DNA from: Eledone cirrhosa
Taxonomy: Eukaryota
Assembly: GCA_964016885.1 (NCBI GenBank)
Contig: OZ024740.1
Coordinates: 407,402,001-407,466,000 of the forward strand
Direction of reading: 5' to 3'
DNA: 64,000 nucleotides
Below are positions 1-64,000 of this stretch, piece after piece. Under the pieces are notes generated by a model. The model had not been told where the DNA came from. It saw only the letters and a program-made list of their open reading frames with translations, and ran no database searches. Within the stretch, counting starts at the first letter, position 1, and every line of letters starts with the position of its first letter. The position numbers and the translations under genes are program-made.

Positions 1-3000
1 ACTGACAAGACACTACATAGCAATGTGGCCCACTGACAAGACACTACATAGCAATGTGGCCCACTGACAAGACACTACATAGCAATGTGGCCCACTGACA
101 AGACACTACATAACAATGTGGCCCACTGACACGACACTACATAACAATGTGGCCCACTGACAAGACACCACATAGCAATGTGTCCCACTGACAAGACACT
201 GAATAGCAATGTGGCCCACTGATAAGACACTGCATAGCAATGTGGCCGACTGACAAGACACTACATAGCAATGTGGCCCACTGACAAGACACTACATAGC
301 AATGTGGCCCACTGACAAGACACTACATAGCAATGTGGGTCACTGACAAGACACTGAATAGCAATGTGGCCCACTGACAAGACACTACATAGCAATGTGG
401 GTCACTGCCAAGACACTGAATAGCAATGTGGCCCACTGACAAGACACTACATAGCAATGTGTCCCACTGACAAGACACTGAATAGCAATGTGGCCCACTG
501 ATCAGACACTGCATAGCAATGTGGCCCACTGACAAGACCCTACATAGCAATGTGGGTCACTGACAAGACACTGAATAGCAATGTGGCCCACTGACAAGAC
601 ACTACATAGCAATGTGGGTCACTGACAAGACACTGAATAGCAATGTGGCCCACTGATAAGACACTAAATAGCAATGTGGCCCACTGACAAGACACTGAAT
701 AGCAATGTGGCCCACTGATATGAGACTACATAGCAATGTGGCCCACTGGCAAGACACTGATTAGCAATGTGGCCCACTGACAAGACACTGAATAGCAATG
801 TGGCTCAGTGACAAGACACTACATAACAATGTGGCCCACTGACAAGACACTAAATAGCAATGTGGCTCACTGACAAGACACTACATAACAATGTGTCCCA
901 CTGACAAGACACTAAATAGCAATGTGGCCCACTGACAAGACACTGAATAGCAATGTGGTTCACTGACAAGACACTACATAACAATGTGGCCCACAGACAA
1001 GACACTAAATAGCAATGTGGTCCATTGACAAGACACTGAATAGCAATGTGGCTCACTGAGAAGACATTGAATAGCAATGTGGCCCACTGACAAGACACTA
1101 CATAGCAATGTGGCCCACTGACAAGACACTACATAGCAATGTGGCCCACTGACAAGACACTGAATAGCAATGTGGCCCACTGACAAGACACTGAATAGCA
1201 ATGTGGGTCACTGACAAGACACTGAATAGCAATGTGGCCCACTGACAAGACACTGAATAGCAATGTGGCCCACTGACAAGACACTACATAGCAATGTGGC
1301 CCACTGAGGAGACACTAAATAGCAATGTGGCCCACTGACAAGACACTGCATAGCAATGTGGCCCACTGACAAGACACTGAATAGCAATGTGGCCAACAGA
1401 CAAGACACTACATAGCAATGTGGCCCACTGACAAGACACTGAATAGCAATGTGGCCCACTGACAAGACACTACATAGCAATGTGGCCCACTGACAAGACA
1501 CTACATAGCAATGTGGCCCACTGACAAGATGTTGAATAGCAATATGACCCACTTACAAGACACTACATAGCAATATGGCCCACTGACAAGATGTTGAATA
1601 GCAATGTGGCCCACTGACAAGAGACTACATAGCAATGTGGCCCACTGACAAGATGCTGAATAGCAATGTGGCCCACTGACAAGACACTACATAGCAATGT
1701 GGCCCACTGACAAGATGCTGAATAGCAATGTGGCCCACTGACAAGACACTACATAGAAATGTGGCCCACTGATAAGACAATACATAGCAATGTGGCCCAC
1801 TGACAAGACACTGAATAGCAATGTGGCCCACTGACAAGATGCTAAATAGCAATGTGGCCCACTGACAAGACACTACATAGCAATGTGGCCCACTGACAAG
1901 ACACTACATAGCAATGTGGCCCACTGACAAGACACTGAATAGCAATGTGGCCCACTGACAAGATGCTGAATAGCAATGTGGCCCACTGCAACACACCGAA
2001 TATGAATGTGGCCCACTGACAAGACACTACATAGCAATGTGGCCCACTGACAAGACACTGATTAGCAATGAGGCCCACTAACAAGACACTGAATAGCAAT
2101 GTGGCCCACTGACAAGACACTACATAGCAATGTGGACCACTGACAAGACACAGAATAGCAATGTGGCCCACTGACAAGACACTGAATAGCAATGTGGCCC
2201 ACTGACAAGACACTACATAGCATGGTGGCTCATGGAGAAGACACTGAATAGCAATGTGGCTCACTGATAAGACACTGAATAGCAATGTGGCCCACTGACA
2301 AGACACTACATAGCAATGTGGCCCACTAACAAGACACTGAATAGCAATGTGGCCCACTGACAAGACACTGAATAGCAATGTGGCCTACTGACAAGACACT
2401 GAATAGCAATGTGGCCCACTGACAAGAAACTGAATAGCAATGTGGCCCACTGACAAGACACTGAATAGCAATGTGGCCCACTGACATGACACTACATAGC
2501 AATGTGGCCCACTGACAAGATGCTGAATAGCAATGTGGCCCACTGACAAGACACTGAATAGCAATGTGGCCCACTGAGAAGACACTGAATAGCAATGTGG
2601 CCCACTGACAAGATGCTGAATAGCAATGTGGCCCACTGACAAGACACTGAATAGCAATGTGGCCCACTGTCAAACTGCATAGCAATGTGGCCCACTGACA
2701 AGACACTACATAGCAATGTGGCCCACTGACAAGACACTACATAGCAATGTGGCCCACTGACAAGATGCTGAATAGCAATGTGCACCACTGACAAGACACT
2801 GAATAGCAATGTGGCCCACTGACAAGACACTACATAGCAATGTGGCTAACTGACAAGACACTGATTAGCAATGTGGCCCAGTGATAAGACACTACATAGC
2901 AATGTGGCCCACTAACAAGACACTGAATAGCAATGTGGCCCACTGACAAGACACTGAATAGCAACGTGGCCTACTGACAAGACACTGAATAGCAATGTGG

Positions 3001-5630
3001 CCCACTGACAAGAAACTGAATAGCAATGTGGCCCACTGACAAGACACTGAATAGCAATGTGGCCCACTGAGAAGACACTGAATAGCAATGTGTCCCACTG
3101 ACAAGATGCTGAATAGCAATGTGGCCCACTGACAAGACACTGAATAGCAATGTGGCCCACTGTCAAACTGCATAGCAATGTGGCCCACTGACAAGACACT
3201 ACATAGCAATGTGGCCCACTGACAAGACACTACATAGCAATGTGGCCCACTGACAAGATGCTGAATAGCAATGTGGACCACTGACAAGACACTGAATAGC
3301 AATGTGGCCCACTGACAAGACACTACATAGCAATGTGGCTAACTGACAAGACACTGATTAGCAATGTGGCCCAGTGATAAGACACTACATAGCAATGTGG
3401 CCCACTAACAAGACACTGAATAGCAATGTGGCCCACTGACAAGACACTGAATAGCAATGTGGCCTACTGACAAGACACTGAATAGCAATGTGGCCCACTG
3501 ACAAGAAACTGAATAGCAATGTGGCCCACTGACAAGACACTGAATAGCAATGTGGCCTACTGACAAGACACTGAATAGCAATGTGGCCCACTGACAAGAA
3601 ACTGAATAGCAATGTGGCCCACTGACAAGACACTGAATAGCAATGTGGCCCACTGACATGACACTACATAGCAATGTGGCCCACTGACAAGATGCTGAAT
3701 AGCAATGTGGCCCACTGACAAGACACTGAATAGCAATGTGGCCCACTGAGAAGACACTGAATAGCAATGTGTCCCACTGACAAGATGCTGAATAGCAATG
3801 TGGCCCACTGACAAGACACTGAATAGCAATGTGGCCCACTGTCAAACTGCATAGCAATGTGGCCCACTGACAAGACACTACATAGCAATGTGGCCCACTG
3901 ACAAGATGCTGAATAGCAATGTGGACCACTGACAAGACACTGAATAGCAATGTGGCCCACTGACAAGACACTACATAGCAATGTGGCTAACTGACAAGAC
4001 ACTGATTAGCAATGTGGCCCAGTGATAAGACACTACATAGCAATGTGGCCCATTAACAAGACACTGAATAGCAATGTGGCCCACTGACAAGACACTGAAT
4101 AGCAACGTGGCCTACTGACAAGACACTGAATAACAATGTGGCCCACTGACAAGAAACTGAATAGCAATGTGGCCCACTGACAAGACACTGAATAGCAATG
4201 TGGCCCACTGACATGACACTACATAGCAATGTGGCCCACTGACAAGATGCTGAATAGCAATGTGGCCCACTGACAAGACACTGAATAGCAATGTGGCCCA
4301 CTGAGAAGACACTGAATAGCAATGTGTCCCACTGACAAGATGCTTAATAGCAATGTGGCCCACTGACAAGACACTGAATAGCAATGTGGCCCACTGTCAA
4401 ACTGCATAGCAATGTGGCCCACTGACAAGACACTACATAGCAATGTGGCCCACTGACAAGACACTACATAGCAATGTGGCCCACTGACAAGATGCTGAAT
4501 AGCAATGTGGACCACTGACAAGACACTGAATAGCAATGTGGCCCACTGACAAGACACTACATAGCAATGTGGCTAACTGACAAGACACTGATTAGCAATG
4601 TGGCCCAGTGATAAGACACTACATAGCAATGTGGCCCACTAACAAGACACTGAATAGCAATGTGGCCCACTGACAAGACACTGAATAGCAATGTGGCCTA
4701 CTGACAAGACACTGAATAGCAATGTGGCCCACTGACAAGAAACTGAATAGCAATGTGGCCCACTGACAAGACACTGAATAGCAATGTGGCCCACTGACAA
4801 GACACTACATAGCAATGTGGCCCACTGACAAGACACTGAATAGCAATGTGGCCCACTGACAAGACACTGAATAGCAATGTGGCCCACTGACAAGATGCTG
4901 AATAGCAATGTGGCCCACTGACAAGACACTGAATGGCAATGTGGCCCACTGTCAAACTGTATAGCAATGTGGCCCACTGACAAGACACTACATAGCAATG
5001 TGGCCCACTGACAAGACACTGAATAGCAATGTGGCCCACTGACAAGACACTGAATAGCAATGTGACCCACTGACAAGACACTACATAGCAATGTGTCTAA
5101 CTGACAAGACACTGATTAGCAATGTGGCCCAGTGACAAGACACTACATAGCAATGTGGCCCACTGACAAGACACTGAATAGCAATGTGGCCCACTGACAA
5201 GACACTACATAGCAATGTGGCCCACTGACAAGACACTGCATAGCAATGTGGCCCCCTGACAAGACACTGAATAGCAATGTGGCCCACTGACAAGACACTG
5301 AATATTAATGTGGCCCACTGACATGACATTGAATAGCAATGTGGCCCACTGACAAGACACTGAATAGCAATGTGGCCCACTGACAAGACACTACATAGCA
5401 AAGTGGCCCACTGACAAGACACTGAATAGCAATGTGGCCCACTGACAAGACACTGCACAACAATGTGGCCCACTGACAAGACACTGAATAGCAATGTAGC
5501 CCACTGACAAGACACTGAATAGCAATGTGGCCCACTGACAAGATGCTGAATAGCAATGAGCCCACCAATGACACCCTCCATAGCAATGTGGCCAACCAAT
5601 GACAAGACACTCCATAGTAATGTGGCCCAC
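1..5630. repeat. 31-bp tandem satellite (ACTGACAAGACACTGAATAGCAATGTGGCCC, with an ACTACAT variant), about 180 units, continues beyond the window start
   Basis: Direct 31-nt periodicity; the minus-strand ORFs have a 31-aa period; units degenerate at 5560-5630. Confidence 0.98.
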
Positions 5631-5967
5631 ACACCCCAAAATATGGCTGACCTCTGTTGTAGGTGTTCCTCTCTCATTATCTATGCTGGTTATTAAAAAC
5701 TTTCTTCAATATCCTTTTTCAAATGTATACTAGTTTACTGTTAGTACTTCTTTGTATTGTTCAATAATATACATATATAACAGAACTAGTCTTATGCTTG
5801 ACTGATTACCTGAAATGATTATCTTAAATATAATGGCATAATAAGTAGTGGTTTATATTGTCTTTCAAAATGGCCCTTCATTAGTTTTGACAATGAGTTT
5901 TTCCAGTTGTGTAGTCTATTTTCAGTGTCTGAAAAGGTTGAACTGTGAATTTGATTTGTGCGGTCCA

Positions 5968-6310
5968 TCTGATGGGCTTCCAAACAGTTTCTGTCTACTA
6001 AGTTTCACTCATAAAGCTTGGGTGGACTTGAGGCTGTGGTACAAATGTTGGCTGAAAAGTTCATAGGCTGACCAAGATACTCTCTTGGAATGACCAAATG
6101 AGGTATATTTTTTAACATAGTTCCTGGAAAAAAACATTGCAGTTATTAATAAGAAGAGTTGAAATTAATGTAGGCCAGATTTTACAGTGCTAGCATCACT
6201 CCTTGATAGTCAGCCTATGAACTTTTCAGCCAGCCCTTGTAACAGAAGTCTGCTCAAGATGCCATGCAGTAGAACTGAACCAAGCTATTATTATGAAGGA
6301 AAATTCTTAG
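5968..6310 (-). mobile_element. Degraded tRNA-headed SINE fragment(s)
   Basis: ATGGGCTTCCAAACAGTTTCTGTCTACTAAGTTTCACTCATAAAGC resembles the copy at 18058-18225; boundaries approximate. Confidence 0.4.
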
Positions 6311-6431
6311 TCTTTCGTCTGTAGAGCATCATTATTGTGTTTATCATCCTATTATCTGATAAACTTATAAAAATATCAAGCATTATCTTTTTAACTCTGA
6401 ATGTATATATGTATATATTACTTCCACCTAG

Positions 6432-6550
6432 TTAGAAGATTTGGACAAATTATCTATGATCCATGTTGCTGGTACCAAAGGAAAGGGATCAACATGCTCC
6501 TACACTGAAAGTATTCTTAGAAATACAGGTGAGAAAACTGGATTTTTCAG
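6432..6550 (+). CDS. FPGS: FPGS internal exon with ATP-binding P-loop
   Basis: ctag|TTAGAAGAT...TTTTTCAG|gtaaat; translates [39 protein letters not shown](S), the FPGS signature [12 protein letters not shown]; ends in phase 2. Confidence 0.95.
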
Positions 6551-7057
6551 GTAAATATAAACAATATAAACATTTTTTGTAACATCTTTATGTTTTATAA
6601 TTATATATTAACAATTACATTGGGGAAGAGTCTTTTTTGTCATTTAATCTTCAGCATGCTGAATTTTTATGAATTGCTTCCCTTGACACTGCATTATGTA
6701 TTAAGGGGAGATTACTCAATTGTCGCAATTTGTTGCCGACAGCATGTTAAAGGTTATATTCAGTTTACATTTATCATATATTTCTTGGTATCAACATTTT
6801 TGTCAACCTGTTTGTGACCTACTCACTGACAGAGTTTCACTGCAACAGGGAAATTGTGTCAATGACCAGGTTGCAAATAGTGCAATGAAAATACTCCAAG
6901 AAATAAATGATAAATGTGAATTTAAGCGTTTTTGTGTGTTTTTGAATGGCTAAAATGACTTTTCCACACTATAATTGTTTTAGTTTCAACAGTTTCAGAT
7001 CAAATCACTTGCGAGACAAGTACAACTCTAATATTTATTATTCAATATCTAAAACTC

Positions 7058-7286
7058 TTAACTCTTTAGCATTTAAACCAGCCATATAAGGCCAAAATTC
7101 TCTCACCTCTTTCTGTGCAAACCATCTGTAATCAGCTGCTCATACTTATGTTAAGGTTTTTTTCTCAAAATAAATAATATCAAAATATCATAGACTCGAT
7201 ATTATGTGAGATAATTATGTGAGATAAAGCTTTTACTGTAAAAATATAATAGTATATATAGAGTAATGTAAATGCTAAAGGGTTAA
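7058..7286. mobile_element. piggyBac-type MITE, copy 1
   Basis: TTAA-C(T)CTTTAGCATTTA ... TAAATGCTAAAGGG-TTAA: 14-bp TIR, TTAA flanks, interior shared with two other copies. Confidence 0.8.
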
Positions 7287-7473
7287 GGCCAAATGTTTCA
7301 TGATTCAGAGGACATCAGATTTTAGATTCCATGTTGTGTATATTATAGTAATGCTTTCAACAAGATGTGGGACATCATCCATAATTAAACACTTTAATAT
7401 ATCTTTAGTGATGTGTTTGACTACTTATTGAAAATGTTGATTATACATTGATTATAGATGGTATTATAGTTAT

Positions 7474-7570
7474 TTAACTTTGCCTTTCATCCTTACGGGG
7501 TTGATAAAATAAAGTACCAGTAATGCACTGGGTAATTGCTGGCCTTGTGCCAAAAAGTAGAAACAATTAT
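7474..7570 (+). mobile_element. 5'-truncated tRNA-derived SINE (family A)
   Basis: AACTTTGCCTTTCATCC...GCTGGCCTTGTGCC...GTAGAAACAATT; direct repeat ATTATAGTTAT at 7463-7473 and 7566-7576. Confidence 0.85.
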
Positions 7571-7669
7571 AGTTATATCTGGGAGAGGACAACATATCAG
7601 TGTTATCATTATCATTATTGTAATAACAGTAGATTAAACTTGATTTCAATAGTATATATTTTTATTCAG

Positions 7670-7775
7670 TTCTCCACACCTGATTGAAGTTCGTGAAAGA
7701 ATCCGGATTGAGGGAGTTCCACTTTCAAGAGAGAATTTCTCAAATTATTTTTGGATTTGTTATGACCTGCTAAGG
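7670..7775 (+). CDS. FPGS: FPGS internal exon
   Basis: ttcag|T TCT CCA CAC...CTAAGG|gtaatg; (S)SPHLIEVRERIRIEGVPLSRENFSNYFWICYDLLR, conserved SPHL..VRERI motif; phase matches the previous exon. Confidence 0.93.
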
Positions 7776-7914
7776 GTAATGGATCTTAAAATTACATTGA
7801 AACTGTTAGATATTTCTCGTACTCACATTTTCTTTTTAGTTTCTTTAAATTCTTATTAAAATGAAATTTAACTGAAATTCTGACAATTAATAATAAAGAT
7901 TTTCTTTCTTTTAG

Positions 7915-8154
7915 GAGAACAATGAACAGATGCCATCTTATTTTCAATTCCTCACATTGATGGCATTTTATGTTTTTCACAAAGAGAAGGTAACTGCAGC
8001 AGTCATTGAAGTTGGACTTGGTGGTCTTTATGATTGTACTAATGTCATTAAAAATCCAGTAGTGTGTGGAATTACACATCTAGGTATTGACCATGTTAGT
8101 ATACTTGGTAATACTTTAGAGAGCATTGCAGAACATAAAGCTGGTATTTTCAAG
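7915..8154 (+). CDS. FPGS: FPGS internal exon
   Basis: ttag|GAGAAC...TTCAAG|gtattt; ENNEQMPSYFQFLTLMAFYVFHKEKVTAAVIEVGLGGLYDCTNVIKNPVVCGITHLGIDHVSILGNTLESIAEHKAGIFK, with EVGxGGxxDxTN and DH...IA..K.GIFK motifs. Confidence 0.96.
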
Positions 8155-8491
8155 GTATTTATGAATAGACAATATTTTCCAAAATGTATATATTTTTTAT
8201 TATTCTTACTTTGCATGGTGTATGAAGACAGAAGTATCATATTTTCTGGAAATTATTGTTACATGATTTATTTTAAAGCTAATAATGTCTAAATCTACTG
8301 CTATTCACAGAAATACTGTGACCATAGGCTATTACTACAAGCAACACTAAGATTCAGTTTATTAAATTGATCTCAGTACTTGAGTGGTACTTTATTTTAT
8401 TGATGTTATTTATTATATACTGTCCAAACATTACCAGCAGGGAAATTGATTTTAAATGATGATGATGATGACATTCTATTATAATAGTTTA

Positions 8492-8710
8492 GGACGGTGG
8501 ATTAGCAGTATCGGTAGAGCATCAGACAACATGCTTTGCAGCGTAGAGTTATGTCCCTTTACGTTCTGAGTTCAAATCCCGCCGAGATTATCTTTGTCTT
8601 TCATCCTTGAGGGATCGATAAAATAAAGTACCAGTAACGCACTGGTATCGATTTAATCTACTTTTCCCTTGAAAAATGCTGGCCTTGTGCCTAAAGTAGA
8701 AACAATTATA
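8492..8710 (+). mobile_element. Full-length tRNA-derived SINE (family A)
   Basis: Pol III A-box-like (TAGCAGTATCGG) and B-box-like (GAGTTCAAATCCC) motifs; 14-bp TSD ATTATAATAGTTTA at 8478-8491 and 8705-8718. Confidence 0.88.
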
Positions 8711-8715
8711 ATAGT

Positions 8716-8813
8716 TTATAATTGTTTCTACGTTAGGCACAAGGCCAGCAATTACCCAGTGCATTACTGGTACTTATTTTATCGACCCCTTAAGGATGAA
8801 AGGCAAAGTTAAC
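8716..8813 (-). mobile_element. 5'-truncated SINE (family A), tail-to-tail with the preceding copy
   Basis: Reverse complement of the family A 3' half (AATTGTTTCTAC...GGATGAAAGGCAAAGTTAAC). Confidence 0.85.
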
Positions 8814-9964
8814 GATGGTTATAATGAACACATTTTGTCTGTGTTTAGGCATTTTGTTTTGTCTTTTTTGGGGGGTTTTTTCATTTGGTTTCTTTGTTTT
8901 AGTAGTTTTTTTTGTTTATTAATTTTATTTATTATTAATTTATTTGTTTTATTGTAGCACATGCTACTTTGCAGTATTATCTAACTCAATTATATTATAT
9001 TTCAACTGTAACCCATTGTGAATTATACCAATTTGATTCCATGCATAACATATCCATTATCCCTTTATCTCTTATATCTTATAAATTATTCTAATACATT
9101 TCATTGTACTTAATACAGTACTATGGAATACAATGACCCCCCCCCCCCACACACACACTTACTCCTACACACCCATACCTTATCTAAAGCCAGTTCCATC
9201 ACAACTAGAAGTGACCCTACCACCAACTTGCCTAGCAACAGTACCACTTGAACCAAATCTGTTGGTTTCACCATGGTCACTGCAGGTGGGTCTGCTGTCA
9301 TGGATGAGGCTGCTGGTATTGTTGTTATCATTGTTGTCAAGGCAGCCACTATCCTTGTAACAGTCCCTATATATTATATGTGAGATAGGATGTGGAAGTA
9401 ACGATTAAGGAGGTATTAGCACTGTTGTTGTTGTTGTCGTCATGGTTGGTAGGGTGGTTGTTGTTGTTAGGGTTACTGGTGTTGATGCTGTTGTTATGAG
9501 AATCATGGTAGCTGGTACTGGGCTACCCCCACTCTGTCTCTAGCCATTCTCCCCAAAATACAATTAAACCCTGTCCACTATTCAAACTACTTATAAACAT
9601 GATATTTGATCTCTGAGGGAAAAATGTTTTTATTCAAATCTATGTATTTGATAAGCAAACTGATATATTTGTAATTAGATATAAAAAAAGCAGGGAGCAC
9701 ATATTAATCTGAATATCTGTCTGTCTGTCTATCAATTCATCCATCCCTCTACCCAACTTTCTGTGTATAAACAAAAGTGTGTATATTTATGTACTTCTAT
9801 TTATATGCATGTGTATGTATTTATGAATATATCTATACACAAGTATGTATGGGAGTATATAGCTTCTGTCTATATAATCAGTCAAAAATATTTTAGCTTA
9901 ATACATCAATGCTTTGTCAAGGAACTTTTCACTGAAACAACACAAAGTAATGATATTGCAGTAG

Positions 9965-11200
9965 CATTGATTTAGAGGTTCACAAACCTGTTTGTGAAAT
10001 TTCTTCTTGATATTGAACTGAAGATTTTTTATGCAACTATAGCTAACTTTTGCTGTGTTTTCGTTAAAGATCTTACTATTGACATTTAAACTAAAAGGAG
10101 GATTGAATCAGCTTATCAACATTCTCCTATTTTAGCTTGTATACATAGTGTTGAGGTGTTGCATAAATAATGTTTTTCTTTAAAATCATTCTCTGCAAAA
10201 GCATTATTATAGCAATAAGAGACACAGTTGAAAGATTCTTCATTGACAGAAATGCTAGAAATACTGCTACTAATGTTGGTGATTGGAATTTTTAAGACTA
10301 TGGGTTGCTGATTATATAGCTTATTTATATATAGGAGCTTTTCATTGGGTTTTCTATGGGGAAGGTATTTGTCAGTATTTTGATCTTGAATAATGTCCAT
10401 AAAATTGACAATATTAGTATCAGTGACTGTGATTTAAAAACTAAACTCCTTCAAAATCCTTTCTTAATTTATCTAGAGTGGGATCATCAGATACATTTGA
10501 TATAATCAAGCCACCATTTTTGTGAAAGTTTAATTTTAAATGGGAAACATTTTTAAGTGAGTCTAACATATAAAGACTTATTAACTCACAAACCTTTTCT
10601 CCATAGTAACAACCCATAGCTACATCCAAATTTCATCATTGTTTTATTTAATTCAAAAGGGATTGTGATGGAATAGCAATCATATTTGAGCATATATTAT
10701 AACATTAATCATTACGGCCCTTGCAATTCTGAGTTCAAATCCCGCCGAGGTTAACTTTGCCTTTCATCCTTATGGGGTCGATAAAATAAAGTACCAGTAA
10801 TGTACTGGGTAATTGCTGGCCTTGTGCTAATAGTAGAAACAATTAATCATAAATGTTAGTGATTCAATTATCAGGTTTAAACTTTTAGAAGCCAAGGTTT
10901 TGTGATGGAGGAATAAAGTGCCACAATATCAAATTTAATGAATTTATAATTATATTTATCCTCTATGCTACTGAACCACATAATTGCTGGTGTGCTGCAT
11001 TTTGGTAAAGGTAAACCAGGGGATTGTATGAGTTTTAATTTAAAAGAACCTAAAATAAATTTATTAATATTGTCTAATTTACTCTTTACTGGACTAATGA
11101 GTCTACACATGGGATTAGTTAAAAAACTTGGTTTTTCAAGGTGGTAAATAGTCAATGTTTGGTTTGATATTCATTTCTAGCATCTATGTTATTGTACACG
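9965..11200 (-). pseudogene. Decayed Penelope-like element (PLE) reverse transcriptase remnant
   Basis: Fragments in PLE order: CRLISPVKSKL, FIKFDIVALYSSI, DVAMGCYYGEKVCELISLYML, YLPHRKPNEKLLYINK, FNPPFS, KIFNENTAKVSYSC; many stops and frameshifts. Confidence 0.8.
10712..10845 (+). mobile_element. SINE (family A) nested in the Penelope remnant
   Basis: B-box plus family A body; direct repeat ATTAATCAT on both sides. Confidence 0.85.
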
Positions 11201-11410
11201 CTTCTTTATTGGCATTGAAATTTAAAAGGTAGTCCTCCCAAATGGAAATGACTATATTAATAGTTCTGTTGTTTTTTTCCATGTATATTTTTTATTATAC
11301 TATTTGAAAGCTGGAAATTATCAATAGGAATATTTGTTCTGTAAGTCAACATTATAAAAACATTGTAAAATATCAGAACAACTGTTTCATATATTTTAAT
11401 TTGTATATAG

Positions 11411-11488
11411 TCAGGCTCTATTGCTGTAACTGTTCCTCAGAAGCCAGATGCTATGAACGTTCTGAAGCAGACGGCTAGAATCGAAAAT
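11411..11488 (+). CDS. FPGS: FPGS internal exon
   Basis: atag|TCAGGC...GAAAAT|gtaagt; SGSIAVTVPQKPDAMNVLKQTARIEN resembles the FPGS segment after GIFK (A.TV.Q....VL...A); 78 bp, phase 0/0. Confidence 0.88.
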
Positions 11489-12869
11489 GTAAGTATTTTA
11501 GAAAGGATTTTATATGTTGAAGCTAATTAAGAAATTGAGGCTGTGTCTGTAAATATTATGATTATCCTGCTGCCTACATTTACATTCTTACAAAATCTTG
11601 GTTAAATGAATTAGTCCTTAGACAAATGTGTTGTTGGTCATGAGTTATAATTAGGTTTTGAGATGCATCTGGGCTTCATGCTTCACCTCTCAGCTCTTCT
11701 GCTAGGAATAAATACCAGATTTTCTTGAAGTATATTCCAGGATAAATTGGCAACCTAGTCATTAGGAAACTTGCCCATTATCTAATTAATGCTTTGGAAT
11801 GAAAGCTGACTTCCTTATCAACCAATGTTTCCCACTTTATCCTGTAGGTTGCACTGGACCTGACAATTTTGTATGATCTCAAATAATTTTGAAAATAATC
11901 AAGAATTTAAAGACATTTAGTAAAATGACTAACTTTCTCATTATTAATTTGGTGTTTGGAGCATAGCTTAACAAAGGATCTTATATAACATTATGATGGA
12001 AGGTTTTAGTAGGTAGTGGATAGTGATGATACTTAAGTTTAAATGGATTGACAGTTAATATATATATATATATGCATATTCCATTGTGAACTAAATAATT
12101 TGTTTACAAAATCTATTAGACTTTCAAGTATCTTTGTATCTTGGTATCTTGGGATAAATATATGGCTCTGCTGAAAACAAATATTAATCTTGAAATACAT
12201 GAATACAGCTCCATTACATTAGTACTGAGGTAGATGTGATATCACCACTTAAAATATTCTCAGTAATATATCTGTGTGTGGAGAGCCAGAGAGCATGTGA
12301 AGAAAAAGAAAGTCTATCCTTTCAACTAGAAACTACATTTCCTTTCACATTAAACAAGAAAATATTAGAATTTATAAAATTTTTACTGAAGTTTTTCTCT
12401 CTTTTCCCAATGTACATCCCCATTAGCCTCTTTGAATTAGAAACTATTCTTTATTAGTAAACACTTTATCTGTTAATTGATGATTCTGAAGTTCCACTGA
12501 AGACATTTATGGCTATCCAGGATTTCAGAAGTTTGTAACTTGTTTCTAGAATTACATTGTATTGATGGTCAAAATAGCTAAATCGTTCAGTCTGTTTTTC
12601 AATGTGTGAATAACATAATATTAATTGGACCAGCCAACCATGTTGCATATAAATACTGTGATAATAAATGACTCAGTCCACCCATCTTTATGTAAATACC
12701 ACTTTGTGTGCGTCTAATAATTTAGTTCAATATTTAATAGCTTAAATATGTAATGTTATAAAAAAAATAAATTATGTTTGATAGATACCTATTGAATGTT
12801 TGGCAGTTATATAAATCAACTGTTTTAATTTTCAGTTATTCCCTGGTGTCCTATTTTTACTTATGTGGA

Positions 12870-13185
12870 TGAGGCATGTCCAAGTAGTTAAGAAGCTTGC
12901 TTCACAATTATTATGTCTCAGGTTCAATACCACTGTGGGGAATCTTTGGTAAATATTATTTACCATAACCATATTTTGTGACTCAAACTGGATAGACAAA
13001 CTGTTTAGAAGCCTATTAGATAGTCTGTACCTGTAATTGAAAAGGCTGGACTTATCACAGACTGTGTCCCATTGGATCTCCTTGAGATTTATGTTAAAGG
13101 TACGGATATCTGTGGAGTGTTCAGCTACTTTTATAAGCAGACTGTTTCATTGATTGAACAACTGGAACATTCATCCTTGAAACTG
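12870..13185 (+). mobile_element. Old tRNA-headed SINE (family B)
   Basis: GTAGTTAAGAAGCTTGCTTC...AGGTTCAATACC A/B-box-like head; degenerate, boundaries approximate. Confidence 0.45.
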
Positions 13186-13219
13186 ACTGAGGTCCATTCC
13201 ATTATTACTAATGCATTAT

Positions 13220-13412
13220 AGGGCGGTGGATTGGCAGAATCGGTAGAGGACCGGACGCCATGCTTTGTAGCATAGAGTTACGGCCCTTTGTGGTCTGAGT
13301 TCAAATCCCGCTGAGGTTAACTTTGCCTTTCATCCTTACGGGGGTCGATAAAATAAAGTACCAGTAATACACTGGGATAATTGCTGGCCTTGTGTCAAAA
13401 GTAGAAACAATT
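13220..13412 (+). mobile_element. Full-length SINE (family A)
   Basis: GGGCGGTGGATTGGCAGAATCGGTAGAG head, B-box GAGTTCAAATCCC; 17-bp TSD ATTATTACTAATGCATT at 13201-13217 and 13410-13426. Confidence 0.9.
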
Positions 13413-13496
13413 ATTACTAATGCATTTATAATTAGAAAAGTGAAGTGACTGCATAGAGGCTCCTTTATTGTCTCTTTACTCACTAATGTCATTTGT

Positions 13497-13686
13497 TTAA
13501 CCCTTTAGCATTTAAACTGACAATATCGGTTAAAACCGTCTGTAACTAGCTGCTCATCCGACATTAAGGTATTGTTCTCAAAATAAATAATATCAAAATC
13601 TCATAGATTCAATATTATGTGAGATAGAGCCTTTGCCATGAAAATACAATAGTAAATATAGAGTTATGTAAATGCTAAAGGGTTAA
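13497..13686. mobile_element. piggyBac-type MITE, copy 2 (internally deleted)
   Basis: TTAA-CCCTTTAGCATTTA ... TAAATGCTAAAGGG-TTAA. Confidence 0.85.
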
Positions 13687-14084
13687 ATAATTTATGAACC
13701 CAAGCAGTATTTCTACTTACTGCTAATATATAGTGAAACTGGATATTTTGTGTATTCAATAGCAGAATTGATAGGATGTCTGTCAGAATGCCTATTTATG
13801 CCACTTACACTTGGGTTGAAATACTACCAAGTGTAAACTTTACCTTTTATTTTTCCATAGTTGATGAAATAAAATACCTGTTAAGTACTGTGGTTGATTT
13901 TTTAAATCTTTTTAAAGCATTTTAGTTGAGAATGGAATTATAGCAGAACACTAAGAACACTGAGAATTAGAACTTTAAAGACTTTGAAGACTTAGACTAA
14001 GAGTTTATAACTCTAAAGCATTTAATGTTTAACTATTGACTTATTTCCATTGTTAATGTTTACATTGTACCTATGTTGAAATAT

Positions 14085-14315
14085 TTAACCCTTTAGCATT
14101 TAAACCGGCCATATCCGGCCAGGATTCTCTCGCCGCTTTCTGTTTAAACTGGTTGTAAGTGGCCACTCATACTGACGTTAAGGTATTGTTCTCAAAATAA
14201 ATAATATCAAAATCTCGTAGATTCGATATTATGTGAGATAATTATGTAAGATAAAGCCTTTACTGCGAAAATACAATAGTGTATATAGAGAGTAATGTAA
14301 ATGCTAAAGGGTTAA
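14085..14315. mobile_element. piggyBac-type MITE, copy 3
   Basis: Perfect 14-bp TIR with TTAA flanks. Confidence 0.85.
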
Positions 14316-14342
14316 CATTTATTTTGTATGAGTTTCTTTCAG

Positions 14343-14475
14343 TGCAGGTTATATTTGACTCCGCTATCTTATGAAGTGTTCGAGGAAAGTGATCTATTTA
14401 AAAATAAGGAACCATTTGAGCGTGAAAATATGTCATTGGCCATACAATTATCAAGGATCTGGATGGAGATAAAAG
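14343..14475 (+). CDS. FPGS: FPGS internal exon, probable GC donor
   Basis: ttcag|TGCAGG...; CRLYLTPLSYEVFEESDLFKNKEPFERENMSLAIQLSRIWMEIK matches FPGS C.LYL.P and N..LA.QL...W; the only donor giving a frame-compatible join near the end is AAAG|gctagt. Confidence 0.82.
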
Positions 14476-14849
14476 GCTAGTTGATTTTCTTTAAGAAATA
14501 ATGTAGTGGTGAATGCCAAAAGCAATCAAGTACCAAACAAAATGGCTTTTTATTTAGTTATGGACCTTTATATTTTGATGTCATATTCTGCTGGAATTGA
14601 CGTTTTTCCTTACATACATCCTTTCTTCTTTCCTTCTTTCTTTTCTTCCATTGAACATAAAATAAATACCAGTCATGAATTAAGGTTCATTTACTCAACC
14701 CTCTGTGCCCTCTCTCAAAATGTGTGATTTTGTGACAATGTTAAGAATTAACTTGAAGAACATAGTGTAGTAAAGTGGCAGAGTTAGTAAAATGCTAGAC
14801 TAAATAATTTTCTTTTCCTTCATTGATCTGTTTGTGAAGACTAAGACAC

Positions 14850-15260
14850 TTTCCCTCTTAAAGAAGCCTGTGCAGTGCACTCTACATGTGAGTGGAGTTC
14901 TACTGAAGCAGCTGGAGAAGTTCAACTATCTCAAGGCCATGTACATGTAATGGAAGGCAGGAGGCTGAATTAAGTGCAAAAATTGCAGGAGCTGGTGCAG
15001 TAATGTGCATGTTGTTAGAATGCCTCAGGAAAGAATCGCTGGATAGATTTTACTGGCAAGATCAACCAGAAGGATACCCAAGGGTAGATCCAGAGGAAGA
15101 CAGTTGGATAAAATCCATGAGCTTGGCTGATCTTGCTTGGGGATCCAGGTGGATTAATTGGAGAGTATAGCTTCTGACAGGACCCACTGAAAGGCATGTT
15201 TGAGGGCTCTGCCCCCATGACCCTCTCAGGAATAAATGGGAGGAGGAGGAGAAGAAAAAG
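14850..15260 (+). mobile_element. RTE-clade LINE 3' fragment, degraded
   Basis: Translates LKQLEKFNYL...GRQEAELSAKIAGAGAVM and RMPQER...PKGRSRGR.LD.I.ELG, resembling RTE C-termini (V..FKYLG; RP.GRPR.RW.D). Confidence 0.6.
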
Positions 15261-15410
15261 AAATCCATCAATGAATAACCAAACTTCGTGACCTACAGAT
15301 GAGACTAGTGTGCTCAACTCCTCTTCTGTTTGTTATAGTTTTTTTTGTTTTACCTCAAGCAAAGTCTGATTAAAAACATTCAAGCCGTGACTATCCTTAT
15401 CTTCAGAAAT

Positions 15411-15951
15411 AGTATATCTGGGTTTATATTGTCCAATGTATCCCTCTTCAGAATGACAGTGTAGTTTGAATGAGATTTAGACAGTCTAAGTATATCTGGG
15501 TTTATATTGTCCAATGTATCCCTTTTCAGAATGACAGTGTAGTTTGAATGAGATTTAGACAGTCTAAGTATATCTGGGTTTATATTGTCCAATGTATCCC
15601 TCTTCAGAATGACAGTGTAGTTTGAATGAGATTTAGACAGTCTAAGTATATCTGGGTTTATATTGTCCAATGTATCCCTCTTCAGAATGACAGTGTAGTT
15701 TGAATGAGATTTAGACAGTCTAAGTATATCTGGGTTTATATTGTCCAATGTATCCCTTTTCAGAATGACAGTGTAGTTTGAATGAGATTTAGACAGTCTA
15801 AGTATATCTTGGTTTATATTGTCCAATGTATCCCTCTTCAGAATGACAGTGTAGTTTGAATGAGATTTAGACAGTCTAAGTATATCTTGGTTTATATTGT
15901 CCAATGTATCCCTCTTCAGAATGACAGTGTAGTTTGAATGAGATTTAGACA
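15411..15951. repeat. 78-bp tandem repeat, about 7 near-identical copies
   Basis: AGTATATCTGGGTTTATATTGTCCAATG... recurs at 15411, 15489 and onward; gives a 26-aa period in the minus-strand ORF. Confidence 0.95.
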
Positions 15952-16030
15952 GATTGTAGGCTCACTCCTCTTCTATTTAGATTGATAGGAACATATCAAT
16001 TCACAAGCTAATAAAACATTTGTCAATTTT

Positions 16031-16222
16031 ATAATAATTGTTTCTAATTTTTTGGCACAAGGCCAGCAATTACCCAGTACATTACTGGTACTTTATTTTA
16101 TCGACCCCGTAAGGATGAAAGGCAAAGTGAACCTCGGCGGGATTTGAACTCAGATCGTAAAGGGACGTAACTATGCTGGAAAGCATGGCGTCCGACTCTC
16201 TACCGATACTGCCAATCCAGCT
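16031..16222 (-). mobile_element. Near full-length SINE (family A)
   Basis: Reverse complement of family A including GGGATTTGAACTC (B box) and the head. Confidence 0.88.
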
Positions 16223-16237
16223 GCTATCTAGAGCTGT

Positions 16238-16411
16238 CAGTGTCCAATTTACCATTGTGCCTAGGTGTGGTTAAGTGCAGGGGCCTGTTGGCCAGGAGGT
16301 GGGGAGGGGGGCATCTTCCTGCCCCCAAAATCTTTTACAATGTTTTTTCAAATGTAAGGGGCCTCATAATTTAACTAGCACAGGGTCTCATTTGTCCTAA
16401 ATCCGGCACTG
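16238..16411. mobile_element. hAT-type MITE
   Basis: Imperfect TIR CAGTGTCCAATTT / AAATCCGGCACTG with 8-bp TSD AGAGCTGT (16230-16237, 16412-16419). Confidence 0.7.
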
Positions 16412-16779
16412 AGAGCTGTCCCCTCTTTTATAACTCCTGCTGTGTCTCATCTCCCAAGCCAAACAATTAGTGCCATTTTCCAATCTAAGTAGCCTCTTCT
16501 CAAGGATTTTCAGGCCAGGTATTTTTCTTTTATTCTTTTATTCTTTTATGGAATTAGTGTGTAGCCATACGAAGGGACTGTTCTGCTTTAGTTGATTATA
16601 TCAACCCCAGTGTTTATATTATTTTTCAAGTCTGGTATTTATTTTATTGATCTCTTTTATGTTAATCTCAATATTATAAACTGAAGAAACCCAAATCATC
16701 AAAAAAACTATTTAAACTATAGGAAGAGGAGAGGAGGATAAATCATTGCAAAATTTTAGTCTCTGTGTTTTATTTTCAG

Positions 16780-16866
16780 TTGATAAAACCTTCGAAGGAC
16801 CTGGAGACAGCAGAGAAATTATTCCTGTTCTCCCTCCTATTCTTGAAGATGATAGAGTTATTACAG
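16780..16866 (+). CDS. FPGS: FPGS internal exon (linker preceding the WPGR exon)
   Basis: tttcag|TTGAT...ATTACAG|gtaatt; (V)DKTFEGPGDSREIIPVLPPILEDDRVIT(G); 87 bp, phase 1/1, ends on the G expected before L...WPGR. Confidence 0.72.
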
Positions 16867-16884
16867 GTAATTATAACTTTACTT

Positions 16885-17150
16885 CATCATCATCATCATC
16901 ATCATTGTTTAACGTCTATCTTCCACGCTAGCAAGGGTTTAGACAGGAATTGTCCCACTTTAGGCAAGATTGGTCGGGTGACTGTGTCTCACTCGTATAG
17001 GACTGTCTGGCAGGTTTTCTATGGCTGGATGTCCTTCCTAACACCAACCACGTTTACAGTGTGGACTGGGAGGTTTTTACTATGTTACCTACACAGCCAC
17101 ATTACAGCGTGGACTGTGTGTTTTTTTGTTGTGACACCTACACAACCTCA
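16885..17150 (-). mobile_element. SINE/LINE-tail repeat (family C) with (GAT)n tail
   Basis: (CAT)n-TGTTTAACGTC...GGCTGGATGTCCTTCCTAACACC; inverse of 17775-18015. Confidence 0.7.
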
Positions 17151-17465
17151 TTTATTTTGGACAGGATGTTGTGATACCAACATAACTTTACAGAGAAAGG
17201 GTGGTGTTGGTGGGAGTGGGAATTTTATATGTATGTTTAACTATGTGTGCATATATAGATATATGCAGGTATATGTATACGTACATATATTTATGTGTGT
17301 GTGTCTGAAAATATGGATTCTAATTTGTTTCACAGGTCTTTACATTTTCTTATATATTATCATTATACTCTCTCTTTCCATGCTTGCATGGGTTAGAATG
17401 AAACATTCTGAAACCTACTGAAGCCATATTTTATAAGTATGGTATATATTAATAACATTTCACAA

Positions 17466-17686
17466 TCTTCTTCTTTGGCCCCACTCAGTCACGAATGACC
17501 ATGGTTTTGCACCTAGAAAGATTCCCTCTGAGGCACAAGCCTGGGCAAGGTTTGTTTTGTGGAAGACCAGCAGTCGCCCATGCATACCAGCCCCCCCCCC
17601 CCCCCCCTTCTCCACGCCGCTGATGTTGTCCAAGGGAAAAGCAATGGCCGATACAACTTGACACCAGTGACGTCGCAACATTTCAC
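17466..17686 (-). mobile_element. Truncated retroposon with short (AAG)n tail
   Basis: GC-richer insert flanked by the 15-bp direct repeat AATAACATTTCACAA (17451-17465, 17687-17701). Confidence 0.65.
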
Positions 17687-17774
17687 AATAACATTTCACA
17701 AACCGAAAACCCGAGTTTCAACGGGTACAAGCCGAAGCCGAAGCATATAGACAATATGATCCCATGCCCCTCCC

Positions 17775-18015
17775 ACTATAAAGTGGTCATGTAGGTGTCA
17801 TGACAAAAAGCACCCAGTCCACACTGTAAAGTGGTCGTGTAGGTGCCATGGTAAAAAAGCACCCAATACTCACTGTAAATGAAGATGGTGTTAGGAAGGG
17901 CATCCAGCTGTAGAAACCGAGCCAAAGTCAGTACTATATCAGCAAGACTTGGTCACCTGACCTGGCATTGCCCACAACAGGACACCCTGTCTAACCCATG
18001 CTAGCATGGAAACAT
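17775..18015 (+). mobile_element. Family C repeat
   Basis: AAAAAGCACCCAGTCCACACTGTAAAGTGG...GGTGTTAGGAAGGGCATCCAGCTGTAGAAACC...CCCATGCTAGCATGGAAA. Confidence 0.7.
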
Positions 18016-18057
18016 TGAGAGAGAGAGATAAAGATACACACACACACACACATATAT

Positions 18058-18225
18058 AATGGTCTTCCTTCCAATTTCCATCTACCTAATTCCCACACAA
18101 GGTATTGATTGGTCACTCTAAAGTTATAGTAGAAGACATCTGTCATAGGGGCCAGACAGTGTGACTAAACTTGAAACTATATGTCAAACCAAACTTCTTA
18201 ACCACACAGCCATACCTACACCTAT
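18058..18225 (-). mobile_element. tRNA-headed SINE (family B) 5' part
   Basis: AACTTCTTAACCACACAGCCATACCT is the reverse complement of the head seen at 12870. Confidence 0.5.
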
Positions 18226-19089
18226 CTTTTTATATATTTTTTATATATTTTCCCTATTTATCTTGATTTTTGTATTTGTTTTGCAAGATATTTGATGTGA
18301 AATTGTATGTTGAAATAGATATTGTTGTATTTTGGGAGGGTCATACTGGCAATAAAAACACACGTACTGGTTGAGTTGAACTTCAGTTAGTAAGTAATCA
18401 ATCAATTAATTGATCAAACAATTAAGTAATGTTTATTTTTTTTAAATTTTGAATTGTAAAATGTTTTATTGTAAAAAATGCAAGTGTCTTTTGTGGTTAT
18501 AAAAACGGAAAAGGAAGGGAAAAATCAAGGGCTCTATGGTCACAGAAGAATGGGAGGTGGAAGGTGCAGGGCTCTAGGCCTAGGGTGTGGCGGTGTTGGG
18601 GCTGCACTCTGCAGGCAAGACCACAAAAGCATAATTAATTGTCAAAGTCCTTTTGTCACAAATTGTTACAATATCAATGACTGTTACGCTCTTTGTCTCT
18701 ATCTTCTTCTTTCAGGGCCTCATTTCATGCCATTAGATAGTCAAATGGAATATTTTGCGGTATTCATTCCAATTCGTTATGCTCTCAGTTCAAATCATGT
18801 TGAAGCCAATTTGCTTTCCATGCTTTAATCACCCCCCCCCCCTCTCTTTATCTCACACATGTACTTTATCTCTGGAACAAATGGACTGTGTTCAAACCTG
18901 GAGAGGGATGAGCATCATAAAGCTTAAAATGATGGCACTCATCCAAACCCATTAGAAGTCCAGGGTTCATTGATATTTGTATGTATGCAGGCATGCAGCG
19001 TAGTAGTTAGGGTGCTGAGCTCATGATCGTAAGGACATGAGTTCGATTCTTATCTATATTCTCATGCTATTTATATTTACATGACACCT

Positions 19090-20088
19090 TATATTCCCAT
19101 CTCTCTGTCTATATTAATATCTCCCTCTCTATATTTATATCTCCCTGTCTATATTAATATCTCCCTGTCTATATTCCCATCTCTCTGTCTATATTAATAT
19201 CTCCCTGTCTATATTTATATCTCCCTGTCTATATTAATATCTCCCTCTCTATATTAATATCTTCTGTCTATATTAATATCTTCCTGTCTATATTAATATC
19301 TCTCTATCTATATTAATATCTCCCTGTCTATATTAATATCTCTCTGTCTATATTAATATCTCCCTGTCTATATTAATATCTCCCTGTCTATATTAATATC
19401 TTCCTGTCTATATTCCCATCTCTCTGTCTATATTAATATCTTCCTGTCTATATTAATATCTCCCTGTCTATATTAATATCTCCCTATCTATATTAATATC
19501 TTTTGTCTATATTAATATCTCCCTGTCTATATTAATATCTCTCTATCTATATTAATATCTCCCTGTCTATATTAATATCTCCCTGTCTATATTAATATCT
19601 CCCTGTCTATATTAATATCTCTCTGTCTATATTAATATCTCTCTATCTACATTAATATCTCCCTGTATATATTAATATCTCCCTGTCTATATTAATATCT
19701 CCCTATCTATATTAATATCTCCCTGTCTATATTAATATCTCCCTCTCTATAATAATATCTTCTGTCTATATTAATATGTCCCTGTCTATATTAATATCTC
19801 TCTATCCATATTAATATCTCCCTGTCTATATTAATATCTCTCTGTCTATATTAATATCTCCCTGTCTATATTAATATCTCCCTATCTATATTAATATCTC
19901 CCTGTCTATATTAATATCTCCCTGTCTATATTAATATCTCCCTGTCTATATTCCCATCTCTCTGTCTATATTAATATCTCCCTGTCTATATTTATATCTC
20001 CCTGTCTATATTAATATCTCCCTCTCTATATTAATATCTCTCTGTCTATATTAATATCTCTCTGTCTATATTAATATCTCCCTATCTA
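19090..20088. repeat. 20-bp satellite block 1 (TCTATATTAATATCTCCCTG)n
   Basis: Direct 20-nt periodicity. Confidence 0.98.
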
Positions 20089-20886
20089 GGTCACCTGAGG
20101 GCTGTCTGTCCCCAACTTAATAAGAAAACCCCAATCCTGCCTACACCACCAACAACTGCACAACCAACACAATCACCACAACTACCACTACAAAAACAAC
20201 CACCACAGCTCAAACCAAAACAAAACAATGTCCAACCCATCCCCTCCACTCAAAAAACAAAAACAATTTCCAAAACACCCGTACCGCAAACACAACCCGA
20301 AAATATACCCCTCCCCTCCAACGCGGAAGATGACCCTAGTTCGTCGTCAGACGAGGAGGAGCACTTCCACACAATCAAAAGAAAAAAAAGAAAACACACC
20401 TCAGACACACAAATGAAAAAAAACCCTCCCCAAAACATAACACTGACACCAACACAAAAGAGCTCACAACAGCAAACAAAAAACACCACACAAAAACAAA
20501 AACATGCATACACATACATAAATACAAGAAACAAAAAACTGTTAAACATTGTGTACAACAACAATCTAATAAAAACACAAGGGCCTAACTTCACCCAGGC
20601 AGGGGATTTCCCCCACCTCAAAATGATTAAGGCCCCACAGGACACCTATAAAACTTTAAAAAACAATTTTAAAGAGGACGTGGGTCCCCCCTGCGTCGGG
20701 CCCATTAACCGCGTCCTCCTAAAAAACTATCCCACCCCCTCCCCAAACACCCTCACAACTCCAAGCTCCCCAACCACACAACACACTGATGCCCCCACAC
20801 TTCCACAAACCACCACCCCACCCAACAACCCATCCCCCACCCTAATGGAAATTGTGCAGCCCGATACCCGGGACGCAGAGAGGTAA
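20089..20886 (+). pseudogene. Retrotransposon ORF1 (gag-like) C-terminal remnant
   Basis: Starts GHLRAVCP (H-x4-C end of a CCHC knuckle), then low-complexity P/T/K-rich sequence not in a single frame; stop TAA at 20884-20886. Confidence 0.65.
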
Positions 20887-20910
20887 GTGCCTTTTCTCTT
20901 CACCACCAAC

Positions 20911-23900
20911 ATGGCTATGCTAAGAGTAGGCTGTTTAAATGCGCGTGGCCTGGGCTCAACTTGGAAGCAAGCAATGCTTCTAAATGACCTCAGGTCACAA
21001 CGTATAGATGTGATGGTTATTTGCGAGGCCCGGATCAGCAACGTGCGACAGCTGTCCCCCACCTTTGATGACTTTGAGATGCACGCATCTCTCTGTCAGC
21101 CCGGAGGTGGGGGTGGAGTTGTCGTTCTGCTGCAAAAACATCTGGGTCTCGCAACACAGATGGTACATTTGGACCCGGAGGGTCGACTAGTGGTTCTGGA
21201 CCTTGGCAGTGGTAAAGGCGGAGCGTTTAGGTTGGTAGCCGCCTACGGCCCTTTCGGGTCAATGCGGCCGGACTTCTTCCATCGTCTGGAGACTTTTCTA
21301 GGGACGTCCCGCTCCTTGCTATTAGTGGGGGACTGGAATGGTATCCTAGATGTACGCTGGGACTACGTAGGGGCCTGCCCCGATAGAGAGGGGTGTAATA
21401 GCCTCAAAGGGTTAATCGGTCGATTTGACCTGGCCGATAGATATCGACTAGATTTTCCGACTGCGCCAACCTGGACTTGGGCAAATCGTAGCGGATCATC
21501 TAGGTCGTACCTAGATAGGTTCTTAGTTAGAATTAAGGATAAGGACTTTTTAAGTTGTCCAAAAATGCGCATGGTTGGCTATTCAGACCACAAATTAGTG
21601 ACCTGCATGGTCAACCTTGACAGAACTCATAGACAGGGCCCCGGTTACTGGAAGCTCAACTTGTCCTTGCCGGCAAGTAGAGCCTACAGGATTCGGATTA
21701 GTACGTTAGTTAAGGAACGGTTGACTGGAGCGATCGTCAACAGCAGGTGGTGGGTATCTCTAAAGAGAGAGATTAGAGTAGTCTCGTTAGAATTTAGTAA
21801 GGTTCTAGCTGCGGATAGGAATAGGAAGGAAAGGGAGCTAATAGATAGAGTAGAAGAGGCAATTAGAAGCGGCGACGTGGCCAGAGTGCTAGCGTCGAGA
21901 ACGGCTTTGAGCCAGTTTTTCGACGCGAAGCACGAAGGCTGCGTTGTCCGAAGTAAAATACGTGCTCTAGGGAACGAGGGGACCAAAGCTGTTAGCTGGG
22001 CCCGCGTGACAGAGGCCAACAGTGGAACTAAATCCACCATCCGGTCTTTGCGAGACCTGGATGGACGGGCGATTCTTGAGCCTAAGCAGATGTGTGAGGC
22101 CTTTCAAAGGCACTTTGCCCGACTGTTCGGGAGGGGCGGGGAGCCGGTTGGGAACGTGGACTTCGGTCCATACCTCGACGGCCTGCCGCGCCTCTCGGAC
22201 AGGGAGGCGAAGTCCTGCGAGGAGCCGATTTCGGCCGCTGAGATAGAGGACGTGCTGAGCCAATGCGGCAAACGCAAATCCCCGGGTCTCGATGGTCTTC
22301 CTTACGAATTATATCTAGCTATGCCGGACTTGTTCCCCGATCTCCTCGAGGCGGTCTACTGCAACTGGCAACAGAACGGGAGAATTCCCTGTACTGTGAC
22401 CAAGGGCGTAGTCACGCTAGTGAGGAAGGACGAGAACAAGGGGGACGAAATAAGTAACTTCAGGCCCATAACACTGCTAAATACAGAGTTACAGATTTTG
22501 GCCAAGGTGCTAGCAAAGAGGTTGGCGCTTGTCGTGGGCAACCTGGTGGGAGATGCGCAGACATGCGCTATCCCGTCCAGGTCCATCCATGACAACCTCC
22601 ACCTCATGCGATACATCATAGAGAGGGTTGGGAACGAACCCGGCTTTGGTGGGGCTCTGATCAACTTGGATCAATCTAAGGCGTTCGATAGGGTCGACCA
22701 TGGTTACCTGGATGCGGTGCTAGCGGCGGCAGGCTTCGGACCCGTTTTCAGGGGCTGGATCACTGCTATGCACAGCAGCCGCATCTGCTCTAGGGTCAAG
22801 GTGAACGGCTACCTCTCGGAGCCGTTCAAAATCGCGCGGTCCATCCGACAAGGGTGCCCTCTCTCCTCCCTTCTGTATGTGTTGACTCTCGAGCCACTAC
22901 TGCGGAAGTTGGAGTTGTTGCAGGGCATCCCTTTGGAACCGGGATTGCGGAAAGCGGTGTCGGCCTACGCCGATGACGTGACAGTAATGGTGTCGACGGC
23001 CTCCGAAATCGAGGCGGTCGGCACCTTACTGGAGGAGTACGAAAAGTTCACAGGGGCTAAGCTGAACCGGGACAAGTCGATCGGTTTGTAACTCGGCACG
23101 TGGAGGGGCAGACCAATGCCCTCCGATAGCGTCGTCGGACGCTGGACGGAGGGCCCGGTGAAGTTGCTCGGGGTCTGGTTCGGACCGGACCTCCAGGTGG
23201 AGAAAAACTGGGCGGAGGTTACGAACAGGGTGTTTGCACTGACCCAGAAGTGGGCCAGTTGCAAACTATCCCTGAAAGGTCGGGCGGAGGTGGCGAACAC
23301 CTACATAGCGTCCGTCATCTACTACCGCCTGACCGTAGTGCCCTGCCCAAGGGAAACCCTCACCAAGATGGAGCGCGCGCTCTTCCAATTCCTTTGGAAG
23401 AGGCGGGCTCCTATGGTGAGGAGATCCATCTGCTGTCAACACCCTTCGAAAGGAGGGCTGGGGATGCCGTGGCTAATGATGCGTAAACACGCATTAAGGC
23501 TACGGCACCTCTACGTATTCCTCACCGGACAACCGGTGTGGGCCTCGTTTGTGAGACGAACCTTTCCCAGACTCGTCTCACTCACCGAGCTGCAATCCTG
23601 GGTCAAGCAAAGACCGAGAAAACTGGGCGCCTGGCACACTGAGTGTGCCCAGGTGCTCACCGCCCTCTGGCAGGCGGATCCGGTTGTCAGTGGAGACTCC
23701 ACCGCAACATTCTATAGAGGGCTGGTACGCAGCAGGTGCGACGACGCCCTCGGAGAAGCCCTAGACATTGAGGAGGACGAACTGGCCAGCCTGTTCGGTA
23801 GGACATTCAGCCCGGGACCTATGGACAACTTCCAGAAGTCCCTGGCCTGGCAGTGCTACCGAGGGGCTTTACCCGTTCGAGAAAGGCTCTACAGACACGG

Positions 23901-24348
23901 GCGCCCGGGTAGGGACCCCGCCAAAAAGATCTGTCCCAGATGCGTGTGCGACGAGGAAACCGTTGCACACGCATTAGTACACTGCTCGGGCGTAGCCGAT
24001 CTGTGGGGCTATGTCGAACAACTGCTGTCAAGGGTGGGACCGATCCGGTTGACCACCGAGTCTATTGTAATGATCAAGCCGCCTCCCCCCTTCAAAGATG
24101 AAGCAGAGGCGGTGTTTCTGTGCGTAATAGCCATGGCGAAAGAGGTTGTATGGTGGACGCGTCTGAAAGGACTGAGGTCGGGCACCTTTCTCTCTGGCCA
24201 ACAACTGGTCCGTTTCTTCCGATATCATTTCGGAAGAAGGATCAGGATGGAGAGAGAGGTGCTGCACCCCAGCCGTTTCTATGAAAGATGGGTGAAAGTG
24301 GCGAGAATGGCCCGTGTGAATGGGCCTTCACTCTACATCAGACTATAG
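20911..24348 (+). pseudogene. ORF2: APE endonuclease, reverse transcriptase and C-terminal zinc finger (about 1145 codons) with one in-frame stop at 23089-23091
   Basis: APE: LNARGL, CE, AYGP, GDWN, LDRF, SDH; GPGYWKLN; RT: KSPGLDG, FRPITLLN, LDQSKAFDRVDH, RQGCPLS, YADD, LLGV; CPRC..EET..H....C. ORFs 20887 and 23116 share a frame, and copy 2 has CAA at the stop. Confidence 0.93.
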
Positions 24349-24610
24349 GTGAGGAAGATGAAAGACCAAGGGAGCACCCCTTCTCTGTGCTCCTGAGGAG
24401 AAGGGTTGCACACTTTTTTCGGGGGTGTGTGCGACCCCCCAAGGCGCCTCCTCTCTATTGAGGATTTTGTTAAAAATTTTATTTTTTGTTATATCTTATT
24501 TTATTTTTATATTTTGTTATTGCCTCCTCCTTATTGAGGACGCCTTTTTGTGTAAACTCCCCCCTTTGTACTTGTCCCACTTTTGATGCCCTAGTGGCAA
24601 ATAAAAGAAA

Positions 24611-27600
24611 TATATCTATATTAATATCTCCCTGTCTATATTAATATCTCTCTGTCTATATTAATATCTCCCTCTCTATATTAATATCTCCCTGTCTATA
24701 TTAATATCTTCTGTCTATATTAATATCTCTCTGTCTATATTAATATCTTCTGTCTATATTAATATCTCCCTGTCTATATTAATATCTCTCTATCTATATT
24801 AATATCTCCCTGTCTATATTAATATCTCTCTGTCTATATTAATACCTCTCTGTCTATATTAATATCTCCCTGTCTATATCAATATCTCTCTGTCTACATT
24901 AATATCACCCTCTCTATATTAATATCTCCCTGTCTATATTAATATCTCCCTCTCTATATTAATATCTTCTGTCAATATTAATATCTCCCTGTCTATATTA
25001 ATATCTCCCTGTCTATATTAATATCTCCCTGTCTATATTAATAATGCCCTGTCTATATTAATATCTCCCTGTCTATATCAATATCTCCCTGTCTATATTA
25101 ATATCTCTCTATCTACATTAATATCTCCCTGTCTATATTAATATCTCCCTGTCTATATTAATATCTCCCTATCTATATTAATATCTCTCTGTCTATATTA
25201 ATATCTCTCTATCTATATTAATATCTCCCTATCTATATTAATATCTCCCTGTCTATATTAATATCTCCCTGTCTATATTAATATCTTCCTGTCTATATTA
25301 ATATCTTCCTGTCTATATTAATATCTCCCTGTCTATATTAATATCTCCCTGTCTATATTAATATCTTCCTGTCTATATTAATATCTTCCTGTCTATATTA
25401 ATATCTCCCTATCTATATTAATATCTCCCTGTCTATATTAATATCTCCCTTTCTATATTAATATCTCCCTGTCTATATTAATATCTCCCTATCTATATTA
25501 ATATCTCCCTGTCTATATTAATATCTCCCTTTCTATATTAATATCTCCCTGTCTATATTAATATCTCCCTTTCTATATTAATATCCCCCTGTCTATATTA
25601 ATATCTCCCTGTCTATATTAATATCTTCCTGTCTATATTAATATCTCCCTGTCTATATTAATATCTCCCTGTCTATATTAATATCTTCCTGTCTATATTA
25701 ATATCTTCCTGTCTATATTAATATCTCCCTATCTATATTAATATCTCCTTGTCTATATTAATATCTCCCTTTCTATATTAATATCTCCCTGTCTATATTA
25801 ATATCTCCCTCTCTATATTAATATCTTCCTGTCTATATTAATATCTCCCTATCTATATTAATATCTCCCTGTCTATATTAATATCTCCCTTTCTATATTA
25901 ATATCTCCCTGTCTATATTAATATCTCCCTATCTATATTAATATCTCCCTGTCTATATTAATATCTCCCTTTCTATATTAATATCTCCCTGTCTATATTA
26001 ATATCTCCCTTTCTATATTAATATCTCCCTGTCTATATTAATATCTCCCTTTCTATATTAATATCTCCCTTTCTATATTAATATCTCCCTGTCTATATTA
26101 ATATCTCCCTGTCTATATTAATATCTTCCTGTCTATATTAATATCTCCCTGTCTATATTAATATCTCCCTGTCTATATTAATATCTCTCTGTCTATATTA
26201 ATATCTCCCTGTCTATATTAATATCTCCCTGTCTATATTAATATCTCTCTGTCTATATTAATATCTCTCTATCTACATTAATATCTCCCTGTATATATTA
26301 ATATCTCCCTGTCTATATTAATATCTCCCTATCTATATTAATATCTCCCTGTCTATATTAATATCTCCCTCTCTATATTAATATCTTCTGTCTATATTAA
26401 TATGTCCCTGTCTATATTAATATCTCTCTATCTATATTAATATCTCCCTGTCTATATTAATATCTCTCTGTCTATATTAATATCTCCCTGTCTATATTAA
26501 TATCTCCCTGTCTATATTAATATCTTCCTGTCTATATTAATATCTTCCTGTCTATATTAATATCTCCCTATCTATATTAATATCTCTCTGTCTATATTAA
26601 TATCTCCCTTTCTATATTAATATCTACCTGTCTATATTAATATCTTCCTGTCTATATTAATATCTCCCTGTCTATATTAATATCTCCCTGTCTATATTAA
26701 TATCTTCCTGTCTATATTAATATCTTCCTGTCTATATTAATATCTCCCTATCTATATTAATATCTCCCTGTCTATATTAATATCTCCCTTTCTATATTAA
26801 TATCTCCCTGTCTATATTAATATCTCCCTTTCTATATTAATATCTCCCTTTCTATATTAATATCTTCCTGTCTATATTAATATCTCCCTTTCTATATTAA
26901 TATCTCCCTGTCTATATTAATATCTCCCTGTCTATATTAATATCTCCCTGTCTATATTAATATCTCCCTTTCTATATTAATATCTCCCTGTCTATATTAA
27001 TATCTCTCTATCTATATTAATATCTCCCTTTCTATATTAATATCTCCCTGTCTATATTAATATCTTCCTGTCTATATTAATATCTCCCTGTCTATATTAA
27101 TATCTCCCTGTCTATATTAATATCTCTCTATCTATATTAATATCTACCTCTGTATGTTAATATCTCCCTGTCTATATTAATATCTCTCTATCTATATTAA
27201 TATCTCCCTTTCTATATTAATATCTCCCTGTCTATATTAATATCTTCCTGTCTATATTAATATCTCCCTTTCTATATTAATATCTCCCTGTCTATATTAA
27301 TATCTCTCTATCTATATTAATATCTCCCTGTCTATATTAATATCTCCCTTTCTATATTAATATCTCCCTGTCTATATTAATATCTCCCTGTCTATATTAA
27401 TATCTCCCTTTCTATATTAATATCTTCCTGTCTATATTAATATCTCCCTGTCTATATTAATATCTCCCTGTCTATATTAATATCTCCCTGTCTATATTAA
27501 TATCTCCCTTTCTATATTAATATCTCCCTCTCTATATTAATATCTCTCTATCTATATTAATATCTACCTCTGTATGTAAATATCTCCCTGTCTATATTAA

Positions 27601-29543
27601 TATCTCTCTATCTATATTAATATCTCCCTGTCTATATTAATATCTCCCTTTCTATATTAATATCTCCCTGTCTATATTAATATCTCCCTGTCTATATTAA
27701 TATCTCCCTGTCTATATTAATATCTCCCTGTCTATATTAATATCTCCCTATCTATATTAATATCTTCCTGTCTATATTAATATCTCCCTTTCTATATTAA
27801 TATCTCCCTCTCTATATTAATATCTCTCTATCTATATTAATATCTTCTGTCTATATTAATATCTCCCTATCTATATTAATATCTTCCTGTCTATATTAAT
27901 ATCTCCCTGTCTATATTAATATCTCTCTATCTATATTAATATCTCTCTATCTATATTAATATCTCCCTGTCTATATTAATATCTCCCTATCTATATTAAT
28001 ATCTCTCTGTCTATATGATATCTCTCTATCTATATTAATATCTCTCTATCTATATTAATATCTCCCTGTCTATATTAATATCTTCCTGTCTATATTAATA
28101 TCTCTCTATCTATATTAATATCTCCCTGTCTATATTAATATCTCCCTGTCTATATTAATATCTCCCTATCTATATTAATATCTTCCTGTCTATATTAATA
28201 TCTCCCTGTCTATATTAATATCTCTCTATCTATATTAATATCTCCCTGTCTATATTAATATCTCTCTATCTACATTAATATCTCCCTGTCTATATTAATA
28301 TCTCCCTTTCTATATTAATATCTCCCTTTCTATATTAATATCTCTCTATCTATATTAATATCTCTCTGTCTATATTAATATCTCTCTATCTACATTAATA
28401 TCTCCCTGTCTATATTAATATCTCCCTTTCTATATTAATATCTCCCTTTCTATATTAATATCTCCCTATCTATATTAATATCTCTCTGTCTATATGATAT
28501 CTCTCTATCTATATTAATATCTCTCTATCTATATTAATATCTCCCTGTCTATATTAATATCTTCCTGTCTATATTAATATCTCTCTATCTATATTAATAT
28601 CTCCCTGTCTATATTAATATCTCCCTGTCTATATTAATATCTCCCTATCTATATTAATATCTTCCTGTCTATATTAATATCTCCCTGTCTATATTAATAT
28701 CTCTCTATCTACATTAATATCTCCCTGTCTATATTAATATCTCCCTTTCTATATTAATATCTCCCTTTCTATATTAATATCTCCCTATCTATATTAATAT
28801 CTCTCTGTCTATATGATATCTCTCTATCTATATTAATATCTCCCTGTCTATATTAATATCTTCCTGTCTATATTAATATCTCTCTATCTATATTAATATC
28901 TCCCTGTCTATATTAATATCTCCCTGTCTATATTAATATCTCCCTGTCTATATTAATATCTCCCTATCTATATTAATATCTTCCTGTCTATATTAATATC
29001 TCCCTGTCTATATTAATATCTCTCTATCTATATTAATATCTCTCTATCTATATTAATATCTCCCTGTCTATATTAATATCTCTCTATCTATATTAATATC
29101 TCTCTATCTACATTAATATCTCCCTGTCTATATTAATATCTCCCTTTCTATATTAATATCTCCCTTTCTATATTAATATCTCCCTATCTATATTAATATC
29201 TCTCTGTCTATATGATATCTCTCTATCTATATTAATATCTCTCTATCTATATTAATATCTCCCTGTCTATATTAATATCTCTCTATCTATATTAATATCT
29301 CTCTATCTATATTAATATCTCCCTGTCTATATTAATATCTCTCTATCTACATTAATATCTCCCTGTCTATATTAATATCTCCCTTTCTATATTAATATCT
29401 CCCTTTCTATATTAATATCTCTCTATCTATATTAATATCTACCTCTGTATGTTAATATCTCTCTATCTATATTAATATCTACCTCTGTATGTTAATATCT
29501 CTCTATCTATATTAATATCTACCTCTGTATGTTAATATCTCCC
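24611..29543. repeat. 20-bp satellite block 2
   Basis: Same unit and orientation as block 1. Confidence 0.98.
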
Positions 29544-32441
29544 TAAGGAGCGGTTGACAGGCGCCATCGTCAACAGCAGGTGGTGGGATCTCTCAAAAGA
29601 GAGATTAGAGTAGTCTCTATAGAATTTAGTAAGGAGTTAGCCTCAAATAGAAATAGGAAGGAAAGGGAGCTGGTAGATAGTGTAGAAGAGGCAATTGAAG
29701 CGGCGACGTGGCCAGAGTGCTAGCGTCGAGAACGGCCCTGAGCCAGTTCTTCGACGCGAAACACGAAGGCTGCATCGTCCGAAGCAAAATACGTGCTCTG
29801 GGAAACGAGGGGACCAAAGCTGTTAGCTGGGCCCGCGTGACAGAAGCCAACAGAGGGAGCAGATCCACTATCCGGTCTTTGCGAGACCAGGATGGACGGG
29901 TGATCCTTGAACCTAAGCAGATGTGCGAGGCTTTTCAAAAGCACTTTGCCGGATTGTTAGGAAGGGGCGGGGAGCCGGTTGGGGATGTGGACTTCCGTCC
30001 ATACCTCGACGGCCTGCTGCGTCTCTCGGACAGGGAGGCGAAGTCCTGCGAGGAGCCTATTTCAGCCGCTGAGATAGAGGACGTGTTAAGCCAATGCGGC
30101 AAAAGCAAATCCCCGGGTCTCGATGGTCTTCCATACGTACTGTATCTAGCTATGCCGGACTTGTTCCCCGATCTCCTCAAGGCGGTCTACTGCAACTGGC
30201 AACAGAACGGGAGAATTCCCTGTGCTGTGACCAAGGGCGTAGTCACGCTAGTGAGGAAGGACGAGAACAAGGGGGACAATATAAATAATTTCAGGCCCAT
30301 AACTCTGCTAAATACAGAGTTACAGATTTTGGCCAAGATGCTAGCAAAGAGGTTCGCGCTTGTCATGGGCAACCTGGTGGGAGATGCGCAGACATGTGCT
30401 ATCCCGTCCAGGTCCATCCACGACAACCTCCACCTTATGCAATACATCATAGAGAGGGTTGGGAATGAACCCGGCTTTGGTGGGGCCCTGATCAACTTGG
30501 ATCAATCTAAGGCGTTCGATAGGATCGACCATGGTTACCTGGATGCGGTGCTAGCGGCGGCAGGCTTCGGACCCGTTTTCAGGGGCTGGATCAATGCCAT
30601 GCACAGCAGCCGCATCTGCTCTAGGGTCAAGGTGAACGGCTACAGCTCGGAGCCGTTCGAAATCGCGCGGTCCATCCGACAAGGGTGCCCTCTCTCCTCC
30701 CTTCTGTATGTAATGACTCTTGAGCCACTGCTGCGGAAGTTGGAGTTGTTGCAGGGCATCCCGTTGGAACCGGCATTGCGGAAAGCGGTGTCGGCCTACG
30801 CCGATGACGTAACAGTAATGGTGTCGACGGCCTCGGAAATCGGGGCGATCGGCACCTTACTTGAGGAGTACGAAAGGTTTACAGGGGCTAAGCTGAACCG
30901 GGACAAGTCGATCGGTCTGCAACTTGGCACGTTGAGGGGCAGATCGATGCCCTCCGATGGCGTCGTCGGGCGTTGGACGGAGGGCCCGGTGAAGTTGCTC
31001 GGAGTCTGGTTCGGACCAGACATCCAGGTGGAGAAGAACTGGGGTGAGGTAACGAACAGGGTGTTTGCACTAACCCAGAAGTGGGCCGAGTGCAAATTTT
31101 CCCTGAAAGGTCGGGCAGAGGTGGCGAACACTTATATAGCGTCCGTCATCTACTACCACCTGACCGTTGTGCCTTGCCCAAGGTAAACGCTCGCCAAAAT
31201 GGAGGGCGCACTCTTCCAATTCCTTTGGAAGAAGCGGGCTCCTATAGTGAGGAGATCCACCTGCTGTCAACACCCTTCAAAAGGAGGGCTGGGGATGCCG
31301 TGGCTAATGATATGTAAACACGCATTAAGGCTACGGCACCTTCAGGTATTCCTCACCGGTCAACCGGTGTGGGCCCCGTTTGTGAGGCGAACCTTTCCCA
31401 GACTCGTCTCACTCACCGAGCTGCAATCCTGGGTCAAGCAAAGACCGAGAAAACTGGGCGCCTGGCACACCGAGTGTGCCCAGGCGCTCACGGCTCTCTG
31501 GCAGGCGGACCCGGCTGTCAGTGGAGAATCCACCTCGTCATTCTATAGAGGGCTGGTGGTTAGCAGGTGCGACGACGCCCTCGGAGAAGCCCTAGGCATG
31601 GAGGAAGACGAACTGGCCAACCTGTTCGGTAGGACATTCAGCCCGGGACCCATGGATAACTTCCAGAGGTCCCTGGCCTGGCAATGCTACAGAAGGGCTC
31701 TGCCCGTTCGAGAAAGGCTCTACAGACACGGGCGCCCGGGTAGGGACCCATCGAAAAAGATCTGTCCCAGATGCGTGTGCGACGAGGAAACCGTTGCACA
31801 CGCATTGGTACACTGCTCGGGCATTGCCGATCTGTCGGGCTATGTCGAACAACTGCTGTCAAGGGTGGGACCGATCCGGTTGACCACCGAGTCTATTGTA
31901 ACGATCAAGCCGCCTCCCCTCTTCAAAAACGAAGGAGAGGCGGTGTTTCAGTGCGTAATAGCCATGGCGAAAGAGGTTGTATGGTGGACGCGTCTGAAAG
32001 GACTGAGGTCAGACACCTTTCTCTCTGGCCAACAACTGGTCCGTTTCTTCCGATATCATTTCGGAAGAAGGATCAGGATGGAGAGAGAGGTGCTGCACCC
32101 TAGCCGTTTCTATGAAAGATGGGTGAAAGTGGCGAGAATGGCCCGTGTGAATGGGCCTTCACTCTACATCAGACTATAGGTGAGGAAGATGAAAGACCAA
32201 GGGAGCAAACCTTCTCTGTGCTCCTGGGGGGAAAGGGTTGCACACTATTTTCGGGGGTGTGTGCGACCCCCCAAGGCGCCTCCTCTCTATTGAGGACTTT
32301 GTTATAAATTTCATTTTTGTTATATTTTATTTTATTTTTATATATTGTTATTGCCTCCTCCTTATTGAGGACGCCTTGTTTTCTAAACTCCCCCCATTGT
32401 ACTTGTCCCACTTTTGATGCCCTGGTGGCAAATAAAAGAAA
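29544..32441 (+). mobile_element. Tx1/L1-clade retrotransposon copy 2, 5'-truncated after the endonuclease, diverged subfamily
   Basis: Colinear with 21711-24610; RT motifs intact; stop at 31184-31186 (GAA in copy 1); small indels near the 5' end; same 3' UTR. Confidence 0.95.
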
Positions 32442-34444
32442 CATATCTATATTAATATCTCCCTGTCTATATTAATATCTCTCTATCTACATTAATATCT
32501 CCCTGTCTATATTAATATCTCCCTGTCTATATTAATATCTCCCTGTCTATATTAATATCTCCCTGTCTATATTAATATCTTCCTGTCTATATTAATATCT
32601 CTCTGTCTATATTAATATCTCTCTGTCTATATTAATATCTTCTGTCTATATTAATATCTCCCTGTCTATATTAATATCTCCCTGTCTATATTAATATCTT
32701 CTGTCTATATTAATATCTCTCTGTCTATATGATATCTCTCTATCTATATTAATATCTCCCTGTCTATATTAATATCTCCCTGTCTATATTAATATCTCCC
32801 TGTCTCTAATAATATCTTCCTGTCTATATTAATATCTCTCTGTCTATATTAATATCTCTCTGTCTATATTAATATCTTCTGTCTATATTAATATCTCCCT
32901 GTGTATATTAATATCTCTCTGTCTATATTAATATCTCTCTATCTATATTAATATCTCCCTGTCTATATTAATATCTCCCTGTCTATATTAATATCTCCCT
33001 GTCTATATTAATATCTCCCTGTCTATATTAATATCTCTCTGTCTATATGATATCTCTCTATCTATATTAATATCTCCCTGTCTATATTAATATCTCCCTG
33101 TCTATATTAATATCTCCCTGTCTCTAATAATATCTTCCTGTCTATATTAATATCTCTCTGTCTATATTAATATCTCCCTGTCTACATTAATATCTCCCTG
33201 TCTATATTAATATCTCCCTGTCTATATTAATATCTCCCTGTCTATATTAATATCTGCCCATCTATATTAATATCTCCCTGTCTATATTAATATCTCCCTG
33301 TCTATATTAATATCTCCCTGTCTATATTAATATCTCCCTGTCTATATTAATAACGCCCTGTCTATATTAATATCTCCCTGTCTATATCAATATCTCCCTG
33401 TCTATATTAATATCTCTCTATCTACATTAATATCTCCCTGTCTATATTAATATCTACCTGTCTATATTAATATCTCCCTGTCTATATTAATATCTCCCTG
33501 TCTATATTAATATCACCCTCTCTATCTACATTAATATCTCCCTGTCTATATTAATATCTCCCTGTCTATATTAATATCTCTCTATCTACATTAATATCTC
33601 CCTGTCTATATTAATATCTCCCTGTCTATATTAATATCACCCTCTCTATCTACATTAATATCTCCCTGTCTATATTAATATCTCCCTGTCTATATTAATA
33701 TCTCCCTGTCTATATTAATATCTCTCTATCTACATTAATATCTCCCTGTCTATATTAATATCTTCTGTCTATATTAATATCTCCCTGTCTATATTAATAT
33801 CTCTCTATCTATATTAATATCTCCCTGTCTATATTAATATCTCCCTGTCTATATTAATATCTCCCTATATTAATATCTCTCTGTCTATATTAATATCTCT
33901 CTGTCTATATTAATATCTCTCTATCTATATTAATATCTCTCTATCTACATTAATATCTCCCTGTCTATATTAATATCTCCCTGTCTATATTAATATCTCC
34001 CTGTCTATATTAATATCTCCCTGTCTATATTAATATCTTCTGTCTATATTAATATCTCCTTGTCTATATTAATATCTCTCTATCTATATTAATATCTCCC
34101 TGTCTATATTAATATCTCCCTCTCTATATTAATATCTCCCTGTCTATATTAATATCTTTCTATCTACATTAATATCTCCCTGTCTATATTAATATCCCCC
34201 TGTCTATATTAATGTCTCTCTATCTATATTAATATCTCTCTGTCTATATTAATATCTCCCTGTCTATATTAATATCTTCTGTCTATATTAATATCTCTCT
34301 ATCTATATTAATATCTCTCTATCTACATTAATATCTCCCTGTCTATATTAATATCTCCCTGTCTATATTAATATCTTCTGTCTATATTAATATCTCTCTG
34401 TCTATATTACTATCTCTCTATCTATATTAATATCTCCCTGTCTG
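32442..34444. repeat. 20-bp satellite block 3
   Basis: Same unit and orientation. Confidence 0.98.
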
Positions 34445-35581
34445 TAATGATGCGTAAACACGCATTAAGGCTACGGCACCTCTACGTATTCCTCACCGGA
34501 CAACCGGTGTGGGCCTCGTTTGTGAGACGAACCTTTCCCAGACTCGTCTCACTCACCGAGCTGCAATCCTGGGTCAAGCAAAGACCGAGAAAACTGGGCG
34601 CCTGGCACACTGAGTGTGCCCAGGCGCTCACCGCCCTCTGGCAGGCGGATCCGGTTATCAGTGGAGACTCCACCGCAACATTCTATAGAGGGCTGGTACG
34701 CAGCAGGTGCGACGACGCCCTCGGAGAAGCCCTAGACATGGAGGAGGACGAACTGGCCAGCCTGTTCGGTAGGACATTCAGCCCGGGACCTATGGACAAC
34801 TTCCAGAAGTCCCTGGCCTGGCAGTGCTACCGAGGGGCTTTACCCGTTCGAGAAAGGCTCTACAGACACGGGCGCCCGGGTAGGGACCCCGCCAAAAAGA
34901 TCTGTCCCAGATGCGTGTGCGACGAGGAAACCGTTGCACACGCATTAGTACACTGCTCGGGCGTAGCCGATCTGTGGGGCTATGTCGAACAACTGCTGTC
35001 AAGGGTGGGACCGATCCGGTTGACCACCGAGTCTATTGTAATGATCAAGCCGCCTCCCCCCTTCAAAGATGAAGCAGAGGCGGTGTTTCTGTGCGTAATA
35101 GCCATGGCGAAAGAGGTTGTATGGTGGACGCGTCTGAAAGGACTGAGGTCGGGCACCTTTCTCTCTGGCCAACAACTGGTCCGTTTCTTCCGATATCATT
35201 TCGGAAGAAGGATCAGGATGGAGAGAGAGGTGCTGCACCCCAGCCGTTTCTATGAAAGATGGGTGAAAGTGGCGAGAATGGCCCGTGTGAATGGGCCTTC
35301 ACTCTACATCAGACTATAGGTGAGGAAGATGAAAGACCAAGGGAGCACCCCTTCTCTGTGCTCCTGAGGAGAAGGGTTGCACACTTTTTTCGGGGGTGTG
35401 TGCGACCCCCCAAGGCGCCTCCTCTCTATTGAGGATTTTGTTAAAAATTTTATTTTTTGTTATATCTTATTTTATTTTTATATTTTGTTATTGCCTCCTC
35501 CTTATTGAGGACGCCTTTTTGTGTAAACTCCCCCCTTTGTACTTGTCCCACTTTTGATGCCCTAGTGGCAAATAAAAGAAA
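34445..35581 (+). mobile_element. Tx1/L1-clade retrotransposon copy 3, last 1.1 kb only
   Basis: Nearly identical to 23474-24610 (about three substitutions seen by eye). Confidence 0.95.
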
Positions 35582-38500
35582 TATATCTATATTAATATCT
35601 CCCTGTCTATATTAAAATCTCCCTGTCTATATTAATATCTCTCTGTCTATATTAATATCTCCCTGTCTATATTAATATCCCCCTGTCTATATTAATATCT
35701 CTCTATCTATATTAATATCTCTCTATCTATATTAATATCTCCCTGTCTATATTAATATCTCTCTATCTACATTAATATCTCCCTGTCTATATTAATATCT
35801 CCCTGTCTATATTAATATCTCCCTGTCTATATTAATATCTCTCTGTCTATATTAATATCTCCCTGTCTATATTAATATCTCTCTATCTACATTAATATCT
35901 CCCTGTCTATATTAATATCTGCCCATCTATATTAATATCTCCCTGTCTATATTAATATCTCCCTGTCTATATTAATATCTCCCTGTCTATATTAATATCT
36001 TCCTGTCTATATTAATATCTTCCTGTCTATATTAATATCTCCCTGTCTATATTAATATCTCCCTGTCTATATTAATATCGCCCTGTCCATATTAATATCT
36101 CCCTGTCTATATTAATATCTCTCTATCTACATTAATATCTCCCTGTCTATATTAATATCTCCCTGTCTATATTAATATCTCCCTGTCTATATTAATATCT
36201 CTCTGTCTATATTTATATCTCCCTGTCTATATTAATATCTCTCTATCTACATTAATATCTCCCTGTCTATATTAATATCTGCCCATCTATATTAATATCT
36301 CCCTGTCTATATTAATATCTCCCTGTCTATATTAATATCTCCCTGTCTATATTAATATCTCCCTGTCTATATTAATATCTCTCTGTCTATATTTATATCT
36401 CCCTGTCTATATTAATATCTCTCTATCTACATTAATATCTCCCTGTCTATATTAATATCTGCCCATCTATATTAATATCTCTCTGTCTATATTAATATCT
36501 TCTGTCTATATTAATATCTCCCTGTCTATATTAATATCGCCCTGTCTATATTAATATCTTCTGTCTATATTAATATCTCTCTGTCTATATGATATCTCTC
36601 TATCTATATTAATATCTCCCTGTCTATATTAATATCTCCCTGTCTATATTAATATCTCCCTGTCTCTAATAATATCTTCCTGTCTATATTAATATCTCTC
36701 TGTCTATATTAATATCTCTCTGTCTATATTAATATCTTCTGTCTATATTAATATCTCCCTGTGTATATTAATATCTCTCTGTCTATATTAATATCTCTCT
36801 ATCTATATTAATATCTCCCTGTCTATATTAATATCTCCCTGTCTATATTAATATCTCCCTGTCTATATTAATATCTCCCTGTTTATATTAATATCTCTCT
36901 ATCTATATTAATATCTCCCTGTCTACATTAATATCTCCCTGTCTATATTAATATCTCCCTGTCTATATTAATATCTGCCCATCTATATTAATATCTCCCT
37001 GTCTATATTAATATCTCCCTGTCTATATTAATATCTCCCTGTCTATATTAATATCTTCCTGTCTATATTAATATCTTCCTGTCTATATTAATATCTCCCT
37101 GTCTATATTAATATCTCCCTGTCTATATTAATATCGCCCTGTCCATATTAATATCTCCCTGTCTATATTAATATCTCTCTATCTACATTAATATCTCCCT
37201 GTCTATATTAATATCTCCCTGTCTATATTAATATCTCCCTGTCTATATTAATATCTCTCTGTCTATATTTATATCTCCCTGTCTATATTAATATCTCTCT
37301 ATCTACATTAATATCTCCCTGTCTATATTAATATCTGCCCATCTATATTAATATCTCCCTGTCTATATTAATATCTCCCTGTCTATATTAATATCTCCCT
37401 GTCTATATTAATATCTCCCTGTCTATATTAATATCTCTCTGTCTATATTTATATCTCCCTGTCTATATTAATATCTCTCTATCTACATTAATATCTCCCT
37501 GTCTATATTAATATCTGCCCATCTATATTAATATCTCTCTGTCTATATTAATATCTTCTGTCTATATTAATATCTCCCTGTCTATATTAATATCGCCCTG
37601 TCTATATTAATATCTTCTGTCTATATTAATATCTCTCTGTCTATATGATATCTCTCTATCTATATTAATATCTCCCTGTCTATATTAATATCTCCCTGTC
37701 TATATTAATATCTCCCTGTCTCTAATAATATCTTCCTGTCTATATTAATATCTCTCTGTCTATATTAATATCTCTCTGTCTATATTAATATCTTCTGTCT
37801 ATATTAATATCTCCCTGTGTATATTAATATCTCTCTGTCTATATTAATATCTCTCTATCTATATTAATATCTCCCTGTCTATATTAATATCTCCCTGTCT
37901 ATATTAATATCTCCCTGTCTATATTAATATCTCCCTGTTTATATTAATATCTCTCTATCTATATTAATATCTCCCTGTCTATATTAATATCTGCCCATCT
38001 ATATTAATATCTCCCTGTCTATATTAATATCTCCCTGTCTATATTAATATCTCCCTGCCTATATTAATATCTTCCTGTCTATATTAATATCTTCCTGTCT
38101 ATATTAATATCTCCCTGTCTATATTAATATCTCCCTGTCTATATTAATATCGCCCTGTCTATATTAATATCTCCCTGTCTATATTAATATCTCTCTATCT
38201 ACATTAATATCTCCCTGTCTATATTAATATCTCCCTGTCTATATTAATATCTCCCTGTCTATATTAATATCTCTCTGTCTATATTTATATCTCCCTGTCT
38301 ATATTAATATCTCTCTATCTACATTAATATCTCCCTGTCTATATTAATATCTGCCCATCTATATTAATATCTCCCTGTCTATATTAATATCTCCCTGTCT
38401 ATATTAATATCTCCCTGTCTATATTAATATCTCCCTGTCTATATTAATATCTCTCTGTCTATATTTATATCTCCCTGTCTATATTAATATCTCTCTATCT

Positions 38501-38610
38501 ACATTAATATCTCCCTGTCTATATTAATATCTGCCCATCTATATTAATATCTCCCTGTCTATATTAATATCTCCCTGTCTATATTCACATCTTTTTATCT
38601 ATATTCACAT
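35582..38610. repeat. 20-bp satellite block 4
   Basis: Same unit; degenerates to TCTATATTCACATC at the right edge. Confidence 0.98.
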
Positions 38611-38890
38611 ATATTCACTTATAAAAAGGTTGTTGATAGGAAGGACATGAATTTGTAGAAAACTTATTCCAAAAAAAGGACCGGGAGGAGCCTGCACCTA
38701 TGTCTCAGACATGACAACCACCCTAGTGATGGTGCTACAATAATATGCAATGTTAGACGGCCGGAACGCATGTCAGAAATATGCAAGTTCTTGGTTCATA
38801 CGAGTTGTTAGTTGGTCGGCTTCATTAATCACTTGGTGTGTAATGATCAATGGAACCTTTGCTAACTGGTAGAACTAATTTTAAATGATG

Positions 38891-41800
38891 ATCTCACTGC
38901 TGTCTTCACATCTCTATACTGTCTTCACATCTCACTACTGTCTCCTCATCTCTCTACTGTCCTCACATCTCTCTACTGTCTTCACATCTCTCTACTGTCT
39001 TCACATCTCACTACTGTCCTCACATCTCATTACTGTCTTCACATCTCTCTACTGTCTTCACATCTTTCTATTGTACTCACATCTCTCTACTGTCTTCACA
39101 TCACTATACTGTCTTCCCATCTCACTACTGTCTTCATATCTGACTACTGTCCTCACATTTCACTACTGTCCTCACAACTCTCTACTGTCCTCACATCTCT
39201 CTACTGTCTTCACATCTCTCTACTGTCTTCACATCTCGCTACTGTCTTCACATATCACTACTGTACTCACATCTCACTACTGTCCTTACATCTCTCTACT
39301 ATCTTCACATCTCACTACTGTCCTCACAACTGTCTACTGACTTCACATCTTTCTACTGTCTTCAGATCTCTCTACCGTCTTCACATGTCATTACTGTCCT
39401 CACATCTCTCTACTGTCTTCACATCTCACTACTGTCCTCACATCTCACTACTGTCTTCACATCTCTCTACTCTCCTCCCATCTCTCTACTGTCCTCACAG
39501 TCTACTGTCTTCACATCTCACTACTTTCTTCACATCTCTCTACTGTCCTCACATTTCTCTACTGTCTTCACATCTGACTACTGTCTTCACATCTCTCTAC
39601 TGTCTTCACATCACTCTACTGTCCTCACATCTTACTACTGTACTTACATCTCTCTACTCTCATCAGATCTCACTACTGTCTTGATATCTCTCTACTGTCT
39701 TCACATCTCATTACTCTTTTCACATCTAAATAATCTGTCTTGACATCTCTCTACTGTCGTTACAACTGTCTACTGTCTTCACATCTCACTACTGTCTTCA
39801 AATCTCATTGCTGTCCTCACGTCTTACTACTGTCTTCACATCTTACTACTGTCTTAACATCTCACTACTGTCTTCACATCTCACTACTGTCCTCACAACA
39901 GTCTACTGTCTTCACGTCTTTCTACTGTCTTCACATCTCTTTACCGTCTTCACATCTCACTACTGTCCTCACATCTCAATACTGTCCTCACATCTCACTG
40001 CTGTCTTCACATCTCTCTACTGTCTTCACATCTCACTAGTGTCTTCACATCTCTCTACTGTATTTACATCTCATTACTGTCCTCACATCTCACTACTGTC
40101 TTCACATCTCTCTAATGTCTTCACATCTCACTAGTGTCCTCACATCTCACTACTGTCTTCACATCTCTCTACTGTCTTCATATCTCTCTACTGACTTCAC
40201 ATCCCTCTACTGTCTTCACATCTCTCTACTGTCTTCACATCTCACGACTGTCCTCACATCTCACTACTGTCTTCACAACTGTCTACTGTCTTCACATCTT
40301 TCTACTGTCTTCAGATCTCTCTACTATCTTCACATCTCTCTACTGTCTTACAATCTCACTACTGTCTTGACATCTCTCTACTGTCCTCACATCTCTCTAC
40401 TGTCCTCACATCTCACTATTGTCTTCACATCTCACTATTTTCTTAACATCTCTCTACTGTCCTCACATTTCTCTACTGTGTTCACATCTCTCTACTGCCC
40501 TCACATCTTACTACTGTACTTACATCTCTCTACTCTCATCAGATCTCACTACTGTCTTCACATCTCTCTACTGTCTTCACATCTCATCACCCACTTCACA
40601 TCTCACTACAGTCTTGACATCTCTCTACTGTCCTCACAACTGGCTACTGTCTTCATATCTGACTACTGTCTTCACATCTTACTACTGTCTTCACATCTTA
40701 CTACCATATTCACATGTTACTACTGTCTTCACATCTCACTGCTGCCTTCACATCTTACTACTGTCTTCACATATCACTACTGTCTTCACATCTCACTACT
40801 GTCATTACATCTTACTACTGTCCTTACATGTCTCTACTGTCCTCACATCTCACTACTGTCTTCACATCTTACTACTGTCCTTACATGTCTCTACTGTCCT
40901 CACATCTCTCTAGTGTCTCCACATCTCACTGCTGTCCTCACACCTCTCTACTGTCTTCCCATCTCACTACTATCTTCACATCTCTCTACTTTCCTCACAT
41001 ATCACTACTATCTTCACTTCTCTCTACTGTCCTCACATCTCACTACTGTCTTCACATCTCACTACTGTCCTCACATCTCACTACTGTCTGCACATCTCAA
41101 TACTGTCTTCACATATCTCTACTGTCCTCACATCTGACTACTGTCTTCACAACTTACTACTGTCTTCACATCTCTCTACTGTCCTCATATCTTACTACTG
41201 TCCTCACATCTCACTACTGTCTTCACATCTCACTACTGTCTACACAACTTACTACTGTCTTCACCTCTCTACTGTCCTCACATCTCACTAATGTCTTCAA
41301 ATCTCACTACTGTCTTCACATCTCAATATTGTCTTCACATCTCTCTACTGTCCGCACATCTCTCTACTGTCTTCACATTCACTAGTGTCCTCACATCTCA
41401 CTACTGTCTTCACATCTCACTACTGTCTTCACATCTATCTACTGTCTTGACATCTCCCTACTGTCTTCACATCTCACTAGTGTCTTCACATCTCTCTACT
41501 GTCTTTACATCTCTCTACTGTCGTCACATCTCACTACTGTCCTCACATCTCACTACTGTCTTCACATCTCTCTTCTGTCTTCACATCTCACTATTGTCTT
41601 CACATCTCTCTACTGTATTTACATCTCATTACTGTCCTCACATCTCACTACTGTCTTCACATCTCTCTAATGTCCTCACATCTCACTACTGTCTTCACAT
41701 CTCTCATCTGTCTTCACATCTCTCTACTGTCTTCATATCTCTCTACTGACTTCACATCCCTCTACTGTCTTCACATCTCACTACTGTCCTCACGTCTCAC

Positions 41801-44800
41801 TACTGTCTTTATATCTCTCTACTGCCTTAACATCTCTCTACTGTCTTCACATCGCTCTACTGTCTTCCCATGTCACTACTGTCTTCATATCTGACTACTG
41901 TCTTGACATCTCTCTACTGTCTTCACAACAGTCTCCTGTCTTCACATCTCTCTACTGTCTTCATATCTCTCTACTGTCTTCACATCCCTCTACTGTCTTC
42001 ACATCTCTCTACTGTCTTCATATCTCTCTACTGACTTCACATCCCTCTACTGTCTTCACATCTCACTACTGTCCTCACATCTCACTACTGTCTTTATATC
42101 TCTCTACTGCCTTAACATCTCTCTACTGTCTTCACATCGCTCTACTGTCTTCCCATGTCACTACTGTTTTCACATCTCTCTACTGTCTTCACATTCACTA
42201 GTGTCCTCATATCTCACTACTGTCTTCACATCTCACTACTGTTTTTACATCTACCTACTGTCTTCACATCGCACTACTGTCTCCACATCTCTCTACTGTC
42301 CTCACATCTCTGTACTGTCTTCACATCTCACTAGTGTCCTCACATCTCACTAGTGTCTTCACATCTCTCTAATGTATTTACATCTCATTACTGTCCTCAC
42401 ATCTCACTACTGTCTTCACATTTCTCTACTGTCTTCACATCTCACTACTGTCCTCACATCTCACTACTGTCTTCACATCACTCTTCTGTCTTCACATCTC
42501 TCTACTGTTTTCATATCGCTCTACTGAATTCACATCCCTCTACTGTCCTCACATCTCACTACTGTCTTCACATCTCACTACTGTTTTTACATCTATCTAC
42601 TGTCTTCACATCTCACTACTGTCTTCACATCTATCTACTGTCTTCACATCTCTCTACTGTCTTCACATCTTACTAGTGTCTTCACATCTCTCTACTGTCT
42701 TTACATCTCATTACTGTCCTCACATCTCACTACTGTCTTTACATCTCATTACTGTCCTCACATCTCACTACTGTCTTCACATCTCTCTACTGTCTTCACA
42801 TTCACTAGTGTCCTCATATCTAACTACTGTCTTCACATCTCACTACTGTTTTTACATCTACCTACTGTCTTCACATCGCACTACTGTCTCCACATCTCTC
42901 TACTGTCCTCACATCTCTCTACTCTCTTCACATCTCACTAGTGTCCTCACATCTCACTACTGTCTTCACATCTCTCTACTGTCCTCACATCTCTCTACTG
43001 TCTTCACATCTCTCTACTGTCTTCACATCTCACTATTGTCCTCACAACTCACTACTGTCTTCACGTCTCTGTTCTGTCTTCACATCTCACTACTGTCCCC
43101 ACATCTCACTACTGTCTTCACATCTCTCTTCTGTCTTCACATCTCTCTACTGTCTTCACATCGCTCTACTGTTTTCCCATCTCACTACTGTCATCATATC
43201 TGATTACTGTCTTGACATCTCTCTACTGTCCTCACAACTGTCTACTGTCTTCACATCTCTCTACTGTCTTCACATCTCTCTAATGTCTTCACATCTCATT
43301 GCTGTACCCATATCTTACTACTGTCTTCACATCTTACTACTGTCTTCACATCTCACTTCCGTCTTCACATCTCACTACTGTCCTGACAACAGTCTACTGT
43401 CTTGACGTCTTTCTACTGTTTTCACATCTCTTTACCGTCTTCACATCTCACTACGGTCCTCACATCTCACTACTGTCTTCACATCTCACTACTGTCTTCA
43501 CATCCCTCTACTGTCTTCACATCTCTCTAATGTCTTCACATCTCATTGCTGTACTCATATCTTACTACTGTCCTCACATCTCACTACTGTCTCCACATCT
43601 TAATACTGTTGCCACATCTCATTACCATATTCACATCTCACTACTGTCTTCACATCTCAATATTGTCTTCACATCTCACTACTGTCTACACAACTTACTA
43701 CTGTCTTCACATCTCTCTACTGTCCTCACATCTCACTACTGTCTTCACATCTCACTAGTCTCTTCACATCTCAATACTGTCTTAACATCTCTCTACTGTC
43801 CTCACATCTCTCTACTGTCTTCACATTCACTAGTGTCCTCACATCTCACTACTGTCTTCACATCTTACTACTCTCTTCACATCTATCTACTGTCTTCACA
43901 TCTCTCTACTGTCTTCACATCTCACTACTGTCCTCACATCTCACTACTGTCTTCACATCTCTCTTCTGTCTTCACATCTCTCTACTGTCTTCATATCTCT
44001 CTACTGAATTCACATCCCTCTACTGTCTTCACATCTCTCTACTGTCTTCACATCTCACTAGTGTCTTCACATCTCTCTACTGTATTTACATCTTATTACT
44101 GTCCTCACATCTCACTACTGTCTTCACATCTCTCTACTGTCTTCACATCTCATTAGTGTCCTCACATCTCACTACTGTCTTCACATCTCTCTACTGTCCT
44201 CACATCTCACTACTGTCTTCACATCTCTCTACTGTCTTCATATCTCTCTACTGTCTTCACATCTCTCTACTGTCCTCACATCTCACTACTGTCTTCACAT
44301 CTCTCTACTGTCTTCACATCTCATTAGTGTCCTCACATCTCACTACTGTCTTCACATCTCTCTACTGTCCTCACATCTCACTACTGTCTTCACATCCCTC
44401 TACTGTTTTCACATCTCTCTACTGTCTTCACATCTCTCTACTGTCCTCACATCTCACTACTGTCTTCACATCTCTCTACTGTCCTCACATCTCACTACTG
44501 TCTTCACATCTCTCTACTGTCTTCACATCTCTCTACTGTCGTCACATCTCATTGCTGTCCTCACATCTTACTACTGTCTTCACATCTCACTACTGTCTTC
44601 ACATCTTAATACTGTCTTCACATCTCACTACTGTGCTCACAACAGTCTACTGTCTTCACGTCTTTCTACTGTCTTTACATCTCTTTACCGTCTTCACATC
44701 TCACTACTGCCCTGACATCTCTCTACTGTCCTCCCATCTCACTACTGTCCTCACATCTCACTACTGTCTTCACAGCCCTCTATTGTCCTCACATCTCTCT

Positions 44801-47800
44801 ACTGTCTTCACATCTCTCTTCTGTCCTCAGATCTCTCTACTGTCTTCACATTCACTAGTGTCCTCACATCTCACTACTGTCTTCACATCTCACTACTGTT
44901 TTTACATCTATCTACTGTCTTCACATCTCACTACTGTCTTCACATCTATCTACTGTCTTCACATCTCTCTACTGCCTTCACATCTTACTAGTGTCTTCAC
45001 GTCTCTCTACTGTCTTCACATTCACTAGTGTCCTCATATCTCACTACTGTCTTCACATCTCACTACTGTTTTTAGATCTACCTACTGTCTTCACATCGCA
45101 CTACTGTCTCCACATCTCTCTACTGTCCTCACATCTCTCTAATGTCTTCACATCTCACTAGTGTCCTCACATCTCACTAGTGTCTTCACATCTCTCTAAT
45201 GTATTTACATCTCATTACTGTCCACACATCTCACTACTGTCTTCACATTTCTCTACTGTCTTCACATCTCACTACTGTCCTCACATCTCACTACTGTCTT
45301 CACATCACTCTTCTGTCTTCACATCTCTCTACTGTTTTCATATCTCTCTACTGAATTCACATCCCTCTACTGTCCTCACATCTCACTACTGTCTTCACAT
45401 CTCACTACTGTTTTTACATCTATCTACTGTCTTCACATCTCACTACTGTCTTCACATCTCTCTACTGTCTTTACATCTCATTACTGTCCTCACATCTCAC
45501 TACTGTCTTCACATCTCACTAGTGTCCTCTCATCTCACTACTGTCTTCACATCTCTCTACTGTCCTCACATCTCTCTACTGTCTTCACATCTCTCTACTG
45601 TCTTCACTTCTCACTACTGTCCTCACAACTCACTACTGTCTTCACATCTCTGTTCTGTCTTCACATCTCACTACTGTCCTCACATCGCTCTACTGTCTTC
45701 CCATGTCACTACTGTCTTCATATCTGACTACTGTCTTGACATCTCTCTACTGTCCTCACAACAGTCTACTGTCTTCACATCTCACTACTGTCTTCACATC
45801 TCTCTACTGTCTTCACATCTCTCTACTGTCTTCACATCTCTCTACTGTCTTCACATATCATTGCTGTCCTCACATCTTACTACTGTCTTCACATCTTACT
45901 ACTGTCTTCACATCTCTCTACTGTCTTCACATCTCACTAGTGTCTTCACATCTCTCTACTGTCTTCACATCTCACTAGTGTCCTCACACCTCACTACTGT
46001 CTTCACATCTCTCTACTGTCCTCACATCTCACTACTGTCCTCACAGCTCTCTACTGTCCTCACATATCTCTACTGTCTTCACATCTCTTTACTCTCTTCA
46101 CATCTCACTACTGTCTTCACATGTCACTACTGTTTTCACATGTCTCTACTGCCTTCACATCACTCTACTGTCTTAACATCTCTCTACTGTCTTCATATCT
46201 CTCTACTGACTTCACATCCTTCTATTGTCTTCACATCTCAATACTGTCTTCACATCTTTCTACTGTCATCCCATCTCTCTACTGTCCTCACATCTCTCTA
46301 CTGTCTTCACATTCACTAGTGACCTCCCATTTCACTACTGTCTTCACATCTCACTACTGTTTTTACATATATCTACTGTCTTCACATCTGACTACTGTCT
46401 TCACATCTCTCTACTGTCCTCACATCTCTCTACTGTCTTCACATCTCTCTACTCTCTTCACATCTCACTACTGTCCTCACATCTATCTACTGTCTTCACA
46501 TCTCACTACTGTCTTCACATCTATCTAGTGTCTTCACATCTCTCTACTGTCTTCACATCTTACTAGTGTCTTCACATATCTCTACTGTCTTTACATCTCA
46601 TTACTGTCCTCACATCTCACTACTGTCTTCACATTTCTCTACTGTCTTCACATTCACTAGTGTCCTCATATCTCACTACTGTCTTAACATCTCACTACTG
46701 TTTTTACATCTACCTACTGTCTTCACATCGCACTACTGTCTCCACATCTCTCTACTGTCCTCACATCTCTCTACTGTCTTCACATCTCACTAGTCTCCTC
46801 ACATCTCACTACTGTCTTCACATCTCTCTAGTGTCCTCACATCTCTCTACTGTCTTCACATCTCTCTACTGTCTTCACATCTCACTATTGTCCTCACAAC
46901 TCACTACTGTCTTCACATCTCTGTTCTGTCTTCACATCTCACTACTGTCCTCACATCTCACTACTGTCTTAACATCTCTCTTCTGTCTTCACATCTCTCT
47001 ACTGTCTACATATCTCTCTACTGACTTCACATCCCTCTACTGTCTTCACAACTCACTACTGTCCTTACATCTCATTACTGTCTTCACATCTCTCTACTGC
47101 CTTCAAATCTCTCTACTGTCTTCACATCGCTCTACTGTTTTCCCATCTCACTACTGTCATCATATCTGATTACTGTCTTGACATCTCTCTACTGTCCTCA
47201 CAACTGTCTACTGTCTTCACATCTCACTACTGTCTTCACATCTCTCTACTGTCTTCACATCTCTCTAATGACTTCACATCTCATTGCTGTACTCATATCT
47301 TACTACTGTCTTCACATCTTACTACTGTCTTCACATCTCACTTCTGTCTTCACATCTCACTACTGTCCTCACAACAGTCTACTATCTTGACGTCTTTCTA
47401 CTGTCTTCACATCTCTTTACCGTCTTCACATCTCACTATGGTCCTCACATCTCATTACTGTCTTCACATCTCACTACTGTCTTCACATCTCTCTACTGTC
47501 TTCACATCTCTCTAATGTCTTCACATCTCATTGCTGTACTCATATCTTACTACTGTCCTCACATCTCACTACTGTCTCCACATCTTAATACTGTTGCCAC
47601 ATCTCATTACCGTCTTCACATCTCACTACTGTCTTCACATCTCAATATTGTCTTCACGTCTCACTACTGTCTACACAACTTACTACTGTCTTCACATCTC
47701 TCTACTGTCCTCACATCTCACTACTGTCTTCACATCTCACTAGTCTCTTCACATCTCAATACTGTCTTCACATCTCTCTACTGTCCTCAGATCTCTCTAC

Positions 47801-50800
47801 TGTCTTCACATTCACTAGTGTCCTCACATCTCATTACTGTCTTCACATCTTAATACTGTCTTCACATCTATCTACTGTCTTCACATCTCTCTACTGTCTT
47901 CACATCTCACTACTGTCCTCACATCTCACTACTGTCTTCACATCTCTCTTCTGTCTTCACATCTCTCTACTGTCTTCATATTTCTCTACTGAATTCACAT
48001 CCCTCTACTGTCTTCACATCTCTCTACTGTCTTCACATCTCACTAGTGTCTTCACATCTCTCTACTGTATTTACATCTTATTACTGTCCTCACATCTCAC
48101 TACTGTCTTCACATCTCTCTACTGTCCTTACATCTCATTACTGCCTTCACATCTCTCTACTGCCTTCACATCTCTCTACCGTCTTCACATCGCTCTACTG
48201 TCTTCCCATGTCACTACTGTCTTCATATCTGACTACTGTCTTGACATCTCTCTACTGTCCTCACAACAGTCTACTGTCTTCACATCTCACTACTGTCTTC
48301 ACATCTCTCTACTGTCTTCACATCTCTCTACTGTCTTCACATCTCACTAGTGTCTTCACATCTCTCTACTGTATTTACATCTCATTACTGTCCTCACATC
48401 TCACTACTGTCTTCACATCTCACTACTGTCTTCACATCTCTCTACTGTCCTCCCATCTCTCTACTGTCCTCACATCTCACTACTGTCTACACATCTTAAT
48501 ACTGTTGCCACATCTCATTACCGTCTTCACATCTCACTACTGTCTTCACATCTCAATATTGTCTTCACATATCACTACTGTCTACACAACTTACTACTGT
48601 CTTCACATCTCTCTACTGTCCTCACATCTCACTACTGTCTTCACATCTCACTAGTCTCTTCACATCTCTCTACTGTCGTCACATCTCATTGCTGTCCTCA
48701 CATCTTACTACTGTCTTCACATCTCACTACTGTCTTCAAATCTTAATACTGTCTTCACATCTCACTACTGTGCTCACAACAGTCTACTGTCTTCACGTCT
48801 TTCTACTGTCTTTACATCTCTTTACCGTCTTCACATCTCACTACTGTCCTGACATCTCTCTACTGTCCTCCCATCTCACTACTGTCCTCACATCTCACTA
48901 CTGTCTTCACAGCCCTCTACTGTCCTCACATCTCTGTACTATCCTCACATCTCTCTACTGTCTTCACATTCACTAGTGTCCTCACATCTCACTACTGTCT
49001 TCACATCTCACTACTGTTTTTACATCTATCTACTGTCTTCACATCTCACTACTGTCTTCACATCTATCTACTGTCTTCACATCTCTCTACTGTCTTCACA
49101 TCTTACTAGTGTCTTCACAACTCTCTACTGTCTTTACATCTCATTACTGTCCTCACATCTCACTACTGTCTTCACATTTCTCTACTGTCTTCACATTCAC
49201 TAGTGTCCTCATATCTCACTACTGTCTTCACATCTCACTACTGTTTTTACATCTACCTACTGTCTTCACATCGCACTACTGTCTCCACATCTCTCTACTG
49301 TCCTCACATCTCTCTACTGTCTTCACATCTCACTAGTGTCCTCACATCTCACTACTGTCTTCACATCTCTCTAGTGTCCTCACATCTCTCTACTGTCTTC
49401 ACAGCTCTCTACTGTCTTCACATCTCACTATTGTCCTCACAACTCACTATTGTCTTCACATCTCTGTTCTGTCTTCACATCTCACTACTGTCCTCACATC
49501 TCACTACTCTCTTCACATCTCTCTTCTGTCTTCACATCTCTCTACTGTCTTCATATCTCTCTACTGACTTCACATCCCTCTACTGTCTTCACATCTCACT
49601 ACTGTCCTTACATCTCATTACTGTCTTCACATCTCTCTACTGCCTTCACATCTCTCTACTGTCTTCACATCGCTCTACTGTTTTCCCATCTCACTACTGT
49701 CATCATATCTGATTACTGTCTTGGCATCTCACTACTGTCTTCACATCTCTCTAATGACTTCACATCTCATTGCTGTACTCATATCTTACTACTGTCTTCA
49801 CATCTTACTACTGTCTTCACATCTCACTTCTGTCTTCACATCTCACTACTGTCCTCACAACAGTCTACTGTCTTGACGTCTTTCTACTGTCTTCACATCT
49901 CTTTACCGTCTTCACATCTCACTACGGTCCTCACATCTCACTACTGTCTTCACATCTCACTACTGTCTTCACATCTCTCTACTGTCTTCACATCTCTCTA
50001 ATGTCTTCACATCTCATTGCTGTATTCATATCTTACTACTGTCCTCACATCTCACTACTGTCTCCACATCTTAATACTGTTGCCACATCTCATTACCGTC
50101 TTCACATCTCACTACTGTCTTCACATCTCAATATTGTCTTCACATCTCACTACTGTCTACACAACTTACTACTGTCTCCACATCTCTCTACTGTCCTCAC
50201 ATCTCACTACTGTCTTCACATCTCACTACTCTCTTCACATCTCAATACTGTCTTTACATCTCTCTACTGTCCTCACATCTCTCTACTGTCTTCACATTCA
50301 CTAGTGTCCTCACATCTCACTACTGTCTTCACATCTCACTACTGTTTTCACATCTATCTACTGTCTTCACATCTCCCTACTGTCTTCACATCTCACTAGT
50401 GTCTTCACATCTCTCTACTGTCCTCACATCTCACTACTGTCTTCACATCTATCTACTGTCTTTACATCTCTCTACTGTCTTCACATCTCACTACTGTCCT
50501 CACATCTCACTACTGTCTTCACATCTCTCTTCTGTCTTCACATCTCTCTACCGTCTTCATACCTCTCTACTGACTTCACATCCCTCTACTGTCTTCACAT
50601 CTCTCTACTGTCTTCACATCTCACTAGTGTCTTCACATCTCTCTACTGTATTTACATCTCATTACTGTCCTCACATCTCACTACTGTCTTCACATCTCTC
50701 TACTGTCTTCACATCTCGCTAGTGTCCTCACATCTCACTACTGTCTTCACATCTCTCTACTGTCCTCACATCTCACAACTGTTTTCACATCTCTCTACTG

Positions 50801-53800
50801 TCTTCATATCTCTGTACTGACTTCACATCCCTCTACTGTCTTCACATCTCTCTACTGTCTTCACATCTCTCTACTGTCCTCACATCTCACTACTGTCTTC
50901 ACATCTCTATTTTGTCTTCCCATCTCTCTACTGTCTTCATATCTCTCTACTGACTTCACATCCCTCTACTGTCTTCACATCTCACTACTATCCTCACATC
51001 TCACTACTGTCTTCATATCTCTCTACTGCCTTAACATCTCTCTACTGTCTTCACATCGCTCTACTGTCTTCCCATGTCACTACTGTCTTCATATCTGACT
51101 ACTGTCTTGACATCTCTCTACTGTCCTCACAACAGTCTACTGTCTTCTCATCTCACTACTGTTTTCACATCTCTCTACTGTCTTCACATATCATTGCTGT
51201 CCTCACATCTTACTACTGTCTTCACATCTTACTACTGTCTTCACATCTCTCTTCTGTCTTCACATCTCACTACTGTCCTCACAACAGTCTACTGTCTTCA
51301 CGTCTTTCTACTGTCTTTACATCTCTTTACCGTCTTCACATCTCACTACTGTCCTCACATCTCACTACTGTCTTCACATCTCTCTACTGTCCTCCCATCT
51401 CTCTACTGTCTTCACATCTCACTACTGTCTTCACAGCTCTCTACTGTCCTCACATATCTCTACTGTCTTCACATCTATCTACTCTCTTCACATCTCACTA
51501 CTGTCTTTACATGTCACTACTGTCTTCACATCTCTCTACTGTCTTCACATCTCAATACTGTCTTCACATCTTTCTACTGTCATCCCATCTCTCTACTGTC
51601 CTCACATCTCACTACTGTCCTCACATCTCTCTACTGTCTTCACATTCACTAGTGACCTCACATTTCACTACTGTCTTCACATCTCACTACTGACTTCACA
51701 TCCCTCTACTGTCTTCACATCTCACTAATGTCTTCACATCTCTCTACTGTCTTCACATCTCTCTACTGCCTTCACATCTCTCTACTGTCTTCACATCTCT
51801 CTACTGCCTTCACATCTCTCTACTGTCTTCACATCGCTCTACTCTCTTCCCATCTCACTACTGTCATCATATCTGATTACTGTCTTGACATCTCTCTACT
51901 GTCCTCACAACTGTCTACTGTCTTCACATCTCACTACTGTCTTCACATCTCTCTACTGTCTTCACATCTCTCTAATGTCTTCACATCTCATTGCTGTACT
52001 CATATCTTACTACTGTCTTCACATCTTACTACTGTCTTCACATCTCACTTCTGTCTTCACATCTCACTACTGTCCTCACAACAGTCTACTGTCTTGACGT
52101 CTTTCTACTGTCTTCACATCTCTTTACCGTCTTCACATCTCACTACGGTCCTCACATCTCACTACTGTCTTCACATCTCTCTACTGTCCACCCATCTCTC
52201 TACTGTCCTCACATCTCACTACTGTCTCCACATCTTAATACTGTTGCCACATCTCATTAGCGTCTTCACATCTCACTACTGTCTTCACATCTCAATATTG
52301 TCTTCACATCTCACTACTGTCTACACAACTTACTACTGTCTTCACATCTCTCTACTGTCCTCACATCTCACTACTGTCTTCACATCTCACTACTTTCTTC
52401 ACATCTCAATACTGTCTTTACATCTCTCTACTGTCCTCACATCTCTCTACTGTCTTCACATTCACTAGTGTCCTCACATCTCACTACTGTCTTCACATCT
52501 CACTACTGTCTTCACATCTCCCTACTGTCTTCACATCTCACTAGTGTCTTCACATCTCTCTACTGTCTTTACATCTCTCTACTGTCTTCACATCTCACTA
52601 CTGTCCTCATATCTCACTACCGTCTTCACATCTCTCTTCTGTCTTCACATCTCACTACCGTCTTCATATCTCTCTACTGACTTCACATCCCTCTACTGTC
52701 TTCACATCTCTCTACTGTCTTCACATCTCTCTACTGTATTTACATCTCATTACTGTCCTCACATCTCACTACTGTCTTCACATCTCTCTACTGTCTTCAC
52801 ATCTCACTAGTGTCCTCACATCTCACTACTGTCTTCACATCTCTCTACTGTCCTCACATCTCACAACTGTTTTCACATCTCTCTACTGTCTTCATATCTC
52901 TGTACTGACTTCACATCCCTCTACTGTCTTCACATCTCTCTACTGTCTTCACATCTCTCTACTGTCCTCACATCTCACTACTGTCTTCACATCTCTCTTT
53001 TGTCTTCCCATCTCTCTACTGTCTTCATATCTCTCTAGTGACTTCACATCCCTCTACTGTCTTCACATCTCACTACTGTCCTCACATCTCACTACTGTCT
53101 TCACATCTCTCTACTGCCTTAACATCTCTCTACTGTCTTCACATCGCTCTACTGTCTTCCCATGTCACTACTGTCTTCATATCTGACTACTGTCTTGACA
53201 TCTCTCTACTGTCCTCACAACAGTCTACTGTCTTCACATCTCACTACTGTCTTCACATCTCTCTACTGTCTTCACATCTCTCTACTGTCTTCACATATCA
53301 TTGCTGTCCTCACATCTTACTACTGTCTTCACATCTTACTACTGTCTTCACATCTCTCTTCTGTCTTCACATCTCACTACTGTCCTCACAACAGTCTACT
53401 GTCTTCACGTCTTTCTACTGTCTTTACATCTCTTTACCGTCTTCACATCTCACTACTGTCTTCACATGTCACTACTGTCTTCACATCTCTCTACTGTCTT
53501 AACATCTCTCTACTGTCTTAACATCTCTCTACTGTCTTCATATCTCTCTACTGAATACACATCCCTCTACTGTCTTCACATCTCAATACTGTCTTCACAT
53601 CTTTCTACTGTCATCCCATCTCTCTACTGTCCTCACATCTCACTACTGTCCTCACATCTCTCTACTGTCTTCATATTCACTAATGACCTCACATTTCACT
53701 ACTCTCTTCACATCTCACTACTGTTTCTACATCTATCTACTGTCTTCACATCTCACTACTGTCTTCACATCTCTCTACTGTCTTCACATCTCTCTACTGC

Positions 53801-56800
53801 CTTCACATCTCTCTACTGTCTTCACATCGCTCTACTGTCTTCCCATCTCACTACTGTCATCATATCTGATTACTGTCTTGACATCTCTCTACTGTCCTCA
53901 CAACTGTCTACTGTCTTCACATCTCACTACTGTCTTCACATCTCTCTACTGTCTTCACATCTCTCTAATGTCTTCACATCTCATTGCTGTACTCATATCT
54001 TACTACTGTCTTCACATCTTACTACTGTCTTCACATCTCACTTCTGTCTTCACATCTCACTACTGTCCTCACAACAGTCTAATGTCTTGACGTCTTTCTA
54101 CTGTCTTCACATCTCTTTACCGTCTTCACATCTCACTACGGTCCTCACATCTCACTACTGTCTTCACATCTCTCTACTGTCCTCCCATCTCTGTACTGTC
54201 CTCACATCTCACTACTGTCTCCACATCTCAATATTGTCTTCACATCTCACTACTGTCTTCACATCTCAATATTGTCTTCACATCTCACTACTGTCTACAC
54301 AACTTACTACTGTCTTCACATCTCTCTACTGTCCTCACATCTCACTACTGTCTTCACATCTCACTACTCTCTTCACATCTCAATACTGTCTTTACATCTC
54401 TCTACTGTCCTCACATCTCTCTACTGTCTTCACATTCACTAGTGTCCTCACATCTCACTACTGTCTTCACATCTCACTACTGTCTTCACATCTATCTACT
54501 GTCTTCACATCTCCCTACTGTCTTCACATCTCACTAGTGTCTTCACATCTCTCTACTGTCCTCACATCTCACTACTGTCTTCACATCTATCTACTGTCTT
54601 TACATCTCTCTACTGTCTTCACATCTCACTACTGTCCTCACATCTCACTACTGTCTTCACATCTCTCTTCTGTCTTCACATCTCTCTACCGTCTTCATAT
54701 CTCTCTACTGTCTTCACATCTCTCTACTGTCCTCACATCTCACTACTGTCTTCACATCTCTCTTTTGTCTTCCCATCTCCCTACTGTCTTCACATCGCTC
54801 TACTGTCTTCCCATGTCACTACTGTCTTCATATCTGACTACTGTCTTGACATCTCTCTACTGTCCTCACAACAGTCTACTGTCTTCACATCTCACTACTG
54901 TCTTCACATCTCTCTACTGTCTTCACATCTCTCTACTGTCTTCACATATCATTGCTGTCCTCACATCTTACTACTGTCTTCACATCTTACTACTGTCTTC
55001 ACATCTCTCTTCTGTCTTCACATCTCACTACTGTCCTCACAACAGTCTACTGTCTTCACGTCCTTCTACTGTCTTTACATCTCTTTACCGTCTTCACATC
55101 TCACTACTGTCCTCACATCTCACTACTGTCTTCACATCTCTCTACTGTCCTCACATCTCTCTACTGTCTTCACATCTCACTACTGTCTTCACAGCTCTCT
55201 ACTGTCCTCACATATCTCTACTGTCTTCACATCTCTCTACTCTCTTCACATCTCACTACTGTCTTCACATGTCACTACTGTCTTCACATCTCTCTACTGT
55301 CCTCACATCTCTCTACTGTCTTAACATCTCTCTACTGTCTTCATATCTCTCTACTGACTTCACACCCCTCTACTATCTTCACATCTCAATACTGTCTTCA
55401 CCTCTTTCTACTGTCATCCCAACTCTCTACTGTCCTCACATCTCTCTACTGTCTTCACATCTCACTACTGTTTTTACATCTATCTACTGTCTTCACATCT
55501 CACTACTGTCTTCACATCTCTCTACTGTCCTCACATCTCTCTACTGTCTTCACATCTCTCTACTGTCTTCACATCTATCTACTGTCCTCACATCTCTCTA
55601 CTGTCTTCACATCTCTCTACTGTCTTCACATCTCACTACTGTCCTCACATCTCACTACTTTCTTCACAACTGTCTTCTTTCTTCACATCTCACTACTGTC
55701 CTCACATCTCACTACTGTCTTCACATCTCTCTTCTGTTTTCACATCTCTCTACTGTCTTCATATCTATCTACTTTCTTCACATCCCTCTACTGTCTTCAC
55801 ATCTCTCTACTGTCTTCACATCTCACTACTGTCTTCATATCTCTCTACTGACTTCACATCCCTCTACTGTCTTCACATCTCACTACTGTCCTTACATCTC
55901 ATTACTGCCTTCACATCTCTCTACTGGCTTCACATCTCTCTACTGTCTTCACATCGCTCTACTGTCTTCCCATGTCACTACTGTCTTCATATCTGACTAC
56001 TGTCTTGACATCTCTCTACTGTCCTCACAACAGTCTACTGTCTTCAAATCTCACTACTGTCTTCACATCTCTCTACTGTCTTCACATCTCTCTACTGTCT
56101 TCACATCTCATTGCTGTCCTCACATCTTACTACTGTCTTCACATCTTACTACTGTCTTCACATCTCTCTTCTGTCTTCACATCTCACTACTGTCCTCACA
56201 ACAGTCTACTGTCTTCACGTCTTTCTACTGTCTTTACATCTCTTTACCGTCTTCACATCTCACTACTGTCCTCACATCTCACTACTGTCTTCACATCTCT
56301 TTACTGTCCTCCCATCTCTCTACTGTCCTCACATCTCACTACTGTCTTCACAGCTCTCTACTGTCCTCACATATCTCTACTGTCTTCACATCTCTCTACT
56401 CTCTTCACATCTCACTATTGTCTTCACATGTCACTACTGTCTTCACATCTCTCTACTGTCTTAAAATCTCTCTACTGTCTTCATATCTCTCTACTGACTT
56501 CACATCCCTCTACTGTCTTCACATCTCAATACTGTCTTCACATCTTTCTACTGTCATCCCATCTCTCTACTGTCCTCACATCTCACTACTGTCCTCACAT
56601 CTCACTACTGTCCTCACATCTCTCTACTGTCTTCACATTCACTAGTGACCTCACATTTCACTACTGTCTTCACATCTCACTACTGTTTTTACATCTCTCT
56701 ACTGTCTTCACATCGCTCTACTGTCTTCCCATCTCACTACTGTCATCATATCTGATTACTGTCTTGACATCTCTCTACTGTCCTCACAACTGTCTACTGT

Positions 56801-59800
56801 CTTCACATCTCACTACTGTCTTCACATCTCTCTACTGTCTTCACATCTCTCTAATGTCTTCACATCTCATTGCTGTACTCATATCTTACTACTGTCTTCA
56901 CATCTTACTACTGTCTTCACATCTCACTTCTGTCTTCACATCTCACTACTGTCCTCACAACAGTCTAATGTCTTGACGTCTTTCTACTGTCTTCACATCT
57001 CTTTACCGTCTTCACATCTCACTACGGTCCTCACATCTCACTACTGTCTTCACATCTCTCTACTGTCCTCCCATCTCTGTACTGTCCTCACATCTCACTA
57101 CTGTCTCCACATCTCAATATTGTCTTCACATCTCACTACTGTCTTCACATCTCAATATTGTCTTCACATCTCACTACTGTCTACACAACTTACTACTGTC
57201 TTCACATCTCTCTACTGTCCTCACATCTCACTACTGTCTTCACATCTCACTACTCTCTTCACATCTCAATACTGTCTTTACATCTCTCTACTGTCCTCAC
57301 ATCTCTCTACTGTCTTCACATTCACTAGTGTCCTCACATCTCACTACTGTCTTCACATCTCACTACTGTCTTCACATCTATCTACTGTCTTCACATCTCC
57401 CTACTGTCTTCACATCTCACTAGTGTCTTCACATCTCTCTACTGTCCTCACATCTCACTACTGTCTTCACATCTATCTACTGTCTTTACATCTCTCTACT
57501 GTCTTCACATCTCACTACTGTCCTCACATCTCACTACTGTCTTCACATCTCTCTTCTGTCTTCACATCTCTCTACCGTCTTCATATCTCTCTACTGTCTT
57601 CACATCTCTCTACTGTCCTCACATCTCACTACTGTCTTCACATCTCTCTTTTGTCTTCCCATCTCCCTACTGTCTTCACATCGCTCTACTGTCTTCCCAT
57701 GTCACTACTGTCTTCATATCTGACTACTGTCTTGACATCTCTCTACTGTCCTCACAACAGTCTACTGTCTTCACATCTCACTACTGTCTTCACATCTCTC
57801 TACTGTCTTCACATCTCTCTACTGTCTTCACATATCATTGCTGTCCTCACATCTTACTACTGTCTTCACATCTTACTACTGTCTTCACATCTCTCTTCTG
57901 TCTTCACATCTCACTACTGTCCTCACAACAGTCTACTGTCTTCACGTCCTTCTACTGTCTTTACATCTCTTTACCGTCTTCACATCTCACTACTGTCCTC
58001 ACATCTCACTACTGTCTTCACATCTCTCTACTGTCCTCACATCTCTCTACTGTCTTCACATCTCACTACTGTCTTCACAGCTCTCTACTGTCCTCACATA
58101 TCTCTACTGTCTTCACATCTCTCTACTCTCTTCACATCTCACTACTGTCTTCACATGTCACTACTGTCTTCACATCTCTCTACTGTCCTCACATCTCTCT
58201 ACTGTCTTAACATCTCTCTACTGTCTTCATATCTCTCTACTGACTTCACACCCCTCTACTATCTTCACATCTCAATACTGTCTTCACCTCTTTCTACTGT
58301 CATCCCAACTCTCTACTGTCCTCACATCTCTCTACTGTCTTCACATCTCACTACTGTTTTTACATCTATCTACTGTCTTCACATCTCACTACTGTCTTCA
58401 CATCTCTCTACTGTCCTCACATCTCTCTACTGTCTTCACATCTCTCTACTGTCTTCACATCTATCTACTGTCCTCACATCTCTCTACTGTCTTCACATCT
58501 CTCTACTGTCTTCACATCTCACTACTGTCCTCACATCTCACTACTTTCTTCACAACTGTCTTCTTTCTTCACATCTCACTACTGTCCTCACATCTCACTA
58601 CTGTCTTCACATCTCTCTTCTGTTTTCACATCTCTCTACTGTCTTCATATCTATCTACTTTCTTCACATCCCTCTACTGTCTTCACATCTCTCTACTGTC
58701 TTCACATCTCACTACTGTCTTCATATCTCTCTACTGACTTCACATCCCTCTACTGTCTTCACATCTCACTACTGTCCTTACATCTCATTACTGCCTTCAC
58801 ATCTCTCTACTGGCTTCACATCTCTCTACTGTCTTCACATCGCTCTACTGTCTTCCCATGTCACTACTGTCTTCATATCTGACTACTGTCTTGACATCTC
58901 TCTACTGTCCTCACAACAGTCTACTGTCTTCAAATCTCACTACTGTCTTCACATCTCTCTACTGTCTTCACATCTCTCTACTGTCTTCACATCTCATTGC
59001 TGTCCTCACATCTTACTACTGTCTTCACATCTTACTACTGTCTTCACATCTCTCTTCTGTCTTCACATCTCACTACTGTCCTCACAACAGTCTACTGTCT
59101 TCACGTCTTTCTACTGTCTTTACATCTCTTTACCGTCTTCACATCTCACTACTGTCCTCACATCTCACTACTGTCTTCACATCTCTTTACTGTCCTCCCA
59201 TCTCTCTACTGTCCTCACATCTCACTACTGTCTTCACAGCTCTCTACTGTCCTCACATATCTCTACTGTCTTCACATCTCTCTACTCTCTTCACATCTCA
59301 CTATTGTCTTCACATGTCACTACTGTCTTCACATCTCTCTACTGTCTTAAAATCTCTCTACTGTCTTCATATCTCTCTACTGACTTCACATCCCTCTACT
59401 GTCTTCACATCTCAATACTGTCTTCACATCTTTCTACTGTCATCCCATCTCTCTACTGTCCTCACATCTCACTACTGTCCTCACATCTCACTACTGTCCT
59501 CACATCTCTCTACTGTCTTCACATTCACTAGTGACCTCACATTTCACTACTGTCTTCACATCTCACTACTGTTTTTACATCTCTCTACTGTCTTCACATC
59601 TCACTACTGTCCTCACATCTCACTACTTTCTTCACATCTCTCTTCTGTCTTCACATCTCACTACTGTCCTCACATCTCACTACTATCTTCACATCTCTCT
59701 TCTGTCTTCACATATCTCTACTGTCTTCATATCTCTCTACTGTCTTCACATCGCTCTACTGTCTTCCCATGTCACTACTGTCTTCATATCTGACTACTGT

Positions 59801-62800
59801 CTTGACATCTCTCTACTGTCCTCACAACAGTCTACTGTCTTCACATCTCACTACTGTCTTCACATCTCTCTACTGTCTTCACATCTCTCTACTGTCTTCA
59901 CATATCATTGCTGTCCTCACATCTTACTACTGTCTTCACATCTTACTACTGTCTTCACATCTCTCTTCTGTCTTCACATCTCACTACTGTCCTCACAACA
60001 GTCTACTGTCTTCACGTCCTTCTACTGTCTTTACATCTCTTTACCGTTTTCACATCTCACTACTGTCCTCACATCTCACTACTGTCTTCACATCTCTCTA
60101 CTGTCCTCACATCTCTCTACTGTCCTCACATCTCACTACTGTCTTCACAGCTCTCTACTGTCCTCACATATCTCTACTGTCTTCACATCTCTCTACTCTC
60201 TTCACATCTCACTACTGTCTTCACATGTCACTACTGTCTTCACATCTCTCTACTGTCCTCACATCTCTCTACTGTCTTAACATCTCTCTACTGTCTTCAT
60301 ATCTCTCTACTGACTTCACATCCCTCTACTGTCTTCACATCTCAATACTGTCTTCACATCTTTCTACTGTCATCCCAACTCTCTACTGTCCTCACATCTC
60401 TCTACTGTCTTCACATCTCACTACTGTTTTTACATCTATCTACTGTCTTCACATCTCACTACTGTCTTCACATCTCTCTACTGTCCTCACATCTCTCTAC
60501 TGTCTTCACATCTCTCTACTGTCTTCACATCTATCTACTGTCCTCACATCTCTCTACTGTCTTCACATCTCTCTACTGTCTTCACATCTCACTACTGTCC
60601 TCACATCTCACTACTTTCTTCACAACTGTCTTCTTTCTTCACATCTCACTACTGTCCTCACATCTCACTACTGTCTTCACATCTCTCTTCTGTTTTCACA
60701 TCTCTCTACTGTCTTCATATCTATCTACTTTCTTCACATCCCTCTACTGTCTTCACATCTCTCTACTGTCTTCACATCTCACTACTATCTTCACATCTCT
60801 CTTCTGTCTTCACATCTCTCTACTGTCTTCATATCTCTCTACTGACTTCACATCCCTCTACTGTCTTCACATCTCACTACTGTCCTTACATCTCATTACT
60901 GCCTTCACATCTCTCTACTGTCTTCACATCGCTCTACTGTCTTCCCATGTCACTACTGTCTTCATATCTGACTACTGTCTTGACATCTCTCTACTGTCCT
61001 CACAACAGTCTACTGTCTTCAAATCTCACTACTGTCTTCACATCTCTCTACTGTCTTCACATCTCATTGCTGTCCTCACATCTTACTACTGTCTTCACAT
61101 CTTACTACTGTCTTCACATCTCTCTTCTGTCTTCACATCTCACTACTGTCCTCACAACAGTCTACTGTCTTCACGTCTTTCTACTGTCTTTACATCTCTT
61201 TACCGTCTTCACATCTCACTACTGTCCTCACATCTCACTACTGCCTTCACATCTCTCTACTGTCTTCCCATCTCTCTACTGTCCTCACATCTCACTACTG
61301 TCTTCACAGCTCTCTACTGTCCTCACATATCTCTACTGTCTTCACATCTCTCTACTCTCTTCACATCTCACTACTGTCTTCACATGTCACTCCTGTCTTC
61401 ACATCTCTCTACTGTCTTAACATCTCTCTACTGTCTTCATATCTCTCTACTGACTTCACATCCCTCTACTGTCTTCACATCTCAATACTGTCTTCACATC
61501 TTTCTACTGTCATCCCATCTCTCTACTGTCCTCACATCTCACTACTGTCCTCACATCTCACTACTGTCCTCACATCTCTCTACTGTCTTCACATTCACTA
61601 GTGACCTCACATTTCACTACTGTCTTCACATCTCTCTACTGTCTTCACATCGCTCTACTCTCTTCCCATCTCACTACTGTCATCATATCTGATTACTGTC
61701 TTGACATCTCTCTACTGTCCTCACAACTGTCTACTGTCTTCACATCTCACTACTGTCTTCACATCTCTCTACTGTCTTCACATCTCTCTAATGTCTTCAC
61801 ATCTCATTGCTGTACTCATATCTTACTACTGTCTTCACATCTTACTACTGTCTTCACATCTCACTTCTGTCTTCACATCTCACTACTGTCCTCACAACAG
61901 TCTACTGTCTTGACGTATTTCTACTGTCTTCACATCTCTTTACCGTCTTCACATCTCACTACGGTCCTCACATCTCACTACTGTCTTCACATCTCTCTAC
62001 TGTCCTCCCATCTCTCTACTGTCCTCACATCTCACTACTGTCTCCACATCTTAATACTGTTGCCACATCTCATTAGCGTCTTCACATCTCACTACTGTCT
62101 TCACATCTCAATATTGTCTTCACATCTCACTACTGTCTACACAACTTACTACTGTCTTCACATCTCTCTACTGTCCTCACATCTCACTACTGTCTTCACA
62201 TCTCACTACTTTCTTCACATCTCAATACTGTCTTTACATCTCTCTACTGTCCTCACATCTCTCTACTGTCTTCACATTCACTAGTGTCCTCACATCTCAC
62301 TACTGTCTTCACATCTCACTACTGTCTTCACATCTCCCTACTGTCTTCACATCTCACTAGTGTCTTCACATCTCTCTACTGTCTTTACATCTCTCTACTG
62401 TCTTCACATCTCACTACTGTCCTCATATCTCACTACCGTCTTCACATCTCTCTTCTGTCTTCACATCTCTCTACCGTCTTCATATCTCTCTACTGACTTC
62501 ACATCCCTCTACTGTCTTCACATCTCTCTACTGTCTTCACATCTCACTAGTGTCTTCACATCTCTCTACTGTATTTACATCTCATTACTGTCCTCGCATC
62601 TCACTACTGTCTTCACATCTCTCTACTGTCTTCACATCTCACTAGTGTCCTCACATCTCACTACTGTCTTCACATCTCTCTACTGTCCTCACATCTCACA
62701 ACTGTTTTCACATCTCTCTACTGTCTTCATATCTCTGTACTGACTTCACATCCCTCTACTGTCTTCACATCTCTCTACTGTCTTCACATCTCTCTACTGT

Positions 62801-64000
62801 CCTCACATCTCACTACTGTCTTCACATCTCTCTTTTGTCTTCCCATCTCTCTACTGTCTTCATATCTCTCTAGTGACTTCACATCCCTCTACTGTCTTCA
62901 CATCTCACTACTGTCCTCACATCTCACTACTGTCTTCACATCTCTCTACTGCCTTAACATCTCTCTACTGTCTTCACATCGCTCTACTGTCTTCCCATGT
63001 CACTACTGTCTTCATATCTGACTACTGTCTTGACATCTCTCTACTGTCCTCACAACAGTCTACTGTCTTCACATCTCACTACTGTCTTCACATCTCTCTA
63101 CTGTCTTCACATCTCTCTACTGTCTTCACATATCATTGCTGTCCTCACATCTTACTACTGTCTTCACATCTTACTACTGTCTTCACATCTCTCTTCTGTC
63201 TTCACATCTCACTACTGTCCTCACAACAGTCTACTGTCTTCACGTCTTTCTACTGTCTTTACATCTCTTTACCGTCTTCACATCTCACTACTGTCTTCAC
63301 ATGTCACTACTGTCTTCACATGTCACTACTGTCTTCACATCTCTCTACTGTCTTCACATCTCTCTACTGTCTTCACATCTCAATACTGTCTTCACATCTT
63401 TCTACTGTCATCCCATCTCTCTACTGTCCTCACATCTCACTACTGTCCTCACATCTCACTACTGTCCTCACATCTCTCTACTGTCTTCACATTCACTAGT
63501 GACCTCACATTTCACTACTGTCTTCACATCTCACTACTGTTTTTACATCTCTCTACTGTCTTCACATCTCACTACTGTCCTCACATCTCACTACTTTCTT
63601 CACATCTCTCTTCTGTCTTCACATCTCACTACTGTCCTCACATCTCACTACTATCTTCACATCTCTCTTCTGTCTTCACATATCTCTACTGTCTTCATAT
63701 CTCTCTACTGTCTTCACATCGCTCTACTGTCTTCCCATGTCACTACTGTCTTCATATCTGACTACTGTCTTGACATCTCTCTACTGTCCTCACAACAGTC
63801 TACTGTCTTCACATCTCACTACTGTCTTCACATCTCTCTACTGTCTTCACATCTCTCTACTGTCTTCACATATCATTGCTGTCCTCACATCTTACTACTG
63901 TCTTCACATCTTACTACTGTCTTCACATCTCTCTTCTGTCTTCACATCTCACTACTGTCCTCACAACAGTCTACTGTCTTCACGTCCTTCTACTGTCTTT
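38891..64000. repeat. 19-bp satellite (CTTCACATCTC[T/A]CTACTGT)n, over 25 kb, continues beyond the window
   Basis: Direct periodicity; 19-aa period (SSHLSTVFTSLYCLHISLL) in all + frames. Confidence 0.98.

Follow-up and report, generated by a model that had tools for sequence, protein, structure and literature searches.

Three copies of one LINE lie in the same register of a 20-bp minisatellite of Eledone cirrhosa, which raises the question of whether the element's endonuclease recognises the minisatellite itself, as the earlier note had proposed, or a shorter sequence carried by its units.

Three LINE copies in a single-locus minisatellite array

The window, which is the whole stretch of 64,000 nt that was analysed, is laid out as follows.

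1..5630, no strand: 31-bp array (control), TATCT 0 and TATCTAT 0 on both strands, LINE copies 0
19091..20088, +: segment a of the 20-bp minisatellite, on the left side of copy 1 (unit TCTATATTAATATCTCCCTG; 49.7 copies by TRF)
20089-24612, +: copy 1, 5'-truncated LINE of the provisional Tx1 group, young 'TA-tail' subfamily, 99.6% identical to full-length L061
20089..20886, +: copy 1 ORF1, 3' part, codons 328-592 of 592 (tblastn, 99.6% to L061 ORF1)
20887..24348, +: copy 1 ORF2, first ATG 20911, with APE endonuclease, RT and C-terminal zf-RVT
24349..24612, +: copy 1 3' UTR, ending in AATAAAAGAAA-TA without a poly(A) tail
24613..29544, +: 20-bp array segment b, with 52 TATCTAT words
29545-32443, +: copy 2, older 'CA-tail' subfamily, starting at ORF2 residue 276, 93% identical to L061
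32444..34444, +: 20-bp array segment c (tandem-repeat and variant mapping)
34445-35583, +: copy 3, young 'TA-tail' subfamily, starting at ORF2 residue 863
35584..38620, +: 20-bp array segment d, with ~1-kb higher-order repeats
38891..64000, no strand: 19-bp array (control), TATCTAT 3 in 25 kb, LINE copies 0

A BLASTN search of the window with copy 1 found no further copy longer than 40 nt and hence bore out the report of three + strand APE-RT copies confined to the 20-bp array. All 79 genome-wide occurrences of the 20-mer dimer are inside the window, and thus the array is single-locus; its segments a and b have a higher-order block in common on the variant map. No credible Pfam family was found in the seven ORFs of the unique stretch.

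The 5' truncation points differ, as had been noted: copy 1 begins at ORF1 codon 328, within the single CX2CX4HX4C zinc knuckle, and copies 2 and 3 begin at the ORF2 residues listed above. Copy 1 ORF2 matches Pfam Exo_endo_phos (3.7e-7), RVT_1 (9.8e-26) and zf-RVT (6.5e-6) and has a single in-frame stop at 23089-23091, and copy 2 has two frame changes near 29586-29705 plus one stop. The full-length L061 encodes the same three Pfam domains in ORF2 and a 592-aa ORF1 with one CX2CX4HX4C motif, for which the Pfam zf-CCHC match was weak (E 0.051, below the cut-off). In the three copies AATAAAAGAAA terminates at 24610, 32441 and 35581, exactly where the earlier note had put the 3' junctions, and the next letters are (T/C)ATATCTATATTAATATCTCCCTG. 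However, the '(T/C)A' that had been read as part of the junction is the LINE's own end: in 99/100 copies sampled elsewhere the dinucleotide following GAAA is CA, TA or CT, depending on the subfamily.

The three insertions are probably independent

An alignment of the common 1,134 nt gives 3 differences between copies 1 and 3 (99.7% identity) and 64-65 between copy 2 and either of these (~94% identity). The reported divergence of copy 2 is therefore real, and at least two subfamilies are present. The sampled copy nearest to copy 2 is L054, with 17 differences in ~1,134 nt. The near identity of copies 1 and 3 and the ~1-kb internal duplications of the array could be taken to mean that a single insertion gave rise to all three copies through duplication and deletion within the array, or that the locus is misassembled. 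We consider this extremely unlikely, given that copy 2 belongs to a different subfamily, that copies 1 and 3 have no private variant in common (copy 3 lacks the 3 private changes of copy 1 and has 1 difference to L076 versus 3 to copy 1), and that the repeat-variant strings beside the three junctions are all different. Repeat blocks are common to both sides of copies 1 and 3, indicating that the array was continuous before insertion. Hence, copies 1-3 are likely to be three independent insertions.

Between 1 and 6 differences separate copies 1 and 3 from copies sited in (TATC)n, and copy 2 groups among such copies. As the window copies are intermixed with (TATC)n copies, there is no array-specific lineage. 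Local hopping via satellite-bearing transcripts was considered and set aside, there being no parent-offspring relation among copies 1-3.

The left flanks stop at nearly the same unit phase, as had been described, but little can be read from that phase, since the unit is only 20 nt and apparent target duplications at other loci span ~6 to 20 nt. The left flank of copy 1 terminates CCCTATCT(A) and gives an apparent target duplication of 5-6 nt; that of copy 3 is 25 nt or, alternatively, ~2-5 nt. A TATCTA unit variant on the left flank is unambiguous in copy 1 only, the flanks of copies 2 and 3 being compatible with either variant.

A short TAT(C/A)T word at the 3' junctions

A pattern search with a 27-nt piece of the 3' UTR gave 3,422 exact matches to the LINE 3' end genome-wide. 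Just 3 of these ends adjoin the 20-bp unit and 2,306 adjoin TATCTATCT. Flanks were observed directly in the first 100 other copies listed, which come from the initial 100 Mb of contig 1 and are thus not a random sample. Positions 3-5 and 7 after GAAA were T, A, T and T in 100/100 of these copies, and the right junctions read TATCTAT (77/100), TATATAT (12/100) or TATCTCT (2/100). Neither the 20-mer junction nor poly(A) at the junction occurred in any of the 100. Young copies (99-100% identical) have the same junction as the rest, and sister families have the TAT(C/A)T word in common with this family. TATA junctions are found in 7/15 copies of the CT-tail subfamily and in 7/85 copies of the other subfamilies (Fisher P 0.0008, calculated on related copies, hence not on independent events).

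With a flank scored as microsatellite-like when a 24-nt stretch of it contained three or more TAT(C/A) tetramers, 69 right flanks and 58 left flanks of the 100 copies qualified, 50 copies on both sides, against a background of 5 in 1,120 windows. Since the repeat is present on left flanks too, it is a pre-existing target and not a tail alone. A Tx1 family is counted as target-specific in PMC4494074 when one sequence type makes up >20% of flanks; (TATC)n/(TA)n exceeds that proportion here, and the 20-bp unit (0/100) does not. Right flanks were non-periodic in 36 copies; 19 of these had an exact duplication whose left copy starts with TAT(C/A)T (7 of these 19 loci are still microsatellite-like), and in the other 17 no duplication was found, many of the 5' ends there being internal breaks. 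The word was absent within 33 nt in 27/100 left flanks.

The spectrum of these flanks upholds the notion of sequence-biased insertion but not that of the minisatellite as the specific target. In the genome-wide counts most copies are flanked by sequence unrelated to the unit, the outcome named beforehand as contrary to that claim. Nor would a satellite target have been new for Tx1 elements, as the Fig. 3 legend of PMC4494074 already has an entry 'Sat, satellites'. We conclude that this is likely to be a young, abundant LINE family with a short TAT(C/A)T target, for the most part within microsatellites of the (TATC)n and (TA)n types.

Clustering and a local excess of insertions

Clustering was likewise directly observed. 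A neighbouring copy lay within 15 kb of 26/100 sampled copies, compared with 2.9% expected, and all 14 of 14 close pairs were co-oriented; outside the window these pairs were mostly of mixed subfamilies. Another, 28-bp minisatellite is host to two copies (L086 and L087). The common register of copies 1-3 is the phase at which TATCTAT sits in the unit and, as the word is strand-asymmetric, a given array would take insertions in one strand and register. The 31-bp and 19-bp arrays, unlike the 20-bp array, are nearly without TATCTAT. A caution follows for other loci: any short strand-asymmetric target word yields same-register insertions in one satellite.

Motif density alone falls short of the local excess. 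The 11-kb array would be expected to hold 0.0125 copies at uniform density, and 0.038 copies at the rate per TATCTATAT site (466,453 sites in this microsatellite-rich genome), versus the 3 seen; the second figure (P of at least 3 ~9e-6) takes its rate from 7/100 copies, and the test is post hoc.

Proposed mechanism and alternatives

The explanation that we consider very probable is that a recently active LINE, probably of the Tx1 group, inserts at TAT(C/A)T and did so three times in this array because its units carry the word. From the junctions we infer the nicking, the RNA-DNA pairing and the order of events in the following route, which would be target-primed reverse transcription. The APE domain is predicted to nick the ATAGATA-type strand at most ~3 nt from the start of TATCTAT. 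The LINE RNA, which would lack poly(A) where it joins the target and terminate ...GAAA-(CA/TA/CT)-UAUCU(AU), could then pair through its end with the freed DNA 3' end to prime cDNA synthesis. A second-strand cut at a variable 0-25 nt downstream would give the variable duplications, and 5' truncation would be frequent. As the TATCT of the right flank may be partly derived from the RNA, this nick position is approximate.

That the endonuclease specifically recognises the 20-bp minisatellite would account for three same-register insertions from two subfamilies in excess of the per-motif expectation. This reading is almost certainly wrong, given that just 3 copies out of 3,422 or more lie in the array, which contributes 0/100 sampled junctions, is single-locus and has no lineage of its own. 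It is also very unlikely that insertion bias is weak and that copies merely survive in arrays, the TATC runs being LINE-made tails. The strong clustering of copies and the abundance of TATCTATAT sites would agree with such retention, but the unchanged junction of the young copies, the repeat on 58/100 left flanks, and the copies in unique DNA that lack an added TATC run and have duplications starting at the word all speak against it.

A possible, although unlikely, alternative is that RNA-DNA pairing is the main selector: a loose endonuclease would nick A/T-rich DNA and a read-through 3' end would pick pairable sites, so that subfamilies inherit the repeat of their source copy. The absence of poly(A) from 100/100 junctions and the TATA preference of the CT-tail subfamily are consistent with this, and such pairing is discussed for RTE, I, R1Bm and R2Ol in PMC6007223. 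However, the lack of a parent-offspring relation among the window copies gives no sign of a satellite-bearing guide transcript, close pairs elsewhere are mostly of mixed subfamilies, and sister families have the same target word. RNA pairing as main selector is compatible with insertion at TAT(C/A)T rather than exclusive of it. A broader proposal, which we regard as rather doubtful, is an uncatalogued octopod Tx1 radiation at (TATC)n/(TA)n in which the target is partly RNA-written, tail or read-through subfamilies shift between TATC and TA, and long motif-bearing minisatellites act as hotspots beyond their motif count. If true, it would provide a natural high-copy data set on endonuclease choice versus RNA-guided priming in an APE-type LINE.

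Relation to Tx1 elements and known target-specific families

In Tx1-clade elements ORF1 is a frame of its own and encodes a CCHC zinc knuckle. In a FastTree phylogeny of 71 RT rows (L166 was dropped, and the tree is without vertebrate L1 and Repbase consensus sequences) the family fell outside plant L1, inside a 0.953 group with the Tx1-named P0296, the Tetraodon pol-like P0330 and U2-flanked elements. Within that group its RT forms a clade of its own (support 1.0), separate from the fish Tx1-named proteins. Scores were 313-370 bits to P0296, P0330 and P0198 versus 168.5 to human L1, and only 75-107 bits to the partial Tx1-named P0297/P0299. The earlier assignment to the Tx1 clade (within the L1 group) holds provisionally, the family being of APE-RT type and probably a member of the Tx1 group. 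In ORF2 layout and in APE catalytic positions the family agrees with human LINE-1, from which it differs by its zinc-knuckle ORF1, the lack of junction poly(A) and another target word.

Keno is a Tx1 family of U2 snRNA genes, and the U2-flanked relatives L141, L134, L136, L144 and L148 lie in the same broad RT group as this family; the 3' junction of L141 likewise starts TATCT. Origin from a U2-targeting Keno lineage is rejected for now, as the exact U2-type junction of the family had 0 matches in the genome and the tree gave no sister relation.

Target repeats are (TC)n and (TTC)n for the fish Tx1 families Kibi and Koshi, and (TTCC)n/(TTTC)n for the crocodilian families of Tx1-1_Crp type (PMC4494074, PMC3812793). 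Like these APE-RT Tx1-group elements the present family prefers a pyrimidine-rich microsatellite strand, but it differs in its TAT(C/A)T word in (TATC)n/(TA)n, its octopod host and its own RT clade. Insertion in (TC)n/(TTC)n was not seen, 100/100 junctions starting with TAT. Microsatellite-targeting Tx1 elements are therefore already known from fish and crocodilians, and it is the repeat unit and the host that may be new. In the literature search, which covered sources other than Repbase, neither a Tx1 element aimed at TATC or (TA)n repeats nor a Tx1 target in octopus was found. Table 1 of PMC13282606 gives 13 recently active L1-Tx1 families with 421 insertions in Octopus vulgaris, and PMC8967140 includes L1-Tx1 among the repeats expanded in coleoids; compared by their descriptions, which come without target sites, these are of the same broad kind as the present family.

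The claimed new target class thus gives way to a measured one, that of a young Tx1-group family present in high copy number at the TATC/TA repeats of an octopod. The shares of endonuclease and pairing in LINE targeting are described as not well understood in PMC3812793, and copies with open ORF1 and ORF2 together with thousands of junctions can be used to weigh the two.

ESM Atlas and cluster look-up placed the RT and APE in clusters without family names. A metagenome scan returned distant relatives, the best segments being 23-43% identical among the best 80 of 530. None of the 24 public sequencing runs listed was an RNA run with the LINE, and part of the LINE was present in 20 of the 24.

Three probably independent insertions interrupt the 20-bp array

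The three insertions in the 20-bp array are a real feature of the window, in which the arrays and copies lie as follows.

1-5630: 31-bp array
19091-38620: 20-bp array, in four segments
20089-24612, + strand: copy 1 of the LINE
29545-32443, + strand: copy 2
34445-35583, + strand: copy 3
38891-64000: 19-bp array

As the earlier note had described, three + strand copies of one element break up the 20-bp array and the rest of the window has none; how they join the array, where they are truncated and how far copy 2 has diverged also agree with that note. Copy 1 encodes APE, RT and zf-RVT domains, with a single in-frame stop at 23089-23091. The unique DNA between the 31-bp and 20-bp arrays contains a 78-bp tandem repeat of 6.9 copies with 98% matches (15411-15952) and a 48-bp repeat (17774-17879), and ORFs of that stretch near these repeats gave no credible protein family. 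The arrays have higher-order repeats, with blocks of ~1 kb in segment d of the 20-bp array (35584-38620), and paired ORF coordinates suggest a ~2.9-kb duplication in the 19-bp array (53199-59793).

A single insertion multiplied by duplication and deletion of the array would also give three copies. Among the 62 of 103 copies long enough to compare, no variant common to copies 1 and 3 was absent from 19 young copies, and the three private changes of copy 1 were all missing from copy 3, which differed from each of four other genomic copies (L076, L061, L082 and L112) at only 1-2 positions. Copy 2 fell in another subfamily clade (split 100/100), and the repeat-variant strings adjoining the three junctions were unlike each other. 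Multiplication of one insertion is therefore unlikely. The array has higher-order blocks in common across copies 1 and 3, which argues that it was in place before the insertions.

The element is a young LINE that likely belongs to Tx1

In the 3.0 Gb genome the full element is ~5.7 kb; 16 of 100 fetched copies reach the 5' end and several keep open frames, for example the full-length copy L061, whose 592-aa ORF1 has a single CX2CX4HX4C knuckle and whose ORF2 is 1,153 aa long. Given that many copies are 99-100% identical, the family is young. The best named protein match was from Argonauta hians (63% across 70% of the query; 67% in the RT), which makes an octopod host probable. ORF2 scored 370 bits with a medaka RT, 341 with a Tetraodon pol-like protein and 313 with a paddlefish protein named YTX2. 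Scores with L1 proteins were 168.5 (human) and 76-143 (plants); for two Takifugu proteins, both partial and named Tx1, they were only 75 and 107. A FastTree phylogeny with 71 RT rows put the element in a clade of its own with eight unnamed proteins and two close relatives (support 1.0), nested in a 0.953 group with Tx1-named and U2-flanked elements; by this tree, which left out vertebrate L1, the element likely belongs to Tx1. The sister group of this octopod clade consists of large clusters of unnamed ENA proteins (P0122, P0007 and P0008; up to 732 members) that are 41-54% identical. Sequence near-identical to window 23500-24600 occurs in public runs of many organisms (at least half of the words in eight runs), suggesting that the family is probably common to related species.

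Sampled 3' ends adjoin a short word rather than the 20-bp unit

A 27-nt piece of the element 3' end gave at least 3,422 genome matches (1,759 forward, 1,663 reverse; control 0). The same end joined to TATCTATCT gave 2,306; this query had another prefix, so the 2,306 need not all lie among the 3,422. The exact dimer of the 20-bp unit matched 79 times, every time within the window, in a search that would miss diverged 20-bp arrays elsewhere. The earlier note had proposed the 20-bp minisatellite as the specific target; only three junctions with the 20-bp unit exist genome-wide, all in the window, versus those 3,422 ends, and the 20-mer was at the 3' junction in 0 of 100 sampled copies (the first 100 listed, from the first 100 Mb of contig 1). 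The minisatellite-specific reading is thus refuted. In these sampled copies the two bases after GAAA were CA, TA or CT in 99 of 100 and are part of the element, and TAT-N-T followed in all 100 (TATCTAT in 77, TATATAT in 12). TRF called a microsatellite (period <=6) in 59 right flanks, a longer period in 14 and none in 27; nine of the 14 were short or compound simple repeats and five were real minisatellites (28, 28, 28, 32 and 66 bp). The minisatellites hosting copies carry TATCT/TATAT words (L086, L087, L063, L071 and L045).

Such a word could be present before insertion or be a tail made by the element. At least three TAT(C/A) tetramers within 24 nt were found in 58 left flanks, 69 right flanks and both flanks of 50 copies, versus 5 of 1,120 background windows, and the target word lay <=33 nt from the left junction in 73 of 100 copies versus 75 of 407 background windows. 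Of the 36 copies whose right flank was non-periodic, 19 had an exact duplication, 6-20 nt long when measured from TAT (search anchored at the right junction, lengths including <=4 nt of microhomology, 7 of the 19 still microsatellite-like). The upstream duplicate starts with TAT(C/A)T in these 19, and the bases before it usually differ from the dinucleotide of the element. Copies in unique DNA had no added TATC run or poly(A). Repeats on left flanks, duplications starting at the word and the lack of an added run together argue that the word pre-exists at the site. Junctions of the forms TATAT, TATTT and TATCTG exist, so the nick would fall no more than about 3 nt from where the word starts.

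The word would also account for the array, strand and register of the insertions in the window. The + strand of the 20-bp segments has 77 TATCTAT words and the - strand none, and they sit at one phase of the unit (76 of 540 units); the 31-bp array has no TATCTAT and the 25 kb of 19-bp array has three. Most parsimoniously, each copy entered a TATCTAT unit; the target duplication would be 5-6 nt long at copy 1 (the one unambiguous case), 0-2 nt with TA microhomology at copy 2, and 25 nt at copy 3. Taken modulo 20, these lengths reproduce the near-equal left phases that the earlier note had seen.

Insertions cluster beyond the per-site expectation

The genome has 466,453 TATCTATAT sites, and junctions of that form occur in 7 of 100 copies; the 74 such sites in the 20-bp array predict 0.038 insertions versus three observed (P ~9e-6, post hoc). 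The excess is general and extends beyond this array: 26 of 100 copies have a neighbour within 15 kb versus 2.9% expected, all 14 close pairs are co-oriented, and further LINE-like 3' ends in the loci number 55 on the same strand versus 0 on the other (some counted twice where loci overlap). Two co-oriented copies at different phases share one 28-bp minisatellite (L086 and L087; G000:C1:45.73-45.74 Mb). Hotspots, safe harbours or insertion into the flanks of neighbours may be the source. At L077-L079 (G000:C1:42268242-42269578) three near-identical short copies form a direct tandem with spacings of 399 and 911 nt and have flanking duplications in common.

A TATA target was found in 7 of 15 copies of the CT-tail subfamily versus 7 of 85 others (related copies, not independent events), a hint of RNA-DNA pairing. 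Several sister families that are Tx1-like and 75-88% identical, with TATC after their related 3' ends, stand in same-strand tandem with the LINE family (L044, L047, L049, L056, L058, L061, L109, L110 and other loci); they would be a radiation with one target word in common.

Relation to known Tx1 targets

The element acts like the fish Tx1 families Kibi and Koshi with a different repeat unit, and microsatellite-targeting Tx1 elements as such are already known. The sequence-specific Tx1 elements that the earlier note listed include Tx1L in DNA transposons, Mutsu in 5S rDNA and Dewa in tRNA arrays. In PMC4494074 and PMC3812793 the targets of Tx1 families are the microsatellites (TC)n, (TTC)n, (TTCC)n and (TTTC)n, transposons and U2 genes; satellites are counted among the known targets, and specificity is set at >20% of flanks. 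PMC6007223 confines site-specific LINEs among APE clades to Tx1 and R1 and discusses priming by 3' repeats, and PMC4640811 describes Keno and the satellite-preferring YURE. Active L1-Tx1 in octopus is recorded in PMC13282606 and PMC8967140, with no targets given in the parts available. No TATC- or TA-targeting Tx1 was found in the literature searched, which was mainly open-access main text outside Repbase. Tx1-like ORF2 adjoins snRNA in four metagenome contigs (L141:1-123 and 5806-5947, L144:4675-4885, L148:5815-5977 and L165:8091-8245), the snRNA being U2 (Keno-like) and in one case U1. The Keno-like L141 junction begins TATCT.
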